NCBI GenBank assembly: GCA_964490375.1
Contig: CAZBAZ010000001.1
Span: forward strand, 18,690-75,438
Reading direction: 5' to 3'
Source of the DNA: an uncultured Clostridium sp.
GTDB lineage: Bacteria; Bacillota_I; Bacilli_A; RF39; UBA660
Length of the DNA: 56,749 nucleotides
In this document: positions 1 through 56,749 of the stretch, in pieces
Numbering within the stretch: position 1 is the first letter of the stretch
Layout: every line of letters begins with the position of its first letter
Translations under genes and position numbers: made by a program
Notes under the pieces: generated by a model
What the model saw: only the letters and a program-made list of their open reading frames with translations
What the model was told of the DNA's origin: nothing
The model's database searches: none

Positions 1-108
1 TCTGGAGTTGGTGCTACAGCAGGAGCAGGTGCTTCAACTACTGGTGCAGGTGCAACCTCTGGAGTTGGTGCTACAGCAGGAGCAGGTGCTTCAACCACTG
101 GTGCAGGT
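1..108. repeat. 57-bp coding tandem repeat (19-aa unit EVAPAPVVEAPAPAVAPTP)
   Basis: ggagttggtgctacagcaggagcaggtgcttcaac starts at both 4 and 61; about two copies are visible and the array may continue beyond the window. Confidence 0.85.
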
Positions 109-230
109 TCTTGAATATTTGTTACTTCTGGTGTAGGTGCAGGTGCAACAGGTTGCGTTGGTTGTGCATTTACATCAGTAGGTATAGTATTTTGGTTATT
201 TTCCCCCCCTATAGGATTATTTTCATTCAT
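1..230 (-). CDS. 5' part of a Pro/Ala/Val-rich low-complexity protein running off the left edge (MNENNPIGGENNQNTIPTDVNAQPTQPVAPAPTPEVTNIQEPAPVVEAPAPAVAPTP...)
   Basis: Manual translation of the minus strand from ATG at 230, with a purine-rich GGGAAG upstream; open to the window edge. Not in the ORF track because it is truncated. Confidence 0.75.
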   Translation of the reverse strand, partial: MNENNPIGGENNQNTIPTDVNAQPTQPVAPAPTPEVTNIQEPAPVVEAPAPAVAPTPEVAPAPVVEAPAPAVAPTP

Positions 231-372
231 TCTTCTTCCCTACTTTCTATTATATATTTTAGTTTAACATATTTTCATTTTAATGTAAATAAATAAAAGG
301 TTTTAGTGAGTCTAATTGTGACTAATCAGTTATCTTATCCTATAATTCAATTACAAAATCAAATGGTTTTCT

Positions 373-2355
373 TTATCTTTTATTACGCATTATTACAACT
401 CCTGAACCACCTGACCCAGCTTTTAAATAAAAGGCTTCGCCTCCATTACCAGTATTTGCTTCTCCTGAAGTGCCACTACATAATACACCTCCTATTTTTA
501 ATCCACAGCAGCCACCTTCGGCGTAGTTCTTTACACCATCGTTGCATCCTGTAGTTGTTCCTTCTCCAAATTCGCAAGTTGTACTTCCTTGTCCCTTGCC
601 AAATGTTGTAGGATAAGTTGGAGTTCCTTCATTGCAGTCAGACCAACCTCCTCCAGTGTTTCCACCTTCTCCACCATAAGAACAGTATCCACAGCATCCT
701 GGTGATATTGTACCAGTTTTACCGCCTTCAGCAGTCAAACCATTTATTATTGAATTATTTAATTTAACCGAACTACTTTTTCCATTATTACCACCACTGC
801 CACCAGCACCTATTTCAATTTTGTATGTGTTAGGCTGTAATGTAATACTTTTAACAGTTTTTGTATATCCGCCACCGCCGCCACCAGCAACACCTTTTTC
901 ATCTTCATAAGTAGTATTTCCGCCGCCGCCTCCGCCGACTAGGAAAACATCTACATTTAATGAAATCGTTGTTGTCAAGTTACCTGATGTTAAGAATCTA
1001 ACTTTCCAATTTTCATCTTCACATAATACTTCACAATTTCCGCTATACGTAAGATTATAATTTGAACCTTTTGACGTGTTACTACATTTATATGTCAAAT
1101 CACTGCATGCAATTTTATCAATTCTCCACTGAGCATATAATGTATGATTTTCTGTTCTTGTAACTTTTGTTGTACTTGTAACTTTTGTTCCCCCAGTTGT
1201 AGCTGTATACCAGCCTAAGAACGTGTATCCCTCTCTTGAAACTGTAGGCAATTCTCCATATGTGCTATCATATGTAACTTCTTTGCTAGCGTTTCCTTTT
1301 AATGTTCCACCACTAGCATTAAAACTTACTACATATGTATTTGCTGACCATACTGGTCTTACTTCACCCTCTTTTTTACTAGTATTTGTATTGTCGAATG
1401 CTATTTTGCTTAAAAAGTTTCCATTCTTATCTATAACTTCTTTTCCATTTGAATCATTATATCCTATAAGAGTATATCCAGTCTTACTTGAAACATCATC
1501 AAGGCCATCAATTTCCTCTCCATCTAAATCCTTATAATAGCCTACATCATATTTTAGGTAAAAAGTGCTAGGACTAGCCTTTGTTATATCTCCATCATCG
1601 ATTATTTTTAGTTTAAATACAGTTCCTGCTAATTGACTATCTTCTGAATATGTACTAGTAGAATACATTTTTATATCATATGTTCTATCTTCTGCATCAT
1701 ATCCATTATATGTTCTTACTATCACTGTTGCTAATTTGTTTTCATATCCATCTTTATTACTTTTATATGTATTATATTTTGTATCTAAACTTAAAAAACT
1801 ATATCCACTTATTGTACTAGATCCTAAACTGCCTGAGTCTATTTGAGTTTTGGTTTCTAGTTCAAATGTCTTTATATACTTAAGTTTCTTTTCTTTAGTT
1901 GTATCATAATAAACTAAACTTGTTTTTTTTGTTTCTATTATTCCAATTGCTTTTTTCCCATTACAATTACAATTTTCATTTGACTTATCAGAATTGTTTT
2001 TACAATAGTTTTGACATGTTTTTATCTTACCTTCATCTGTTTGACTACTAAAGTCTTCTGCAATTTCTATTATTTGTAGCTGCCTTTTATTTCCATTTCC
2101 TAGCATCATATCACAATTTAAATGATTTGCTGAACATGATACATTTTTTATTCCATCATTCTGTAATATATCATTATTTATTATTCTTGATGCTGCATTA
2201 CTATATACTAGTGCATTTGCATTCTCATTTACTGTACTATAATTTTCTCTTAGTTTTACTAGTGCCATAAGCATTGATACCATTACAACGCTTACTAATA
2301 CTATACTTACTATTAATTCGATTAGTGTAAATCCTTTTCTATTCATTTTCTTCAC
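373..2355 (-). CDS. Type IV pilin-like protein (prepilin N-methylation motif) with an InlB B-repeat and a C-terminal glycine-rich domain
   Basis: N-terminal RKG|FTLIELIV class III signal; YVVSFNASGG...GYTFLGWYT...TLYAQW Flg_new repeat; VGGGGGG...AGGGGGGY Gly-rich domain. Confidence 0.8.
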   Translation of the reverse strand: MKKMNRKGFTLIELIVSIVLVSVVMVSMLMALVKLRENYSTVNENANALVYSNAASRIINNDILQNDGIKNVSCSANHLNCDMMLGNGNKRQLQIIEIAEDFSSQTDEGKIKTCQNYCKNNSDKSNENCNCNGKKAIGIIETKKTSLVYYDTTKEKKLKYIKTFELETKTQIDSGSLGSSTISGYSFLSLDTKYNTYKSNKDGYENKLATVIVRTYNGYDAEDRTYDIKMYSTSTYSEDSQLAGTVFKLKIIDDGDITKASPSTFYLKYDVGYYKDLDGEEIDGLDDVSSKTGYTLIGYNDSNGKEVIDKNGNFLSKIAFDNTNTSKKEGEVRPVWSANTYVVSFNASGGTLKGNASKEVTYDSTYGELPTVSREGYTFLGWYTATTGGTKVTSTTKVTRTENHTLYAQWRIDKIACSDLTYKCSNTSKGSNYNLTYSGNCEVLCEDENWKVRFLTSGNLTTTISLNVDVFLVGGGGGGNTTYEDEKGVAGGGGGGYTKTVKSITLQPNTYKIEIGAGGSGGNNGKSSSVKLNNSIINGLTAEGGKTGTISPGCCGYCSYGGEGGNTGGGWSDCNEGTPTYPTTFGKGQGSTTCEFGEGTTTGCNDGVKNYAEGGCCGLKIGGVLCSGTSGEANTGNGGEAFYLKAGSGGSGVVIMRNKR

Positions 2356-2481
2356 CTATTATTAGAAAAATTATATCACAATTTTATAACGTTTTGTTAA
2401 AAAAGTATCATTTTTAAAATAAATTCATCTTCAAAAAATATACATTTTTATATATTCTAATTAAATTTTTTATACCAAGCT

Positions 2482-2519
2482 AAAATAAAATCCTCTACAA
2501 AATAGAGAATTTTATTTTT
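2482..2519 (-). terminator. Probable intrinsic terminator of the gpmI-like gene
   Basis: Inverted repeat aaaataaaat-cctcta-caaaa-tagag-aattttatttt overlapping the stop codon. Confidence 0.55.
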
Positions 2520-4020
2520 CATTTTTTATAATCAAACTATTTCCTGTCATTTCTTTTGGTTTACTAATTTCATATAAGTCAATTATTGTTGGAATAACAT
2601 CTTTTAGTGAACCTGTACTTTGTAGTTTTATATTTTCATTACATATTACAAAAGGTACTTTTGAATCTGTGTGACATGTGAGTATGTTTCCTGATTCATC
2701 TTTCATATATTCTATATTTCCGTGATCAGCAACAATTGCTAATTCATAAAAATTATCATTTGCTTTATCTAATATTTGCTTTGTACATACATCACAGGCT
2801 TCTAATGCTCTAACTGAGGCTGGGATATTTCCTGTATGAGCAATAGTATCTGGATTTGAAAAATTTGCAAGAATAAAATCAAAATCTTCATCTATTGCAT
2901 CAAGCACAGCTGTTGTTACTTCTGTTATATTCATTTCTGGTTTCATATCATATCTTGGAACTTTAGGAGATGGTACTAGTATTTTATATAAGTTTTTATC
3001 TGAAAATTCTTCTGCTCCATCAAAGAAATATGTTACGTGAGAATATTTTGACGCTTCTGCAATTCTTGCTTGTTTAAATTCTAAATCTGCTAAATACTTA
3101 CCAAATGTATTTGATAATGTTTCATTTGTAAATGCTCCTGTTATTTTATCATTTGTGCTATATAGTGACATAAACTTTACATTTTTATATTTTTTTGTGT
3201 TAAACATATTAAATGATTCATCTACAAATGCTGATATTAATTCATCACTTCTTTCAGGTCTAAAGTCTACAAATAGTACTCCATCATTATCTTTAATATT
3301 GCTCCCCTTTGTTATTACACTTGGATTTATATATTCATCACTTATATTATTTTTATAATGTAATTCTAAACATCTCATATAGTCTGAGAAATTATTTCCT
3401 ATATTATATGCCATGACATCGTATGCTTTTTTTACTCTATCATAATTTCCATCTGTATCTAAGGCATAATATCTTCCACTTAATGTTCCGATTGTACCTA
3501 AGCCTAATTTTTCAGCTTTTTGCATAAATGTACTAATATATTCAATACCTTTGGTTTTTAAATTATCTCTTCCGTCCGTTATGAAATGGAATACTACACT
3601 TTTAACATTTCTTATTTTTGCTAATGCTAGTGTAGCATAGAAGTGGTCAATACATGAATGAACTCCACCATTTGAAACCACTCCAACTAAATGAAGTGTC
3701 GAAGCATTTTCATTTACATGATCCATTAAATCTAATAAATTATCATTTTCAAAAAAACTTTTGTCTTTAATACTATTATTTATTATTGTGTATGGTTGCG
3801 TTACTGTTCTTCCTGACCCTATAGTCATGTGTCCTACTTCACAATTACCCGGTTGGCTCTTTGGTAATCCAACTACTTCTCCACTTGCTTCTAGTTGACT
3901 AACAGAGTATTCTTTAAAAATATGTGCTAAATTAGGTAAACTTGCCATTTTAATAGCATTTCCATTATTATTTTCTCTTATTCCAAAGCCATCTAAAATT
4001 AATAAAATAATTTTTTTCAT
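2512..4020 (-). CDS. gpmI: 2,3-bisphosphoglycerate-independent phosphoglycerate mutase homolog with non-canonical active site (Ser->Cys)
   Basis: ILDGFG, GNCEVGH, GGVHS, TDGRD, SGRYY, FRPER, NPDTIAHTG and ADHGN motifs over about 500 aa. Confidence 0.85.
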   Translation of the reverse strand: MKKIILLILDGFGIRENNNGNAIKMASLPNLAHIFKEYSVSQLEASGEVVGLPKSQPGNCEVGHMTIGSGRTVTQPYTIINNSIKDKSFFENDNLLDLMDHVNENASTLHLVGVVSNGGVHSCIDHFYATLALAKIRNVKSVVFHFITDGRDNLKTKGIEYISTFMQKAEKLGLGTIGTLSGRYYALDTDGNYDRVKKAYDVMAYNIGNNFSDYMRCLELHYKNNISDEYINPSVITKGSNIKDNDGVLFVDFRPERSDELISAFVDESFNMFNTKKYKNVKFMSLYSTNDKITGAFTNETLSNTFGKYLADLEFKQARIAEASKYSHVTYFFDGAEEFSDKNLYKILVPSPKVPRYDMKPEMNITEVTTAVLDAIDEDFDFILANFSNPDTIAHTGNIPASVRALEACDVCTKQILDKANDNFYELAIVADHGNIEYMKDESGNILTCHTDSKVPFVICNENIKLQSTGSLKDVIPTIIDLYEISKPKEMTGNSLIIKNEK

Positions 4021-4084
4021 ATTTTTCTCCTGTTAATATTCTAACATAATATAATAAATTATAAAAGAAAAAAACTTAATATGA

Positions 4085-4846
4085 TTAGTTATGATTAATC
4101 ATATCAAGTCTTAATTTATCTGCTAAAGTAACTATAAATTCTGAATTTGTTGGCTTTGCTCTATCAATATCTACACTATGACCAAATATTTCATCCATTA
4201 AATCTATATCTCCTCTAAGCCATGAGACTTCAATAGCGTGTCTTATTGCTCTTTCTACTCTTTGAGTTGATGTATTAAATTTAACTGATAAGTCTGGATA
4301 CAATTCTTTTGTTATTCCACCTATAAATCCAGGATTTCCATATACCATTAGAATAGCTGATCTTATATACTGGTATCCTTTTATGTGGGATGGAATACCT
4401 AAAGCATGCAATAGATTAGTTACTTGAATTTGAATATCTTTACTTTGAATTTCAGAAATTTGATTTTTATTTCTTTCACTATTATAAATATCTAATACTT
4501 TATTTTTTATACTTTCTAATTCAAATGGTTTTAATACATAATACTTAACTCCATATTCACTTACTTTTCTTATTATTTCTTCATCATTAAATGAAGTCAT
4601 CATAATAACTTTACCTTTACTATTATGTTCTTTCATATATTTTAATACGTCAATACCATCTTTTACTGGCATTATTAAATCTAATAACATAATATCAAAA
4701 TCTAAATTTTCATCTAACATTTTTATTGCTTTCATACCATCTGATGCATCAGCAACCACTTCTATTTCATTTCCTCCATTAAAGTACTTCTTTACTAAAT
4801 TTACTGTCCCTGCATTATCATCTACTACGAATACTTTAACTTTCAT
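4085..4846 (-). CDS. spo0A: Sporulation master regulator Spo0A
   Basis: Receiver domain (VVDD; LLDLIMPVKDG) plus Spo0A C-terminal domain (IPSHIKGYQY, RVERAIRHAIEV, KPTNSEFI). Confidence 0.95.
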   Translation of the reverse strand: MKVKVFVVDDNAGTVNLVKKYFNGGNEIEVVADASDGMKAIKMLDENLDFDIMLLDLIMPVKDGIDVLKYMKEHNSKGKVIMMTSFNDEEIIRKVSEYGVKYYVLKPFELESIKNKVLDIYNSERNKNQISEIQSKDIQIQVTNLLHALGIPSHIKGYQYIRSAILMVYGNPGFIGGITKELYPDLSVKFNTSTQRVERAIRHAIEVSWLRGDIDLMDEIFGHSVDIDRAKPTNSEFIVTLADKLRLDMINHN

Positions 4847-4874
4847 TTTTTCTCCTTTATTTTTCTTTTAATTT

Positions 4875-4951
4875 ATTATAGTACATTAATTATATATATT
4901 TCTACAGGAGATTTTGTCTTTATTTGCATAATTGTGTAATCTTTTGTCGAA
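4875..4951 (-). promoter_or_regulatory. spo0A promoter region with a consensus 0A box
   Basis: TATAAT on the minus strand at 4875-4880; TGTCGAA at 4945-4951; one-mismatch TTCTACA at 4900-4906. Confidence 0.55.
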
Positions 4952-4978
4952 AAAAAATTCTAAATATAAAATTTAGAA

Positions 4979-5683
4979 TTAATTTAACTCATTTATAATA
5001 GATTTTAGTTCATCAATATTGATACTTGATTTTCCTAAAAGAATACCATCACTAGCATCAAATACATTTTTTACATTTTCTTTAGTTATAGAGCCACCAT
5101 AATATACTTCTACATCTAAATTATATTTTGTTTTAATATATTCTTTTATTTGAATAATTGTTTTTGTTATTTTATCAATACATTGTATTTCTCCACTACC
5201 TATAGCCCAGTTTGGTTCATATACAATAGATAAATATTTTAAATTTAAAGGTTCAATAGATTTTAAATAATAATTTAATTCTTTTTTGATATAGTTAAAT
5301 GGTTTTTTTGTTTTTTTATATTCTCCTACACAAAGAATAGTGTTAAATTTATTACTTAATGATTTGAATAGTTTTTCTTTTGTCATTTCTTTTGTTTCTT
5401 CTATGAATTTTCTTCTTTCATAGTGACCAATTAATGTATATGAAACATTTATGTCTTTTAAAGATTCTAGATTTAATTCTCCAGTGAATGAACCCATTTT
5501 TGAACTAAAAAAATTTTGTGTTCCTACACTATATTTAGCATCTTTAAATAGTGTTAAATATAATATAGGAGGAAATAATATAAAATCATAGTTTATATTA
5601 TTGATGTTATCAAAATCATTTTTGAAGTTTATCATATCATTATATAATAAATAACTTTTTTGATTTAGAATTACCTTTTTCAT
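4979..5683 (-). CDS. tpiA: Triosephosphate isomerase (divergent)
   Basis: NQK, GHYERR, YEPNWAIG and YGGS motifs retain the catalytic Lys/His/Glu; directly downstream of pgk with a 4-bp overlap. Confidence 0.9.
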   Translation of the reverse strand: MKKVILNQKSYLLYNDMINFKNDFDNINNINYDFILFPPILYLTLFKDAKYSVGTQNFFSSKMGSFTGELNLESLKDINVSYTLIGHYERRKFIEETKEMTKEKLFKSLSNKFNTILCVGEYKKTKKPFNYIKKELNYYLKSIEPLNLKYLSIVYEPNWAIGSGEIQCIDKITKTIIQIKEYIKTKYNLDVEVYYGGSITKENVKNVFDASDGILLGKSSINIDELKSIINELN

Positions 5684-6828
5684 TTATTTATACCATTTAA
5701 TCTTTCTAGTGTTTTGAATTTTTTTCCTTCTAAGTATTCTAGTGTTGAACCTCCACCTGTTGAAACATAGTATAATTCTATATTAAAGTATTTTGAGGCT
5801 CCTGTTATATCTCCTCCTGCTAGGATTGTATTAAACTTTTGTTTTTTTAAAAATTGCATTACTTTTTTAGTACCATTTTCATATTCTTTATCTTCATATT
5901 TACCAAGTGGACCATTCCATAATACTAATTTGCTTGTTTTTAATTCTTCTGTAAAGAGTTTTATAGTTTTAGGACCAATATCATATCCAATATCATCATC
6001 ACTCATATCTTCTATATTTTTAATTCCATTTTGAGTTACAACATCTATTGGAAGAATGATAGTATTTGGATATTTTTTTAATAATTTTTTTGCATAATCA
6101 ATATTTTCTTCACTTAATATACTTTCTCCAATATTATATCCTTTAGCTTTTAAGAATGTAAAACACATTCCACCACCTAGTAATACTTTATCAGATTTTT
6201 TTATTAAATTATTTATTACTCCTATTTTATCCTCTACTTTTGCTCCACCTAAAATTAGAGTTTTATTTTGTTTTAATGCTTTATCTAAGATAGTCGTTTC
6301 ATTTTGTACTAAAAATCCAGCATATGATGGTAAATATTTAGATATACCATAAGTTGAAGCATGGCATCTATGAGCACTTCCAAATGCATCCAATACAAAT
6401 ATATCTCCTAGACTAGCCCAATATTTAGATAGTTTTTCATCACATGAACTTTCTAATGTTTTTGGATAGTCTTCCCATCTAGTGTTTTCTATAACTGCAA
6501 TTTCTCCTTCGCATAAGTTATCCAAAGTTGTTTCTAAGAGTTCTCCTCTTGTTTTAGGAATAAAGTATACTGGAGTATTTACTAATGTAGATAAATGTTT
6601 AGCTACTATTCTAAGTGAATTCTTTTTCTTGTCTTCTTCTGTCTTAACTCTTCCTAAATGAGATAATAAAATTACTTTAGCTTTCTTTTCTACTAGATAA
6701 TTAATAGTTGTAAGACTACTTACTATTCTATTATCATCTAATATTTTCCCATCCTTAAATGGAATATTAAAATCAACTCTTACTATTACTCTTTTACCTT
6801 TTACACTAGCACTTTTAATACTTTTCAT
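5680..6828 (-). CDS. pgk: Phosphoglycerate kinase
   Basis: RVDFN, SHLGR, AHRCHAS, GGAKVEDKI, DIGPKT, WNGP and STGGG motifs. Confidence 0.97.
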   Translation of the reverse strand: MKSIKSASVKGKRVIVRVDFNIPFKDGKILDDNRIVSSLTTINYLVEKKAKVILLSHLGRVKTEEDKKKNSLRIVAKHLSTLVNTPVYFIPKTRGELLETTLDNLCEGEIAVIENTRWEDYPKTLESSCDEKLSKYWASLGDIFVLDAFGSAHRCHASTYGISKYLPSYAGFLVQNETTILDKALKQNKTLILGGAKVEDKIGVINNLIKKSDKVLLGGGMCFTFLKAKGYNIGESILSEENIDYAKKLLKKYPNTIILPIDVVTQNGIKNIEDMSDDDIGYDIGPKTIKLFTEELKTSKLVLWNGPLGKYEDKEYENGTKKVMQFLKKQKFNTILAGGDITGASKYFNIELYYVSTGGGSTLEYLEGKKFKTLERLNGINK

Positions 6829-6837
6829 TTTTTATAC

Positions 6838-7392
6838 CTACCTTTCTGTTTCTATGTATAATTTTTTAGCATCTTCTTCTAGTCTTTCTAAAGTTGTGTT
6901 TACAATTTCCACATCATAATCTGTAAAGTCATCTAAATCCACTTCTGTTTTATGTTTCTTTTGTTCCTCGGTTAATCCATTATCAAAGTCAGGTCTTAAT
7001 ATATGAACTACTTTTGCATTTGGATATGAAGCTTTTAAATCGTGTATTTCTTTTTTTAGTCTAACATCACTTATTATTATAGCATCATAGAAGCATGAGA
7101 ATACATCTATATCATCTATCATTCTATTAATGAATAAATCTTCTTTTTGCAAATATTCTCTTATAACACTTGTTCCTAATTGTTGGAGTAATTCTCTAGG
7201 CTTAGTTTCTTCACTTAAATCCCATCCGGTCATTTCTCTTGCATAATATTTTATGTATTTTGACAATTGAGTTACTATAATTTTCTTTCCATTATCTTCA
7301 TATGCTTTCTTTAAGAATGCTGAGAATGTATCTTTCCCATGTTTTGCTTTTCCACACATTAAGTAAATTGTTGGATTTTTCTTTTCTATCAT
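6838..7392 (-). CDS. P-loop kinase resembling dNMP-kinase / animal-type phosphomevalonate kinase folds
   Basis: CGKAKHGKDT P-loop; KPRELLQQLGT; IISDVR. Substrate unknown. Confidence 0.6.
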   Translation of the reverse strand: MIEKKNPTIYLMCGKAKHGKDTFSAFLKKAYEDNGKKIIVTQLSKYIKYYAREMTGWDLSEETKPRELLQQLGTSVIREYLQKEDLFINRMIDDIDVFSCFYDAIIISDVRLKKEIHDLKASYPNAKVVHILRPDFDNGLTEEQKKHKTEVDLDDFTDYDVEIVNTTLERLEEDAKKLYIETER

Positions 7393-8429
7393 TATTCCTC
7401 CTCTTCATCTTTTGATAAAATCATCCATGCATTTGGTAGTCTTCTTTCACCTGAATATCCATAGCCTTGTGGATTATTAATTAAGGCTCCTTTTCCATCT
7501 TTTACAGCATATAATGCACTTGAACCACCACCATCTAAGTTAGCTGCGTTATATGCTTTATATTTAACAAACAATTCTGCTAATTCTGGCATTGATATTC
7601 CTACAGAAGATGATGTTCTACCATCAATAACTACAAATAAAACTATTCCATCTTGTCTTTGACCAATCGCACTTCTATTAGCTATTCCCCAACCACCATT
7701 TCCTTTAAATGTTGATTTTTTTCCATTTATAACTAAGAATGGGCCAAATTCTACTGCTCTATCCATACCATCTTTGATAGCTTCTTCTGCCGACTTTTTA
7801 GTAAGCATTAATACATTATCTTTTGTAAATCCAATTAATCCTCCACCTTTATTAATACTTCTTCCAACATCATAAACTTTTCCATCTTTAATAACTGTTC
7901 CAGTAACTCTATTACTTCCAGGTATTGAATTAACTCCTGATGCATTCATTGCTATTAAAGCATTGGCATCACTTGCCATTGTTGAAAGGTAATCTCCACC
8001 TTTACCATAATTTTTTGAGAATACTAGTTCTACATCAGCTGGGTCATATACAACAATCATATATCCTTTCCAACCTTTACCGCTTATATCTAATATTTTA
8101 TATCTATCATCTTCATTTTCTTTCTTCAAGATTTGTTCTTCATAAATAGATTCATAAGTATCTGATTCAAAATCTGGATTGAAAGTTATTTTTGATGTGT
8201 CTGTTGGATCATCTGATTCAATTACTTTATTGTTATCTAACACCTCTTGTACTTCTTCTTCACTATAAAATACATATGCAAAGTAATGATGTGACTTTGT
8301 TGTCATGGCTGTTGTTACCCAAAAATCCCTAAAGAATGAAAATGGGCCATATACTACAAAGAAACTTATTAAGGCTAGAACATCTATAACAATTAAAAAC
8401 ACTATAAATTTACTTTTTTTCTTTTTCAT
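7392..8429 (-). CDS. Phosphodiester glycosidase (NAGPA/DUF2233, EpsL-like), membrane-anchored
   Basis: N-terminal TM helix; AMNASG, FGPFLVING, NRSAIGQRQDG, VIDGR and NLDGGGSS motifs. Confidence 0.85.
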   Translation of the reverse strand: MKKKKSKFIVFLIVIDVLALISFFVVYGPFSFFRDFWVTTAMTTKSHHYFAYVFYSEEEVQEVLDNNKVIESDDPTDTSKITFNPDFESDTYESIYEEQILKKENEDDRYKILDISGKGWKGYMIVVYDPADVELVFSKNYGKGGDYLSTMASDANALIAMNASGVNSIPGSNRVTGTVIKDGKVYDVGRSINKGGGLIGFTKDNVLMLTKKSAEEAIKDGMDRAVEFGPFLVINGKKSTFKGNGGWGIANRSAIGQRQDGIVLFVVIDGRTSSSVGISMPELAELFVKYKAYNAANLDGGGSSALYAVKDGKGALINNPQGYGYSGERRLPNAWMILSKDEEEE

Positions 8430-8430
8430 T

Positions 8431-9780
8431 TTATTCTCCTAGTACAAATGGATTATTAAGTGTTCCAGTTCCATTTTTTATTTTTAAATCATTTTTTAAG
8501 TTAAATGCTATTCTAATATTATATTTTGATGTAATATTATCTCCAAATACTGTACCATTTTCTTTAATAACATTTATTATTAAATCAGATTCTATTCCTC
8601 TTGTTAAAGTAAATACATTTTTAACATCACCTATGAAATTATCTGATATGTTTAGCATACCTATTTTCATAGTCACTTTTTCGTCTTCTAATGCAGTATA
8701 GTCTAAGTTATCTAGCGCTAACTTCCCAATATTCCATGAAGATTCTACTATATTTTCATTATTATTTAACATATTTAAAACGTCTTTATTTAGATATAAA
8801 CCTAAGCCAGTTTTAACATTAATTTTACTTGAGGTACTATCAAATGTTGTTTCAATTAATTTATTATCCTTTGTTAATGCTTCTGTACTTGCAACTCTTA
8901 CACTATCTGTTTCTTTTTCTATAACTCTATATTTGATTCCATCCAATTCAATATAATTTCCTACATAAACATCTTTTAATTCATTAATATCATGTTTTTC
9001 TACTACATATGGATTATCTTTCGAACCATTTCCACTTAGTAATTCTGTTTTTGATGATAAAGTTATAACAGGTCTAACTCCATGAATTTTAGTACTTACT
9101 TGATCTTTTGCTATTTCTCCAGTTTCAGTTATAAAATATGTTTCATTAGAAGAATCAGTTGTTGATAAATAATATGTTTCTCCATTATTTAAGAAACTTG
9201 ATTTACCACCTGCATTATAATAATCATAAAGTGATAATATTGTAACTTTATTTGACATATTTAAATTTTCACATGTTATTTTCGTCATATCATCAATTTT
9301 ATCTTCACATCTAAATGAATTAGTTAATAAATCAAACCCATATAAATCTTTAGTAAATTTTGATTTTTCTGTATCATTTAACCACTTATTAACATATGAA
9401 TCATCATAGCCTTTTTCTAATCCTGAATACATCATAGTAATAACATTTTCACTAATGGCTCTTATATTTTTTTCATTATCAATACCTAAAATCCTATATA
9501 AATTTCCTGAATATATAAGATAGTTATTATCAACATCGCCTTTATACGTATAAGAAGTTTTATCATCATTTTTTACTAAACCTTTTGTTAAATCTACATA
9601 GCTTTCATCTTTTAACACTTTATCAACAAGTAAATTTGTATTATTTGAATCACTTTCACCATTTTCTAACTTATAGTATTTAATAAGTCTAAATGTGTAA
9701 AATCCTATTATAAATAATAATAGGAAAATATTTATTGTAACCAAGACAGGAGTGATTTTTAGTACTTTTCTTCTAGACAT
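8431..9780 (-). CDS. Membrane-anchored protein with two DUF6273-like domains
   Basis: N-terminal TM; duplicated Y..RILG/YRVI...S..N..LN...GVRP/NIR...G.G+..NP+ pattern. Confidence 0.55.
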   Translation of the reverse strand: MSRRKVLKITPVLVTINIFLLLFIIGFYTFRLIKYYKLENGESDSNNTNLLVDKVLKDESYVDLTKGLVKNDDKTSYTYKGDVDNNYLIYSGNLYRILGIDNEKNIRAISENVITMMYSGLEKGYDDSYVNKWLNDTEKSKFTKDLYGFDLLTNSFRCEDKIDDMTKITCENLNMSNKVTILSLYDYYNAGGKSSFLNNGETYYLSTTDSSNETYFITETGEIAKDQVSTKIHGVRPVITLSSKTELLSGNGSKDNPYVVEKHDINELKDVYVGNYIELDGIKYRVIEKETDSVRVASTEALTKDNKLIETTFDSTSSKINVKTGLGLYLNKDVLNMLNNNENIVESSWNIGKLALDNLDYTALEDEKVTMKIGMLNISDNFIGDVKNVFTLTRGIESDLIINVIKENGTVFGDNITSKYNIRIAFNLKNDLKIKNGTGTLNNPFVLGE

Positions 9781-9789
9781 AATTTACCT

Positions 9790-10482
9790 CTAATCTCCAA
9801 AGTCATTTTGATATGCAATTAAGCTTGCATTTATAACTCCATCTACATTATTAAATTGATCAACTATTGTAGTTTCTATATTAGCAATTTTTTTATTATT
9901 TTCTTTAATATCTACTTCTAATGATAGTTCTACTTCATCTTTAAATATTGATTTACTTCTTATTTTAAATTTCTTTAATGTCTTTAATTTTTTAACTACA
10001 TCATTATGTGCATCTGCTTTATATTTTAATACTAATAAATATCTATTAGCTGTTCTAAATCCCATTAAGTATGCCCCAAAGTATAATACTCCAACCATTA
10101 AAGTTGCTACTAAAGCTGGAATATATAATCCTGCTCCACACATAATACCTGCGGCTATTCCCCAAAACATAAATCCTGTATCAACTGGTTCTTTTATAGC
10201 TGTTCTAAATCTTACGATTGATAAAGCACCAACCATACCTAAAGATAAACTGATATTAGAATTAATTGTTCTAATAATCATTGCTGTTACCATAGATAAC
10301 ATAAGTAAACATAAAGAAAATGCTTTACTATATACTACTCCAGTATAAGTCTTTCTATATATGTATATAATAAACATTCCAATTACAAATGCTACTATAA
10401 GAGATATAATCATATCTCCAACTGAAATTGTTCCTGTAAAATTTTCTAATACTGATTTTTTTATTGTATCAACTGCACTCAT
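9790..10482 (-). CDS. DUF4956 membrane protein
   Basis: SLGMVGALSIVRFRTAIKEP signature. Start moved to ATG 10482, which follows GGAGG. Confidence 0.9.
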   Translation of the reverse strand: MSAVDTIKKSVLENFTGTISVGDMIISLIVAFVIGMFIIYIYRKTYTGVVYSKAFSLCLLMLSMVTAMIIRTINSNISLSLGMVGALSIVRFRTAIKEPVDTGFMFWGIAAGIMCGAGLYIPALVATLMVGVLYFGAYLMGFRTANRYLLVLKYKADAHNDVVKKLKTLKKFKIRSKSIFKDEVELSLEVDIKENNKKIANIETTIVDQFNNVDGVINASLIAYQNDFGD

Positions 10483-10492
10483 TTTATTCCTC

Positions 10493-11179
10493 CTACTTGA
10501 TACTTCTACATATTGCAAATTTGCTAACTGCTTCTCTACAACTAGGAATATCGTTTAATATATTTGCAATATGTAATGGTAATATTTCATTAAATTTAAC
10601 TTCTAAAACTTGTTTTCCATCTTCTGTTACTGAATATGTTGGCATTTCATTATCAAATAAATCATAATTGTAAAGACCACTTTCTATATTAGAATCAAAT
10701 GTAATTCTTACTTCACTTACTGGATATGTAAATGCTATTCTGTGATAAGCAACAATTACTGATGGAATCAATCCTTTTGTCTTTGTATCATTTATAAATT
10801 CTAGTAATAAACCTTCAGGATTCTTTATTTCATTAATTTTACCATTTAATATTTTACTATATATGTCTTTTGAAATCAACATTTGTTCTTTTGCTGTATA
10901 AGTATTGTGCTTCATTTTCTTTTCAAGTCTTATAAAACTCTCATCATCATTATAAATTCTAATTCTATATTTTTTTCTATATAGTACTCCATCCATTTTT
11001 TCATAATATGAAGTAGAATCTAAATTATCAAAATATAAACTTTTTATTAAATAAGAACCATCTTCATAATAAGCATTTTTATCTTTTCCTAATATTAATG
11101 ATAGTTTTTGTTTTAATACTTCTGCAGCACTATTACTTATTTTAAACTTTAATTCATGTCTATATTTATATTTTTTCAT
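10493..11179 (-). CDS. VTC-domain (polyphosphate polymerase-like, TTM fold) protein
   Basis: RHELKF, SLYFD, KYRIRIY, LEKKMK, RITFD, LEVKF and SKF motifs. Confidence 0.9.
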   Translation of the reverse strand: MKKYKYRHELKFKISNSAAEVLKQKLSLILGKDKNAYYEDGSYLIKSLYFDNLDSTSYYEKMDGVLYRKKYRIRIYNDDESFIRLEKKMKHNTYTAKEQMLISKDIYSKILNGKINEIKNPEGLLLEFINDTKTKGLIPSVIVAYHRIAFTYPVSEVRITFDSNIESGLYNYDLFDNEMPTYSVTEDGKQVLEVKFNEILPLHIANILNDIPSCREAVSKFAICRSIK

Positions 11180-14091
11180 TTAACATCACCAAAATATTTC
11201 TTAACTTCTGAATCAGATAAATTAAAATACGATTTAGCATACTTAACCAAAATAGCATTTCTTTTTTTAGCAAATGTTTTCATAGCTGTGATTGAACTTT
11301 CCCAATGACTATATGAGTTATTCCATCTTTCTGCATTTCTTTTAAATTCGTCTTTTCCAATTTCTTCTATTATATTGTCTATTTTTTCACTAACATTTTC
11401 ATAAGACCAAGTATTTTTTAGATTATATGATAGCCTTTCTAAGAATGCTTTTTTAAATTCATCACTTTTCATTAAATTTCTAAGTAATGTCGTTGGAAAG
11501 TTCCATGCTCCCATACCACTTGAATTAGTATATTCAGCAAATGAATTTTGATTAGTTCTAAAGAATCCTGAATCTAAATCATAGAATATATATTTCCATT
11601 TACCATTATCTACTACACTACTACTGAAATATCTAGTATTTAATATATCATAGTTAGCAGTATATATTTCACCAATCCAAAAGTCACATAAACTTGTAAT
11701 ATCTATTTGATCTTTAATTTTGTTGTAATTTGATTTATCACTCATAGAATTATTAGATACAAAATTTATAAGTGAATTATAATTTTTATTTGTTCCAATT
11801 TTTACTTCTCCGTCTATTCTTAATATTGAAGTGTTTTCTTCTGTTGCTTGTACATTATAATGATTTGAAATAAATGATTCATCTACTTTTTCACGGATAA
11901 AATATATTCCCCAATATTTTCCATTAATATATAATGCAATTGGTTTATATGCTTGAACATCTACATCTGTGTATTCATCCATTAATGATGTAGCCACTAC
12001 GTCTTTTATAACGGTTCTTTGACTATCATATTCAAATTCGTCTTGTGACCCTGTTCTTAATACAAGAGACTCATACATTGAACTATCTACTGTATCAAAT
12101 ACTTTATATTTTAAATGAGCAGAACCAAATTCTTTTTTAAATTTTATTTCGTAGCTTTTCTTTTTATAACTTCTAGTAGAACCACCAAATAATTTTAATC
12201 CTGCACCTATTTCGAAACTGTTTCCATCTGTGTCATAAAATTCTACATAAGCCTGTTCAATTACTGAACTATTTAATGATGTATGACTGTTAACATTATT
12301 TAATTTTTTTTCATCTATACTTAATGACATAACGGCTATTTTATGATTTTCGTTCATTATGTATGAGTAAGTTTTGGTTTCACTTTCTAGTTTTCCATCT
12401 TCTTTATTCATTATTCTTAAAACAGTAGTCTTCTTAATAGTAAGAGGACTACTGTATACTTTAGATGAGACAGTTGGTGTTGAGCCATCAAGTGTATAAT
12501 AAATTTTTCCACTTCCTGTAAGTGCTACTTCTATTTCATCTTTATTATTAAATATTCCTCCAGAAACAGAAGATGTTGGAATACTAGACATTGCTATATC
12601 TCCATTTCCATTTTTACTTCCTGGTGTTGGAGTTTTATAATAATAAACACCATAATCTTTTCCTTTACCAATAGAACTTCCATTTGGAACATCTGATACT
12701 AATATAGAGTCAACAATATTTTTATTTTTAGTTAAATATATTCCTTCAACATCACCTATTTTAAAGTTTGCATGCTTATATTTATCATTTGACAAACTTT
12801 CTGTTCCGGAAGCCATAACTAAATAATATTCGCCTTTGCCAAGTTCAACATTTGGTAACTCATACATACATATGTTATTTGTAGTATTTGTTAAACAATA
12901 ATCACTTAGTTTAATAGTATCATTAGAATTATTATGTAACTCTATCCAGTCATAATAATTTCCACCATTTTGAGGCAAATATTTATAATTATTATTCATT
13001 ACTTCACTAATAATTAAATCATCTGGTGTACTCATATATTTCTTTTGAAAGTCTTTTATTCCATCTATTCCATTATCATAACCAGGTGAAATACTACTTC
13101 CTTCTGACATCGTATTGTTATTTCTAATATAAGCTTTACCATTTGCTAAATTAGTATATTCAACTTTATCTATTACTTTACCTTTATTATTAGTTAAAAC
13201 CGCTACTCCATTTTTACTTTTTAATTTAAATCCAGTACTTAACTCTCCACTTTTTCTGCTTATTCCTGATGTATATACTACAACAACTTCTCCCGGAGAT
13301 AATTTAGTGCTTGGAAATTGCCATTTAAAACTAACGTCTTCACTATTAGATAAACTATAATTTGCAATATTAATAGATTTATCACTAACATTTTTGACTT
13401 CTATATATCCACTATATTCTCCATTTTTGTTTTTAAAATTACCTTTATTATCTGGTAAAACTTCATTAATAACAATAGTTTCATCATCGTTTGAAATTAA
13501 GGATGCAATAAACTCTTCATGACCATCAATAGTATTTGCAAATCCAGGTGTTGGCTTTTCTTGTACAACCCAGGTGCCTTTTGGATCTCTTGCCATCACA
13601 TAATTTGATTCCAATGAAACAGTTTCTACTGCATCAATTACTTTTCCATTTGGTTTAAATAGAGTAACAATTTCTCCACCAGAACTTTTAAGTTTGAAGT
13701 CAGCACTTAATTCACCTTTTTTACCAGTTAATTTAACAACTATATATTTTTTAGATTCTATTGTTATATCTCCAAAGGCCCATTTTACTTTATCATTTTC
13801 ATCACTTAATCCATAATTCTTCAAGTTAATATCAGAGTCACTTCCATTATATATTTCAATATAATCATATAAGTTACCTTCTTCATCAGATATAACTCCA
13901 TTATTTGATGTCATTATTTCATTTATAACAAGTGAATTTATATCAACATCATCATTAGTTAAATCACTTTTATCTAGTTTTGTTCCTTTTTCACCAAATA
14001 AAATACTCACTAATAATAAAACCACTATTAATGCTATACTTACTATAAAAAATAATATATTTTTTTTAAATTTTTTGATATTAAATTTCAT
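11176..14091 (-). CDS. CotH-family kinase with lamin-tail domains and a chitobiase C-terminal-like domain
   Basis: N-terminal TM; three LTD repeats (INEIM/INEVL/ISEVM...YIE/WIEL.N); IYYTLDGSTP; CotH motifs KSYEIKF, YWGIYFIRE, WKYIFYDLD. Confidence 0.88.
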   Translation of the reverse strand: MKFNIKKFKKNILFFIVSIALIVVLLLVSILFGEKGTKLDKSDLTNDDVDINSLVINEIMTSNNGVISDEEGNLYDYIEIYNGSDSDINLKNYGLSDENDKVKWAFGDITIESKKYIVVKLTGKKGELSADFKLKSSGGEIVTLFKPNGKVIDAVETVSLESNYVMARDPKGTWVVQEKPTPGFANTIDGHEEFIASLISNDDETIVINEVLPDNKGNFKNKNGEYSGYIEVKNVSDKSINIANYSLSNSEDVSFKWQFPSTKLSPGEVVVVYTSGISRKSGELSTGFKLKSKNGVAVLTNNKGKVIDKVEYTNLANGKAYIRNNNTMSEGSSISPGYDNGIDGIKDFQKKYMSTPDDLIISEVMNNNYKYLPQNGGNYYDWIELHNNSNDTIKLSDYCLTNTTNNICMYELPNVELGKGEYYLVMASGTESLSNDKYKHANFKIGDVEGIYLTKNKNIVDSILVSDVPNGSSIGKGKDYGVYYYKTPTPGSKNGNGDIAMSSIPTSSVSGGIFNNKDEIEVALTGSGKIYYTLDGSTPTVSSKVYSSPLTIKKTTVLRIMNKEDGKLESETKTYSYIMNENHKIAVMSLSIDEKKLNNVNSHTSLNSSVIEQAYVEFYDTDGNSFEIGAGLKLFGGSTRSYKKKSYEIKFKKEFGSAHLKYKVFDTVDSSMYESLVLRTGSQDEFEYDSQRTVIKDVVATSLMDEYTDVDVQAYKPIALYINGKYWGIYFIREKVDESFISNHYNVQATEENTSILRIDGEVKIGTNKNYNSLINFVSNNSMSDKSNYNKIKDQIDITSLCDFWIGEIYTANYDILNTRYFSSSVVDNGKWKYIFYDLDSGFFRTNQNSFAEYTNSSGMGAWNFPTTLLRNLMKSDEFKKAFLERLSYNLKNTWSYENVSEKIDNIIEEIGKDEFKRNAERWNNSYSHWESSITAMKTFAKKRNAILVKYAKSYFNLSDSEVKKYFGDVK

Positions 14092-14165
14092 AATAAAACT
14101 CCTATCATAATTATACTATAATAAGAGTTATTATTCTATAATATCAGAAATCTTTTTATTGTATT

Positions 14166-15158
14166 TTACATAAATAATTTCATAGTTCTTATCATTTGAG
14201 CAGTGTATCCAACTTCATTATCATACCATGCTACAACTTTTAATAATTGTTTTCCATCACTCTCTACAATGTTTGTTAAAAGTCCATCAATAGTGCATCC
14301 ATATTCTTCTCCAATTATATCTGAACTAACAATTGGGTCTTCAGTATATTTAATTGTTTTACTTTGATGTGATTTGAACATATTATTAACTGATTTAATA
14401 GTAGCATTCTTTTCTAATTCCAAAGTTACATCTACAACAGAACCATCTACCACTGGAACTCTTAGGGCGATTCCATCCATTTTTCCTTTTAAATGAGGAA
14501 TGACTTTTCCTATTTGAGAAGCTGCTCCTGTTGATGTTGGAATTATATTAAATGAAGCTGCTCTACCACGTCTTGAATAAATTCCTTTTTTATGTGCAAT
14601 ATCCAAAGTTACTTGGTCATTTGTAATTGCATGAACTGTTGTCATAAATCCTTTTTTAATGGTAAACTTATCATCAATTAATTTAACAAGTGGTGCTAAA
14701 CAATTAGTTGTACAACTAGCTGCACTAATGATTTTATCATTTTTATTTAATATTTCATGGTTTACTCCATAAACAATTGTTTTAACATCATCTTTAGCTG
14801 GAGCACTTATAATAACATGTTTAGCTCCTGCATTTAAGTGTGCTTGACATTTTTCAGCTGATGTGAAAACTCCAGTACATTCTAATACTACATCTACCCC
14901 TAGTTTCTTCCATGGTAAATTATTTGGATCCATTTCTGCAAAAACCTTAATTTTTTTGCCTTTTACAATTAAATCATTTCCCTCAAATCCAATTTTTCCT
15001 TTATATGTTCTATGAGCTGAATCATATTTGAATAAATATGCTAATTGGCTTGCATCAGTTAAGTCATTTATAGCTACTACTTCAATATCCTTTTCATTTT
15101 GTAATAATCTTAATGCTGTTCTTCCTATTCTTCCAAATCCATTAATTGCTACTTTCAT
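14166..15158 (-). CDS. gap: Type I glyceraldehyde-3-phosphate dehydrogenase
   Basis: INGFGRIGR, SCTTNCLAP, RVPVVDGS, WYDNE. Confidence 0.98.
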   Translation of the reverse strand: MKVAINGFGRIGRTALRLLQNEKDIEVVAINDLTDASQLAYLFKYDSAHRTYKGKIGFEGNDLIVKGKKIKVFAEMDPNNLPWKKLGVDVVLECTGVFTSAEKCQAHLNAGAKHVIISAPAKDDVKTIVYGVNHEILNKNDKIISAASCTTNCLAPLVKLIDDKFTIKKGFMTTVHAITNDQVTLDIAHKKGIYSRRGRAASFNIIPTSTGAASQIGKVIPHLKGKMDGIALRVPVVDGSVVDVTLELEKNATIKSVNNMFKSHQSKTIKYTEDPIVSSDIIGEEYGCTIDGLLTNIVESDGKQLLKVVAWYDNEVGYTAQMIRTMKLFM

Positions 15159-15169
15159 TTTATTTCCTC

Positions 15170-16813
15170 CTATTCAAAATAGCTTCCACCAATAAATTCT
15201 CTTAATACGCTTACATTTGGTATTGCTTCACTTGGTATACTTAAAAATCCCTTTAAAAAATTTAATATTCTAATTGCTTCTTCATAGTATGGAGAATTCT
15301 TTTCTACAGAGAATAACAATGGTACTGCATATGTTCTTAAAACTCCAATTTCATAAGCAAGAGATGTATTTATTATATAGTCTGCTTCTCTTTGATATGG
15401 ATATACATATTTTTCTTCACTCTCTCTCATACCTGCCCAATTTCGTAGTGTTTCTTCTGCAGAATATCCTCTATGTTTGTAATCCCTTACCATACGTCTT
15501 AATAATCTTAAATCAGTTGTTGATATATGATTATGCCTATCTAACCTTACTGGCGTAAATGGGCTTATATATAATTTTAATTTTTCATTTTGAGGAATTA
15601 CTGAACTTAATTTTTCATTTATAGCATGTAAGCCTTCTATTACTAATACTTCGTTTGGTTTAAGTGTAGTTGGCTTTCTTTTATATTCCTTTTTTCCTGT
15701 TAGAAAATTATATGTAGGTAATACAACTTCTTTTCCACTTAATAGACTCTTTAATTGAGAATTAAATAATTTTATATCTAAAGCTTCAACTATTTCAAAT
15801 TCGTAACTACCATCTGCTTTTTTTGGACTATCTTCTCTTTCAACAAAATAGTCATCAGTAGAAATAACAAATGGTTCTAAACCTCTCGATCTTAAATATA
15901 ATGCTAGTTTCTTAGAAGATGTTGTTTTACCACTTGAACTTGGCCCCGAAATAAATATTGCTCTTATTGATTTATTTTTTGCTACTTTATTTGCTACTTC
16001 TTCCAAATTTTTATCATATAATATTTCATTTGCTTGAATAAAATCATTTATTTTTCCATCTACTACCATTTTGTTTACATCACCTGCATATCTTACGCCT
16101 AATCCTGCAAGATCTTTTTCATATTCTTTAAATGCTTCTAATACTTTTGGTGATGGATTGTATTTTGGAATAATATTTTTTATTGGATAACTTAAAACTA
16201 TTCCATTTGGTTCAACATAAGTTAAATCAAATCTTTTTAAATAGCCAGTTGATGGGGGCATTAAATAATAAAAATAGTTGTAGTCATCATCTAATTCATA
16301 CATAGTTACAGAGTCATTTGTCATATATAAATAATTTAATGCTTTTTCAGGCTCATTTAAACTTGTAACATAATCATACGCATCACTTCTCGATACACTT
16401 ATATGTTTAAATGGTATATCTTTTTCAACTATTTCTTTCATAGCCTTTTTGATTAATGGAATATGATTTGCATTTATTTCTCTTTTACCTGTTATTTCTG
16501 TATATAAAGATTTGTCTAATGAATGTTTAATATTTACTACTGCTTTACTACCAAAAGCTTCTCTAACTGCTTTAATATATACATATTCTAATCCTTTTGT
16601 GTATATTTTTTGACCAATTCTATCAACAGTAGTTATATAATTTACAAAAGCATCTTCCATAATTTCATAGTCTGCTGGGACAGCTGAACCATTTATTCTT
16701 AAAGCAATTACTTTGTCATCATTTATTATCTTTAGTATTTCTCTTACAGTAATTCCTCTGTTAGTTTCAATAATTCTGCTATCTTCAAATACTAATTCAA
16801 TATCTTTTTTCAT
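15170..16813 (-). CDS. Nucleoside (uridine) kinase with N-terminal ThrRS/TGS-like domain
   Basis: N-terminal ThrRS-like region; GPSSSGKTT P-loop; DDYF; IEGLH; RRMVRD. Confidence 0.85.
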   Translation of the reverse strand: MKKDIELVFEDSRIIETNRGITVREILKIINDDKVIALRINGSAVPADYEIMEDAFVNYITTVDRIGQKIYTKGLEYVYIKAVREAFGSKAVVNIKHSLDKSLYTEITGKREINANHIPLIKKAMKEIVEKDIPFKHISVSRSDAYDYVTSLNEPEKALNYLYMTNDSVTMYELDDDYNYFYYLMPPSTGYLKRFDLTYVEPNGIVLSYPIKNIIPKYNPSPKVLEAFKEYEKDLAGLGVRYAGDVNKMVVDGKINDFIQANEILYDKNLEEVANKVAKNKSIRAIFISGPSSSGKTTSSKKLALYLRSRGLEPFVISTDDYFVEREDSPKKADGSYEFEIVEALDIKLFNSQLKSLLSGKEVVLPTYNFLTGKKEYKRKPTTLKPNEVLVIEGLHAINEKLSSVIPQNEKLKLYISPFTPVRLDRHNHISTTDLRLLRRMVRDYKHRGYSAEETLRNWAGMRESEEKYVYPYQREADYIINTSLAYEIGVLRTYAVPLLFSVEKNSPYYEEAIRILNFLKGFLSIPSEAIPNVSVLREFIGGSYFE

Positions 16814-16895
16814 ATCTATCCCTCTTTACTCTATATATATTATATTATCAAATTTTTGAGATTTTGAAAAGAAAAAACCTCATATATTTTGAGGT

Positions 16896-17810
16896 TTACA
16901 AATTAATCATTTCTTTTATTTTTCTAAATCTATGATTTATGCAACTTTTCGATATAGGCTTTTCTGTTTCACTACTTATTATTTCTGCTAATTCTGACAT
17001 AGAACTTTCTGGATATTTTTCTTTATAAATACATATTGTTTTAATTTTTTCATCTAATAAATCAAAATCTTTTACTTCTCTTAATTTCTTTATCATTTCT
17101 AATTGCTCATTAGATGCATTCATCATTTTATCAACATTAGCTTGTTCACAATTGTTAAGTCTATTTGTCATATTTTTATGATCTCTATAAATTCTTATAT
17201 CTTCATAATAAAATAATGATGTGGTTGCATTTAACATTTTTATAAAGTCACTTATTTTTTCGGATTCTTTAATATATACCATGTAATTCTTTTCTCTTTT
17301 GATTACTTTACTATTAAAATGTAAATCATTTAATAATCTATTTACTTCATTAGCTGTTTCTTCATTTGATATTACAAATTCTGCATGATATCTACTTGTT
17401 TTAGGATCATTTATACTTCCGCACATCATAAATATACCACGTAAATATGCTTGTTTATCTTTTAATTCATCTATTAAATAATTACGAGGTACATAAATTC
17501 TGTTACTATTTTCTAGTATACATAAATCATTTAATATCAAATCAGTTTTTTCATTTACTTTTAGTGATACTAGTTTGTTTTTTCTTAATGTATTTACTTC
17601 ACTGGTATCCATTCCTATTTCGACATGATAGGTATCTTTAATTAATTTATATATTCTTCTTGCTACGCTTAAATTTTCTGTTAATATTTCAAAATTGTCT
17701 TCATGTATTTTAACTCCAATATTTAATATAGCTGATAATTCTGCCATTTTTTCAGATTCACCATATTCTATATTACTTATTTCATTTTTTATATTTGTTG
17801 TAAATGACAT
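16896..17810 (-). CDS. whiA: DNA-binding protein WhiA
   Basis: SFTTNIKNE; AYLRGIF..CGSINDP..SRYHAEF; NRLNNCEQAN; SKSCINHRFRKI. Confidence 0.95.
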   Translation of the reverse strand: MSFTTNIKNEISNIEYGESEKMAELSAILNIGVKIHEDNFEILTENLSVARRIYKLIKDTYHVEIGMDTSEVNTLRKNKLVSLKVNEKTDLILNDLCILENSNRIYVPRNYLIDELKDKQAYLRGIFMMCGSINDPKTSRYHAEFVISNEETANEVNRLLNDLHFNSKVIKREKNYMVYIKESEKISDFIKMLNATTSLFYYEDIRIYRDHKNMTNRLNNCEQANVDKMMNASNEQLEMIKKLREVKDFDLLDEKIKTICIYKEKYPESSMSELAEIISSETEKPISKSCINHRFRKIKEMINL

Positions 17811-17889
17811 ACAATCACCACCTAAACTTTAATTAATTATAACATATTTTAAAAATATTAAAAGTTAGACACTTTTTGCATCTAACTTT

Positions 17890-19605
17890 TTAATCTTCTT
17901 TTGATTTTACATTATTTTGACTAATAATTATTGCCATAATAACAATTATTATTAAACCTATTACAATTATTAAACTATTAATACTTTTAGTGTCTGTTTT
18001 AACAAATTCTATATTACCTGTTTTATCTATTTTTATGTTTGCACTAATCATACTTGCATCTTTAGTATATGTTAATGTATATTCATCTACTGATTGTTCT
18101 ATTTGGTTTAGAATTGATATAGTTGCTTTACTAATAACGTTGTCATTTATATCTTTTATAATTAAGTCATGATTACCATCAGAAACATTTTCTAATTCAT
18201 AATAACCATTATCATCAGTTAAAGTTTCTATTTCATCATCTAAAGATACTTTTGTATATGTTAATGCTGCTTTATTAGAGTTAACTATTTTTCCTTTTAA
18301 TATAGCAGTGTCTATGCTTTTGTATTTTGCATATAATGTAATTTTTGTATCTTCACAGTCTGCATTGTTATTTAATGTTAGTGAATTTGTATCAACTTTA
18401 TTAGTTAATTCTGAGTCATAGTACCAACCTTCAAATATATAGTTTTCTTTTGTTGGTATTTCTGGATCAATTTTAAATATTGTAAATTCTTCACTAGTTA
18501 TTTTAATATCTTCTATATTACTTCCACCTAATGTATCAAATGATATTGTAAGTGTTTTTGCTTCTTCACATATACTTTTTTCAACCCATTTTGGATAAAG
18601 AGTTACATCTTTATATCCAATATGGCAATTATTTTTGTCATATTTTTTGCTTACTTTAATATCACTTGTTTTTTCTGATTCAACTTTTTTTGTTAAAGCA
18701 GTATCATAATACCAACCAGCAAATACATATCCGTTTCTTTCTAAATTTATTATTGCCGGATTGTCATCACATCCTACACATATTTCTTTTGTTACATTTT
18801 GTTGTTCGCTTACTTGATAAGTTAGGGTGTATTTATTATTTACTTCTGTATTACATTTTTTTGAAGTGGATGACATATTTGTTTTCTCTTCTTTTTTGGT
18901 ATTTGCTTTCCAATGAGCATATAGTGTTATGCTTTTATCATAAGAATAACATCCGTTAGAGTCATAATGACCAATTTCTTTAATATCACTTGTACTATTT
19001 CCTTCAACTTTCGTCATAAATGTTGAATCATAATACCAGCCTCCAAAAGTATAGCCGGATTTTGTTGGCACAGGTAAATCTGAGTATGTGCCACATCCCC
19101 TACAAACTGTTGTGCTACCCAGTTTACTTCCTCCATTTGTTTCATATATTAATTCAAAACTTCCACCTTCAATTGTTGGACAATCAATTTTCGTTTCTAT
19201 TTGTATCCAATTTGCATAGAGATTTATACTTTTATCATAAAAATAACATCCATCAGTATCAAAATGTCCAGTTTCTATAACATCATTTATTTTTACACCA
19301 TTTACTTTCTTTGTTAATGCAGTATCATAATACCAGCCTTCAAAATTATAGCCAGATTTTATTGGTGTTGGTAAATAAGATTGTCTTATAGAATCACATT
19401 CAGCACATACTGATGTATTTTCTAACTTATCTCCTCCATTTGTATTATATATTAAAACATATCCTTCATAAAGTGATATGCATTCATTACTCTTATAAGA
19501 AAATTTTGAAGCTGCATAACTACCGTTTACATTTGAAATTGTAAGTGCTGCAACTAAGTATATTAGCACTAAAGTTGAAAAAAATATGATATTTCTTTTC
19601 TTCAT
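17890..19605 (-). CDS. Surface protein with four InlB B-repeats, a carboxypeptidase-regulatory-like domain and a C-terminal TM anchor
   Basis: Signal peptide; four GY.F.GWYYD...LY..W repeats; TDDNGYY.L.NV..G.H; hydrophobic C-terminal tail. Confidence 0.8.
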   Translation of the reverse strand: MKKRNIIFFSTLVLIYLVAALTISNVNGSYAASKFSYKSNECISLYEGYVLIYNTNGGDKLENTSVCAECDSIRQSYLPTPIKSGYNFEGWYYDTALTKKVNGVKINDVIETGHFDTDGCYFYDKSINLYANWIQIETKIDCPTIEGGSFELIYETNGGSKLGSTTVCRGCGTYSDLPVPTKSGYTFGGWYYDSTFMTKVEGNSTSDIKEIGHYDSNGCYSYDKSITLYAHWKANTKKEEKTNMSSTSKKCNTEVNNKYTLTYQVSEQQNVTKEICVGCDDNPAIINLERNGYVFAGWYYDTALTKKVESEKTSDIKVSKKYDKNNCHIGYKDVTLYPKWVEKSICEEAKTLTISFDTLGGSNIEDIKITSEEFTIFKIDPEIPTKENYIFEGWYYDSELTNKVDTNSLTLNNNADCEDTKITLYAKYKSIDTAILKGKIVNSNKAALTYTKVSLDDEIETLTDDNGYYELENVSDGNHDLIIKDINDNVISKATISILNQIEQSVDEYTLTYTKDASMISANIKIDKTGNIEFVKTDTKSINSLIIVIGLIIIVIMAIIISQNNVKSKED

Positions 19606-19686
19606 TTGTATGACCTCTATTCTTATGCTCTAATTCTATCATAAAACTTTTTTTCGTTCAATTAAAAAAGACTGATTTACTCAGTC

Positions 19687-20871
19687 TTAACTCCATCTAC
19701 TAAAGAAACTCTTTCCTTTTGCTGGGAAATTTACATAGTTTCTTGGGTCTGTATAACTACTACCATACATTATACCAAAATGTAGATGTGGACCCGTTGT
19801 ACAATAATCATAACTTTCTCCACCACCTGATGTACCTATTATGGTATTTAAAGTTACATAATCATTTAAAGAAACTTTAATTGTATGTAAATGCATATAA
19901 ACAGTTGTGTATTCTTTTCCATTGACTCGATGTTTTATATATACCATATTACCTCCACAACTGGAGTTTTTCTTGTTTGGATTAGATACTCTTGTTATTT
20001 TGCTTACAATTCCAGCGGCACTTGCATATACACTTGTACCTGTTGGGACACCAATATCAACTCCATTATGCATTCTATAATAGTGAAGAGTCGGATGGTA
20101 TCTCATTCCATAATTACTACTCATATAGCCTCTTGTAACTGGTCTTGTAAAACCATTCGCATAAGGAATATTTATACAATCTATTATGCTTGTAGTTTCT
20201 TTACAATTATATTGTTTGTAAAGTTTTTCATATGCTTCTACTTCTTTTTTACTTGCTTCTAGGTCAGCTTTAGCATCTTTATGGTCATCAACTAAATCAT
20301 CCATAGTTAAATTAGATGATTTTAATTTTTCATTTAGTTTATCTATTGTAGATTCTGATTTTTCAATTTGTTCATTTAAATCTTTTTGTTTTTGCTTATT
20401 TTCATCAATCAAATTATTCATTTCATCTATTAATTCATCATTATATTTAGTTAATTGTTCAACTACTGATGCTCTATAAATAAAATCCGTAAATGAAGAT
20501 GCTCCAAATATGTATTCTAGATAAACATTATCTTCTCCAGACAATTGTTTAAATGATACTAAATTATCTATTTCACCCTGTTTATTTTCTATTTCTTCAT
20601 TTAATTCTTCTATTTTATTTTTTGATTCTTCTATGTCTTTTTCACATTGTTCTATTTCGCTAGCATATTTTGCTAAATCAGTTTCCATTGCTTTTATTTC
20701 TTTTTCTACTTTTGATTTTTGTGAATTTATAGAGTTAACTTTTGCTTGGTCTTCAGCAAGTTTATCTTTTAAATCTTTTAAAGTTGTTTTATTGCTAGTA
20801 GCACTAACGTTAAAGATGAATGTGAAGAAACATAATAATATTAAAATTTTTTTAAATATATTCTTCATCAT
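19687..20871 (-). CDS. Coiled-coil M23 peptidase (FtsEX-associated peptidoglycan hydrolase)
   Basis: Signal peptide, long coiled coil, intact HNGVD and HLH zinc motifs; overlaps the ftsX stop. Confidence 0.88.
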   Translation of the reverse strand: MMKNIFKKILILLCFFTFIFNVSATSNKTTLKDLKDKLAEDQAKVNSINSQKSKVEKEIKAMETDLAKYASEIEQCEKDIEESKNKIEELNEEIENKQGEIDNLVSFKQLSGEDNVYLEYIFGASSFTDFIYRASVVEQLTKYNDELIDEMNNLIDENKQKQKDLNEQIEKSESTIDKLNEKLKSSNLTMDDLVDDHKDAKADLEASKKEVEAYEKLYKQYNCKETTSIIDCINIPYANGFTRPVTRGYMSSNYGMRYHPTLHYYRMHNGVDIGVPTGTSVYASAAGIVSKITRVSNPNKKNSSCGGNMVYIKHRVNGKEYTTVYMHLHTIKVSLNDYVTLNTIIGTSGGGESYDYCTTGPHLHFGIMYGSSYTDPRNYVNFPAKGKSFFSRWS

Positions 20872-21767
20872 ACTTTTAAATATTTCCTTACTGCTCTATA
20901 ACTACCAAAAGCTCCGACTAATACTCCAATAATCATTAATGCAAATACAATTGTATATAATAATTCTGATGGTTTTACAAGTTTAATAATATTTGTAAAT
21001 ACTTTTCCTCCCATCTTATCATATAAATATGCATATCCATAACAGCAAGCGGCTATTGGAAGAATTGAACCAATAAATCCAATAATTATTCCTTCAAAGA
21101 AGAAAGGTTGTTTTATAAACATATTGCTTGCTCCGACTAAACGTCTTATTTCTATTTCTCTTCTTCTTGATTGAATTGTTATTTTAATAGTATTACTAAT
21201 TAAGAAACATGTTACGATAATAAGACCAATAACTATAATGTATGTTGCTTTTTTTACTAAATTAAATATTTTGACTAATTCTTCTACTGAACCTTCTCCA
21301 TATTTAACTACATCTACATTTTCAATCTTTTTTAATTCATCTGCTGTTTCTCCTATTTTATTTATATTTTCTACTTTAACTAAAAATGTATCTTGTAATG
21401 GATTTGTTTCTTCTGTATATTCAGATAATACACTATTAAATACATCCGATTCTTTTTGCATTGATGCTTTTACATTTTCTCTTGAATTGAATGTTACTTC
21501 TTTTATGTTACTTAACATATTTATTTTTTCTTCAACAAATGCTATTTGATCTGTTGTTGCTTTTCTTTTCAAGAATACAACTATATTTAAATCTCCTTCT
21601 ATTTCTTTAGTAAAATTATTTACATTGTATGAAAGTATTATACTAAAACCAACCAGTATTAAAGTTATTGCTATACATGAAATACTTGCAAGTGAAAGAG
21701 AGAAGTTTCTAAAAACACCTTTGAATGATTCATCAATATTTGTTAATAATATTCTAATCGCTTTCAC
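20868..21767 (-). CDS. ftsX: Cell division permease FtsX
   Basis: Four-TM layout; NPLQDTF; ISNTIKITIQSRRREIEIRRLVGA; follows ftsE. Confidence 0.95.
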   Translation of the reverse strand: MKAIRILLTNIDESFKGVFRNFSLSLASISCIAITLILVGFSIILSYNVNNFTKEIEGDLNIVVFLKRKATTDQIAFVEEKINMLSNIKEVTFNSRENVKASMQKESDVFNSVLSEYTEETNPLQDTFLVKVENINKIGETADELKKIENVDVVKYGEGSVEELVKIFNLVKKATYIIVIGLIIVTCFLISNTIKITIQSRRREIEIRRLVGASNMFIKQPFFFEGIIIGFIGSILPIAACCYGYAYLYDKMGGKVFTNIIKLVKPSELLYTIVFALMIIGVLVGAFGSYRAVRKYLKV

Positions 21768-22452
21768 TTCTATAATTTCCTTTCAATGTATCTTTTATAA
21801 TTAATCCTTTGTCTAGTTTTACAACTCTTTTTTTCATTTTGTTTACTATGTCTTCAGCATGTGTTGCCATTATAATTGTTGTACCTAATTCTTTATTAAT
21901 ATCATCTATAACTTTCATTATTTCCATTGATGTTTTTGGATCTAAATTACCTGTTGGCTCATCACATATTAGTACTTTTGGATCATTTACTATTGCTCTT
22001 GCAATTGATACTCTTTGCTGTTCTCCACCAGATAATTCTTCTGGATAACTTCTTAATTTATCTTTAAGCCCAACTTGTTCTATAGCTTTTATTGTTCTTT
22101 TTCTTACTTCGCTTTCTTTTAAGCCATATATTTCTAAAGCAAATGCTACATTTTCAAATACTGTTTTTTTAGGTAATAATTTATAATCTTGAAAAACAAT
22201 TCCTAATTTTCTTCTTAATTTATAAATTCTACCATTTCTTAATTTAGCAACATTTATGCCACCAACATATACTTCTCCTCTTGTTGGCTTTTCTTGTCTA
22301 TATAAAAGTTTTATTAATGTTGATTTTCCACTTCCAGATTCTCCTATAATAAATACAAATTCACCTTTTGATATGCCTAAATTAACATCACATAATGCTG
22401 TTACGCCATTTGTATATCTTTTGGTTACATCTCTTATTTCTATTAACTGCAT
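21754..22452 (-). CDS. ftsE: Cell division ATP-binding protein FtsE
   Basis: GESGSGKST; VFQDYKLL; LSGGEQQRV; DEPTGNLD; upstream of ftsX. Confidence 0.95.
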   Translation of the reverse strand: MQLIEIRDVTKRYTNGVTALCDVNLGISKGEFVFIIGESGSGKSTLIKLLYRQEKPTRGEVYVGGINVAKLRNGRIYKLRRKLGIVFQDYKLLPKKTVFENVAFALEIYGLKESEVRKRTIKAIEQVGLKDKLRSYPEELSGGEQQRVSIARAIVNDPKVLICDEPTGNLDPKTSMEIMKVIDDINKELGTTIIMATHAEDIVNKMKKRVVKLDKGLIIKDTLKGNYRSESD

Positions 22453-22489
22453 AAATTCCTCCTATCTAATTATAAATTTATTAATATAA

Positions 22490-23410
22490 TTATCCAATGG
22501 CAATTTTTTCCTTTTTAGTACCACCTAATACTTCATAGCAGTCACTTACAACTATGAAAGCATCTGGGTCTATTTCATGAATTGCATCTTTAAGTAATGT
22601 ATACTTTTCTGTTGGTACTACGCACATAAGCATTTTCTTTCTTTTATGAGAATAAGCTCCTTTTATATCTAATTCTGTTACTCCGCTTTCTATAATTTTC
22701 ATTACAAAGTCTGCAACTTCATCTGGATAATTTGTTTGAATAAAGAAGTTTTTTGAATTGCTTATTCCAATTAATATTTTGTCTACTAAGTATGTTGCTA
22801 ACATTGTAATAATAATTGAATACATTACTGATGTATATCCAAATACAAATGCTCCACTTGCTATTATTACGACAGAAATAATTCTCAATATTTTACCTAA
22901 TGGCATTTTTTTATAATGCTGTATTACTATTGCAATTATGCTTGTTCCACCTGTATTAAATCCTGACTTATATACTAATGCTTCTCCAAAGCCACCTACA
23001 ACGCCCGCTGCTAAAACATATAATAGTATGTTATCAAATGAAAAATGTATCATTTCTGGTATATCTGAGGTTGCATAAATAAATAAAGTATATACACTTG
23101 CTCCTATTATTGACATTAAAGATTCTTTAAATCCTAATGTAATAATACTTATTATTATAAATATTATATTTCCAATTAGAATAATAACACTTGAATTTAA
23201 TGAAAAGAGTTTATTTAAAATTACTGCTAAACCACCTAAACTACCACTTACAAAATTATTTGGTAAACAAAATAAATTAAATGATAATGCAGATATTAAT
23301 GCTCCAAATACAAACATAAATGATTGTTTTGCTATATTTTTTGAAAATAATTTTTCATTTACCATTTTACTATTAATTTTTTTAAATAACTTCATATTCT
23401 CTTCTCCCAT
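22490..23410 (-). CDS. YitT family membrane protein
   Basis: GSLGG, GFNTGGT, G.T...GAYS..K...LMCVV, IDPDAFIV. The start could be 23410 or the next Met. Confidence 0.88.
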   Translation of the reverse strand: MGEENMKLFKKINSKMVNEKLFSKNIAKQSFMFVFGALISALSFNLFCLPNNFVSGSLGGLAVILNKLFSLNSSVIILIGNIIFIIISIITLGFKESLMSIIGASVYTLFIYATSDIPEMIHFSFDNILLYVLAAGVVGGFGEALVYKSGFNTGGTSIIAIVIQHYKKMPLGKILRIISVVIIASGAFVFGYTSVMYSIIITMLATYLVDKILIGISNSKNFFIQTNYPDEVADFVMKIIESGVTELDIKGAYSHKRKKMLMCVVPTEKYTLLKDAIHEIDPDAFIVVSDCYEVLGGTKKEKIAIG

Positions 23411-23494
23411 TTTAAATTATAGCAAAATTTGATATTTTTTTCTATAGGTGCAATAATACTTTTCATTCAAATGTAAAAGAAGAATTGCTTCTTC

Positions 23495-24577
23495 TTACTT
23501 TTTTAAATATTCGTCTAAAAATTCTTGTATTTCTCCATCTAATACTTTATCAACGCTTGATGTTTCATGGTTCGTTCTACTATCTTTAACTAATGTATAC
23601 GGACACATGACATAACTTCTAATTGCGCTTCCAAAGTTTACATCCATTATGTCTCCTTTTAATTCTTTGACTTTGTCATTAAATTCATTTAAATTAAGCA
23701 TGAATAGTTTACTTTTTAGCATTTCCATAGCTCTTTCTTTATTTTTTATTTGACTTCTTTCTATTTGACAAGATGTTACTAATCCTGTAGGTAAGTGTGT
23801 TATTCTTACTGCTGAATCTGTTGTATTTACTCCTTGGCCACCACATCCACTAGATCTATAAACATCTATTCTTAAGTCGCTTTCTTTTATTTCAACATTT
23901 AAATCTTTATTTATTTCTGGTGTAACTAATACTGAAGCAAATGATGTATGACGCCTACTATTACTATCAAATGGACTAATTCTTACTAGTCTATGTACTC
24001 CTGTTTCTCCTTTTAAATAACCAAATGGATAGTTACCCTTAACTAGTAAAACAGCACCTTTTATACCTACTTCTTCGCCATCGTTTTTACTTATTATTTC
24101 ATATTTATAATCATTTTTTTCAAAGTATCTTGTGTACATTCTAAGTAACATATTAGCCCAATCATTGCTTTCTGTTCCACCTGCTCCTGAATGTATTTCT
24201 ATGTATGCATTAGATGAATCATATTCACCATTTAAAAAAGTTGCTAGTTTTAAATCATTTATTTTCAAATCTATTTCTTCTATTTCTGTTATCAGAGATG
24301 CTAAGTCTTCTTCTCCTAATTCTAGTTCTAACATTTCTTTTAATGTGCTTACATTATCAAAAATATTATCATATTTATTAATAATATTATTTAATCTTTT
24401 TTGTTCTTCTAATACAGGTTTTGTACTTTCTATGTCATTCCAAAAATCTAGACTTGATGATATTTTATTTAATTCTTCCATTCTTTTCTTTTTATCATCT
24501 ATTTCTAGTTTGTTTTTTAAATCACCTAGTGAACTTAAAAATTCATTAATCTTTTTTTCTATTTCCTTTGTTTCCAT
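23495..24577 (-). CDS. prfB: Peptide chain release factor 2, continuous ORF without programmed frameshift
   Basis: GAGGTES, ISPFD (SPF motif), GGQGVN, RHTSFASV. Confidence 0.96.
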   Translation of the reverse strand: METKEIEKKINEFLSSLGDLKNKLEIDDKKKRMEELNKISSSLDFWNDIESTKPVLEEQKRLNNIINKYDNIFDNVSTLKEMLELELGEEDLASLITEIEEIDLKINDLKLATFLNGEYDSSNAYIEIHSGAGGTESNDWANMLLRMYTRYFEKNDYKYEIISKNDGEEVGIKGAVLLVKGNYPFGYLKGETGVHRLVRISPFDSNSRRHTSFASVLVTPEINKDLNVEIKESDLRIDVYRSSGCGGQGVNTTDSAVRITHLPTGLVTSCQIERSQIKNKERAMEMLKSKLFMLNLNEFNDKVKELKGDIMDVNFGSAIRSYVMCPYTLVKDSRTNHETSSVDKVLDGEIQEFLDEYLKK

Positions 24578-24619
24578 ACTAAAATTATAACATTAATATA
24601 AAAAAAAGAATAGGATAAC

Positions 24620-25111
24620 CTATTCAGTTTTATCATTAACTATAAATTCATTTTTGATTTTTTCACAATAAGAAGATTTATTTTCAGATTTATATTCTTC
24701 TATAATAGCGTCTAATAATTCATCTTGCATTTCACTTGCAAATCCATGAAATATTTTATCTCCAATTATAGTGTATGGAATACCTGATGATTCATCTTTA
24801 TTTAATTCTTTAAATTTATTCATTATGTTTGAATTGTCTTCGTTAAACCAAGTTTCAAATCCGTATACATCAAAGTAACTACTATATCTTTTTGATATCT
24901 TTTCTAAATATTCAAATTCTTTTTTACAATGAGGACATCCATCTCCCCAAAATATAAATACATTTACTTTAGAACTATTGCAATCAATCATGTCAAGTGT
25001 AGCATTTTTTTCTATTGTATTTGTTGCTCTATTAAAAAGCATTAATATTAATAATAAAATTATAAATATTAAAGATATACCAACGATTATTAATTTATTA
25101 CTTTTTTTCAT
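24620..25111 (-). CDS. Membrane-anchored thioredoxin/glutaredoxin-like protein (CPHC)
   Basis: N-terminal TM; FWGDGCPHC; GIPYTIIG. Confidence 0.8.
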   Translation of the reverse strand: MKKSNKLIIVGISLIFIILLLILMLFNRATNTIEKNATLDMIDCNSSKVNVFIFWGDGCPHCKKEFEYLEKISKRYSSYFDVYGFETWFNEDNSNIMNKFKELNKDESSGIPYTIIGDKIFHGFASEMQDELLDAIIEEYKSENKSSYCEKIKNEFIVNDKTE

Positions 25112-25114
25112 ATT

Positions 25115-25567
25115 TTACTCCTTGCTTAAATAAACATATTTTTCCATCCAAGTTTTAAAATCATTTACTGATTCATAGTATATTAGATCATCATCGCTAT
25201 CTGCTTTTAAATATGCTTTATATTCTCCATTATTATACACTATTACTGATGGATAATATTTTAAAAAATCATAAATTTTTGTTTTTTTGACGTCTGCCCA
25301 TTTCATTTTGTAAAAAGATATATTATTTTCATTACTAAAATCTTCTACTATTTTGCTAAATTTTGCTGATGTTGTACACCCTGGCATATAAATTAATAAT
25401 GCAAATGAATCCTTTTCTTCTATTAAATTATTATATTCTGTATCTGATATTTCTTTTATTTCTATATTTGAATAATAAGAGTCATTTAAATAGAATTTCT
25501 CTATTTTTTCTTCTTTTGAGCAACCAATTAATAAACAACATGTTAACAATAAAAGTATTTTTTTCAT
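25115..25567 (-). CDS. Thioredoxin-fold lipoprotein with a CxxS motif
   Basis: Lipobox LIGC; YMPGCTTS; YYPSVIVY cis-Pro-like loop. Start taken at MKKILL (25567). Confidence 0.6.
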   Translation of the reverse strand: MKKILLLLTCCLLIGCSKEEKIEKFYLNDSYYSNIEIKEISDTEYNNLIEEKDSFALLIYMPGCTTSAKFSKIVEDFSNENNISFYKMKWADVKKTKIYDFLKYYPSVIVYNNGEYKAYLKADSDDDLIYYESVNDFKTWMEKYVYLSKE

Positions 25568-25568
25568 T

Positions 25569-26222
25569 TTATGCCTCATGTAAAGAATCAAAATTTATAT
25601 TATGATATGGTATTTTATAAAATTGATATGAAGTTTCACCATATTTTGTAGTTTTTACTTCAACATTATTTTTTCCTTCATAATACCAGTATCCACCAAC
25701 ATTATAAATTTTATTTTCATCCCATCCAAGTGAAACTAATAAGTTTTTAGTGAATCCTGCATATCCTCCACCACCACACATTAAGAAAATATTTTTATCT
25801 TTTGGAAATAAATATTCTAATATATCAAGTGATTCTTTATAATTAGCAACATATTTACCATTTTCATCTAATCTAAACAATGTTTTACCTGTATAACCTT
25901 CTCCAATTTCTTCTGGTAAGCCAAATAATGGTGCTAGATATGGATAAGGAACTACTTCAAATCCTTTTACAAAGCCTGATATATAAGAGTCTCCGCCAAT
26001 GTTTTCATATACTCCATCATCTTTAAGCATTCTCATGTCTCTATAAACACTATCTTCACGATTTAAATAATTATCAATAGTACTCTCATTTATATTTTTA
26101 TCTATACCAAGTTGACCTCTTTGTCCTTCTGATAATTCTGGTTGTGGTAGTGTACTTAGTGTTTCTTTTGTACAACCACACATGCAAATTATTAATAAAA
26201 TACTTATTATAACTTTTTTCAT
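25569..26222 (-). CDS. Rhodanese-like lipoprotein
   Basis: Lipobox MCGC; VYRDMR; IFLMCGGGGYAG active loop; IYNVGGY. Start ATG 26222 follows AAGGAG. Confidence 0.7.
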   Translation of the reverse strand: MKKVIISILLIICMCGCTKETLSTLPQPELSEGQRGQLGIDKNINESTIDNYLNREDSVYRDMRMLKDDGVYENIGGDSYISGFVKGFEVVPYPYLAPLFGLPEEIGEGYTGKTLFRLDENGKYVANYKESLDILEYLFPKDKNIFLMCGGGGYAGFTKNLLVSLGWDENKIYNVGGYWYYEGKNNVEVKTTKYGETSYQFYKIPYHNINFDSLHEA

Positions 26223-26309
26223 ATAATTACTCCTTTCACTTAAAATATAACTTAATTTATTAAATTTATATATAATCCTTAAGTTGAATTTGCTCAACTA
26301 TCGGTTGAG

Positions 26310-27002
26310 TTACTTTTCGCAACTATTTCCAAGTGACAAAGGAACTTTATATGTTATAGTTTTATTATCATTATTTACTGCTTTTATTTCTAAATATAAT
26401 TCATTATCTTTATATTCTTTACATGAACTTGTATAGTTATCTATTACAAATGTTACATTTTCTAAAAAAGTATCTAACTTTACATTTTTTTCGTAAAATG
26501 ATTCATTACTTACTTTTTTTATAATGTCATTATGCGTTTCATATAATGTACAATCTATGCTTTTATAAATATTTTCATCTTCTTCACCACAATATTCAAT
26601 ATTAGTAATATATATAGCTGACTTTGTTTTATTATATGAAATACTACCAGAGATTTTAAAATCTTCGCATGAAGTAGATATAGATTTAAAGTAAAATGAA
26701 CCGTTAAGTTTCAGACAATATATAACGCATAATAAAGAAATTACTACACATAAAATTATTATAATGTATATTTTTTTATCTTTTTTTACATTTTTATATT
26801 CGCCATCATAAAATTCTTCTAAACTAATATTAAAGTCTTTTGACATTTGTTTTATAAGGGAAATATCTGGCATATTCTTGCCATTTTCCCATTTTGAAAC
26901 AGCTTGGTATGTAACATTATATTTTTCTGCAAGTTCTGCCTGAGTTAAATTATTCTTTTTTCTAATCTCTTTAATAAATTTTCCTATTTTTTCTTGATTC
27001 AT
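26310..27002 (-). CDS. Membrane-anchored XRE-family HTH regulator
   Basis: IGKFIKEIRKKNNLTQAELAEK...QAVSKWENG, then one TM helix and a C-terminal domain. Confidence 0.85.
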   Translation of the reverse strand: MNQEKIGKFIKEIRKKNNLTQAELAEKYNVTYQAVSKWENGKNMPDISLIKQMSKDFNISLEEFYDGEYKNVKKDKKIYIIIILCVVISLLCVIYCLKLNGSFYFKSISTSCEDFKISGSISYNKTKSAIYITNIEYCGEEDENIYKSIDCTLYETHNDIIKKVSNESFYEKNVKLDTFLENVTFVIDNYTSSCKEYKDNELYLEIKAVNNDNKTITYKVPLSLGNSCEK

Positions 27003-27087
27003 AATTTACTCCAACATAAATATTATACCATTTTTTAGGTTCTACATCAATTTTGCATTTATAAAAATAGTATGACTAAGCATACCA

Positions 27088-27729
27088 TTAATTTTTATAC
27101 ATTTCTCTGTTAAAATAAAGAGACCTAAATATATCTAATTGTTTAGAATTATATGTTATATCAAAGCCGTAATTACTTAAATCTTCAACCAATCTATTTT
27201 TTTGCATATCTTGTGGTAATGTTGATAAATTGTTATTACTAAATGTGCAAATTAATCCTAAATTTCCTATTCTTCTTAATTTAATTACTGCTTTTGACGT
27301 TGGTACTGTAAACTGATATTCAGTATAATTTAAATCAAATACTTTTTTAAATCCTCTTGAATTAATTATTTCAATTGTTTTTGACATAGTACTTTCACTA
27401 GTAAATGTGCCATTAAATAATTTAGAATCTTGTTTATTAAATCCTGATGTATCTAAATTTTCATACCACATCTTTTTCTTTTCATTATTGTTAATTAAAC
27501 CAAAGAATTTTTTATCTTTATGTTCTGTTCCACCAATCACTTTACTACATCTTAATATTGTACATAGTGGTTCTATTTGCTCTTCTGTTTTATCACTTAA
27601 ATCTGATTTAGTCCAATATATATCATGCTTTTCTATTGTTAAAGTGTTTGGTATTTTATGAGCAGTTAATAATTGATAATATTTATCATAATTACCATCT
27701 AACTTAAAACTAACTTCTATTGTATTCAT
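27088..27729 (-). CDS. Hypothetical protein, possibly degenerate CYTH/TTM fold
   Basis: IEVSFK N-terminus, HDIYW, ILRCS and GNLG resemble CYTH strands, but the acidic metal ligands are incomplete. Confidence 0.4.
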   Translation of the reverse strand: MNTIEVSFKLDGNYDKYYQLLTAHKIPNTLTIEKHDIYWTKSDLSDKTEEQIEPLCTILRCSKVIGGTEHKDKKFFGLINNNEKKKMWYENLDTSGFNKQDSKLFNGTFTSESTMSKTIEIINSRGFKKVFDLNYTEYQFTVPTSKAVIKLRRIGNLGLICTFSNNNLSTLPQDMQKNRLVEDLSNYGFDITYNSKQLDIFRSLYFNREMYKN

Positions 27730-27785
27730 CTTATCACCATATAGATTATAACATAATTTTTGATATTTAATAAACTTGTTGCCCT

Positions 27786-28622
27786 TTATCTACATTTATT
27801 TAACATTTCTTGTTTAGAATATTTATATATATTTAATTTTTTTCTATCACATTTAAATTTTAGTTCACTCTTTTCATATTTATCTTTAACATCTTTGAAT
27901 AAGTCTTCTAAAGTATCATATTCATATATTCCTTTTAAATTAGTACATGCATGTTCGAACCAATAATATTTATTATTTTTTTGAAATGTTAAAAATGTAT
28001 GTAATCTTTCAAAATCATTGTCTTTATATATAATAATATATGATTCTGTTGGATAACTAAAATAATATCTTTCTAATTCAACCTGTTCTATACATATTCC
28101 AAGTTTAGACTTAATTAATTCTTTTGGTGATTGATAGTGCCAATTATTTCTAATGCTTGAATCTATTTTTAATTGTCTATTTCCATTTTTATCAATCCAT
28201 CCATATTCAATATTTTCCATTAAATTCATTATTTCGTTTTCATTATAGTAATTCCATATATTAAGTTTTCCTTTAACTTCTATTTTATCAATTACTTCAA
28301 TATTATCTAATATCCATGCATACCTACCTACTTCATATTGTCCACATTTATATTCGATTGGATCTGACTTTTTAAGATTATCAATATATTCTTGTGACAT
28401 ATAAATACAATCTATAAGTTTACATTTACATAATAATTTTCCATTATTTGTCTTAATATTTTTTAATAATGGTATGATACTATTATTCATTTCTTTGGTA
28501 TCTTTACCAGCATGAATATATAAATAGCCTCTATAATTAGTTTTCCAACTTCTTGTTTCTATTTTTTTTATTCCATTACTTATTAATGAAGCATATGGTT
28601 CTTTTATAGTTATAGTTTTCAT
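27786..28622 (-). CDS. ASCH domain fused to a transglutaminase-like (Cys-His-acid) domain
   Basis: TIKEPYASLI..GIKKIETR..YIHA (ASCH); GICIEQVELER...LHTFL...WFEH. Start ATG 28622 follows GGAGG. Confidence 0.7.
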   Translation of the reverse strand: MKTITIKEPYASLISNGIKKIETRSWKTNYRGYLYIHAGKDTKEMNNSIIPLLKNIKTNNGKLLCKCKLIDCIYMSQEYIDNLKKSDPIEYKCGQYEVGRYAWILDNIEVIDKIEVKGKLNIWNYYNENEIMNLMENIEYGWIDKNGNRQLKIDSSIRNNWHYQSPKELIKSKLGICIEQVELERYYFSYPTESYIIIYKDNDFERLHTFLTFQKNNKYYWFEHACTNLKGIYEYDTLEDLFKDVKDKYEKSELKFKCDRKKLNIYKYSKQEMLNKCR

Positions 28623-28730
28623 AGTTGCCTCCTTTGATATTATAACATACTTTTGAGTGTCCAATAGTCATTTTGATATTTACTTATTATTTAAGTTATA
28701 CTACAATTATTATAGAAAGGAGAATTAATC

Positions 28731-29282
28731 ATGTTAAAAAAATTAAATAAGTTTTTATATTCATCTATTATAATATCTGCAATAATGTTTATAATTGGAT
28801 TAATATTTATGATATATCCTGATATTTCTTTTAAAACTATAACATATATTTTATCAATAGTATTAATTGCTATTGGATTATATTTTGTTATAGAAAAAGA
28901 ATCAAGTATATTCTTTTCTAACTTTTTAACTCTTGGTGTTGTTGATATTTTACTTGGTCTTATTATGATATTAAATCCAAACATTATAAAAACATTATTC
29001 CCTATTGTAGTTGGTATAATAATGATAGCTAAATCATCTTTAGACTTAAGACTATCTATATTACTTCATAATTGCAATTATAGTAGTTGGTTATCAATAT
29101 TTATTTGTTCATTAATATCTATTATTTGTGGATTAATTATAATAATTAATCCAAATCTAGGTACTATTGCATTAACAACTTCTCTTGGAATAATAATTAT
29201 GTTATTTGCAATTTCTAATATTATTGACACTTTATTATTTAAAAAAGATATTAAAGAAATTTCAAAATTATTGGGTAAATAA
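28731..29282 (+). CDS. HdeD/DUF308 family membrane protein
   Basis: Six short TM helices with repeated IGLI.+IYP / LGLI+ILNP / GLIII.NP pattern; AAGGAG RBS. Confidence 0.8.
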   Translation: MLKKLNKFLYSSIIISAIMFIIGLIFMIYPDISFKTITYILSIVLIAIGLYFVIEKESSIFFSNFLTLGVVDILLGLIMILNPNIIKTLFPIVVGIIMIAKSSLDLRLSILLHNCNYSSWLSIFICSLISIICGLIIIINPNLGTIALTTSLGIIIMLFAISNIIDTLLFKKDIKEISKLLGK

Positions 29283-29285
29283 AAT

Positions 29286-29317
29286 AAAACCTCATTTTAT
29301 ACATTTAATGAGGTTTT
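29286..29317. terminator. Bidirectional terminator between convergent genes
   Basis: aaaacctcatt-N10-aatgaggtttt. Confidence 0.7.
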
Positions 29318-29336
29318 TGTGTGCATTATTTTTAGT

Positions 29337-31064
29337 CTAAAGAGAATATTTTAATTCTTGTTGTGGTAATTCAAAAGTGTAAACTACATAATTTTCATAT
29401 TTATTAATCATATGTGATTCAATTTGACTTAAAGGTTTTGTTCTTATTATCAATTTAATATCAGTATCAATATTTTCATAACACTTTTTATTATTAAGTA
29501 TAATTTTAGCTATTTCATTTAATTCTTTATTTGTTGCATTATTTTGTTTTCTTTCTTGATAATAAGTTCTTAGCATTTTATCATTAGATAAATATTTACT
29601 TCTTATAGATTTTAATTTGTTTATAAATTGTTCATCTATTTTGATGGTTTTTGAATCTAATGCTTTAACCATTTCATATGTATTTGAATTTAATGCTATA
29701 TTATTTGGATCTACTCCATAAATACTAGATATCTTTTTTATATATTCTCTTAATGTTGTAATATAATTTATATCATTTTCTTTCATTATATCTATCATCG
29801 ATTTTAGTATTTTATCTGTAGTACTAATTGAAAAATTATATTCTCTTTCATCTGGAAGTTTTATTTTAAATATTGGATTATAATTAGTTGAATATAATAT
29901 TCCTTTTTCAGGATATACTTCTTCTAACTTTTTAAATCCAGTAAATATATTTGGTATTCCCAATTCGCTTTTAGCTTTTAGAGTTTCTGAAATTCTTTTT
30001 TTAAATTCTGAATCGTCTGTCTTTAATTCTTTCATAATAATAGATACAGCATTGTCTATTATTAAGCTTGCAAAGAAAACTTTTTTTCCATCATGATTTA
30101 CTGTTTTATTTAAATGTTCTTTAATATAATTTATCATTAGAATTTCGCAAGAATCTTCTAATATGTCAGCTCTTAAAGTGTTAAATGAATGTCTAAAGTC
30201 AAGATGTTCATTGTCAGGTTCTTCACCAATGCCAATCCAATTATTGATTTTATTTGTTAATATTGGAGGATTTCCACAGTTTTTTACCATGCTTGGATAT
30301 TTAGTTCCAATGCTATTTAAAATATCTATATTTGCTTTTAGTTCTTTAAGAGAACAATATATTAAAAATTTGTCATTTCTTTTAGGATCTGTTTGGAATT
30401 TAAAATAGTATGGTATTCTATTAGTTTCACAAAGACGTGTATACTCTGCGATTATTTTAAATAAATCTTCATTAGCACAATCAACATATATTCTAAATTC
30501 AGTTTTATCTCTATGTATTTTTCTTGCATGAATATATCTTGAATCTACATGTGTAAAATCGCCTAAATAATCACCTTGTGGAAAAAATCCTGAAGTTTCT
30601 TGTTTTGATCTCCAAAAATAATTATATTTTTCAAAATCTACATCAAGATTTCTAACCATAATAGTATATATTTTATCTATATCATGCATAGATTCTACTG
30701 ATTCTATATTTTTTAACGTTTTTTGTAATATTTCATATCCAGGCAAGCCTTGTCTTTTAAGATCTTCTAATTTATTTTGTGAAAGTGACTTAATATTTTT
30801 TAGCCAAATATTAGTCATTTTAATATAATACTTTTCATAATCTTCTTTATTAACTTTTGTTGTATCATTAGATGCAGAAGCACTAGTTAAAAAATCATAT
30901 AGTGGATTTATTCTTGAAAGTTTTTTACCAGTTCCACTATATCCCAAATTAGCATGGGATCTGTCACTTTTCTTATAATAATTTAGAACATCATCTAAAA
31001 AATAGTCATCATTTATAACACTATTTTTAGCGCCATTATCGCATAACGAAAGTAATGAATTCAT
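29337..31064 (-). CDS. Hypothetical protein with a HopA1-like domain
   Basis: FRIYVD...YFKF...RNDKFLIY...PPILT..I..WIGIGEEP...SFNTLRADIL pattern. Confidence 0.55.
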   Translation of the reverse strand: MNSLLSLCDNGAKNSVINDDYFLDDVLNYYKKSDRSHANLGYSGTGKKLSRINPLYDFLTSASASNDTTKVNKEDYEKYYIKMTNIWLKNIKSLSQNKLEDLKRQGLPGYEILQKTLKNIESVESMHDIDKIYTIMVRNLDVDFEKYNYFWRSKQETSGFFPQGDYLGDFTHVDSRYIHARKIHRDKTEFRIYVDCANEDLFKIIAEYTRLCETNRIPYYFKFQTDPKRNDKFLIYCSLKELKANIDILNSIGTKYPSMVKNCGNPPILTNKINNWIGIGEEPDNEHLDFRHSFNTLRADILEDSCEILMINYIKEHLNKTVNHDGKKVFFASLIIDNAVSIIMKELKTDDSEFKKRISETLKAKSELGIPNIFTGFKKLEEVYPEKGILYSTNYNPIFKIKLPDEREYNFSISTTDKILKSMIDIMKENDINYITTLREYIKKISSIYGVDPNNIALNSNTYEMVKALDSKTIKIDEQFINKLKSIRSKYLSNDKMLRTYYQERKQNNATNKELNEIAKIILNNKKCYENIDTDIKLIIRTKPLSQIESHMINKYENYVVYTFELPQQELKYSL

Positions 31065-31154
31065 ATAATCACCTACATAAAAAGTATAACATTTTTTAGT
31101 TATACTTTTTCATTTTATTTTAAACTTTTTTTATTTGTGTCAAGTAACCTTTTT

Positions 31155-33269
31155 TTATTGTCTTCTTAATTTTAATGATTTTTTCTTCACTGTTTCAAAA
31201 TCAACAGTTCTATTTATTTTAGATGCATCTTTAACAACTAAATCAATTTTATCACCAATATGATAAATATTGCCATTTCTACCTATTACAGCGCATTTTA
31301 CTTGATCATAGTGATATTGATCATCTTTCATATCTTTAAAATATACTCTTCCTTTTATACAATCAGTGGTTCTAACAAACATTGAATTAGGAGTTATTTC
31401 AACTATATATGCCTCAACTTCATTTCCAATTTTATCTTCCATATATGCTGCCATTGCCATTTCTAATGCTTCATTTTCCATTTTTTCACTTATAATTTCA
31501 AGTCTATTTACTCTAGTACATAACTCTTCAATAAAATCTTGTAGTTTTTTTATATTTTCTTCACTATAATCAAATGTTTGATAATCGTCAACTAAGGCAT
31601 TTGTTGCTAAATCAGGTACTCTTCTAATAGGTGATGTAAAATGGCCATAGCAATCAAATTGAGTTGCAAAGTGTCCTATATTTTCTGAGGAATATTTTGC
31701 TCTTTTCATTCCTCTAAGTAAATATTCTCTTGCTATCATATCTGCTTCACTATTACCTAAAGAATTAATAATTGTATTTAGGGCCTTACAATCAATTTGC
31801 TTATATTTTGGAATTTTAAATCCTGATTTACGTAGTACTTCCAAAACTTCTTGTACTCTTAAAAGATCTGGTTCTTCATGAACACGAAATGGTAAAGTTA
31901 ACCAAGCATAGTGACTATAAAAAATTGAATTAGCAATTCCCATGAATACTTCAATCATACTTCCACTTAGTCCATAATCGTTTTTTTCAAATCCATAAAT
32001 TTTATTGTACTCATCACTTTTTTCTTTAACTTCTAATAATTTAAAGTTTAAAAAATTTCTTCTTTGACGTGCAGCTTCTAGTATATAATAAAGTTCTAAC
32101 ATATTCATTAAATCAGTTCTATATTCTTCATAACCACTTACATTTTTGCCCTCAAACACTTCATTGCACTTACTATATGACATTGCTTTTTTTGATCTAA
32201 TAACGCTATCATAAATTTGATAATTAGCAATCTCGCCTGAAGGTGTAATTTCAACTTCAACAGTCCTAGTTAAACGGTCTACATTTGGGTTTAAAGAACA
32301 AATTCCATTTGAAACAATTGGATGTAGCATATTTATAACAGAATATAATAGATAATGACTAAAGCATCTATTAATAGCTTCATCAAAAGATTTTGTTCCT
32401 GGCCTTATATAATGGCTTACATGAGCAATATTTACTTTCAATAAATAGTTGCCATTTTCTAATTTTTTTACACCAACAGCGTCATCACGATCTTTAGTTT
32501 GATCACAATCTATCGTAAAAATATTTTCACTTCTTAAATCAACACGATTTTTTAAGTCTTCACTTGTTACCTCTTTTGGTAAATCTCTAACTTCTGCTAT
32601 AATTTCTTTACTAAATTCATATGGTACGTCATATTTAGCAGCAATTGATTTGATATCAATATCTAATTCATTTTTATTTCCAATAATTTTTTCAATGTTT
32701 CCATAATAAACACCATTTGAATTATTAATTGAAACTCTTACCTTTACTAAATCTCCATCTTGTAAATTATCTAATTGATTTGAATTAATTTCTAAATTAA
32801 TAAATTCTTTTGAATTGTATGGTACAAGACTTGCTTCTTTTCCATTTCCTATAACCTGAAAAATAACAATTCCAGAACTTCTTTTTGCTACTTTAAAAAC
32901 TGAACCTGAAAAATAATCTTTTCTTTTTTTTACTATTTCATTTACTACAACATTATCGCCATCAAGAGCTCCATTTAAGCAATTATTTTCTATTAAAATT
33001 ACATAACCTTCTTTAGTATGAACAAATCCTGTTCCTGATTTATTAATTTTTATTTTTCCAAATGCTAAACCATTATTAATAGGAAATTGTTGATATTTTC
33101 CATTTTTAGAAAGTATAAAACCTTCTTCTTCTAAATTGTTAATTGCATTTTTCAATAAGTTAAGATTATCTTCTCCATAAACTTTTAGTTTCTTTTTAAT
33201 TTCATCGAAATCATGAAACTTATAATCACTTTTAAAATAATTCTTTAATGATAAAATCATTTCTTCCAT
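31155..33269 (-). CDS. rnr: Ribonuclease R
   Basis: Cold-shock OB domains; TIDCDQTKDRDDA; HFTSPIRR.PD; C-terminal S1 domain. Confidence 0.93.
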   Translation of the reverse strand: MEEMILSLKNYFKSDYKFHDFDEIKKKLKVYGEDNLNLLKNAINNLEEEGFILSKNGKYQQFPINNGLAFGKIKINKSGTGFVHTKEGYVILIENNCLNGALDGDNVVVNEIVKKRKDYFSGSVFKVAKRSSGIVIFQVIGNGKEASLVPYNSKEFINLEINSNQLDNLQDGDLVKVRVSINNSNGVYYGNIEKIIGNKNELDIDIKSIAAKYDVPYEFSKEIIAEVRDLPKEVTSEDLKNRVDLRSENIFTIDCDQTKDRDDAVGVKKLENGNYLLKVNIAHVSHYIRPGTKSFDEAINRCFSHYLLYSVINMLHPIVSNGICSLNPNVDRLTRTVEVEITPSGEIANYQIYDSVIRSKKAMSYSKCNEVFEGKNVSGYEEYRTDLMNMLELYYILEAARQRRNFLNFKLLEVKEKSDEYNKIYGFEKNDYGLSGSMIEVFMGIANSIFYSHYAWLTLPFRVHEEPDLLRVQEVLEVLRKSGFKIPKYKQIDCKALNTIINSLGNSEADMIAREYLLRGMKRAKYSSENIGHFATQFDCYGHFTSPIRRVPDLATNALVDDYQTFDYSEENIKKLQDFIEELCTRVNRLEIISEKMENEALEMAMAAYMEDKIGNEVEAYIVEITPNSMFVRTTDCIKGRVYFKDMKDDQYHYDQVKCAVIGRNGNIYHIGDKIDLVVKDASKINRTVDFETVKKKSLKLRRQ

Positions 33270-33379
33270 ATCTTTATCCCCCTAATGGTTTTATAGTATC
33301 ATAACTAAATTAAAATTAAAAGAAAAACACGCTTTTTCATTGAAAATTGTGTTTTTCTAATTTTTGTTATATATACTTT

Positions 33380-33568
33380 TTACTTAGAATTATGGCATTT
33401 GCATTTATGTTTCTTTTCTTCGCAAGTACATTTCTTGCCTTCTTGGCATCCACATGTGCAATTTTTATCGCAAGTGCATTTTTCTTCTTCACATCCACAT
33501 GTACATTTTTTTCCTTCTTGACATCCGCATGTGCAAGTTTTTTTACATTTTTCATTCTCTTTCTTCAT
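33380..33568 (-). CDS. Small Cys-rich metallothionein-like protein (62 aa, 16 Cys)
   Basis: MKKENEKCKKTCTCGCQEGKKCTCGCEEEKCTCDKNCTCGCQEGKKCTCEEKKHKCKCHNSK; AGGAG RBS upstream of the ATG; Cys pattern repeated with synonymous changes. Confidence 0.75.
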   Translation of the reverse strand: MKKENEKCKKTCTCGCQEGKKCTCGCEEEKCTCDKNCTCGCQEGKKCTCEEKKHKCKCHNSK

Positions 33569-33766
33569 GTTTTTTATCTCCTTTTTTCTTATAAAATATT
33601 TATTTCATTTTGTAGACATTATCAACATCCATTTATCCAATATTATTATATCAATTTTTTAACTTATGTACAATTCGTTTTCAAACACTTGTAATTTGAT
33701 AGTCAAGTTTTTCACTTTATAAACCATTTTCATTAAAATTAATTACATTTTTAAATTAAATTACAT

Positions 33767-34000
33767 TCAAAAAGGAAGTGGTTCCCAATTAAAATAGGTA
33801 TTTCTTTTTCCATCATTGTATTGATAATGTATAACTAATATCCCTTTATCTATATATTTAATTGAATTATATTCTTGATAGTGCTCTCTTTTGTGTATAA
33901 TTGGACTATTATTAAACATTTTTGCTTGCAATGAATCAACAAAAATCAATAATAAAAACAAAGTCAATATTACTAATATAATTTTTACTATATTTTTCAT
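33767..34000 (-). CDS. Small membrane-anchored hypothetical protein
   Basis: GGGGAG RBS; N-terminal TM helix; 77 aa. Confidence 0.7.
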   Translation of the reverse strand: MKNIVKIILVILTLFLLLIFVDSLQAKMFNNSPIIHKREHYQEYNSIKYIDKGILVIHYQYNDGKRNTYFNWEPLPF

Positions 34001-34003
34001 TCA

Positions 34004-34270
34004 GTATCTCCCCCGTTTGAATTGTTCCAGTCACATTATTTATACTTGTAAAATACATAGTTCGACCTATACCTAAAGTTCCATGACTTCCTCCGCTTAA
34101 CACTCCTAAAGGTATAGAGCCACCGTTTGTGTCCGTTCTTGGAATAAATACTGGCGCTCCCACTATCACCATGATTCGATTCAACATTTGTCTTTACAAG
34201 GTCCTTTATAGTAGTCTCAGGAAGACCATCTGATGCTCCATAAGTAACTGTTTGATTTAGGCCTTTAACT
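34004..34270 (-). pseudogene. Frameshifted C-terminal fragment of a chymotrypsin-like (streptogrisin/alpha-lytic type) serine protease
   Basis: One frame reads VKGLNQTVTYG...LVKTNVESNHGDSG; after one extra G (GGTGATAGTGGGAGCG) the next frame continues APVFIPR...LGVLSGG. The N-terminal His/Asp half is absent. Confidence 0.65.
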
Positions 34271-34327
34271 TCTTACCACAACAGTTTTTATATTTTTTTC
34301 TGAGCCACAAGAACTTTGTACTCCCAT
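34264..34327 (-). pseudogene. Frameshifted SEC-C motif remnant
   Basis: TGT GGC TCA G-A AAA AAA TAT AAA AAC TGT TGT GGT AAG reads CGS(G)KKYKNCCGK if one base is restored. Confidence 0.6.
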
Positions 34328-34424
34328 TTATAATCACTATCCTTCATAACTTAATTATCTCATAAATCAAAAGAAAAAGCAGCAACTAATACTACTTTTT
34401 CAATTCATAAGTCTGAATAGTTAC

Positions 34425-34460
34425 ATGTCAATACTTTTTTGGACAAAAATGTATTGACAT
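34425..34460. repeat. Long inverted repeat directly downstream of secA (terminator or operator)
   Basis: atgtcaatac-tttttt-ggac-aaaaat-gtattgacat; each arm contains TTGACA; no U-tract on the secA strand. Confidence 0.6.
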
Positions 34461-34468
34461 TTACAAGC

Positions 34469-36964
34469 CTACTTACCACAACAATTTTTGTATTTCTTAC
34501 CACTTCCACATGGACAGGGATCATTTCTTCCTATTTTAGCTTGTGCTTTTTTAGGAATGTTTTTTACTGATTCTTTTCCATCATTTGTTCTAATATTTTT
34601 AGTTACTTCTTTTCTTTCAATATTTTGTCTTACCTCTGCATTAAGTAAGTATGTTGATATTTCTGCACTGATTGTTGCCATCATTTTATCAAATAATTCA
34701 AATCCTTCTAATGCATATACTTGAAGTGGATTACTTTGTGCATAACCTCTAAGTCCAACTCCTTCTTTTAATGCTTCCATTGCATCTAACTGATCCATCC
34801 AATTTTTATCAATAATTCTAAGTGATATTGATTTTTCAAAATCATCTTGTATTTCTTTTGGAACATCTTCAAGTTTCTTATTATAATCATCAACAACTAT
34901 ATTATAAATAATATCCACAATTTCTTCATTAGATTTATCTTTAAAATCTTCTTTAGTTAATTTTTTGCTCTTTAATAAATGAGCATTAAAGTGTTCTATA
35001 ATATTATCAATATCGTTATCAGTTAAATATCCTTCTGGTGGAATATGAACATTTATTTGATCTTGAACATATGTTTTGAAAGTATCTAGAACCCTATCAC
35101 GAATACTATCTTTATCTAAAATTTCATTTCTTCTTTCATAAATTATTTCTCTTTGCTTACTAATAACATTATCAAAATCTAATAATCCCTTACGTCTATC
35201 AAAGTTGAATCCTTCTACTTTTTTTTGCGCAGCTTCTAAATTCTTAGAAATCATTTTATTTGATATTGCTTGGTCCTCTTCTATTCCTAATGATTGCATT
35301 ATATTTTTCATTTTTTCAGAACCAAATTTTAACATTAAATCATCTTCCATAGAAACGAAAAATCTTGTAGCACCTGGATCTCCTTGTCTTCCTGAACGTC
35401 CACGAAGTTGGTTATCTATACGTCTTGAATCATGTCTTTCTGTTCCAATTACATATAAGCCACCTAATTCTCTTACACCTTCACCTAATTTAATATCAGT
35501 TCCACGTCCTGCCATATTTGTTGCTATTGTAACAGCATTCTTTTTACCTGCATTTTCAATAATATGTGCTTCTCTTTCATGATTCTTTGCATTTAATAAT
35601 TCATGTTTAATTCCAGCTTTTGTTAATAATTGACTTATAACTTCACTAGTTTCTACTGTTGCTGCTCCAATTAAGATTGGTCTTCCAGTTGAATGAATTT
35701 CTTTTACTGTTCTTACTAATGCTTTATATTTTCCATTTAAAGATGAATAAATTAAATCTACTTGATCATCTCTTATAACTGGTTTATTAGTTGGAATGCA
35801 AACAACATATGTATTATAAATGTTTCTAAATTCTTCTTCTTCTGTTTTAGCAGTACCTGTCATTCCAGCTAGTTTATTATACATTCTAAATAAATTTTGG
35901 AAAGTAATTGTTGCCAAAGTTTTTGTTTCTTCATTAATGTCAACGCCTTCTTTGGCTTCAATTGCTTGATGTAATCCTTCACTAAATTGACGTCCATGCA
36001 TTAAACGACCAGTAAATGTATCAACAATAATTACTTTTCCATTTTCAACTACATAATCAACATCTTTTTTAAATCCATAATTAGCTACCATAGCTTTATC
36101 TAAATTATGAACCATAACACTATTATCTATATTATATAGATTATCTAAATGTAATAGTTTTTCTACATGTTTTACACCATCTTCTGTAAGTGTAACTCTT
36201 TTTGTTTTTTCATCCAATACATAATCATCTACTGAAAGACTTTTTGCAACTCTATCTGCTTCTTTATAAACATTTGCACTTTTAGCAGATCCACCAGAAA
36301 TAATTAAAGGTGTTCTTGCTTCATCAATTAGAATTGAATCTACTTCATCAATAATTGCAAAGTTTAAGCCTCTTTGAGTTCTCTTTTCACGTCTAACAAC
36401 CATGTTATCTCTTAAGTAGTCAAAGCCCAACTCATTATTTGTTGTGTATGTTATATCAGCAGCATAGGCTTCTCTTTTTTCTTCTGGAGTTTTATCTCTT
36501 AAGTTAATTCCTACTGATACACCTAGTAAATCATAAATAGGTTTCATCCATTCTGCATTACGTGTTGATAAGTATTCATTTGTAGTAATTACATGAACAC
36601 CTAATCCACTTAGGGCATTTAAATAAGCTGGTAAAACAGTTGTCAATGTTTTTCCTTCACCAGTTTTCATTTCTGCTATATTTCCTCTATGAATAGCTAT
36701 ACCACCTATTATTTGAACTCTATATGGTTTTTCACCAATAGCTCTAAAACAAGCTTCTCTAGCTAATGCTATTGCTTCTACTAGTATATCTTCAAGTGTT
36801 TCTCCATTACTTAATCTTTTTTTAAATTCTTCAGTTTTAGCCTTTATTTCTACATCTTTTAATTTAGACATTTCTTCATCTAAAGCTTCAACTTGATCTG
36901 TTAATTTATTTATCTTTTTTAATTCTTTTGTTTCATAATCAAAAATATTTTTTAAGATTCCCAT
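34469..36964 (-). CDS. secA: Protein translocase subunit SecA
   Basis: EMKTGEGKT, DEVDSILIDEARTPL, TNMAGRGTDI, C-terminal GRNDPCPCGSGKKYKNCC. Start at 36964 follows GGAGG. Confidence 0.98.
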   Translation of the reverse strand: MGILKNIFDYETKELKKINKLTDQVEALDEEMSKLKDVEIKAKTEEFKKRLSNGETLEDILVEAIALAREACFRAIGEKPYRVQIIGGIAIHRGNIAEMKTGEGKTLTTVLPAYLNALSGLGVHVITTNEYLSTRNAEWMKPIYDLLGVSVGINLRDKTPEEKREAYAADITYTTNNELGFDYLRDNMVVRREKRTQRGLNFAIIDEVDSILIDEARTPLIISGGSAKSANVYKEADRVAKSLSVDDYVLDEKTKRVTLTEDGVKHVEKLLHLDNLYNIDNSVMVHNLDKAMVANYGFKKDVDYVVENGKVIIVDTFTGRLMHGRQFSEGLHQAIEAKEGVDINEETKTLATITFQNLFRMYNKLAGMTGTAKTEEEEFRNIYNTYVVCIPTNKPVIRDDQVDLIYSSLNGKYKALVRTVKEIHSTGRPILIGAATVETSEVISQLLTKAGIKHELLNAKNHEREAHIIENAGKKNAVTIATNMAGRGTDIKLGEGVRELGGLYVIGTERHDSRRIDNQLRGRSGRQGDPGATRFFVSMEDDLMLKFGSEKMKNIMQSLGIEEDQAISNKMISKNLEAAQKKVEGFNFDRRKGLLDFDNVISKQREIIYERRNEILDKDSIRDRVLDTFKTYVQDQINVHIPPEGYLTDNDIDNIIEHFNAHLLKSKKLTKEDFKDKSNEEIVDIIYNIVVDDYNKKLEDVPKEIQDDFEKSISLRIIDKNWMDQLDAMEALKEGVGLRGYAQSNPLQVYALEGFELFDKMMATISAEISTYLLNAEVRQNIERKEVTKNIRTNDGKESVKNIPKKAQAKIGRNDPCPCGSGKKYKNCCGK

Positions 36965-37057
36965 GTAATCATCCTCCATAGCAATTATTATAGCAAAACT
37001 AAAAAGAAAAGTGAATGTTTTTCACTTTTCTATCACTTTATCATTATGATTTCTTTA

Positions 37058-37591
37058 TTAATTTGCTTCAATGATGCCATAACCATCATCAGCTCTTTTA
37101 TAAACTACGTTAATTTTATCTGTTTCTACATTTTTAAATATAAAGAATGAATGTCCTAAAAGTTCCATTTGAGTTATTGCTTCTTCTTCATCAATTGGTT
37201 TTAGGAAAATTTCTTTTCTTCTTACTACAGTAGAATTATCATATTCTTCTTCAAAATATTCTTCTATTTCAGGCATAACTGGTTCTTTAGAAGAATTTCT
37301 TTTACTAGTTAGTTTACCTCTATATTTTTTAAATTGTCTTTCTAATTTATCAATAACTAAATCAATAGCGGAATATAAATCAGGATTTACAACCTCAGCT
37401 CTAATATTATATTTACCACTCCATATAGTTACTTCTACTTTTTGATCCTTTCCTTTAGCAGAAACTATTGCTTTAGCTTCTACCTCATCATTATCATCTA
37501 AGTATTTCTCTAATTTAGATAATTTGCTCTTAATGTAATCATTAATTGCTTCGGTAACATCAATTTTATTACCACGGATATTATATCTCAT
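37058..37591 (-). CDS. hpf: Long-form ribosome hibernation promoting factor
   Basis: IRGNKIDVTEAI, DLYSAID, C-terminal KPIDEEEAITQMELLGHSFF; upstream of secA. Confidence 0.95.
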   Translation of the reverse strand: MRYNIRGNKIDVTEAINDYIKSKLSKLEKYLDDNDEVEAKAIVSAKGKDQKVEVTIWSGKYNIRAEVVNPDLYSAIDLVIDKLERQFKKYRGKLTSKRNSSKEPVMPEIEEYFEEEYDNSTVVRRKEIFLKPIDEEEAITQMELLGHSFFIFKNVETDKINVVYKRADDGYGIIEAN

Positions 37592-37705
37592 ATATTATTC
37601 CTCCTTACCTAAATCATAACATAAAATCAATATCATTTCTACAAACCTTATCAAAATTACACAAATGTTTTACAAATAAAAAATACACAAACTTCGTGTA
37701 TTTGA

Positions 37706-37927
37706 TTATACTGCGCTTAATTTTACTTCTCTAACGTTTATGGCTTGACTTCCTTTAACTGTATTAATTAGTGTAAATTCTACAAGTTCGCCTTCTTTAA
37801 GAGTTTTATAACCTTCTTGGTCAATGGCTGAATAGTGAACAAATATGTCTTCATTCATATTTCCTTCAAATTCGATAAATCCATAGCCTTTTTCATTGTT
37901 AAACCACTTAACTCTTCCTCTACTCAT
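37706..37927 (-). CDS. Cold-shock domain protein
   Basis: [15 protein letters not shown] and DIFVHYSAI (RNP1/RNP2). Start MSRG at 37927 follows GGAAGG. Confidence 0.93.
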
Positions 37928-38149
37928 TATATACCTTCCCTTCTTTATATTTTGCACACTATTCTTGCGTACTATTCTAGTCTACACTATAAAAGTATTT
38001 TATTTGAATAATTGTCATTAATACTGCTATTTTTGTCAAAAACTAACTTTTTTAATTATTTTTTTAATAATTTTTTCATTTTAAGCAAAATAAAATAGCT
38101 TTAATGACAAATTTTCATACTTTTTAAATTTATAGTGTATGATAAAACC

Positions 38150-38758
38150 ATGATTATGAAGGAAGTAGTAGTAAATAGTATAATTAGTAATATCAAAAAA
38201 TATTATAATTATAGTGATGTAAAATTAGCTGAAATTAAATATGGTATTGAATCGTTATATTTATCAATATTTAAAACTCTTGTTATTTTTATAATATCAT
38301 TTATATTTCATTTTACAAAAGAACTGATACTTTTATTTATATTCTATGGACTCCTTAGATTAACTGCTTTTGGGGTTCATGCTAAAAAATCATGGCAATG
38401 TTGGGTTTCTTCTATATTAACTTTTACTATATTGCCATTACTTATTAAATATGTTGTTGTTAATAACTTGTTAATTGATATTCTTTCTGTGATTTTTTTA
38501 GTTATACTTGCTATTTATGCCCCAGCAGATACTGAGAAAAGACCAATTTATAGTAAGAAAAAAAGAAGTGTTTATAAGTTGTTAACAATAATAATTTCTA
38601 CTATTTATGTTTTATTAATTATATTCTCTAATAATATTTATATGAAAAACATCTTGTTTTATTCTTTATTAAATCAAGTAATTCTTATATTACCTATAAC
38701 ATATAAATTATTTGGAGTTCAATATAGTAACTATAAAAGGAAAGGAGGAAAAATATGA
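38150..38758 (+). CDS. agrB: Accessory gene regulator B (AIP-processing protease)
   Basis: IKYGIE; LRLTAFGVHA...CW (His/Cys dyad); YAPADTEKRP. Start uncertain (38135 GTG, 38150 or 38156 ATG). Confidence 0.92.
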   Translation: MIMKEVVVNSIISNIKKYYNYSDVKLAEIKYGIESLYLSIFKTLVIFIISFIFHFTKELILLFIFYGLLRLTAFGVHAKKSWQCWVSSILTFTILPLLIKYVVVNNLLIDILSVIFLVILAIYAPADTEKRPIYSKKKRSVYKLLTIIISTIYVLLIIFSNNIYMKNILFYSLLNQVILILPITYKLFGVQYSNYKRKGGKI

Positions 38759-38871
38759 AATTCTTTGCAGGATTGGCAGCTACTATCGGTGCTTTCATCG
38801 CAGCTACTGCTTCAATGGGATGCATTTTATTACTTTTAGATGAACCAGAAATGCCTTCTTCATTATTATAA
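38755..38871 (+). CDS. agrD: AgrD autoinducing peptide precursor, 38 aa (MKFFAGLAATIGAFIAATASMGCILLLLDEPEMPSSLL)
   Basis: Strong AAGGAGG RBS; ATGA overlap with the agrB stop; amphipathic leader, Cys, then DEPEMP tail. Below the ORF-track length cutoff. Confidence 0.92.
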   Translation: MKFFAGLAATIGAFIAATASMGCILLLLDEPEMPSSLL

Positions 38872-38897
38872 TTTAAATTATAATTTTCAAGTATAAT

Positions 38898-38926
38898 AAA
38901 ACTAATTGAACAAATCAATTAGTTTT
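38898..38926. terminator. Bidirectional terminator between agrBD and agrAC
   Basis: aaaactaattga-acaaa-tcaattagtttt; the agrC stop lies in one arm. Confidence 0.75.
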
Positions 38927-40214
38927 GTTTTACTATAATTTTTGAATTAAATATTTGATTCTCTATTTTCTGTTCTAATATTAAATTATTACTTGTTTTT
39001 AAGAGATTTTTTATAATATATAAACCTAAACCTCTTCCTTTTCCTTTTGTAGAATAATTTTTAGTACCAATTTTTCTAATATCAACTTGTTTACTAAATG
39101 AATTATCAATCATTATGATTATATTCTCATTTTCTTTATAAATGTCTATATTTAACATTTTTTCTTTACTATTATCTGCAGCCTCAATAGCATTATCTAA
39201 TGTTATTCCAACTGTTTTACAAAGTAATGCATATTCTTTATGATTTAGTTTTTCTAAATTTAATGATATTTGTTTTGAAATGTTTATATTTACTTTTATT
39301 TTTTTCTTTTGAACTTCTTCTAATTTATAGTAAACCATACCTTTTAATCCAGTTGGCAATTTACTAATATTTTTAATTCCCATACCCTTTTTATCATAAA
39401 TTCTTATTAAATCGTCAAGAGTATCATTAAATTCTTTTGAGTTTTTATTTTTTATACTTTTTAATATTAACAAATTATTTAACATTTCATGTCTATTTAT
39501 TCTATCTTCATCTATTTTATTTTCATAAGTTGAAATAAAGTTTAACAATGTTTCTGTTTTTTTAACTTCTTTTAAAGATTTTATGTTGTTGTAAATTCCA
39601 TATCCAATTATAAGTGTAAAACATATAATAATTAAAATATTGGTAAAATAAATTTTTTTGTTTCCATTTATAACCATTTTGTAATCTAATAATGCAAATA
39701 CAATTAATATTATAATTGATACAATTAATGTTGTATTATTTTTCCCTATAAATGAGTTGATTTTAGCTGATAGTCTTTGTATCTTTTTTCTTCCAGTAAT
39801 GTAAAACAAAATTAAAACATTTATTAACGAATATATAATTTTTAATAACATATTTTCATCAAAAAAGCTTAAGTTTGTTATATGCAAAATCACAAGTATA
39901 AATGAAGTAGCCAATTCAAATAAAAGCATTATTATAAAACACATAATTGTGTTTATAGTAACTTTTGGAAGTTTATCATTAAAGACAATTAATGCACTAA
40001 TCATAAGAACTAACATATTTAAAACAATTCTTGATACACTTCCGTTGTTATAAAAAACTATTGATATTATTATTCCTGAAAGTATTGATACTATGATTAT
40101 CTTTTTGCTTATAACTATCTTATTGTTTCCACTTAATCTATTATAAGAAAGTAATTGTATATAGGAACTAAATATAGCTAATAGACCAATTATGGCATAA
40201 TTAAAAGCATTCAT
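38919..40214 (-). CDS. agrC: AgrC-type sensor histidine kinase
   Basis: Multi-TM N-terminus; RHEMLNNL H-box; LDNAIEAA; YSTKGKGRGLGL. Confidence 0.9.
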   Translation of the reverse strand: MNAFNYAIIGLLAIFSSYIQLLSYNRLSGNNKIVISKKIIIVSILSGIIISIVFYNNGSVSRIVLNMLVLMISALIVFNDKLPKVTINTIMCFIIMLLFELATSFILVILHITNLSFFDENMLLKIIYSLINVLILFYITGRKKIQRLSAKINSFIGKNNTTLIVSIIILIVFALLDYKMVINGNKKIYFTNILIIICFTLIIGYGIYNNIKSLKEVKKTETLLNFISTYENKIDEDRINRHEMLNNLLILKSIKNKNSKEFNDTLDDLIRIYDKKGMGIKNISKLPTGLKGMVYYKLEEVQKKKIKVNINISKQISLNLEKLNHKEYALLCKTVGITLDNAIEAADNSKEKMLNIDIYKENENIIIMIDNSFSKQVDIRKIGTKNYSTKGKGRGLGLYIIKNLLKTSNNLILEQKIENQIFNSKIIVKQN

Positions 40215-40917
40215 ATGTATCTATCTCCTTCTTGTGACTTTTTGATACTAGATACCCGCTGGAACCATCTTTAAAATAAACCATGTAACTATTCCAATCT
40301 ATTTTTCTAACATTCTTTAAATTGATTAGGGTTCCTTTAGAAGAAGGAATAAAATATGTTGGTAATTCTTCTTTAATAATATTTATTGAAATATTTTGAA
40401 AATATTCATTATCTTTAGTAACTATTTTAGTTCTTCTATCATCTCTTTGAATAAAGTTTATATGACTTAAAGGAATTGTATAATCTATACTTTTATAAGT
40501 ATATCTATAAACTTTGTCCTTATTTAACATTCTTAAACAAATATCTATATTTTCTGATAAGTTATTTTTAACATCTTCACATTTTCCAATAAAGTCTAAT
40601 ATTTGAAGTCTTTGCTTATAAACTTCATAATAAAGTGAACTATGAGCAGTTAAAATAATTATAGGATTAATCCAATTATTAGTATCATTTCTTATCATTC
40701 TAGCTATATCTATTCCATCACCATTTGGAAGCTCTAAATCTAAAATATAAATACAATCTTCTTTATTTAATTTAATAAACTTTAATAACTCTTGGGTATA
40801 ATCTGAAAATTGATATACTTTAAAGTCTATTTTATTATTCATCATTTTTCTTACTATGATATTATTCACTTTTTTCCTATGATTGTCATTGTCGTCAACT
40901 AAAATAAAATTTATCAT
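40201..40917 (-). CDS. agrA: AgrA-type LytTR response regulator
   Basis: LVDD, ILDLELPNGDG, IIILTAH and a C-terminal LytTR-like domain; overlaps agrC. Confidence 0.9.
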   Translation of the reverse strand: MINFILVDDNDNHRKKVNNIIVRKMMNNKIDFKVYQFSDYTQELLKFIKLNKEDCIYILDLELPNGDGIDIARMIRNDTNNWINPIIILTAHSSLYYEVYKQRLQILDFIGKCEDVKNNLSENIDICLRMLNKDKVYRYTYKSIDYTIPLSHINFIQRDDRRTKIVTKDNEYFQNISINIIKEELPTYFIPSSKGTLINLKNVRKIDWNSYMVYFKDGSSGYLVSKSHKKEIDTYECF

Positions 40918-40994
40918 TTTAAAAGGCTCCTTAATAATATTACCTACCTATTAATGATAACATAAAATATGCTTTATTACAAATATATATAATG

Positions 40995-41016
40995 AAAAAA
41001 GACAACGTCTGTTGCC
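40995..41016 (-). terminator. Probable terminator after the spoIIQ-like gene
   Basis: Minus strand reads ggcaac-agac-gttgtc-tttttt. Confidence 0.55.
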
Positions 41017-41645
41017 TAATTTAAATCACTTACTTTTAGTGTATACATTTCTTCTGGATCAATAGTATTACCATTATAATATACTTCAAAATGTAGTGTT
41101 GACTTTTTAGAATCATCTAACTTTGATGTATCACTAGTAGCTATAATTTCTCCTTGTGATGTTTTATATCCAACATTAACAAGAACATCTTTTACATTAC
41201 TATAAACAGTATTTAAATTATCATTATGTTTTATAGTTATTATTTTACCATAAATATCATTTTCTTCTATTGATATTATCTCTCCATCTAAAACTGAGAC
41301 TACTTCAAAATCTTCATCGCTTATATAGTCTACTCCATTATTTTGCATATAAGTATTTTCATAATATAATAATGAATCTTCTTGTTTTTTTGACTCTTCT
41401 TCGTAATCATAAAAGTATTTACCAACTTTAACTTTTTCTGATATGAATGGTTTAACTATAATATTACTTTCTATTTTAGTAACAGGTAATATTTCTCCTT
41501 CAAATACATTATCTAGTGTAAACTTATTATTACTATCTGATATATAATTTTTAACACCAGATATAATTAATACAACACTAAATATCATTACCGCGATTAC
41601 TCCTAAATATAATGTTGGCATTAGATATTTTGAATATTTTCCCAT
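41016..41645 (-). CDS. spoIIQ: SpoIIQ-like membrane-anchored degenerate M23/LytM protein
   Basis: N-terminal TM; FYDYEEE...QE; NNGVDY; TLHFEV..NG..IDP; immediately downstream of spoIID as in Bacillus. Confidence 0.75.
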   Translation of the reverse strand: MGKYSKYLMPTLYLGVIAVMIFSVVLIISGVKNYISDSNNKFTLDNVFEGEILPVTKIESNIIVKPFISEKVKVGKYFYDYEEESKKQEDSLLYYENTYMQNNGVDYISDEDFEVVSVLDGEIISIEENDIYGKIITIKHNDNLNTVYSNVKDVLVNVGYKTSQGEIIATSDTSKLDDSKKSTLHFEVYYNGNTIDPEEMYTLKVSDLN

Positions 41646-41682
41646 AATTCACTCTCCTAATAATAGAGTGAACATTTTTAAA

Positions 41683-42606
41683 TTAATTATTCACTATTTT
41701 TATTCCTGTATAATAATATTTTAATATATCTTCATATTTATAACCTTTTTTGGCCATAACATTACTTCCTAATTGACTCATTCCTACTCCATGACCATAG
41801 CCTTTTGTTTTAATATAAACATTTTTTGAATCGTTAGTAATTTCTATATCTGTTGATTTTAAGCCTAATAATTGTCTAAATTTTGTTCCTTTAAACTTTT
41901 TAGAGTTAATTGTTATATAATTTATTCTTCCTGTCGCACTTCTTTCTATTTTTATATTGTTGATAGTTTGTTCAGAAATATTTAGTTTACTTAAGAATGT
42001 GCTGATATCTATTGTTTTAGTTGACATTTTATATTCATATTCTTTATCCCATGATGAGTCTACACTAACTAAATAATCTAATTTTTGAGTGAAAACATCT
42101 TCACAATTTTCTGTATAACCATTTGAAATAGAGAAATAAAATGCTATTATGACTTTATCTTTATATGTCATGTACTCTCCTTTTGTAGCTTCTACAGCAT
42201 CTTTTATTTTATTATAATTTTTATCATAGTTTGTTTTCCATTTCTTTTTCATATCTTCTATTGAATTATAGCATTGATCACTAGTATCTGTTTTTAAGAC
42301 ATAATTTTTGTTTGTTTCTATTTTATAAAGAGCAAATGTTCTAGCAGCTACTGACATGGCTTTTAGGGCTTCTTCTTCAAATGATATAGGAACTTCACAT
42401 GAAACCACACCAATAACATAATCTTCTAAATCCATGCTTATTTTATTATCGTTATACAATAAACTCACTGTTTTTGATTGATTTGATTCTTCTTTTATTT
42501 CTTCAACTATATTATCATGTTTTTCTATGATTATACTTTCTTTTTGTGGATAACTAGTTAATAAAAGTATTAAGCAAATAAAAAATACTATGACTTTTCT
42601 TTTCAT
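41683..42606 (-). CDS. spoIID: Stage II sporulation protein D (lytic transglycosylase)
   Basis: YVIGVVSCEVP.SF.EEALKA..VAARTF; DQCY; GHGVGMSQ; ILKYYY.G. Confidence 0.92.
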   Translation of the reverse strand: MKRKVIVFFICLILLLTSYPQKESIIIEKHDNIVEEIKEESNQSKTVSLLYNDNKISMDLEDYVIGVVSCEVPISFEEEALKAMSVAARTFALYKIETNKNYVLKTDTSDQCYNSIEDMKKKWKTNYDKNYNKIKDAVEATKGEYMTYKDKVIIAFYFSISNGYTENCEDVFTQKLDYLVSVDSSWDKEYEYKMSTKTIDISTFLSKLNISEQTINNIKIERSATGRINYITINSKKFKGTKFRQLLGLKSTDIEITNDSKNVYIKTKGYGHGVGMSQLGSNVMAKKGYKYEDILKYYYTGIKIVNN

Positions 42607-42637
42607 AGTATAATTATATGTCTAATAAATGAAATTA

Positions 42638-43066
42638 TTACTTTAAATTCATTATTTTATCTACTCTTCTTTGATATCTTTCTTCAGTAGATGGCTTTGT
42701 GTTAATAAATTCGTCTAAGATTTCTTCTAAATTTTCGGTGTATTCTGCTAGAGTCATAACATTTGCTTTATTATGTTCTCTAATTAAATGAGCTTCTCTT
42801 GGTGTATTTACTTTTCCTGCCATTATTCCATGTATTTTATTAGCAGCAATGCTCATTCCAATTCCAGTTCCACAAACCAATATTCCTAAGTCTGCTTCTT
42901 TGTCATTTATTTTTTTGCATAGCATTTCTGCATAATCTACATAATCTACATTATTTAATTCATCACATCCCAAATTAATATATTCAATATTTTTATTTTT
43001 TAAGTAATTAATTATTCTTGATTTCAATTCTACTCCGTGATGATCATTTGCTATTGCTATTTTCAT
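42638..43066 (-). CDS. rpiB: Ribose-5-phosphate isomerase B family
   Basis: DHHG, DYVD, CGTGIGMSIAANK, REHNKANV. Confidence 0.92.
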   Translation of the reverse strand: MKIAIANDHHGVELKSRIINYLKNKNIEYINLGCDELNNVDYVDYAEMLCKKINDKEADLGILVCGTGIGMSIAANKIHGIMAGKVNTPREAHLIREHNKANVMTLAEYTENLEEILDEFINTKPSTEERYQRRVDKIMNLK

Positions 43067-43067
43067 A

Positions 43068-43724
43068 TTATTTTCCTTTCTTTTCTTTAACTATTACTGC
43101 TTCTTTTACTTCTTCTGCTGGTACAACTATTGTTTTAGCTAAAAGGTCATGTAACCCTCTTCCATCTTCTCTAAACATTACCATACCAAATGTTACAAAG
43201 ACTATTGCCATATCAATCATTTGAATATAATTGTTTACTGTTAAATAACTTGATTTTGATAATGTTAATAAACATATAATAGAAATTAATGATGTTAATA
43301 AACTGTTTATAACTATACTTCTTAAAATTATTTGTGTTAGTTTTAACTTTTTATTATCGTTTGATTTAACTTGAATTTTTAGTAATGCCTTGCCTACTGT
43401 TTTTCCATTATTAAAATATTGAAATACTATAAAGTACAAAATACTAATAATTAGAGTTATTTCAGATGTAATTACACCTGAAGATGCAATATTGTATGTT
43501 AAATCTTTAATTTCTTCTCCATTTAGAAGTTCACTTGCGTCAAGTGTTTCATTACCACTTGTAATGTTTTGTACATAATTTCTATATTCTTCATAGTTTT
43601 GATTATATTCATCTAATTTTGGATTAATAAACTCTATACTTGCAAACATACTAGATACAAATGATATTAAAACTATATCAATAATATATGCACATATTCT
43701 TTTAAATGTTGGCTTATTTTTCAT
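43068..43724 (-). CDS. RDD family membrane protein
   Basis: KRICAYIID; GKTVGK; R; RGLHDLLAKT. Confidence 0.88.
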   Translation of the reverse strand: MKNKPTFKRICAYIIDIVLISFVSSMFASIEFINPKLDEYNQNYEEYRNYVQNITSGNETLDASELLNGEEIKDLTYNIASSGVITSEITLIISILYFIVFQYFNNGKTVGKALLKIQVKSNDNKKLKLTQIILRSIVINSLLTSLISIICLLTLSKSSYLTVNNYIQMIDMAIVFVTFGMVMFREDGRGLHDLLAKTIVVPAEEVKEAVIVKEKKGK

Positions 43725-45171
43725 CTTTCTTTACCTCCTTTGGTTTTTTATAAAATATAGATAATAATGAAGATTTCTTTTTTATTATACCACTATTTTT
43801 ATATAATCTATTACAATTCCATATTAAAGTATTAGATAAATCAAATAATGATCCATCAGTAATGCTATAACTATTTAATTTTATATCTTTGTCATAAAAT
43901 ATTAAAGGTACCTTTGAATAAAAGTTTATTTTTAATAATTCTCCTTTTGCATTATACATTTCTCTTTCAAAACCATAAAGTGAAGATATAAAGAATCCTA
44001 TGCTATTTTCAGTAGTATATTTAAAAAGTATCCCTATCATTTTATCTATTTTAGACAAATTATCTTTTAATTCTTCAATTGTTTTTGATGATTCTATTTC
44101 ATAATTAATAATAAATAAATTTCTATCATATTTATTTATTGCTTCAATTAATTTAGTTTCATCATAGTTTATTCCATCATCAGTGGCTAAAAATTTTAAA
44201 TTATCATCTATTTCATTTCTTAGTCCAGTAAAATAATAATTTACATATGGACATCTTTCTTTCTTATCAAAGACTAAACAATTTACACTTGCTTCTTTTA
44301 ATGAATTTAAGAAACATGTTGATGATACTGCATATGTATACATATATGGTACTTGTTCAGTTGTAGTTATAGGGAAAAGTGAATAATATTTAATAGTATC
44401 TAAATCAATCTCTCTATATCTTTGTAAAGACAATTCTCTTTTAAATGATGTTAAATCTATGCTTGAATAATTAAACAATAAAATTTGATCATTATTTGAT
44501 AACATATATCCAGTATTAACTGCAAATGGTCTTGCATCTTCTGGTTTTGTTTTAGTTTGAATTAAAACTTTTACTTTCTTTTCTAAATCTTTCCATTTTT
44601 CACCAGTTTCTGTTACAAATAACTTTATAAATTCTTTTAGAGGCATTCCTTCTTTAATTTTATTATTTCCGGAAACAATACCTAATTTAACTTTATTTCC
44701 TAATTCATAACTAAATGCTGAAAGTCCTCTTTCTACATCTTTATAGTCATTTAATGATTGTTGACATAACATAAGATGTAAATAAATTGTGTTATTTGAT
44801 AAAGACTGTAATTCTGTTAGATATGCTTTTAATTGTTCAACTATCCTTATTGAGTCAAAATAACAAAATATATGTATTTTCGAGTTAAATTTATTTGACT
44901 CGTTTGCTATATATTTTAATACTTGATTGTTTTTATAGTTTTTTGATGATACTTCATTTTCAATTAAACTATATGTTAGTGGTTCTGATATTCCAATACT
45001 AAAATTTCTATATCCACTTTTATAATCTAAATAATTATTTTGTATTGTCTTAAATACCCCATCCGTTGTTAGTTTATCTAAATTAGGCATTACTTCTTTT
45101 GAATAAACATTATACGAATCAGCTTGTTCAATTCCAAAACCATTTATAAGTAATAATATATTTTTTTTCAT
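43714..45171 (-). CDS. Degenerate iPGM-fold protein (probable pseudoenzyme)
   Basis: Colinear with GpmI (ILLLINGFG..MPNLDKL; FNY; KVPLIF; GSLFDLSNT) but lacks the Asp/Ser/His/Arg catalytic motifs. Confidence 0.65.
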   Translation of the reverse strand: MKKNILLLINGFGIEQADSYNVYSKEVMPNLDKLTTDGVFKTIQNNYLDYKSGYRNFSIGISEPLTYSLIENEVSSKNYKNNQVLKYIANESNKFNSKIHIFCYFDSIRIVEQLKAYLTELQSLSNNTIYLHLMLCQQSLNDYKDVERGLSAFSYELGNKVKLGIVSGNNKIKEGMPLKEFIKLFVTETGEKWKDLEKKVKVLIQTKTKPEDARPFAVNTGYMLSNNDQILLFNYSSIDLTSFKRELSLQRYREIDLDTIKYYSLFPITTTEQVPYMYTYAVSSTCFLNSLKEASVNCLVFDKKERCPYVNYYFTGLRNEIDDNLKFLATDDGINYDETKLIEAINKYDRNLFIINYEIESSKTIEELKDNLSKIDKMIGILFKYTTENSIGFFISSLYGFEREMYNAKGELLKINFYSKVPLIFYDKDIKLNSYSITDGSLFDLSNTLIWNCNRLYKNSGIIKKKSSLLSIFYKKPKEVKKDEK

Positions 45172-45182
45172 ATTTTACTCCT

Positions 45183-47825
45183 TTAGTTTTTATCTCTTTT
45201 TACTTTTTTGTATAATTCCATAACTAATAGTACTGGAAGTGCTGCGATAAATAATAATATTAATCTACCTACAGGAATACTATATGTTTGTAATATATTT
45301 GAAAATATTGGTACTTCCATAACTATAAATTGTAATATTATTGAGCCAACAATTGTTATTAATACAAATGGATTCTTTTTAAATCCATTTTTAAATACGC
45401 TTTTACTTTCACTTCTACAGTTAATAACATGAACATTTTGAATAAATACCATTAAAGCTAAAACATATCCTCTTGCATGATTAACTTCCATTCCAATTAC
45501 ATTTATTAGTATATACCATACTCCAAATACTATAATTCCTATCCATAATCCTGATATTAATATTTGTTTTGCCATTTCTTTTTCAAATAGACTTTCTGTA
45601 GTTTTACGAGGCTTTTCTTTCATTATAGTATCAGTTTCTCTTTCAAATGATAATGCCATATCTTGTAATCCATCTGTTACTAAATTTAACCATAATAATT
45701 GAATTGCAATTAATGGTATAGGCATATTGAATGCTATTGCTAAGACAAAGAATAATACTTCAGCTAGTCCACATGATAATAACATTATTGAAATTTTTCT
45801 TATGTTTGAGTAAGCGTTTCTTCCTTCTTCTATTCCTGCTACTATTGATGAGAAATTATCATCTATAATAATCATTTTTGCAGTTTCTTTAGCTACATCT
45901 GTTCCGCTACCCATTGCAACTCCAATATTAGCTGCTTTAATTGCAGGAGCATCATTTACTCCATCACCTGTTACGGCTACAAATTCTCCTTGTCTTTGTA
46001 ATGATTCTACAATTTTTAATTTTTGAATAGGTGTTACTCTTGCAAAGACCTTTTTATCTTTGATAAATTCATCAAATTTGTCATTATCTTCTATATAAAA
46101 ATCCAAATCACTGCCTGTTGTTACTTCTTCTTTAGTTTCAATTAATCTTAAATCTTTTGCTATTGCGCATGCAGTAAGAGCATGGTCTCCTGTAATCATA
46201 ATAACTTTGATACCTGCTGTTTTACATTCTTTAATTGAAGCTGCAGCCTCTTTTCTTACAGGATCTATAAATCCAACTAATCCTATAAAATTTAAATCTT
46301 TAATATCACTTTCTTTATATGATTCTTGATTATCTACTTCTGCATTACATAAAGCAATAACTCTATATCCTGCACTAGCTAATTCTTCATTTTGTTTTAA
46401 TATTTTCTCTTTATCTAATTGACACTTTTTATTATTTACAAATGAATGTGAACAGAAATCTAATATTACTTCTATAGATCCTTTTGCAGTACAATAGATT
46501 TTATCATTCTTTTTATAAAATACTGCACTATATTTTTTTTCTGATTCATATGGAATTTCATATATTTCTTTATACTCTTCATCATATGTTCCTAGTTTTC
46601 TTGATAATGCTAGAAATGCTATATCTATAGAATCACCAAATTTTTCCCATTTTCCTTTACTTTTTTCTAATAGTGCTTCATTATTTATTCTTCCTAATAA
46701 TGATATGAATTTAGCATTTTCTATATTTGATTCATTTATTTCTATTACTTTTCCATCATCATTATAACCATTACCTTCTATTTCAAATTTTTCTTCATTA
46801 GGTAATAAAATTACTTTTGCTGTTTGCTCATTAACTGTAAGTGTTCCTGTTTTGTCACTTGCAATTACTGTACAGCTTCCTAAACTTTCAACAGAGTTAA
46901 GTTTCTTAACGATTACTTTTCTTTTGCTCATTTTATTTGAACCAATTGTTAAGGCCATTGTTAGAGCAAGAGGTAAACCTTCTGGCATAGCAGATACTGC
47001 TAATGCTACTACTGATAAGAATATTTCCATTGCATCATATTTTTTATAATATAGAACTACTGCAATAATTATTGCTATTACTATAATAATCATAGTAATT
47101 TGCTTTGAAAATTTTTCCATTCTTATAGTTAATGGTGATTTACTTTCTTCTGTTGTTGCTACTTTTTCTGCTATTTTACCAATTTCTGTATTAAGTCCTG
47201 TAGCAAATACAACTGCTAATGCTCTTCCTGTTAATGCAGATGTCCCAGCATATAATATAGAACTTCTGTTTTCTTCATCTAATTTAGATTTTTCACTATT
47301 TTTTACAACTCCAACGCTTTCTCCAGTTAGAATTGATTCATCTATGGTTAAATTATTTGAATTTATCACTCTTGCATCTGCTGCAATTTTAGTACCAGAT
47401 TCAATAACTATTATATCTCCTGGTACTACATCACTAGAATCTATTTCTAAATGTCTATTGTCTCTAATGACTTTTACTTTTACCTTTATCAAATTTTTTA
47501 ATGCTTCTGAATTTTTTTCAGCTTTAATTTCTTGAATGGTTGAAACTATAGCATCTACCATTATAATAAATATTATTGCTAATGCATCAACTACTTCTCC
47601 TACTATAAATGATAATATAGTTGCAACTATTAAAACATATATTATAGGGTCATTTATAGATTCTAAAAATATTTGAAATATATTTTTTTGCTTTTCCTTT
47701 GGTAACTCATTTAAACCATATTTTTTTATTCTTCTTTTAGCTTCTGATGAACTAAGACCACCAATAGTTGTTTTTAATTTTTTCATTGTTTCATCTTTAG
47801 TTAAAAATTCATATGAATCTTTCAT
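45183..47825 (-). CDS. P-type ATPase, type II (Ca2+-transporting-like)
   Basis: LTGES, PEGLP, DKTGT, KGS, TGD, GDGVND. Start taken at MKDSYE (47825). Confidence 0.93.
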   Translation of the reverse strand: MKDSYEFLTKDETMKKLKTTIGGLSSSEAKRRIKKYGLNELPKEKQKNIFQIFLESINDPIIYVLIVATILSFIVGEVVDALAIIFIIMVDAIVSTIQEIKAEKNSEALKNLIKVKVKVIRDNRHLEIDSSDVVPGDIIVIESGTKIAADARVINSNNLTIDESILTGESVGVVKNSEKSKLDEENRSSILYAGTSALTGRALAVVFATGLNTEIGKIAEKVATTEESKSPLTIRMEKFSKQITMIIIVIAIIIAVVLYYKKYDAMEIFLSVVALAVSAMPEGLPLALTMALTIGSNKMSKRKVIVKKLNSVESLGSCTVIASDKTGTLTVNEQTAKVILLPNEEKFEIEGNGYNDDGKVIEINESNIENAKFISLLGRINNEALLEKSKGKWEKFGDSIDIAFLALSRKLGTYDEEYKEIYEIPYESEKKYSAVFYKKNDKIYCTAKGSIEVILDFCSHSFVNNKKCQLDKEKILKQNEELASAGYRVIALCNAEVDNQESYKESDIKDLNFIGLVGFIDPVRKEAAASIKECKTAGIKVIMITGDHALTACAIAKDLRLIETKEEVTTGSDLDFYIEDNDKFDEFIKDKKVFARVTPIQKLKIVESLQRQGEFVAVTGDGVNDAPAIKAANIGVAMGSGTDVAKETAKMIIIDDNFSSIVAGIEEGRNAYSNIRKISIMLLSCGLAEVLFFVLAIAFNMPIPLIAIQLLWLNLVTDGLQDMALSFERETDTIMKEKPRKTTESLFEKEMAKQILISGLWIGIIVFGVWYILINVIGMEVNHARGYVLALMVFIQNVHVINCRSESKSVFKNGFKKNPFVLITIVGSIILQFIVMEVPIFSNILQTYSIPVGRLILLFIAALPVLLVMELYKKVKRDKN

Positions 47826-47894
47826 ATATACACATCCTATCTTATATAATATTATAATAAATAAGAGAATGTTTTTCAATAATAAAAGAGCAAG

Positions 47895-48986
47895 TTAACT
47901 TGCTCCTAAAGTTATTTTTAATGTAGTTTTTGTTGAACCTCTCATAACTTCTAAATCTACTTTATCATTAGGTTCATGCTTGTATAAATAATATCTTAAT
48001 TCTGCTACATTTTTTACATCATATTTTCCTATTTTAACAATAACATCCCCTTTTTGGACTCCAGCTTTATCGCTTGGGCCATTATCTTCTACGCTTACTA
48101 CAATTACTCCAGATGTTATAGAATCATCTATGCTAATTCCCTGTCTTTTTAAATAATATTTTGAAGTACTTATTTCTGCCATACTTATTCCTAAGTATGC
48201 TCTTTTTATTTCTTCTCCTTTTACAATTTTATTAGCATATTCCATAGCATCTTCTATAGGTATTGCAAAACCAATTCCTTCTATTTCTGATTGAACAATT
48301 TTCATCGAGTTAATACCAATTACATCGCCATTTATATTACAAAGAGGACCTCCACTATTTCCTGGATTTATTGCTGCATCTGTTTGCATAACATTCATAA
48401 TCCAATCATTGGTACTTGAACTAACTGATACTTCTACCATTCTATTTTTTCCACTTAATATGCCTCTTGTTACAGTTCCAGCATATGTACTACTCATTGG
48501 TGAACCAATAGTAAATACAGTATCTCCTAATTTAGTTGTTTCATTGTTTCCAATTGATGCTACTTTTGTAACATACTTTTTATCTATTTTTATTACTGCT
48601 ATATCTGCATATTCATCACTACCAATTACAGTTGCAGTTAATGACTCTCCACTCATTGTCGTTACTTTTATTTCTGTAGCATTTTCTATTACATGATGAT
48701 TTGTCATTATATAGCCTTCTTGGTCATAAATAAATCCAGACCCTATTCCACTTAATTTTGAATTACTATAGTTTTCAACAACTACGACAGCATCATAAAT
48801 ATTTTCTATTCCATTTGAAATACCATTATTTTCATTAACAGTAATATTTTTTTCAATGGTATTAGTTGTTCCAACAGAATCAGAAACAAAAATTGGATAA
48901 TGCTGTATTATTAAATACATACTTCCTGCTCCAATAAATAAAGATAAAATAATAATACAAATATTATATGTAATATTCTTTTTCAT
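47895..48986 (-). CDS. htrA: HtrA-family serine protease with PDZ domain
   Basis: TM anchor; TNHHV, DIAV, INPGNSGGPL; PDZ domain. Confidence 0.93.
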   Translation of the reverse strand: MKKNITYNICIIILSLFIGAGSMYLIIQHYPIFVSDSVGTTNTIEKNITVNENNGISNGIENIYDAVVVVENYSNSKLSGIGSGFIYDQEGYIMTNHHVIENATEIKVTTMSGESLTATVIGSDEYADIAVIKIDKKYVTKVASIGNNETTKLGDTVFTIGSPMSSTYAGTVTRGILSGKNRMVEVSVSSSTNDWIMNVMQTDAAINPGNSGGPLCNINGDVIGINSMKIVQSEIEGIGFAIPIEDAMEYANKIVKGEEIKRAYLGISMAEISTSKYYLKRQGISIDDSITSGVIVVSVEDNGPSDKAGVQKGDVIVKIGKYDVKNVAELRYYLYKHEPNDKVDLEVMRGSTKTTLKITLGAS

Positions 48987-48993
48987 ATTTCTC

Positions 48994-49923
48994 CTATTCT
49001 AAGTAAGATATTTGTTTATAATTATCTGGAAATCCCATTCTATAAAGCACTTTTTGTACACTTATACTTCTTAATTTTGATGAAAGCCAATCTATCTCAT
49101 AATCTATTTCATTCATCATCATTTTAAAGTCAGTAAATGTTAATACTTGTTTTAAAATAATAATCAATGCAAATATATCATGTACTCCATAAATATATTC
49201 ATCATCTACTTTAGGTATATTAAGTAAGTTATGGAATCTTGTTTCTTCTATTCCTTTTTGAGTTTCGTGATTAAAAACTATATCTTCATGTGCACAAAGA
49301 TTTCTATAATTAGATAATATTGACAAATAATCTGATAATTCTTCACCTCTTAAATTATAGTAACTAGCAATTTCATCTTTGTCTTCATCTTTAAGTACAG
49401 TATACATTTCGCTCATTAATCCAAAGCTTAATACTTTTACTCCTACCCATAAAGGAATATATCCATAATTATTTATATAGTGACTTGTGGCTTCATGTTG
49501 ATAACCATTTATTCTTATTTGTCTTTTTACTTTTCTTATTAAATCATTTATTTGTCTATTTTTTTCTTTTCCTTTTACAAAGTTATTTGGATTTAAATAA
49601 TCTTTTTCTTTATAACCATATTTCTTACTCATTACATAGCTATATATTGATTTATAGTTGTTTTCTACGATAAGTATGTTCTTAAATATTATATTTCTAA
49701 AGTACCTATCAAATTTAAATAAAGCATATAATTCTTCAAATGTAGCACCATCAACAAACCTTTTTGATCCAGTTACTAAAAATGGTGAGCGATATCCATT
49801 TAGAAAAAAGTAATTTTCTCTTAAAAGTATTTCTTTAGCTTTATCATAGTCTTCTACAATTAAGCCTTTACTTTTTAAAATATCAATTTGTTCTTCAATT
49901 GTTTTAAATACTTTAGCTGACAT
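48994..49923 (-). CDS. Abi_2 (AbiD/AbiF-like) HEPN protein
   Basis: FKTIEEQIDILKSKGL; YF..NGY; FDRYFR; PLWV; SFG; RNLCAH (R-x4-H). Confidence 0.85.
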   Translation of the reverse strand: MSAKVFKTIEEQIDILKSKGLIVEDYDKAKEILLRENYFFLNGYRSPFLVTGSKRFVDGATFEELYALFKFDRYFRNIIFKNILIVENNYKSIYSYVMSKKYGYKEKDYLNPNNFVKGKEKNRQINDLIRKVKRQIRINGYQHEATSHYINNYGYIPLWVGVKVLSFGLMSEMYTVLKDEDKDEIASYYNLRGEELSDYLSILSNYRNLCAHEDIVFNHETQKGIEETRFHNLLNIPKVDDEYIYGVHDIFALIIILKQVLTFTDFKMMMNEIDYEIDWLSSKLRSISVQKVLYRMGFPDNYKQISYLE

Positions 49924-50002
49924 ACTTCACTCTCCCTATGATATAGATTATATCACTTTAGTTACGTTTTTAAAACCAATTTTTATTTTTTTTTACACAA
50001 AG

Positions 50003-50033
50003 AAAAAACTCTATAAAATAATTTATAGAGTTT
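50003..50033 (-). terminator. rplM-rpsI intrinsic terminator
   Basis: aaactctataaa-ataa-tttatagagttt with an A-run on the plus strand (U-tract on the minus strand). Confidence 0.7.
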
Positions 50034-50048
50034 AGTACACAGATAAAA

Positions 50049-50444
50049 TTATCTCTTAGAAAATTGTGGTGCTCTACGTGCTTTTTTAAGTCCATATTTC
50101 TTTCTTTCCTTAATTCTAGCATCACGAGTTACCATTCCATTAGCTTTTAGAACTGGTCTATTTTCTTGATTAGCAAGCATTAAGGCTCTTGTGATACCTA
50201 ATCTAATAGCTCCAGTTTGTCCTGAAAAGCCTCCACCTCTAACTACAATGTTAATATCATATTTGTCTTTAGAATCAACTAGTGCTAATGGTTGTGTTAA
50301 ATCAATTACTAATGTTTCATATGGCATGTAATCTTTAACATCTTTTCCATTAACAGTAATATTTCCTTTTCCAGGAGTTAGTGTTACTTTAGCAACACTT
50401 CTTTTTCTTCTACCTATAGCAGTATATTTATTTTCTTTAGCCAT
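50049..50444 (-). CDS. rpsI: 30S ribosomal protein S9
   Basis: GRRKRSVA, GGGFSGQ, ERKKYGLKKARRAPQFSKR. Confidence 0.99.
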   Translation of the reverse strand: MAKENKYTAIGRRKRSVAKVTLTPGKGNITVNGKDVKDYMPYETLVIDLTQPLALVDSKDKYDINIVVRGGGFSGQTGAIRLGITRALMLANQENRPVLKANGMVTRDARIKERKKYGLKKARRAPQFSKR

Positions 50445-50445
50445 G

Positions 50446-50877
50446 TTACTTTACCTCTAACCTTTCTGGTTTTTGTGCTTCATGTTTATGTTCACTTCCA
50501 GCATAAACAAATAATTGTCTGTAGATTTCTCTTCCTAATCTATTTTTTGGAAGCATACCTTTAACAGCTCTTTCAACCATTTCTACTGGGTATTTCTCTA
50601 CCATTGTTTTAGCATTTCTTTCTCTAAGTCCACCTGGATATCCACTATGATTATAATAAATTTTATCTTCTAGTTTATTTCCAGTTAATTTTACTTTTTC
50701 AGCATTAATAATAATAACGTTATCTCCACAAGCAACATGTGGTGTATATGTAGGTTTATTTTTTCCTCTTAATACGCTAGCAGCTAAAGCAGCAACTTTA
50801 CCTAAAGTTTTTCCTTCAGCATCGATTACATACCACTTATGTTCAACGTCTTCTTTTCTTAACATAAATGTTTTCAT
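50446..50877 (-). CDS. rplM: 50S ribosomal protein L13
   Basis: [33 protein letters not shown]. Confidence 0.99.
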
Positions 50878-50975
50878 AATTTTTTCCCTTCTTTGACTTT
50901 AACACTGATTACATTTGCAACTATAATCATTTCTATCCCACAGAAACTGTGTTTCCATCAAAATGTACCGGAAAT

Positions 50976-51004
50976 ATTATATAAAATGAAATGGCAATTG
51001 TCAA
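50976..51004 (-). promoter_or_regulatory. Consensus sigma-A promoter of rplM-rpsI
   Basis: TTGACA (50999-51004), 17-bp spacer, TATAAT (50976-50981) on the minus strand. Confidence 0.85.
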
Positions 51005-51068
51005 ATGTTTTTGAGTTTTTTTACTTGATTTTACCATTATTTTCGACAATTTTTTCATTTTGGATTTC

Positions 51069-51097
51069 TTGACATATTATTAATATCATTATAAAAT
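51069..51097 (+). promoter_or_regulatory. Sigma-A promoter for the 51122 gene
   Basis: TTGACA 51069-51074, 17-bp spacer, TAAAAT 51092-51097. Confidence 0.65.
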
Positions 51098-51121
51098 ATA
51101 TTATATAATATGGAGGTGAGT

Positions 51122-52159
51122 ATGAAGAACAAAATACCTATAATTATATTATCTATTTTGTTTGTTATTTCTAGTACTTGTACAGTTATAGGCTTTATTA
51201 ACTACAAGGATGAAAATGCTGTAGTTTATGAACCTCCTAAAGATGAAATAGTATATGAATATTATATTGAAGATGCTCTTACTGATAAGTTACCTAGTAA
51301 AGATGATTATCTTTTTTCTAAATTTAATTGTACTGATAATATTAAAGCTGAATTTGATGAAGAAAAATGGAAATTTATACCAGAAGTTAATAAGAAAGCA
51401 ACTTGTCAATTATATTTTGTTAAAAAAGTTTATGAAGCAACAGTTACAGTAAGCAACGGAATTGTTAATGATGAAAGTAATATTAAAACTGTTAATAGAG
51501 AAGATAGTGTTACGTATAGTATTACTCCTAATGAAGGATATGTTTTTGATAGTGCTACTTGTAGTGATAATAAAGATGTGAAATGGGATGCATCAACAAA
51601 TACATTAACAATAGATTCAGTTACTAAAGACGTTGCATGTAAATTAATATTTTCAGTTACTAAACTAAAATTTAATGTTATAGTTGACAAAGAAAGTGGA
51701 ACTGGTAGTGATGAAGGAACTTATAATTATGGTGATTCTGTAACTGCCGTTATTAAGCCTAAAAGTGGTTATGAAGGAAAAGAACCTCAAGTAACATGTT
51801 CAAATAACCAAATTGCAACCTATGATGTTGAAAAATATATTTTATCAATTGAAAAATTAACAAGTGATACAAAATGTAGTGTTAAATTCAAAAAAACTCC
51901 TGTTAAAGTATATACATTTAAATTAATATTAGAAGATGGAATAACAGTAACAACTGGTGGAGATTTAATAAATGGAATTAAGATTTCTGCTGGAAGTGGT
52001 GAAAACTTTACTTTAAAAACTGAAAATGGGAAAGAACCTGTTTTGGATTGTGGAGGAAGACAACCAAGTAGTAAAGAAAAAAAAGACGAAAATACTTACT
52101 ATTATGAATATTTAGATATTGATAGTGATATGACATGTAAGGTAACTAATGGGAAATAA
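51122..52159 (+). CDS. Membrane-anchored extracellular protein with Cys-paired divergent beta-sandwich repeats
   Basis: GGAGG then ATG 51122; N-terminal TM; repeated Y.ITPNEGY/IKPKSGY...C...C units. Confidence 0.65.
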   Translation: MKNKIPIIILSILFVISSTCTVIGFINYKDENAVVYEPPKDEIVYEYYIEDALTDKLPSKDDYLFSKFNCTDNIKAEFDEEKWKFIPEVNKKATCQLYFVKKVYEATVTVSNGIVNDESNIKTVNREDSVTYSITPNEGYVFDSATCSDNKDVKWDASTNTLTIDSVTKDVACKLIFSVTKLKFNVIVDKESGTGSDEGTYNYGDSVTAVIKPKSGYEGKEPQVTCSNNQIATYDVEKYILSIEKLTSDTKCSVKFKKTPVKVYTFKLILEDGITVTTGGDLINGIKISAGSGENFTLKTENGKEPVLDCGGRQPSSKEKKDENTYYYEYLDIDSDMTCKVTNGK

Positions 52160-52232
52160 GTTTTCTTAATTGAAAACTTTTTTTGTTGATAATTTGTTTA
52201 TAAAATGATAAAGTATCAATGAGGAAAAATAT

Positions 52233-53219
52233 ATGTGGAAAATTGGAAATGTTGAAATTAAAAATAGAATAGTTTTTGCTCCCATGGCTGGAATATCTAC
52301 TGAGAGTTTTAGATCAATAATAAAGAGTATGGGTGCAGGTCTTATTTATTCTGAAATGGTAAGTAATATGGGTATTATTTATAATAGTAAAAATACTATA
52401 AATATGTTAAAAATTAATGATGATGAAAGACCAATCAGTATACAAATATTTGGTAGTGATGTTGATAGTTTTGTTAAAGCAAGTAAGTATGTTTGTGAAA
52501 ATGTTAAACCAGATATTATTGATATAAATATGGGTTGTCCTGTCCCTAAGGTTGCTCTTAAATCTCAAGCAGGTAGTGGTTTACTAAAAAATCCACAAAA
52601 AATATATGAAATAGTTAGTGCTGTAGTTAATAGTGTTAATGTGCCAATTACAGTTAAAATTAGAGCTGGATGGAATAATAGTACTATTAATTGTGTAGAA
52701 GTTGCAAAACTTATAGAAAAAGCTGGAGCTTCTGCAATAGCTATTCATCCAAGAACACGTGAACAGGGATATAGTGGGAAAGCTGACTGGAGTTTAATCA
52801 AAGCAGTAAAAGAAAATGTTAATATTCCTGTAATTGGAAATGGTGATATTACAACTATATATGATGCTAAGAGAATGTTAGAAGAAACAGGATGCGATGC
52901 AATAATGATAGGTAGAGCAACTATTGGAAACCCTTGGTTTATACATGAATGTATAGAATATATTGAAAATAATAATATTATAGATGAGCCTACAAATAAA
53001 GAAAGAATAGATATGATGGTATATCACTACGAATTAATAAAAAAAAATGAAGGTGATAAAAAAGCTATTTTAGATATTAAAACACATGCTTTAGCTTATT
53101 TAAAATATATACCACAATCTAAACAATTAAAGACTGAAATTGCTCTTTGCAAAACTGAGGATGAATTCTATAGTTGTGTTAATAAAATCTATAATCATAT
53201 TAATGTGATAAATAAGTAA
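52233..53219 (+). CDS. dusB: tRNA-dihydrouridine synthase B
   Basis: APMAG, IQIFGS, DINMGCP, VTVKIRAG, IHPRT, GNGDI, MIGRA. Confidence 0.95.
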   Translation: MWKIGNVEIKNRIVFAPMAGISTESFRSIIKSMGAGLIYSEMVSNMGIIYNSKNTINMLKINDDERPISIQIFGSDVDSFVKASKYVCENVKPDIIDINMGCPVPKVALKSQAGSGLLKNPQKIYEIVSAVVNSVNVPITVKIRAGWNNSTINCVEVAKLIEKAGASAIAIHPRTREQGYSGKADWSLIKAVKENVNIPVIGNGDITTIYDAKRMLEETGCDAIMIGRATIGNPWFIHECIEYIENNNIIDEPTNKERIDMMVYHYELIKKNEGDKKAILDIKTHALAYLKYIPQSKQLKTEIALCKTEDEFYSCVNKIYNHINVINK

Positions 53220-53297
53220 AAATTATCAAAAGTACCGGTAAATTCTTGTATTACTGGTATTTTTTGTTATATAATAAATGTTAAGGAGGAATAGGAA

Positions 53298-54740
53298 ATG
53301 AGAAAGACTGGATTATTCAAAATAATCATGTTTATACTACTTGGAATAGTGGTAGCTACTTGGATTTTCTCAGCTAGTTATATCAGTAGTGGTGAATTAG
53401 TTGAACTAGGAATGTATAATGTTGGATTCTTTGACTTTTTCCAATTATTATTCGGTTCTTTTGAATTCGAGTACTTCATTCAAATCTTTATCTTATTAGT
53501 TTCTATTGGTGCTCTTTATGGGGTACTTGGTAAGACTGGAAAATATAGAGCTTGGATTGAAAAAATAGCTAATAAAATGAAAGGTTCTGAAGTTATCTTT
53601 CTATTAGCAACAGCTTTTGTTATTGCTTCATTAACATCAGTATTTGATTATGGACTAAGCATGTTTATCTTCTTCCCATTACTAATTAGTGTTATATTAG
53701 CTATGGGTTATGATAAAGTTACAGCTGCTTTAACTACATTCGGTGCTATGTTAGTTGGAACTATTGGTAACACAATTAGTTACAATACAGCAGGAACAAT
53801 AAGTAGTATTTTAAGTACAGAAAGTAGTACTGGAATTTATTTCAAAATAGCTTTATTTGTTTTATCATTAGCTGCATTGTTCTTCTTTTTAGTTAAAGCT
53901 AAAAGAACAAAAATATTAAATAAGAATGCAGATGAAGATATGTTTATTGGTGAGAAATCATCAAATAAATATTCTATTGTACCTATTATAGTAGTATTAT
54001 CAGTATTATTTGTATTAATGGTTATTGGCTGCACTAATTGGTCAAAAGAGTTTAACATTAGTTTCTTTAGTGATTTAAATACTACAATTACTGAAGCTGA
54101 AGTTAAGTTACCACACTTCCATGTTACTACAGATGGAATAGATGCTAAAGTTGAAAAAGTTGCAATTTTTAGTAAATTATTTGGAACTGTATCTGCATTT
54201 GGAGAATGGTATTATTCTGAAATGGCTGTTATGTGTTTACTTGCTTCATTAATTATTGGTGCTTTCTTCAGAATGAAATGGTCAGAAAGACTATCATATA
54301 TGGCTGAAGGTGCTAAAAAGATGTTAGCTCCAGCATTATTAGTTGTATTAAGTTATACAGTTGTATATTTTGCTGGTAATACAATGTTCTATACAACAAT
54401 TGCTAACTTATTATTAAGCATAACAAGTAAATTTAATATTTTCTTTAGTACAATAGTAACTATTATTGGTTCAGCATTACATGTTGATATATTATATGTA
54501 GCAAATTATGTAGTACCTCAATTAGCAGCTCAAGATGTTAATACAACATTAATTGCTATACTTGTTCAAAGTATTTATGGTGTTACAATGTTTGTTGCTC
54601 CAACTAGTGTTGCTGTTATCTTAGGCTTAAGTTATTTAAACATTCCATATAAAGAATGGATTAAGAAAACTTGGAAATTAGTACTTACACTATTTGCAAT
54701 AGTAGTTGTTGTATTAATAGCTGCAATGATAATATTATAA
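53298..54740 (+). CDS. Multi-pass membrane transporter, YfcC/DcuC-like
   Basis: About 12 TM helices; ILAMGYD; GA.LVGTIG; APTS...ILGLSYLNIPYKEW. Confidence 0.6.
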   Translation: MRKTGLFKIIMFILLGIVVATWIFSASYISSGELVELGMYNVGFFDFFQLLFGSFEFEYFIQIFILLVSIGALYGVLGKTGKYRAWIEKIANKMKGSEVIFLLATAFVIASLTSVFDYGLSMFIFFPLLISVILAMGYDKVTAALTTFGAMLVGTIGNTISYNTAGTISSILSTESSTGIYFKIALFVLSLAALFFFLVKAKRTKILNKNADEDMFIGEKSSNKYSIVPIIVVLSVLFVLMVIGCTNWSKEFNISFFSDLNTTITEAEVKLPHFHVTTDGIDAKVEKVAIFSKLFGTVSAFGEWYYSEMAVMCLLASLIIGAFFRMKWSERLSYMAEGAKKMLAPALLVVLSYTVVYFAGNTMFYTTIANLLLSITSKFNIFFSTIVTIIGSALHVDILYVANYVVPQLAAQDVNTTLIAILVQSIYGVTMFVAPTSVAVILGLSYLNIPYKEWIKKTWKLVLTLFAIVVVVLIAAMIIL

Positions 54741-54819
54741 TTGAAGATTTAGAATGGAAATATCCATTCTTTTCTTTTGAATTTCACATTAATATGTTAT
54801 TATTAAATAGGTGATGAGA

Positions 54820-55485
54820 ATGGATACAATGTTATTATTTATAATTATATTTTTACCAATTATTGCACAATTAAAAATAAAAGGTACTTATAGTAAATAT
54901 ATGAAGGTTAAAAATGATAGTGAATTAACTGGAGCAGAGACGGCTAAAATGATTCTTAAAAAGAATGGGCTATCTAATGTTAATGTATATGAAACTAGAG
55001 GAATATTAACAGACTATTATGATCCAAAAAAGAAAATAGTTGTTTTATCTAGTGATATATATAATTCTAAATCTATTTCTTCTATGGCTGTTGCTGCACA
55101 TGAATGTGGCCATGCTATTCAAGATAAAGAAAATTACAAATTTTTAAGATTTAGAAGTGCTTTGGTACCTATTGTTAATTTTACTTCTAGAATTGCTTCA
55201 TTATTTATTATATTTGGTTTTGCATTTGAATTATTAGATTTACTTGATATTGGAATTATCTGCTTATTAGTTGGATTGTTATTTCAATTAGTAACATTAC
55301 CAGTTGAATTTAATGCAAGTGCTAGAGCGAGTGATCAATTAGAAATTAGTGGCATTGTTGCAAAAAAAGAAATAAGTGGAGTAAAACAAGTACTAAGTGC
55401 TGCTGCCTTTACTTATGTAGCAGGATTTATTGCAGAGGCTTTGCAAATATTAAGATTATTATTAATTAGTAGAAATAGAGATTAA
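54820..55485 (+). CDS. Neutral zinc metallopeptidase (YugP-like)
   Basis: LTDYYDP, AAHECGHAIQD, TLPVEFNAS, AAAFTYVA. Start ATG 54820 follows AGGTGA. Confidence 0.9.
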   Translation: MDTMLLFIIIFLPIIAQLKIKGTYSKYMKVKNDSELTGAETAKMILKKNGLSNVNVYETRGILTDYYDPKKKIVVLSSDIYNSKSISSMAVAAHECGHAIQDKENYKFLRFRSALVPIVNFTSRIASLFIIFGFAFELLDLLDIGIICLLVGLLFQLVTLPVEFNASARASDQLEISGIVAKKEISGVKQVLSAAAFTYVAGFIAEALQILRLLLISRNRD

Positions 55486-55579
55486 TTCATTAAAAAAGTA
55501 TATTTATTTTTATTTTAAATATACTTTTTATTTTTGCTTTGTTTCATATAAAAAACTAATCAAAATTGATTAGTTTAAA

Positions 55580-55792
55580 TTATTTTGTATATGGTAATAA
55601 GGCCATATATCTAGCTCTCTTAATTTGAGTAGCAATATGTCTTTGATGCTTAGCACATGCTCCAGTCATTCTTCTAGGTAATATTTTACCTTTTTCATTA
55701 ATGTATTTTAATAAGATAGGAACATCTTTATAATCAACGCTTTTTCCAGCACACATTTGACATATTTTTTTTCTTCTATAAAATTCTGCCAT
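55580..55792 (-). CDS. rpsR: 30S ribosomal protein S18 (zinc-binding form)
   Basis: [25 protein letters not shown]. Confidence 0.98.
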
Positions 55793-55804
55793 TTTTAATC
55801 CTCC

Positions 55805-56278
55805 TTAGAATGGTAAATCATTATCACTTAATGATACCTCTTTGTCATAATTTTCATATGGATCTGAAGCAGAAATATCATATTCTGGCATTTGATCAAT
55901 AGGTGCGACTGATGGTGCATCTATATATGCATTGTTCGCAGGTTGGCTTCCACTATTTTCATTTTTTCCACCAACAAATTCTGCATTATCCACTACTATT
56001 TCAGTAACATATCTTTTGCTTCCGTCTTGTGCATCATAACTTCTAGTTTGTACTCTCCCTTCTACGCCAATCATGCTACCTTTTTTGAAAAACTTTGATA
56101 TAAAATCTGCAGTATTTCTAAAAGCAACACATGGCAAGAAATCAGCGTCATATCCACCTTCTTTATTTTTAAAGTTTCTATTTACTGCAACTGTAAAACT
56201 AGCAGTTGAAAATCCAGCACTTGTACTTCTTAATTCAGGATCCCTTGTTAGTCTTCCGACTAAAACAATCTTATTCAT
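55805..56278 (-). CDS. ssb: Single-stranded DNA-binding protein
   Basis: NKIVLVGRLTRDPELR; acidic tail DNDLPF. Confidence 0.98.
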   Translation of the reverse strand: MNKIVLVGRLTRDPELRSTSAGFSTASFTVAVNRNFKNKEGGYDADFLPCVAFRNTADFISKFFKKGSMIGVEGRVQTRSYDAQDGSKRYVTEIVVDNAEFVGGKNENSGSQPANNAYIDAPSVAPIDQMPEYDISASDPYENYDKEVSLSDNDLPF

Positions 56279-56281
56279 TAA

Positions 56282-56572
56282 TTACTCCTCTTCTTCTCTA
56301 ATGATAATATGTCTTAAAATATTCTCATCGATTCTTGCTTTACGGTCAAATTCTTTTACTGCATCAGCAGAAGCTTCAACGTTAAACACATAGTAATTAC
56401 CTCTAAGTTGTTTGTTAATAGGATAAGCTAATTTCTTTTGTCCCATATCTTTAGTGTTATTGATTTTAGCTTTCATATCTGTAAGTACTTTTTCAAATGT
56501 CTTTACAACATCCTTTTGAGTCTTTTCATCAATGTCTGTTTTAACGATAAACATTATCTCATATTTATTCAT
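56282..56572 (-). CDS. rpsF: 30S ribosomal protein S6
   Basis: KYEIMFI, KKLAYPI, ILRH. Start 56572 fits the GGAGG spacing. Confidence 0.97.
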   Translation of the reverse strand: MNKYEIMFIVKTDIDEKTQKDVVKTFEKVLTDMKAKINNTKDMGQKKLAYPINKQLRGNYYVFNVEASADAVKEFDRKARIDENILRHIIIREEEE

Positions 56573-56579
56573 CATTACA

Positions 56580-56620
56580 CCTCCTTTTGGTCTCACGGCT
56601 TCATTAAATGAAGCAAGGAA
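56580..56620 (-). ncRNA. S6:S18 autoregulatory leader RNA
   Basis: Minus strand UUCCUU-GCUUCAU-UUA-AUGAAGC-CGUGAGACCAA-AAGGAGG: the outer stem sequesters the SD, with an inner hairpin and a CCG internal loop, upstream of rpsF. Confidence 0.8.
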
Positions 56621-56638
56621 CTTTTTTAGTTCGAGTGT

Positions 56639-56667
56639 ATTATAGCATAAACATTTTTTTTAAACAA
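56639..56667 (-). promoter_or_regulatory. Extended -10 sigma-A promoter of rpsF-ssb-rpsR
   Basis: TTGTTT, 17-bp spacer, TGcTATAAT on the minus strand. Confidence 0.7.
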
Positions 56668-56749
56668 TATTATTTTTAAAAATTTATTTATTTTATATGA
56701 TTAGTTTATGATAATGTCTTAAGTAATGGCATTTGAAAATGTCTCAAAT

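Follow-up and report, generated by a model that had tools for sequence, protein, structure and literature searches.

Cysteine in Place of the Catalytic Serine and Repeated Active-Site Change in the Cofactor-Independent Phosphoglycerate Mutase Homologues of a Clade of Gut and Rumen Bacilli

In the window, i.e., the whole stretch of 56,749 nucleotides of an uncultured Clostridium sp. analyzed here, the gene at positions 2512–4020 (minus strand) is the gpmI orthologue. It encodes a two-domain homologue of cofactor-independent phosphoglycerate mutase (iPGM) of 502 amino acids that has Cys60 in place of the phosphoserine nucleophile. The replacement appears to belong to a wider pattern that is new here, namely the repeated change of 'invariant' active-site residues across a whole clade of bacteria under strong purifying selection on the protein. 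As a tentative explanation, with a probability of roughly 0.45, we propose that mutase chemistry has been released across the clade, that Cys is a tolerated, metal-ligating replacement, and that the protein is kept for another need.

Results

The encoded protein has the two-domain iPGM architecture, with a Metalloenzyme domain (PF01676, 2e-64) and, inserted into it, an iPGM_N domain (PF06415, 2e-62) in about 500 amino acids. It scored 544 bits with TIGR01307 (cut-off 330.65), while the 410.8 bits obtained with the stricter equivalog model NF003897 remained below the cut-off of 862. The iPGM of G. stearothermophilus (Gst; PDB 1EJJ) was matched with an E-value of 8e-125, and the AF2 model (pLDDT 87) fitted the closed structures 1O99 and 1EJJ with a TM of 0.95 and an rmsd of 2.1 Å. 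The gene has the glycolytic context of a true orthologue (gap-pgk-tpiA-gpmI), and this synteny rules out that it is a paralogue. A second iPGM-like gene of the window (43714–45171) was rejected as a hidden canonical phosphoglycerate mutase (PGM), as its product shares 20% identity and lacks the catalytic residues; a Pfam search with this product gave no match above threshold.

According to the original prediction, the protein reads GNCEVGH for the canonical GNSEVGH and ALDTD with an Arg lost, and both changes were confirmed by the sequence and its alignment to 1EJJ. Codon 60 (TGT, 3841–3843, minus strand) encodes the Cys that aligns to the phosphoserine nucleophile Ser62 of Gst, and codon 189 (ACA, 3454–3456, minus strand) in the motif YYALDTD encodes a Thr aligned to Gst Arg191. 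These are the only changes among 16 key residues, and the residues listed earlier as retained are all in place. The other 14 are D10, H64, H121, R151, D152, R183, R254, R257, and K325 and, forming the metal site with D10, the ligands D391, H395, D432, H433, and H450. The binuclear metal site (Gst Asp12, Asp403, His407, Asp444, His445, and His462) is thereby complete. Eight of the nine members of the invariant substrate and catalytic set (Gst His66, His123, Arg153, Asp154, Arg185, Arg191, Arg261, Arg264, and Lys336) are present, the missing one being Arg191; the weight given to Arg191, Arg153, and Arg264 comes from their family-wide invariance and not from cited structural contacts. Two additional Cys residues are Cys123 (TGT, 3652–3654, minus strand; Gst position 125), two residues past the catalytic His121, and Cys449 (TGT, 2674–2676, minus strand; Gst position 461), next to the metal ligand His450.

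The Ser of the relatives at position 62 is encoded by TCT, TCC, or TCA, so the change to Cys corresponds to a single C>G transversion. At codon 189 the sister species have ACT, synonymous with ACA, indicating that Thr itself is maintained. Non-standard decoding of TGT was rejected, since the catalytic Cys of the GAPDH encoded in the window is also specified by TGT.

The exact window protein was present on 10 contigs from at least six independent samples or assemblies. Cys60 and Thr189 proved to be fixed, together with the FRPER motif, in all 14 full-length members read from the 90%-identity cluster, and these 14 variants were seen on about 310 contigs. Cys60, Cys123, and Cys449 are all three fixed in the species group of the window. 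The possibility that all close relatives carry Ser did not hold either, as three species are fixed for Cys, which has many origins in the clade. Between these three Cys-bearing species (dS 0.37–0.46) the omega of gpmI is 0.03–0.05, no higher than in pgk (0.06–0.07) and tpiA (0.06–0.10). We conclude that Cys60 is not a sequencing error.

A ribosome-binding site, AGGAG, can be read from the sequence 6 nt before the gpmI ATG (4027–4031, minus strand). At the other end (2484–2516, minus strand), a 15-bp perfect hairpin over the gpmI stop codon, with a U-rich tail behind it, forms a terminator-like end of the transcription unit. Its RNA fold of −12.9 kcal/mol (z −5.6) was equaled by none of 200 shuffles, and it was missed by the consensus terminator scan because the stem is AT-rich. 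The promoter scan was uninformative in this DNA of 26% GC, with 49 matches against 40 expected. Upstream of gpmI and likewise on the minus strand is spo0A (4085–4846; Pfam Spo0A_C and Response_reg; TIGR02875, 267 bits), the end of which lies 64 nt from gpmI. It is preceded by tpiA (4979–5683), with the catalytic Lys/His/Glu motifs NQK, GHYERR, YEPNWAIGSG, and YGGS, and by pgk (5680–6828; Pfam PGK; PDB 4DG5, E-value 5e-106). The gap gene encoding GAPDH with the catalytic motif SCTTNC (14166–15158, minus strand) is separated from pgk by a cotH-VTC-DUF4956-NAGPA-kinase insert. With spo0A, spoIID, and cotH in the window, the organism is apparently of the spore-former type.

The gene had also been described as lying directly downstream of spo0A. 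The adjacency is true, but it is not confined to the Cys form. The order pgk-tpiA-spo0A-gpmI recurs throughout the clade, and in nearly all loci examined there spo0A adjoins gpmI and has the same orientation. The outgroup sequence L030, with fully canonical iPGM residues, has the same order, so the link to spo0A is older than the Cys change. In L022, which has Ala at position 62, the spo0A neighborhood is gone and gpmI is kept.

The variation was assessed in 178 gpmI sequences of uncultured low-GC gut and rumen Bacilli (the clade) and in 150 diverse iPGM representatives, which are the representatives of 50%-identity clusters (the family set). In the family set, Ser62 and His123 are each present in 148 of 148 sequences, Arg191 in 146 of 149, and His462 in 147 of 149. 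Position 62 of the clade members is Ser in 139, Cys in 35, Gly in three, and Ala in one, which requires at least 12 changes, at least 10 of them to Cys; the nucleophile has flipped between Ser and Cys at least 10 times and has been lost twice. On the clade tree, 39 changes were counted at Arg191, 31 at Arg153, 22 at Arg264, 11 at His462, 10 at His123, and seven at Asp154. The least-changed sites were Arg185 and Asp403 with none and His66 and His407 with one each, followed by Asp12 and His445 (two each) and Arg261 (three). Expressed as percentiles of variability, Ser62 is at the 56th, His123 at the 51st, Asp154 at the 45th, and Arg191 at the 94th. The nucleophile, His123, Asp154, and His462 accordingly evolve at about the median site rate and Arg191, Arg153, and Arg264 belong to the more variable part of the alignment, while Asp12, Asp403, His407, Asp444, His445, His66, Arg185, and Arg261, but not His462, are nearly invariant. 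The two domains have similar rates (13.7 vs. 14.6 changes per column).

Clear losses of essential residues were seen in relatives, all in full-length intact ORFs, while the window protein lacks only Ser62, replaced by the possible nucleophile Cys, and Arg191. The relatives include L022 with GNAEVGH, a group of three with GNGATGH (P0085, P0090, and P0101), P0424, in which D12S, H66A, and H462N occur together with Cys, and L020 and L021 with H123Y, D154T, D444S, and H462N. In one of the sister species, L028, Arg261 has in addition been lost by a 2-nt codon change. Other core losses accompany Cys in 27 of 35 sequences and Ser in 28 of 138; in phylogenetically independent pairs the direction was consistent, but the comparison lacks power (sign test p 0.25–0.5). 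At comparable dS, omega was 0.03–0.05 in the Cys lineage, 0.07 with Cys plus erosion, 0.06–0.13 in eroded Ser or Ala sequences, and 0.055–0.066 in canonical ones, and purifying selection on the whole protein is therefore equally strong in every active-site state. At the clade level, catalytic residues such as Ser62, His123, Asp154, and Arg191 thus evolve no more slowly than the average site in a protein under purifying selection, which is a pattern expected of a pseudoenzyme.

The two additional Cys positions differ in their variability. Gst position 125 is Ser in 159 of 176 clade sequences, and Cys arose there four times; three of these origins fall within Cys62 lineages, whose share of the tree length is 12% (rough p about 0.006, uncorrected). 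Gst position 461 is variable and has Cys in seven of 18 Cys62 sequences vs. five of 123 Ser62 sequences.

Discussion

Judged by the comparison of sequences, Cys60 and Thr189 appear to be part of a clade-wide loosening of the active site and not an isolated, designed-looking swap, and such loosening favors relaxed mutase chemistry over an adaptive exchange of the nucleophile. The readings offered in the original prediction, a phosphocysteine or redox-switched mutase, an enzyme with a new substrate, and a binding regulator, may each still apply. The protein would then be a syntenic, glycolytic-cluster GpmI orthologue in a clade where Ser-phosphoenzyme mutase chemistry is no longer policed by selection. 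Arg191 was probably lost first, and Cys60 would have been fixed in the window lineage afterwards, as a near-isosteric stand-in for Ser62 still able to ligate metal ion 2. Nearly all replacements are Cys, though a single step from TCT could equally give Pro, Thr, Ala, Phe, or Tyr, which suggests that there is still a demand for a side chain that resembles Ser and ligates metal. The kept role would depend on the binding of metal and phospho-ligand and on domain closure, rather than on fast turnover between 3PGA and 2PGA, and the candidates are binding or regulation, or a slow or altered phosphoryl transfer. As the site of the window protein is so nearly intact, residual thiol-based mutase activity is plausible, although it would be expected to be slow. 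Bulk PGM activity would be expected from another enzyme of the dPGM or ApgM type elsewhere in the genome. A second PGM was seen neither in the window nor in about 350 kb of related loci, and a scan of the window and related loci, a small part of any genome, for the dPGM motif RHG(E/Q)(S/T)xxN gave no match. Against a release of the chemistry stand this absence of a second PGM from the sequence covered, the catalytically blank state of the other iPGM-like gene of the window, the 14 of 16 key residues kept in the window protein, including every metal ligand, the place of the gene beside glycolytic genes (gap, pgk, and tpiA) that are intact, and an omega at or below that of pgk and tpiA; the association of Cys with other core losses is also not significant when phylogeny is taken into account.

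The same observations speak for the best-surviving alternative, a genuine phosphocysteine phosphoglycerate mutase, which we regard as possible. In such an enzyme, the Cys60 thiolate at metal site 2 is predicted to attack the phosphate of 3PGA or 2PGA, giving an S-phosphocysteine enzyme, and the glycerate, retained in the closed cleft, would then take the phosphate back on its other hydroxyl. The protein would be the working, and possibly the only, PGM of an organism in whose strictly anaerobic cytoplasm thiol oxidation is no liability. Apart from Arg191, all metal ligands and other substrate and catalytic residues are kept, the gene sits beside the intact glycolytic genes, the AF2 model predicts the closed iPGM fold, and no other PGM was found in the sequence available. 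The fixation of Cys in three species at low omega and on about 310 contigs also speaks for it. A single step from TCT leads to six amino acids, of which only Cys is a good alternative nucleophile that matches Ser in size, and Cys accounts for at least 10 of the 12 changes at position 62. Furthermore, transphosphorylation by a Cys variant has a precedent in the alkaline phosphatase S102C discussed below. However, Cys occupies the nucleophile position in none of 148 diverse iPGM representatives, which indicates that it is normally strongly counter-selected. It co-occurs in the clade with loss-of-function states (Ala/Gly62, D12S, H66A, H123N/Y, D154E/T/Y, and H462N), the otherwise invariant Arg191 is missing, Arg261 is also lost in the sister species L028, and the rate of change at the nucleophile is that of a median site. 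Weighing both sides, we consider a protein whose classical chemistry is no longer maintained by selection slightly more likely than a thiol-based mutase. The broader claim, that an S-phosphocysteine iPGM is the only PGM of spore-forming gut Bacilli, with Cys60, Cys123, and Cys449 as a redox or metal switch, in a radiation that rebuilt or abandoned the chemistry, is possible but less likely than not.

A third explanation is that the protein is a non-catalytic regulator that binds 3PGA or 2PGA and is coupled to Spo0A, so that a partner reads the domain closure and sporulation follows the glycolytic state. The same-strand adjacency of spo0A and gpmI in nearly all clade loci examined is in line with this, as are the conservation of the ligand-gripping Arg185, Arg261, and Lys336 and of the metal site while the chemistry residues drift, and purifying selection that is independent of the active-site state. 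On the other hand, the adjacency is older than the relaxation, being present with the canonical site of L030, and L022 keeps gpmI outside any spo0A neighborhood. We find coupling of this kind improbable.

Slightly less probable still is a refinement of the Cys mutase in which Cys60, Cys123, and Cys449 act together, through a disulfide or as a softer metal site rich in thiolate. The enzyme would then respond to oxidation state or to the supply of metal, e.g., in sporulation or germination, in place of the Mn2+ and pH gating of the Bacillus iPGM. The repeated origin of Cys125 inside Cys62 lineages, the excess of Cys461 in Cys62 sequences, the fixation of all three residues in the species group, and the presence of spo0A, spoIID, and cotH in the window would all suit such a switch. 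Nevertheless, the correlation emerged post hoc from about 500 columns, position 461 ranks with the more variable ones, Cys125 is absent from five of the eight Cys62 lineages, and the organisms are gut anaerobes, in which a role for oxidative switching is not obvious. Finally, an artefact, be it an error of sequencing or assembly, a private mutation, or a pseudogene in decay, for which only the rarity of Cys at the nucleophile site in the wider family could be adduced, is refuted by the identical protein in at least six independent samples, the 14 cluster variants that all have Cys60 and Thr189, the Cys shared by three species at an omega of 0.03–0.05, and an intact ORF with a good ribosome-binding site and a terminator-like hairpin.

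iPGM has the reputation of an enzyme that evolves slowly and works by an invariant phosphoserine mechanism, and it is this mechanism that makes it a drug target. In the clade studied here, which consists of common human-gut and rumen bacteria, annotation pipelines name the syntenic gpmI orthologues ordinary mutases. If the Cys forms are active, they would apparently be the first natural members with a thiol nucleophile in this branch of the alkaline phosphatase superfamily and would give mechanistic studies a ready set of Ser/Cys pairs. If they are inactive, metabolic reconstructions that count gpmI as a PGM would be wrong, and the protein would have another conserved role. A search of the literature found no description of a natural Cys-type iPGM or of an iPGM pseudoenzyme, and the Cys variant was thus not recovered as an already well-described active subfamily.

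Among known systems, the closest is GpmI of G. stearothermophilus (PDB 1EJJ and 1O98; TIGR01307), with which the window protein shares the same two domains and 41–42% identity over the full length. The metal ligands, His123, Arg153, Asp154, Arg185, Arg261, Arg264, and Lys336 are common to both, as is the glycolytic context. Unlike that enzyme, the window protein has Cys for Ser62, Thr for Arg191, and extra Cys residues at 125 and 461, and its clade does not conserve the catalytic set. The engineered S62A mutant of the same enzyme is reportedly catalytically inactive. This mutant (PDB 1O99) is the best structural and sequence match to the window protein and demonstrates that the fold tolerates replacement of the nucleophile. 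Its natural counterparts are the clade members L022 (Ala) and P0085 (Gly), while the Cys of the window protein, in contrast to Ala, could still be phosphorylated.

In E. coli alkaline phosphatase, a member of the same superfamily with a binuclear metal site of the same kind, the corresponding Ser->Cys replacement has been engineered. According to the summary of earlier work in the review PMC8938923, the Cys of the S102C variant ligates an active-site zinc ion, which the original Ser did not, and the variant carries out transphosphorylation with retention of configuration; the review warns that the mechanism may differ from that of the wild type. S102C is, however, an engineered variant of a hydrolase, whereas the window protein is a natural member of a mutase family. 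A natural interchange of Cys and Ser at the homologous nucleophile position is seen in the Cys- and Ser-type sulfatases of the alkaline phosphatase superfamily. The sulfatase Cys or Ser is oxidized to formylglycine within the motif (C/S)-x-(P/A)-x-R. The N-C-E-V-G-H of the window protein is off this pattern, so formylglycine maturation is not expected, and a nucleophile of that type was rejected. The C61S variant of the arylsulfatase EfAS of Enterococcus faecium retains 20–35% of the activity.

As in Bacillus, an iPGM-family protein is found here in an organism that is apparently of the spore-former type (spo0A, spoIID, and cotH). The Bacillus iPGM controls the 3PGA depot of the spore and is gated by Mn2+ and pH. 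On the Bacillus enzyme, Chander et al. (1998) is cited in PMC2964296. The adjacency of spo0A in the window is a feature of clade-wide synteny.

Active site of the gpmI product

The 502-aa product of gpmI (2512-4020, minus strand) carries both domains of cofactor-independent phosphoglycerate mutases (iPGM; PF01676 and PF06415). It scores above the cut-off of the TIGR01307 equivalog model (544 against 331 bits) but below that of the stricter NF003897 model (411 against 862), and aligns end to end with the iPGM of G. stearothermophilus (1EJJ) with an E-value of 8e-125. In this alignment, Cys60 (TGT, 3841-3843, minus strand) occupies the place of the phosphoserine nucleophile Ser62, and Thr189 (ACA, 3454-3456, minus strand) that of Arg191. 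The metal ligands D10, D391, H395, D432, H433, and H450 are complete, and H64, H121, R151, D152, R183, R254, R257, and K325 are also kept. The original prediction had a Cys in place of the catalytic Ser, the Arg of the AMDRD motif lost, and the metal ligands and other substrate residues retained; all these details were borne out and only the strand needed correction, as the ORF lies on the minus strand. The AlphaFold2 model (pLDDT 87, pTM 0.85) matches the closed substrate-bound 1O99, 1EJJ, and 1O98 with a TM-score of 0.95 and an rmsd of 2.1 Å. The protein is an iPGM in fold and orthologous group, yet lacks two defining sequence features of the enzyme family, the nucleophilic Ser and Arg191. 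An AGGAG ribosome-binding site precedes the ATG of the gene by 6 nt, and the 3' end forms a hairpin of 15 uninterrupted base pairs, followed by a U-rich tail (-12.9 kcal/mol, z -5.6).

We conclude that Cys60 is real, fixed, and recurrent, and not an error. Sequencing error or a private mutation is ruled out by at least six independent assemblies (the identical protein is encoded on 10 contigs), by the full-length variants read from the 90% cluster (together on about 310 contigs), 14/14 of which have Cys60, Thr189, and FRPER, and by three species, the same TGT codon being present in the sister species L007 and L028 (GTDB species representatives, 96-97% identity). Cys is thus fixed in three species, a point that the original prediction had raised for checking. 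Pairwise, the three Cys-bearing species show dS of 0.37-0.46 and omega of 0.03-0.05; for the same genome pairs omega is 0.06-0.07 for pgk and 0.06-0.10 for tpiA, so that of gpmI is as low or lower. TGT is decoded as Cys here, because the catalytic Cys of GAPDH is also TGT.

Gene neighbourhood

The window has, on one strand, gap, a six-gene block, pgk, tpiA, spo0A, gpmI, a pilin-like surface protein gene, and the S10 ribosomal operon. The order pgk-tpiA-spo0A-gpmI is shared by nearly all related loci, which come from human gut and rumen MAGs labelled uncultured Bacilli, 'Mollicutes', 'Erysipelotrichaceae', or 'Clostridium sp. CAG:524', and by the outgroup locus L030, whose GpmI (41% identity) has all catalytic residues canonical. 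This conservation identifies the window gene as the syntenic glycolytic gpmI orthologue. As the order is present in canonical L030, gpmI after spo0A is an old clade marker; the predicted adjacency to spo0A stands, but a special tie to the Cys does not. By appearance, gap, pgk, and tpiA are catalytically intact, and neither enolase nor the alternative mutase dPGM is encoded by the window or by the related loci retrieved. The tpiA slot between pgk and spo0A is empty in four loci (L008, L024, L025, and L027), and a simple motif search found no recognisable EPxWAIG or YGGS pattern in the TpiA homologues of L026, L029, and L030. The TpiA encoded in the window itself was checked and is intact.

The six-gene block separating gap from pgk (6838-14091, minus strand) consists of tightly packed or overlapping genes for CotH, VTC, DUF4956, an unknown 449-aa protein, an NAGPA-like protein, and a P-loop kinase (DNMK), and is mostly conserved in relatives. 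Downstream of gpmI, a 660-aa protein (373-2355, minus strand) has a methylation motif like that of type IV pilins at its N terminus, a Listeria-Bacteroides repeat, and a domain rich in Gly and Cys at its C terminus; each relative has a different, fast-changing surface protein in this slot before the S10 operon.

The window encodes one more full-length iPGM-like protein (485 aa; 43714-45171, minus strand), which is colinear with GpmI (20% identity, pairwise E-value 4e-10) and has the appearance of an old iPGM paralogue that is entirely dead. It lacks all catalytic and metal residues (no GNSEVGH, NPD..H, or ADHGN), reads LLINGFG where GpmI has LLILDGFG, and gave no Pfam match above threshold. 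Its conserved family comprises at least 245 proteins (49-94% identity) from the same kind of MAGs, and its gene is flanked by a P-type cation ATPase gene and by RDD, rpiB, and spoIID genes. Between the two iPGM-like genes lie an agr-type quorum-sensing set (AgrB, a small ORF, a LytTR response regulator, and a GHKL kinase) and spoIID (38150-40917 and 41683-42606); the organism, whose genome is small and 26% GC, nevertheless carries several genes for sporulation.

Relaxation of the active site across the clade

The main new result is that a core glycolytic active site has loosened throughout the clade, and that the recurrent Cys variant is part of this pattern. Trees were built from 178 clade sequences with 64-97% identity to the query (G. 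stearothermophilus numbering). Of these, 139 have Ser at position 62, 35 have Cys, 3 have Gly, and 1 has Ala, which requires at least 12 changes; the Ser codons of relatives are TCT, TCC, or TCA, making Cys (TGT) a single C>G step. Arg191 changed 39 times and is kept in only 38 of 176 sequences, followed by Arg153 (31 changes), Arg264 (22), His462 (11), His123 (10), and Asp154 (7). His66, His407, Asp12, His445, and Arg261 changed 1-3 times each, and Arg185 and Asp403 never. When all columns are ranked by variability, Arg191 reaches the 94th percentile, and the nucleophile (56th), His123 (51st), and Asp154 (45th) lie near the median. The control was a set of 150 iPGM family members that represent 50%-identity clusters and were gathered by exhaustive phmmer search. 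In it, Ser62 (148/148), His123 (148/148), Arg191 (146/149), Arg153 (143/149), and His462 (147/149) are near-invariant, so the loosening is specific to this clade. The best-matching 50%-cluster representative, P0124 (934 aa), consists of an iPGM (residues 1-501) and a fused extension of about 430 residues. A large Ser-type sublineage (L009-L016, L018, P0021, etc.) reads GNSEACH, with Gly65 changed to Cys directly before His66, and the rumen lineage L024/L025 has both cysteines (GNCEACH).

Several intact, full-length ORFs encode sites that, from their residues, cannot be compatible with the classical mechanism: L022 (GNAEVGH), P0085, P0090, and P0101 (GNGATGH), the CAG:524 lineage (H123Y, R153V, D154T, R264N, D444S, and H462N), and P0424 (D12S, S62C, H66A, and H462N). 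At similar dS, omega differs little between active-site states: 0.03-0.05 for Cys sequences, 0.07 for Cys with erosion, 0.06-0.13 for eroded sites with Ser or Ala, and 0.055-0.066 for canonical sites. The phosphatase and transferase domains evolve at equal rates. In L028 (6001-7509; 96% identical, Cys60 and Thr189), FRPER reads FTPER through a two-base change (AGA>ACG) to Thr of Arg261, which is nearly invariant even in the relaxed clade. The rumen-associated sub-radiation around L024 (P0407-P0426) is heavily eroded (H123N/Y, D154E, R264S/A/T, and in some D12S, H66A, D444S, or H462N), with Cys62 predominant and every member full-length. In L031 (CP091739.1, 852854-866367; a 1.5-Mb 'complete' MAG chromosome) the gpmI region is full of frame breaks, with 76 stops in straight translation; these extend to neighbouring genes and are probably long-read indel errors. 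Its GNAEVGH reading matches the clean L022.

Possible roles of the Cys variant

The reading that we favour, at a probability of roughly 45%, is that the clade no longer selects for Ser-phosphoenzyme mutase chemistry. Another phosphoglycerate mutase (PGM) would presumably relieve this selection, the protein would be kept for a role that depends on its fold, its metal centre, and the residues that grip phosphate, and the Cys would be a tolerated, Ser-like, metal-ligating substitute. In its favour, the catalytic residues evolve as fast as average sites, the strength of selection does not depend on the state of the active site, some relatives are clearly dead yet conserved, the sister species L028 lost Arg261, and Cys is over-represented where other active-site residues are eroded (27 of 35 Cys sequences versus 28 of 138 Ser sequences, not significant after phylogenetic correction).

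Somewhat less probable is a working mutase with a phosphocysteine intermediate in lineages like that of the window. Consistent with this are the almost complete site, intact except at Ser62 and Arg191, the location within a glycolytic cluster, the very low omega, and the persistence of Cys across species. Cys also accounts for at least 10 of the 12 changes, though five further residues could be reached from TCT in a single step as well. A precedent is alkaline phosphatase S102C, which, according to PMC8938923, retains transphosphorylation, with the Cys ligating zinc.

A redox- or metal-switch form of such a mutase is improbable. The window protein has two lineage-specific cysteines, Cys123 (3652-3654, minus strand), two residues past catalytic His121, and Cys449 (2674-2676, minus strand), adjoining the metal ligand His450, which keep the originally predicted redox switch alive, if weakly. 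The Cys123 position is Ser in 159 of 176 clade sequences. The tree shows four gains of Cys there, and three of them fall within Cys62 lineages, which account for 12% of the tree length (a rough, post hoc p of 0.006 without correction). The three independent lineages that combine this Cys with the Cys nucleophile are the window clade, P0086, and L024/L025. A Spo0A-linked ligand sensor, as a special case of relaxed mutase selection, is likewise a long shot.

Neither a natural Cys-type iPGM nor active-site drift in gpmI was found described in our literature search; iPGM sequences have been described as very slowly evolving (Foster et al. 2010, PMC2964296). According to the same study, bacterial PGM repertoires change through loss, gain, and transfer; we therefore consider a second PGM plausible.

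Follow-up and report, generated by a model that had tools for sequence, protein, structure and literature searches.

A cysteine-rich gene of an uncultured bacterium that probably encodes a member of an undescribed modular metallothionein-like family, with copper(I) as its likely main metal

The bacterial metallothioneins known so far are few. In reviews from 2020 and 2024, SmtA/BmtA alone are named as such, and MymT, CutC, CopZ and Csp are listed as cytoplasmic copper-binding proteins; MymT is counted among the very few bacterial proteins that sequester copper. SmtA has a zinc-finger-like fold that includes aromatic residues and His ligands, and it binds Zn4. The gene described here lies in a stretch of 56.7 kb, which is the whole DNA that was analysed and is called the window. 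It is likely a real monocistronic gene that encodes a member of an undescribed modular metallothionein-like family, with Cu(I) as the main metal. The 19-residue, 7-Cys module from which these proteins are built defines, by its sequence, a new family inside a known functional kind, and it would be added to the short list above.

The coding sequence is located at 33380..33568 on the minus strand, from ATG to TAA (stop included), and its 62 codons are translated as MKKENEKCKKTCTCGCQEGKKCTCGCEEEKCTCDKNCTCGCQEGKKCTCEEKKHKCKCHNSK. The protein is composed of 16 Cys, 16 Lys, 9 Glu, 6 Thr, 5 Gly, 3 Asn, 2 Gln, 2 His and one residue each of Met, Asp and Ser, and it contains no Phe, Trp, Tyr, Leu, Ile or Val. 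There are thus no aromatic residues and no aliphatic ones beyond Met1, as the preliminary description had stated for a protein of 62 residues, 16 Cys and 2 His without an aromatic or aliphatic core. Cys represents 26% of the residues, against 1.26% over the 47 ORFs of the window, and all 16 are held in CxC or CxCxC runs. A low molecular mass, a very high Cys content and zero aromatics, together with Cys motifs of the CxC/CxxC type that are conserved in the family, are among the features by which the metallothionein class is recognized, and the protein presents these. Its net charge of +6 is unusually basic, since most relatives are acidic (−3 to −14). AlphaFold2, run with the family alignment, gave a pLDDT of 58 and a pTM of 0.36, with one 6-residue helix and short strands; this lack of a confident fold is expected of a metal-free thionein.

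A Shine-Dalgarno sequence, AAGGAG, is found on the minus strand at 33578..33583, 9 nt 5′ of the ATG, which bears out the good AGGAG ribosome binding site noted earlier. Further upstream, at 33645..33672 (minus strand), there is a sigma-70-type promoter-like site, TGTACA with a 16-nt spacer and a TG-extended TATAAT, which is the top site of the region, with 10/12 hexamer matches and TG before the −10. The match is to the consensus only, and promoter-like sites are no more numerous in the region than in shuffled sequences. The leader of about 75 nt showed no significant structure (z = −0.7), and an Rfam search of the entire window returned zero matches, so no riboswitch or leader RNA is indicated. 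Downstream, folding compared with shuffles revealed a terminator-like hairpin (AGAAAAACAC ... GUGUUUUUCU) with a U-rich tract at 33307..33358 on the minus strand, with 10 bp, an MFE of −18.1 kcal/mol and a z of −3.0; its loop is longer than 8 nt, and for this reason it is unlisted by a simple hairpin scan. This hairpin stands between the gene and that of RNase R (31155-33269, minus strand). With these flanking elements the gene looks monocistronic.

The protein has an internal repeat. The core CTCGCQEGKKCTC occurs at residues 12–24 (33497..33535, minus strand) and again at residues 37–49 (33422..33460, minus strand). The second copy is within the complete 19-residue, 7-Cys module CTCDKNCTCGCQEGKKCTC, which spans residues 31–49 (33422..33478, minus strand) and fits the family logo. 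The first belongs to a partial module (residues 8–24), in which the leading CxC is missing and Cys8 only is present. A bridging CxC/GC segment (G-C-EEEK) and a C-terminal tail, H-K-C-K-C-H-N (residues 54–60, at 33389..33409 on the minus strand), in which a CxC is flanked by His, complete the set of Cys-bearing elements. The two 39-nt copies of the core differ at six positions, and every difference is synonymous; 6 of about 7 synonymous sites are changed, against 0/32 nonsynonymous sites. The repetition with synonymous differences, previously taken as a sign of selection on this frame, is therefore verified.

The same constraint is observed between genomes. Compared with 11 homologs, the window gene showed pN/pS values of 0.18–0.38, at a pS of 0.54–0.86. 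The amino acids of the core CTCGCQEGKxCTC are identical across loci of 25–70% GC, while the identity of the third codon positions of the core falls to 8–15% between Bacilli and actinomycete copies; this indicates a long-standing purifying selection on the family and not recent transfer or contamination. The 62-aa Cys-rich ORF is a real gene, far beyond chance.

The homologs that preserve this frame, whose absence would have counted against the earlier interpretation, are numerous. A single-sequence search of 5.8e9 proteins recovered eight homologs of 49–80 aa with the same motifs (9 clusters), a full-length profile of 38 sequences recovered 185 protein clusters from these 5.8e9 sequences, and an exhaustive HMMER scan gave 31 matches among 1.84e9 representatives. 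From 158 distinct modules the family logo is C-x-C-x3-C-T-C-G-C-Q-E-G-K-x-C-T-C, with 7 Cys per 19 residues, or more fully C-[NT]-C-[DG]-[EP]-[DN]-C-T-C-G-C-Q-E-G-K-[EPK]-C-T-C, in which the non-Cys residues T, G, Q, E, G and K are almost invariant. Such invariant residues are unusual in metallothioneins, and they hint at a more specific structure or partner. The commonest form of the family is a stand-alone protein built solely of two to four modules, and a planctomycete protein (L021) presents an array of five. A GGAG-type site at a matching spacing precedes 34 of the 37 stand-alone homologs, the Bacteroidales-type loci L057 and L070 being among the three without it.

A scan with one genome per species gave 73 loci. 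All 73 belong to uncultured organisms, and almost all carry a metagenome-assembled genome (MAG) label; explicit gut or rumen samples (goat, sheep, deer, buffalo, cattle, chicken and human) are behind most of them. The host labels include Bacilli/Erysipelotrichaceae/"Tenericutes", Clostridia, Alphaproteobacteria, Akkermansia, Bacteroidales, Gastranaerophilales, Propionibacteriaceae, Atopobium and Planctomycetaceae, and the G+C content of the host loci spans 25–70%, that of the window being 26%. The loci L028 and L029, labelled as Muribaculaceae and Rickettsiales and both of 25% GC, may be mis-binned.

The family was called undescribed in the preliminary description, and the searches agree with this. 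Pfam, NCBIfam and PDB sequence searches with the window protein gave no match, nor did a PDB search with the family profile, and the source databases name these proteins only "hypothetical protein". Motif strings of the CTCGCQ type did not occur in the literature searched, and the literature searched on new bacterial metallothioneins, CsoR-linked Cys-rich proteins and CopZ extensions held no description of the family. A tblastn search of plasmid and phage records, run with low-complexity filtering, gave no match. The earlier expectation that annotation pipelines could miss the gene did not hold, since gene callers find it, though with wrong starts in the databases. Public copies were mis-started through a TGA, giving 82 aa for P0001, in which the TGA is translated as Trp, and 107 aa for P0015. 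The window uses the standard code, with TGA as the stop of 3 of the 47 ORFs, 91 TGG codons and no break in the long ORFs. The public records of the window protein need a correction of the start site.

The neighbourhood of the window copy is not related to metals. On the minus strand, beyond the RNase R gene on one side, the genes on the other side are a small secreted ORF of 77 aa with a signal-peptide-like start (33767-34000), a frameshifted GDSG fragment (about 34010-34300), SecA (34469-36979), a ribosome hibernation factor (37058-37591) and a cold-shock protein (37706-37957). The read-through protease-like fragment had no Pfam match. No metal gene or metalloregulator was found near the window copy, ArsR/SmtB included, in agreement with the earlier remark that no SmtB/ArsR regulator is adjacent; tblastn found no CsoR-family gene in the window, and searches at this copy for the ATATACCCCCTTATTTAC box (three mismatches or fewer) and for TACCCCC gave 0 matches each. 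Neither an adjacent CsoR-family repressor nor its operator, which would place a gene in a CsoR regulon, is thus present. The window copy appears to be CsoR-independent, and its expression may be constitutive. Compared with its closest relatives, L014 and L016, the synteny is limited to the gene alone.

The metal is suggested by the genomic context of the relatives, which favours copper over Zn/Cd. A PF02583 (CsoR/RcnR) gene is located 10–12 nt upstream of the homologs P0002, P0003 and P0004, whose neighbourhoods are otherwise unrelated, and an HMM made from these CsoR-like regulators found an adjacent copy in 13 of the 73 species loci. Among the 71 genes that immediately flank 37 stand-alone members, PF02583 was counted 8 times and any other Pfam family at most twice. 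The CsoR-like neighbours retain the Cys...His-x3-Cys ligand set (KYCNDIL...ENHIYRC), and their closest solved relatives are 4m1p (E = 1.4e-14), followed by 4adz and 2hh7, all of them Cu(I)-sensing CsoRs. In the nine Bacilli csoR-MT operons a ATATACCCCC[TG]xATTTAC box is common to all at the −35 position, which offers a lead as a putative CsoR operator; ATACCCC is the half-site of known CsoR operators. About 80% of the stand-alone relatives are orphans, and upstream of these no CsoR box was found within 250 bp.

The module is also fused to copper proteins. In four actinomycete loci (Propioniciclava, Propionibacteriaceae and actinomycete MAGs) an N-terminal module is joined to an HMA/CopZ domain, with a CsoR gene upstream in 4/4 and a P1B-ATPase gene downstream in 3/4; the fusion was confirmed by Pfam on L018 and the P1B-ATPase on L086. 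Cu(I) is the metal to which CsoR, CopZ and CopA point; the contexts of CDF, ArsR and SlyD would also suit Zn, Cd or Ni.

These latter contexts belong to the alternative that survives best, which is nevertheless unlikely: the same architecture could serve a divalent metal, Zn(II), Cd(II) or Ni(II), in a thionein that works with CDF efflux and holds Zn/Cd-thiolate clusters, like the Zn3Cys9 or Zn2Cys6 clusters of the CXC type. Of the two closest relatives of the window protein, L014 is flanked by CDF genes (Cation_efflux plus ZT_dimer) and L016 has them nearby; another follows csoR-MT in L036. Two proteins (L061 and P0128) carry an ArsR/SmtB-type HTH (HTH_5) followed by the module, and in L080 the module terminates the His-rich tail of a SlyD-like FKBP, a tail of the Ni/Zn-binding kind. 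Moreover, the CsoR-like neighbours bear an extra Cys-Cys pair at the N-terminus, which could alter the metal or ligand specificity of the regulator and so retune it. Zn or Cd would suit the CDF and ArsR contexts no worse than Cu. Against this, the sole enriched neighbour is a CsoR with the Cu-type C-H-C ligand set, the HMA fusions are housed in csoR-copZ-copA operons, and the CxC-dominated spacing, which is typical of Cu-thioneins, points together with a weak similarity to dipteran metallothioneins to the same metal. The reading as a Cu(I) thionein is thus preferred.

Other fusions are less easily related to metal homeostasis. The module stands ahead of GrpE in hrcA-grpE-dnaK operons (six species), forms the end of a YlbF/YmcA-like protein at ten Akkermansia loci, and accompanies DUF1292 in 9 clusters; further partners are SIMPL, DUF4298, ferredoxin, RNase E/G, peptidase C69, a DoxX-like membrane protein and signal-peptide-bearing proteins. 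The Akkermansia fusion proteins have a His-capped CxC end, HECKCGKH, which resembles the C-terminal tail of the window protein. For the fusions with GrpE, YlbF, DUF1292, RNase E/G and peptidase C69, metal detoxification is not obviously the role. It could then be argued that the module is chiefly a structural or regulatory metal-cluster domain that can be moved between proteins: a sensor, or a docking tail, through which the metal or redox state would be passed on to a partner. The stand-alone proteins would in that case act in trans and not as bulk metal sinks. The near-invariance of its non-Cys residues across phyla and its repeated fusions, those with GrpE, YlbF/YmcA and DUF1292 as well as with ferredoxin, RNase E/G, peptidase C69, SIMPL and DoxX-like proteins, would agree with this. 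We consider it improbable, because stand-alone proteins of two to four modules are the most frequent form, the tandem expansion to five modules resembles a scaling of capacity, and the CsoR, CopZ and ArsR contexts are homeostasis loci.

A bolder proposal would unite both uses, and we give it only a small chance: the 7-Cys module could be a new, autonomously folding domain with a polynuclear Cu(I) cluster (e.g. Cu4S6-7), which anaerobic gut bacteria would deploy both on its own, as a metallothionein, and plugged into other proteins, as a sensor of metal or redox state. The plug-in version would sit on GrpE, YlbF/YmcA, RNase E/G, CopZ and ArsR-type regulators, and, if this were true, copper status would be tied directly to protein folding and RNA turnover.

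A very improbable explanation is that of a metal-independent thiol buffer, by which anaerobes that lack glutathione would scavenge oxidants, electrophiles or sulfide species. Genes for flavodoxin-like proteins, nitroreductases and DUF362 proteins do recur within about 2.5 kb in several loci; however, none of these redox genes is enriched among the 71 immediate neighbours. Some members of the CsoR family sense persulfide or aldehydes and not metal, and FrmR is also among the PDB matches of the CsoR-like neighbours, but the neighbouring regulator retains the His of the Cu(I) site, which the persulfide-sensing CstR lacks. The links to HMA, CopA, ArsR and CDF are also specific to metals.

The chance that the protein is the precursor of a ribosomally made modified peptide, e.g. 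of the ranthipeptide or SCIFF-like kind, is close to nil. It is small, Cys-rich and from a Bacillota host, as such precursors may be, but no division into leader and core is visible, no NCBIfam precursor matched, and the module is fused to housekeeping cytoplasmic proteins. Radical-SAM, YcaO, lanthionine-synthetase and export genes are absent beside the window gene and are not recurrent among the 71 neighbours, and the families listed for these neighbours include no maturase. Finally, a leader ORF that senses cysteine and controls RNase R, encoded downstream, by attenuation, for which the poly-Cys leader ORFs known from mycobacteria (bioRxiv 10.1101/834739) and the hairpin between the ORF and rnr could be cited, or a chance ORF, is ruled out by the conservation of non-Cys residues under purifying selection and by homologs that occur in unrelated contexts and as protein domains, while 62 codons are long for a leader and RNase R is outside the cysteine pathway.

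We therefore return to the Cu(I) thionein. A thionein is in keeping with the residue composition, the module, the lack of any confidently predicted fold and the genomic contexts alike. For the window protein, metal binding, stoichiometry and metal preference are inferred. Each 7-Cys module is without a hydrophobic core and would probably take up a fold only when it encloses a metal-thiolate cluster. With its full module, its partial one, the bridge and the His-flanked tail, the protein would offer 16 Cys and 2 His as ligands and would bind a number of soft metal ions and retain them in the cytoplasm. From the Cu:Cys and Zn:Cys ratios of known metallothioneins, the capacity of 16 Cys would be about 8–10 Cu(I) or 5–6 Zn/Cd. 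The protein would then act as a Cu(I) buffer or sink that works beside copper efflux. On the whole, the interpretation given in the preliminary description is supported.

The hosts are diverse uncultured bacteria of human, ruminant and poultry guts, which are anoxic and often loaded with copper and zinc from feed. The family could help to explain the buffering of soft metals in organisms without the classical systems, and the short module, the CsoR-type regulator paired with it and the conserved putative operator box provide a handle on this process. The fusions with GrpE, YlbF, SlyD-like proteins and CopZ suggest that metal status may be linked to core physiology. In practice, the module could be used as a compact tag for metal binding or biosensing.

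Among the known systems, SmtA/BmtA (family 14 of the prokaryotic metallothioneins) resembles the window protein as a bacterial Cys-rich metal buffer, often with a dedicated metalloregulator, but it has a zinc-finger-like fold and fewer Cys. Neither the window protein nor the 38 members had a Pfam match to Metallothio_Pro (PF02069) at E <= 10, and the PDB sequence search gave no match to the SmtA structure, so the distinction from SmtA/BmtA drawn earlier is kept. The copper stores Csp1 and Csp3 are likewise high-capacity cytoplasmic Cu(I)-thiolate proteins and are controlled by copper sensors in some species. They are, however, pre-folded four-helix bundles of about 120 aa that form tetramers, whereas no stable fold is predicted for the window protein, in which there is no Pfam match and no helical Cys array that would indicate a four-helix bundle with a Cys-lined core. 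The His/Cys-rich metal-binding tails of SlyD, HypB and the Helicobacter GroES (HspA) are a further parallel, given that the module is also appended to SlyD-like FKBP, GrpE, CopZ and others. Those tails are irregular His-rich stretches; the tail of this family, in contrast, is a sharply conserved 19-residue Cys module which is also found free-standing.

Metallothio_5 (PF02067) is the sole Pfam family that recurs among the 38 members. It matched 23 of them weakly, at profile positions 16–40 (its C-terminal half), with a best score of 20.4 bits and others of 11–16 bits, below the gathering threshold of 25 bits and thus short of membership; the window protein itself had no match. This sub-threshold resemblance to a dipteran family, the only one in Pfam, is in line with the earlier impression that the CxCxC pattern looks more eukaryotic. 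As in the dipteran metallothioneins (Drosophila Mtn), the spacing in the bacterial module is of the C-x-C-G-x-D-C-x-C-G type, but the bacterial module continues with an invariant C-Q-E-G-K-x-C-T-C, an extension that the fly proteins do not have, and the likeness is probably a convergence. The Drosophila metallothioneins are copper-preferring thioneins.

MymT, the Cu(I) metallothionein of mycobacteria, is like the window protein a small cytoplasmic bacterial protein with many CxC motifs, and it is under a CsoR-family copper sensor (the RicR regulon), as relatives of the window gene apparently are. It has about half the Cys and no repeated module, and the window copy differs in having no CsoR gene or box. 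An hhalign comparison of the family with an approximate version of the M. tuberculosis MymT sequence gave a probability of 0.5%, with only "CTC" aligned. By sequence pattern, then, the nearest known proteins are the Cu-thioneins of flies and fungi, and by analogy of function the nearest would be MymT under its CsoR-family regulator RicR.

In the Bacilli relatives, every operon pairing a CsoR-type repressor gene with a Cys-rich gene of this family has in common a box, ATATACCCCC[TG]xATTTAC, which overlaps the -35 element and lies about 60-70 nt 5' of the csoR start (loci L001, L003, L010, L019, L028, L032, L033, L036 and L043). Downstream of the box, the ribosome-binding site TGGTGGTGA/G is likewise conserved. 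The box is a likely operator of the CsoR-like repressor. The CsoR-like proteins of L010, L019, L028, L032, L033, L036 and L043 all carry an N-terminal M-x-x-C-C-K-K-T motif together with the C-H-C set of Cu(I) ligands; in L001 and L003 the motif is encoded in the upstream DNA and is omitted by the called csoR start. This N-terminal motif could alter the sensor specificity of these proteins.

The 19-residue, 7-Cys module is also found fused to housekeeping proteins. Ten species-level Akkermansia genomes, all MAGs (L023, L025, L026, L048, L055, L063, L066, L067, L081 and L082), conserve a YlbF/YmcA-family protein (PF06133) with a C-terminal tail of one or two modules plus CSCGGGCHGDC and HECKCGKH motifs, and its gene is adjoined by a sulfatase gene. 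In MAGs of Clostridia and Bacilli (L027, L047, L049, L059, L065 and L079), the GrpE proteins encoded in hrcA-grpE-dnaK operons present N-terminal extensions of 60-120 residues, made up of modules and His/Cys-rich variants.

The start of the Cys-rich gene in the window is annotated differently in its database copy. P0001, with 82 aa, begins MLIMSTKW..., 20 codons 5' of the ATG at 33568, and its extension (33569..33628, minus strand) includes an in-frame TGA translated as Trp; the gene caller evidently applied genetic code 4 to the low-GC contig. Since the standard genetic code is in use across the window, the extension is an annotation artefact, and the same is probably true of P0015 (107 aa).

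Directly upstream of the Cys-rich gene, on the minus strand, a 77-aa ORF (33767..34000) has a signal-peptide-like N-terminus (MKNIVKIILVILTLFLLLIFVDSLQA...) but belongs to no family in Pfam. This ORF overlaps at its start with the end of a remnant at about 34010..34300 (minus strand), which we describe as serine-protease-like on the sole basis of a GDSG motif. The remnant reads ...NHGDSGS in one frame and then APVFIPRTDTNGGSIPLGVLSGGSHG in the next, a change that looks like a 1-nt frameshift, and its read-through peptide had no match in Pfam. The space between the remnant and the SecA terminator is too short to hold the N-terminal catalytic half.

Over the window as a whole, 43 of the 47 long ORFs are on the minus strand, and no Rfam family, tRNA included, reached the threshold across positions 1..56749. 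An AgrB homolog (38135..38758, plus strand) and the adjoining GHKL histidine kinase (38919..40214, minus strand) constitute a putative Agr-type peptide quorum-sensing locus. A 575-aa protein (29337..31064, minus strand) matches the HopA1 type III effector family in Pfam, weakly yet above the threshold (score 25.2 bits, cut-off 22.7 bits; E = 1.7e-5), which is unexpected for a low-GC Gram-positive-type genome.

The Cys-rich protein of the window is strongly basic, with a net charge of +6, and QEGKK is present in both of its modules. In contrast, its stand-alone relatives are mostly acidic (-3 to -14), and the only other basic ones are those of L016, L071, L052 and L068.
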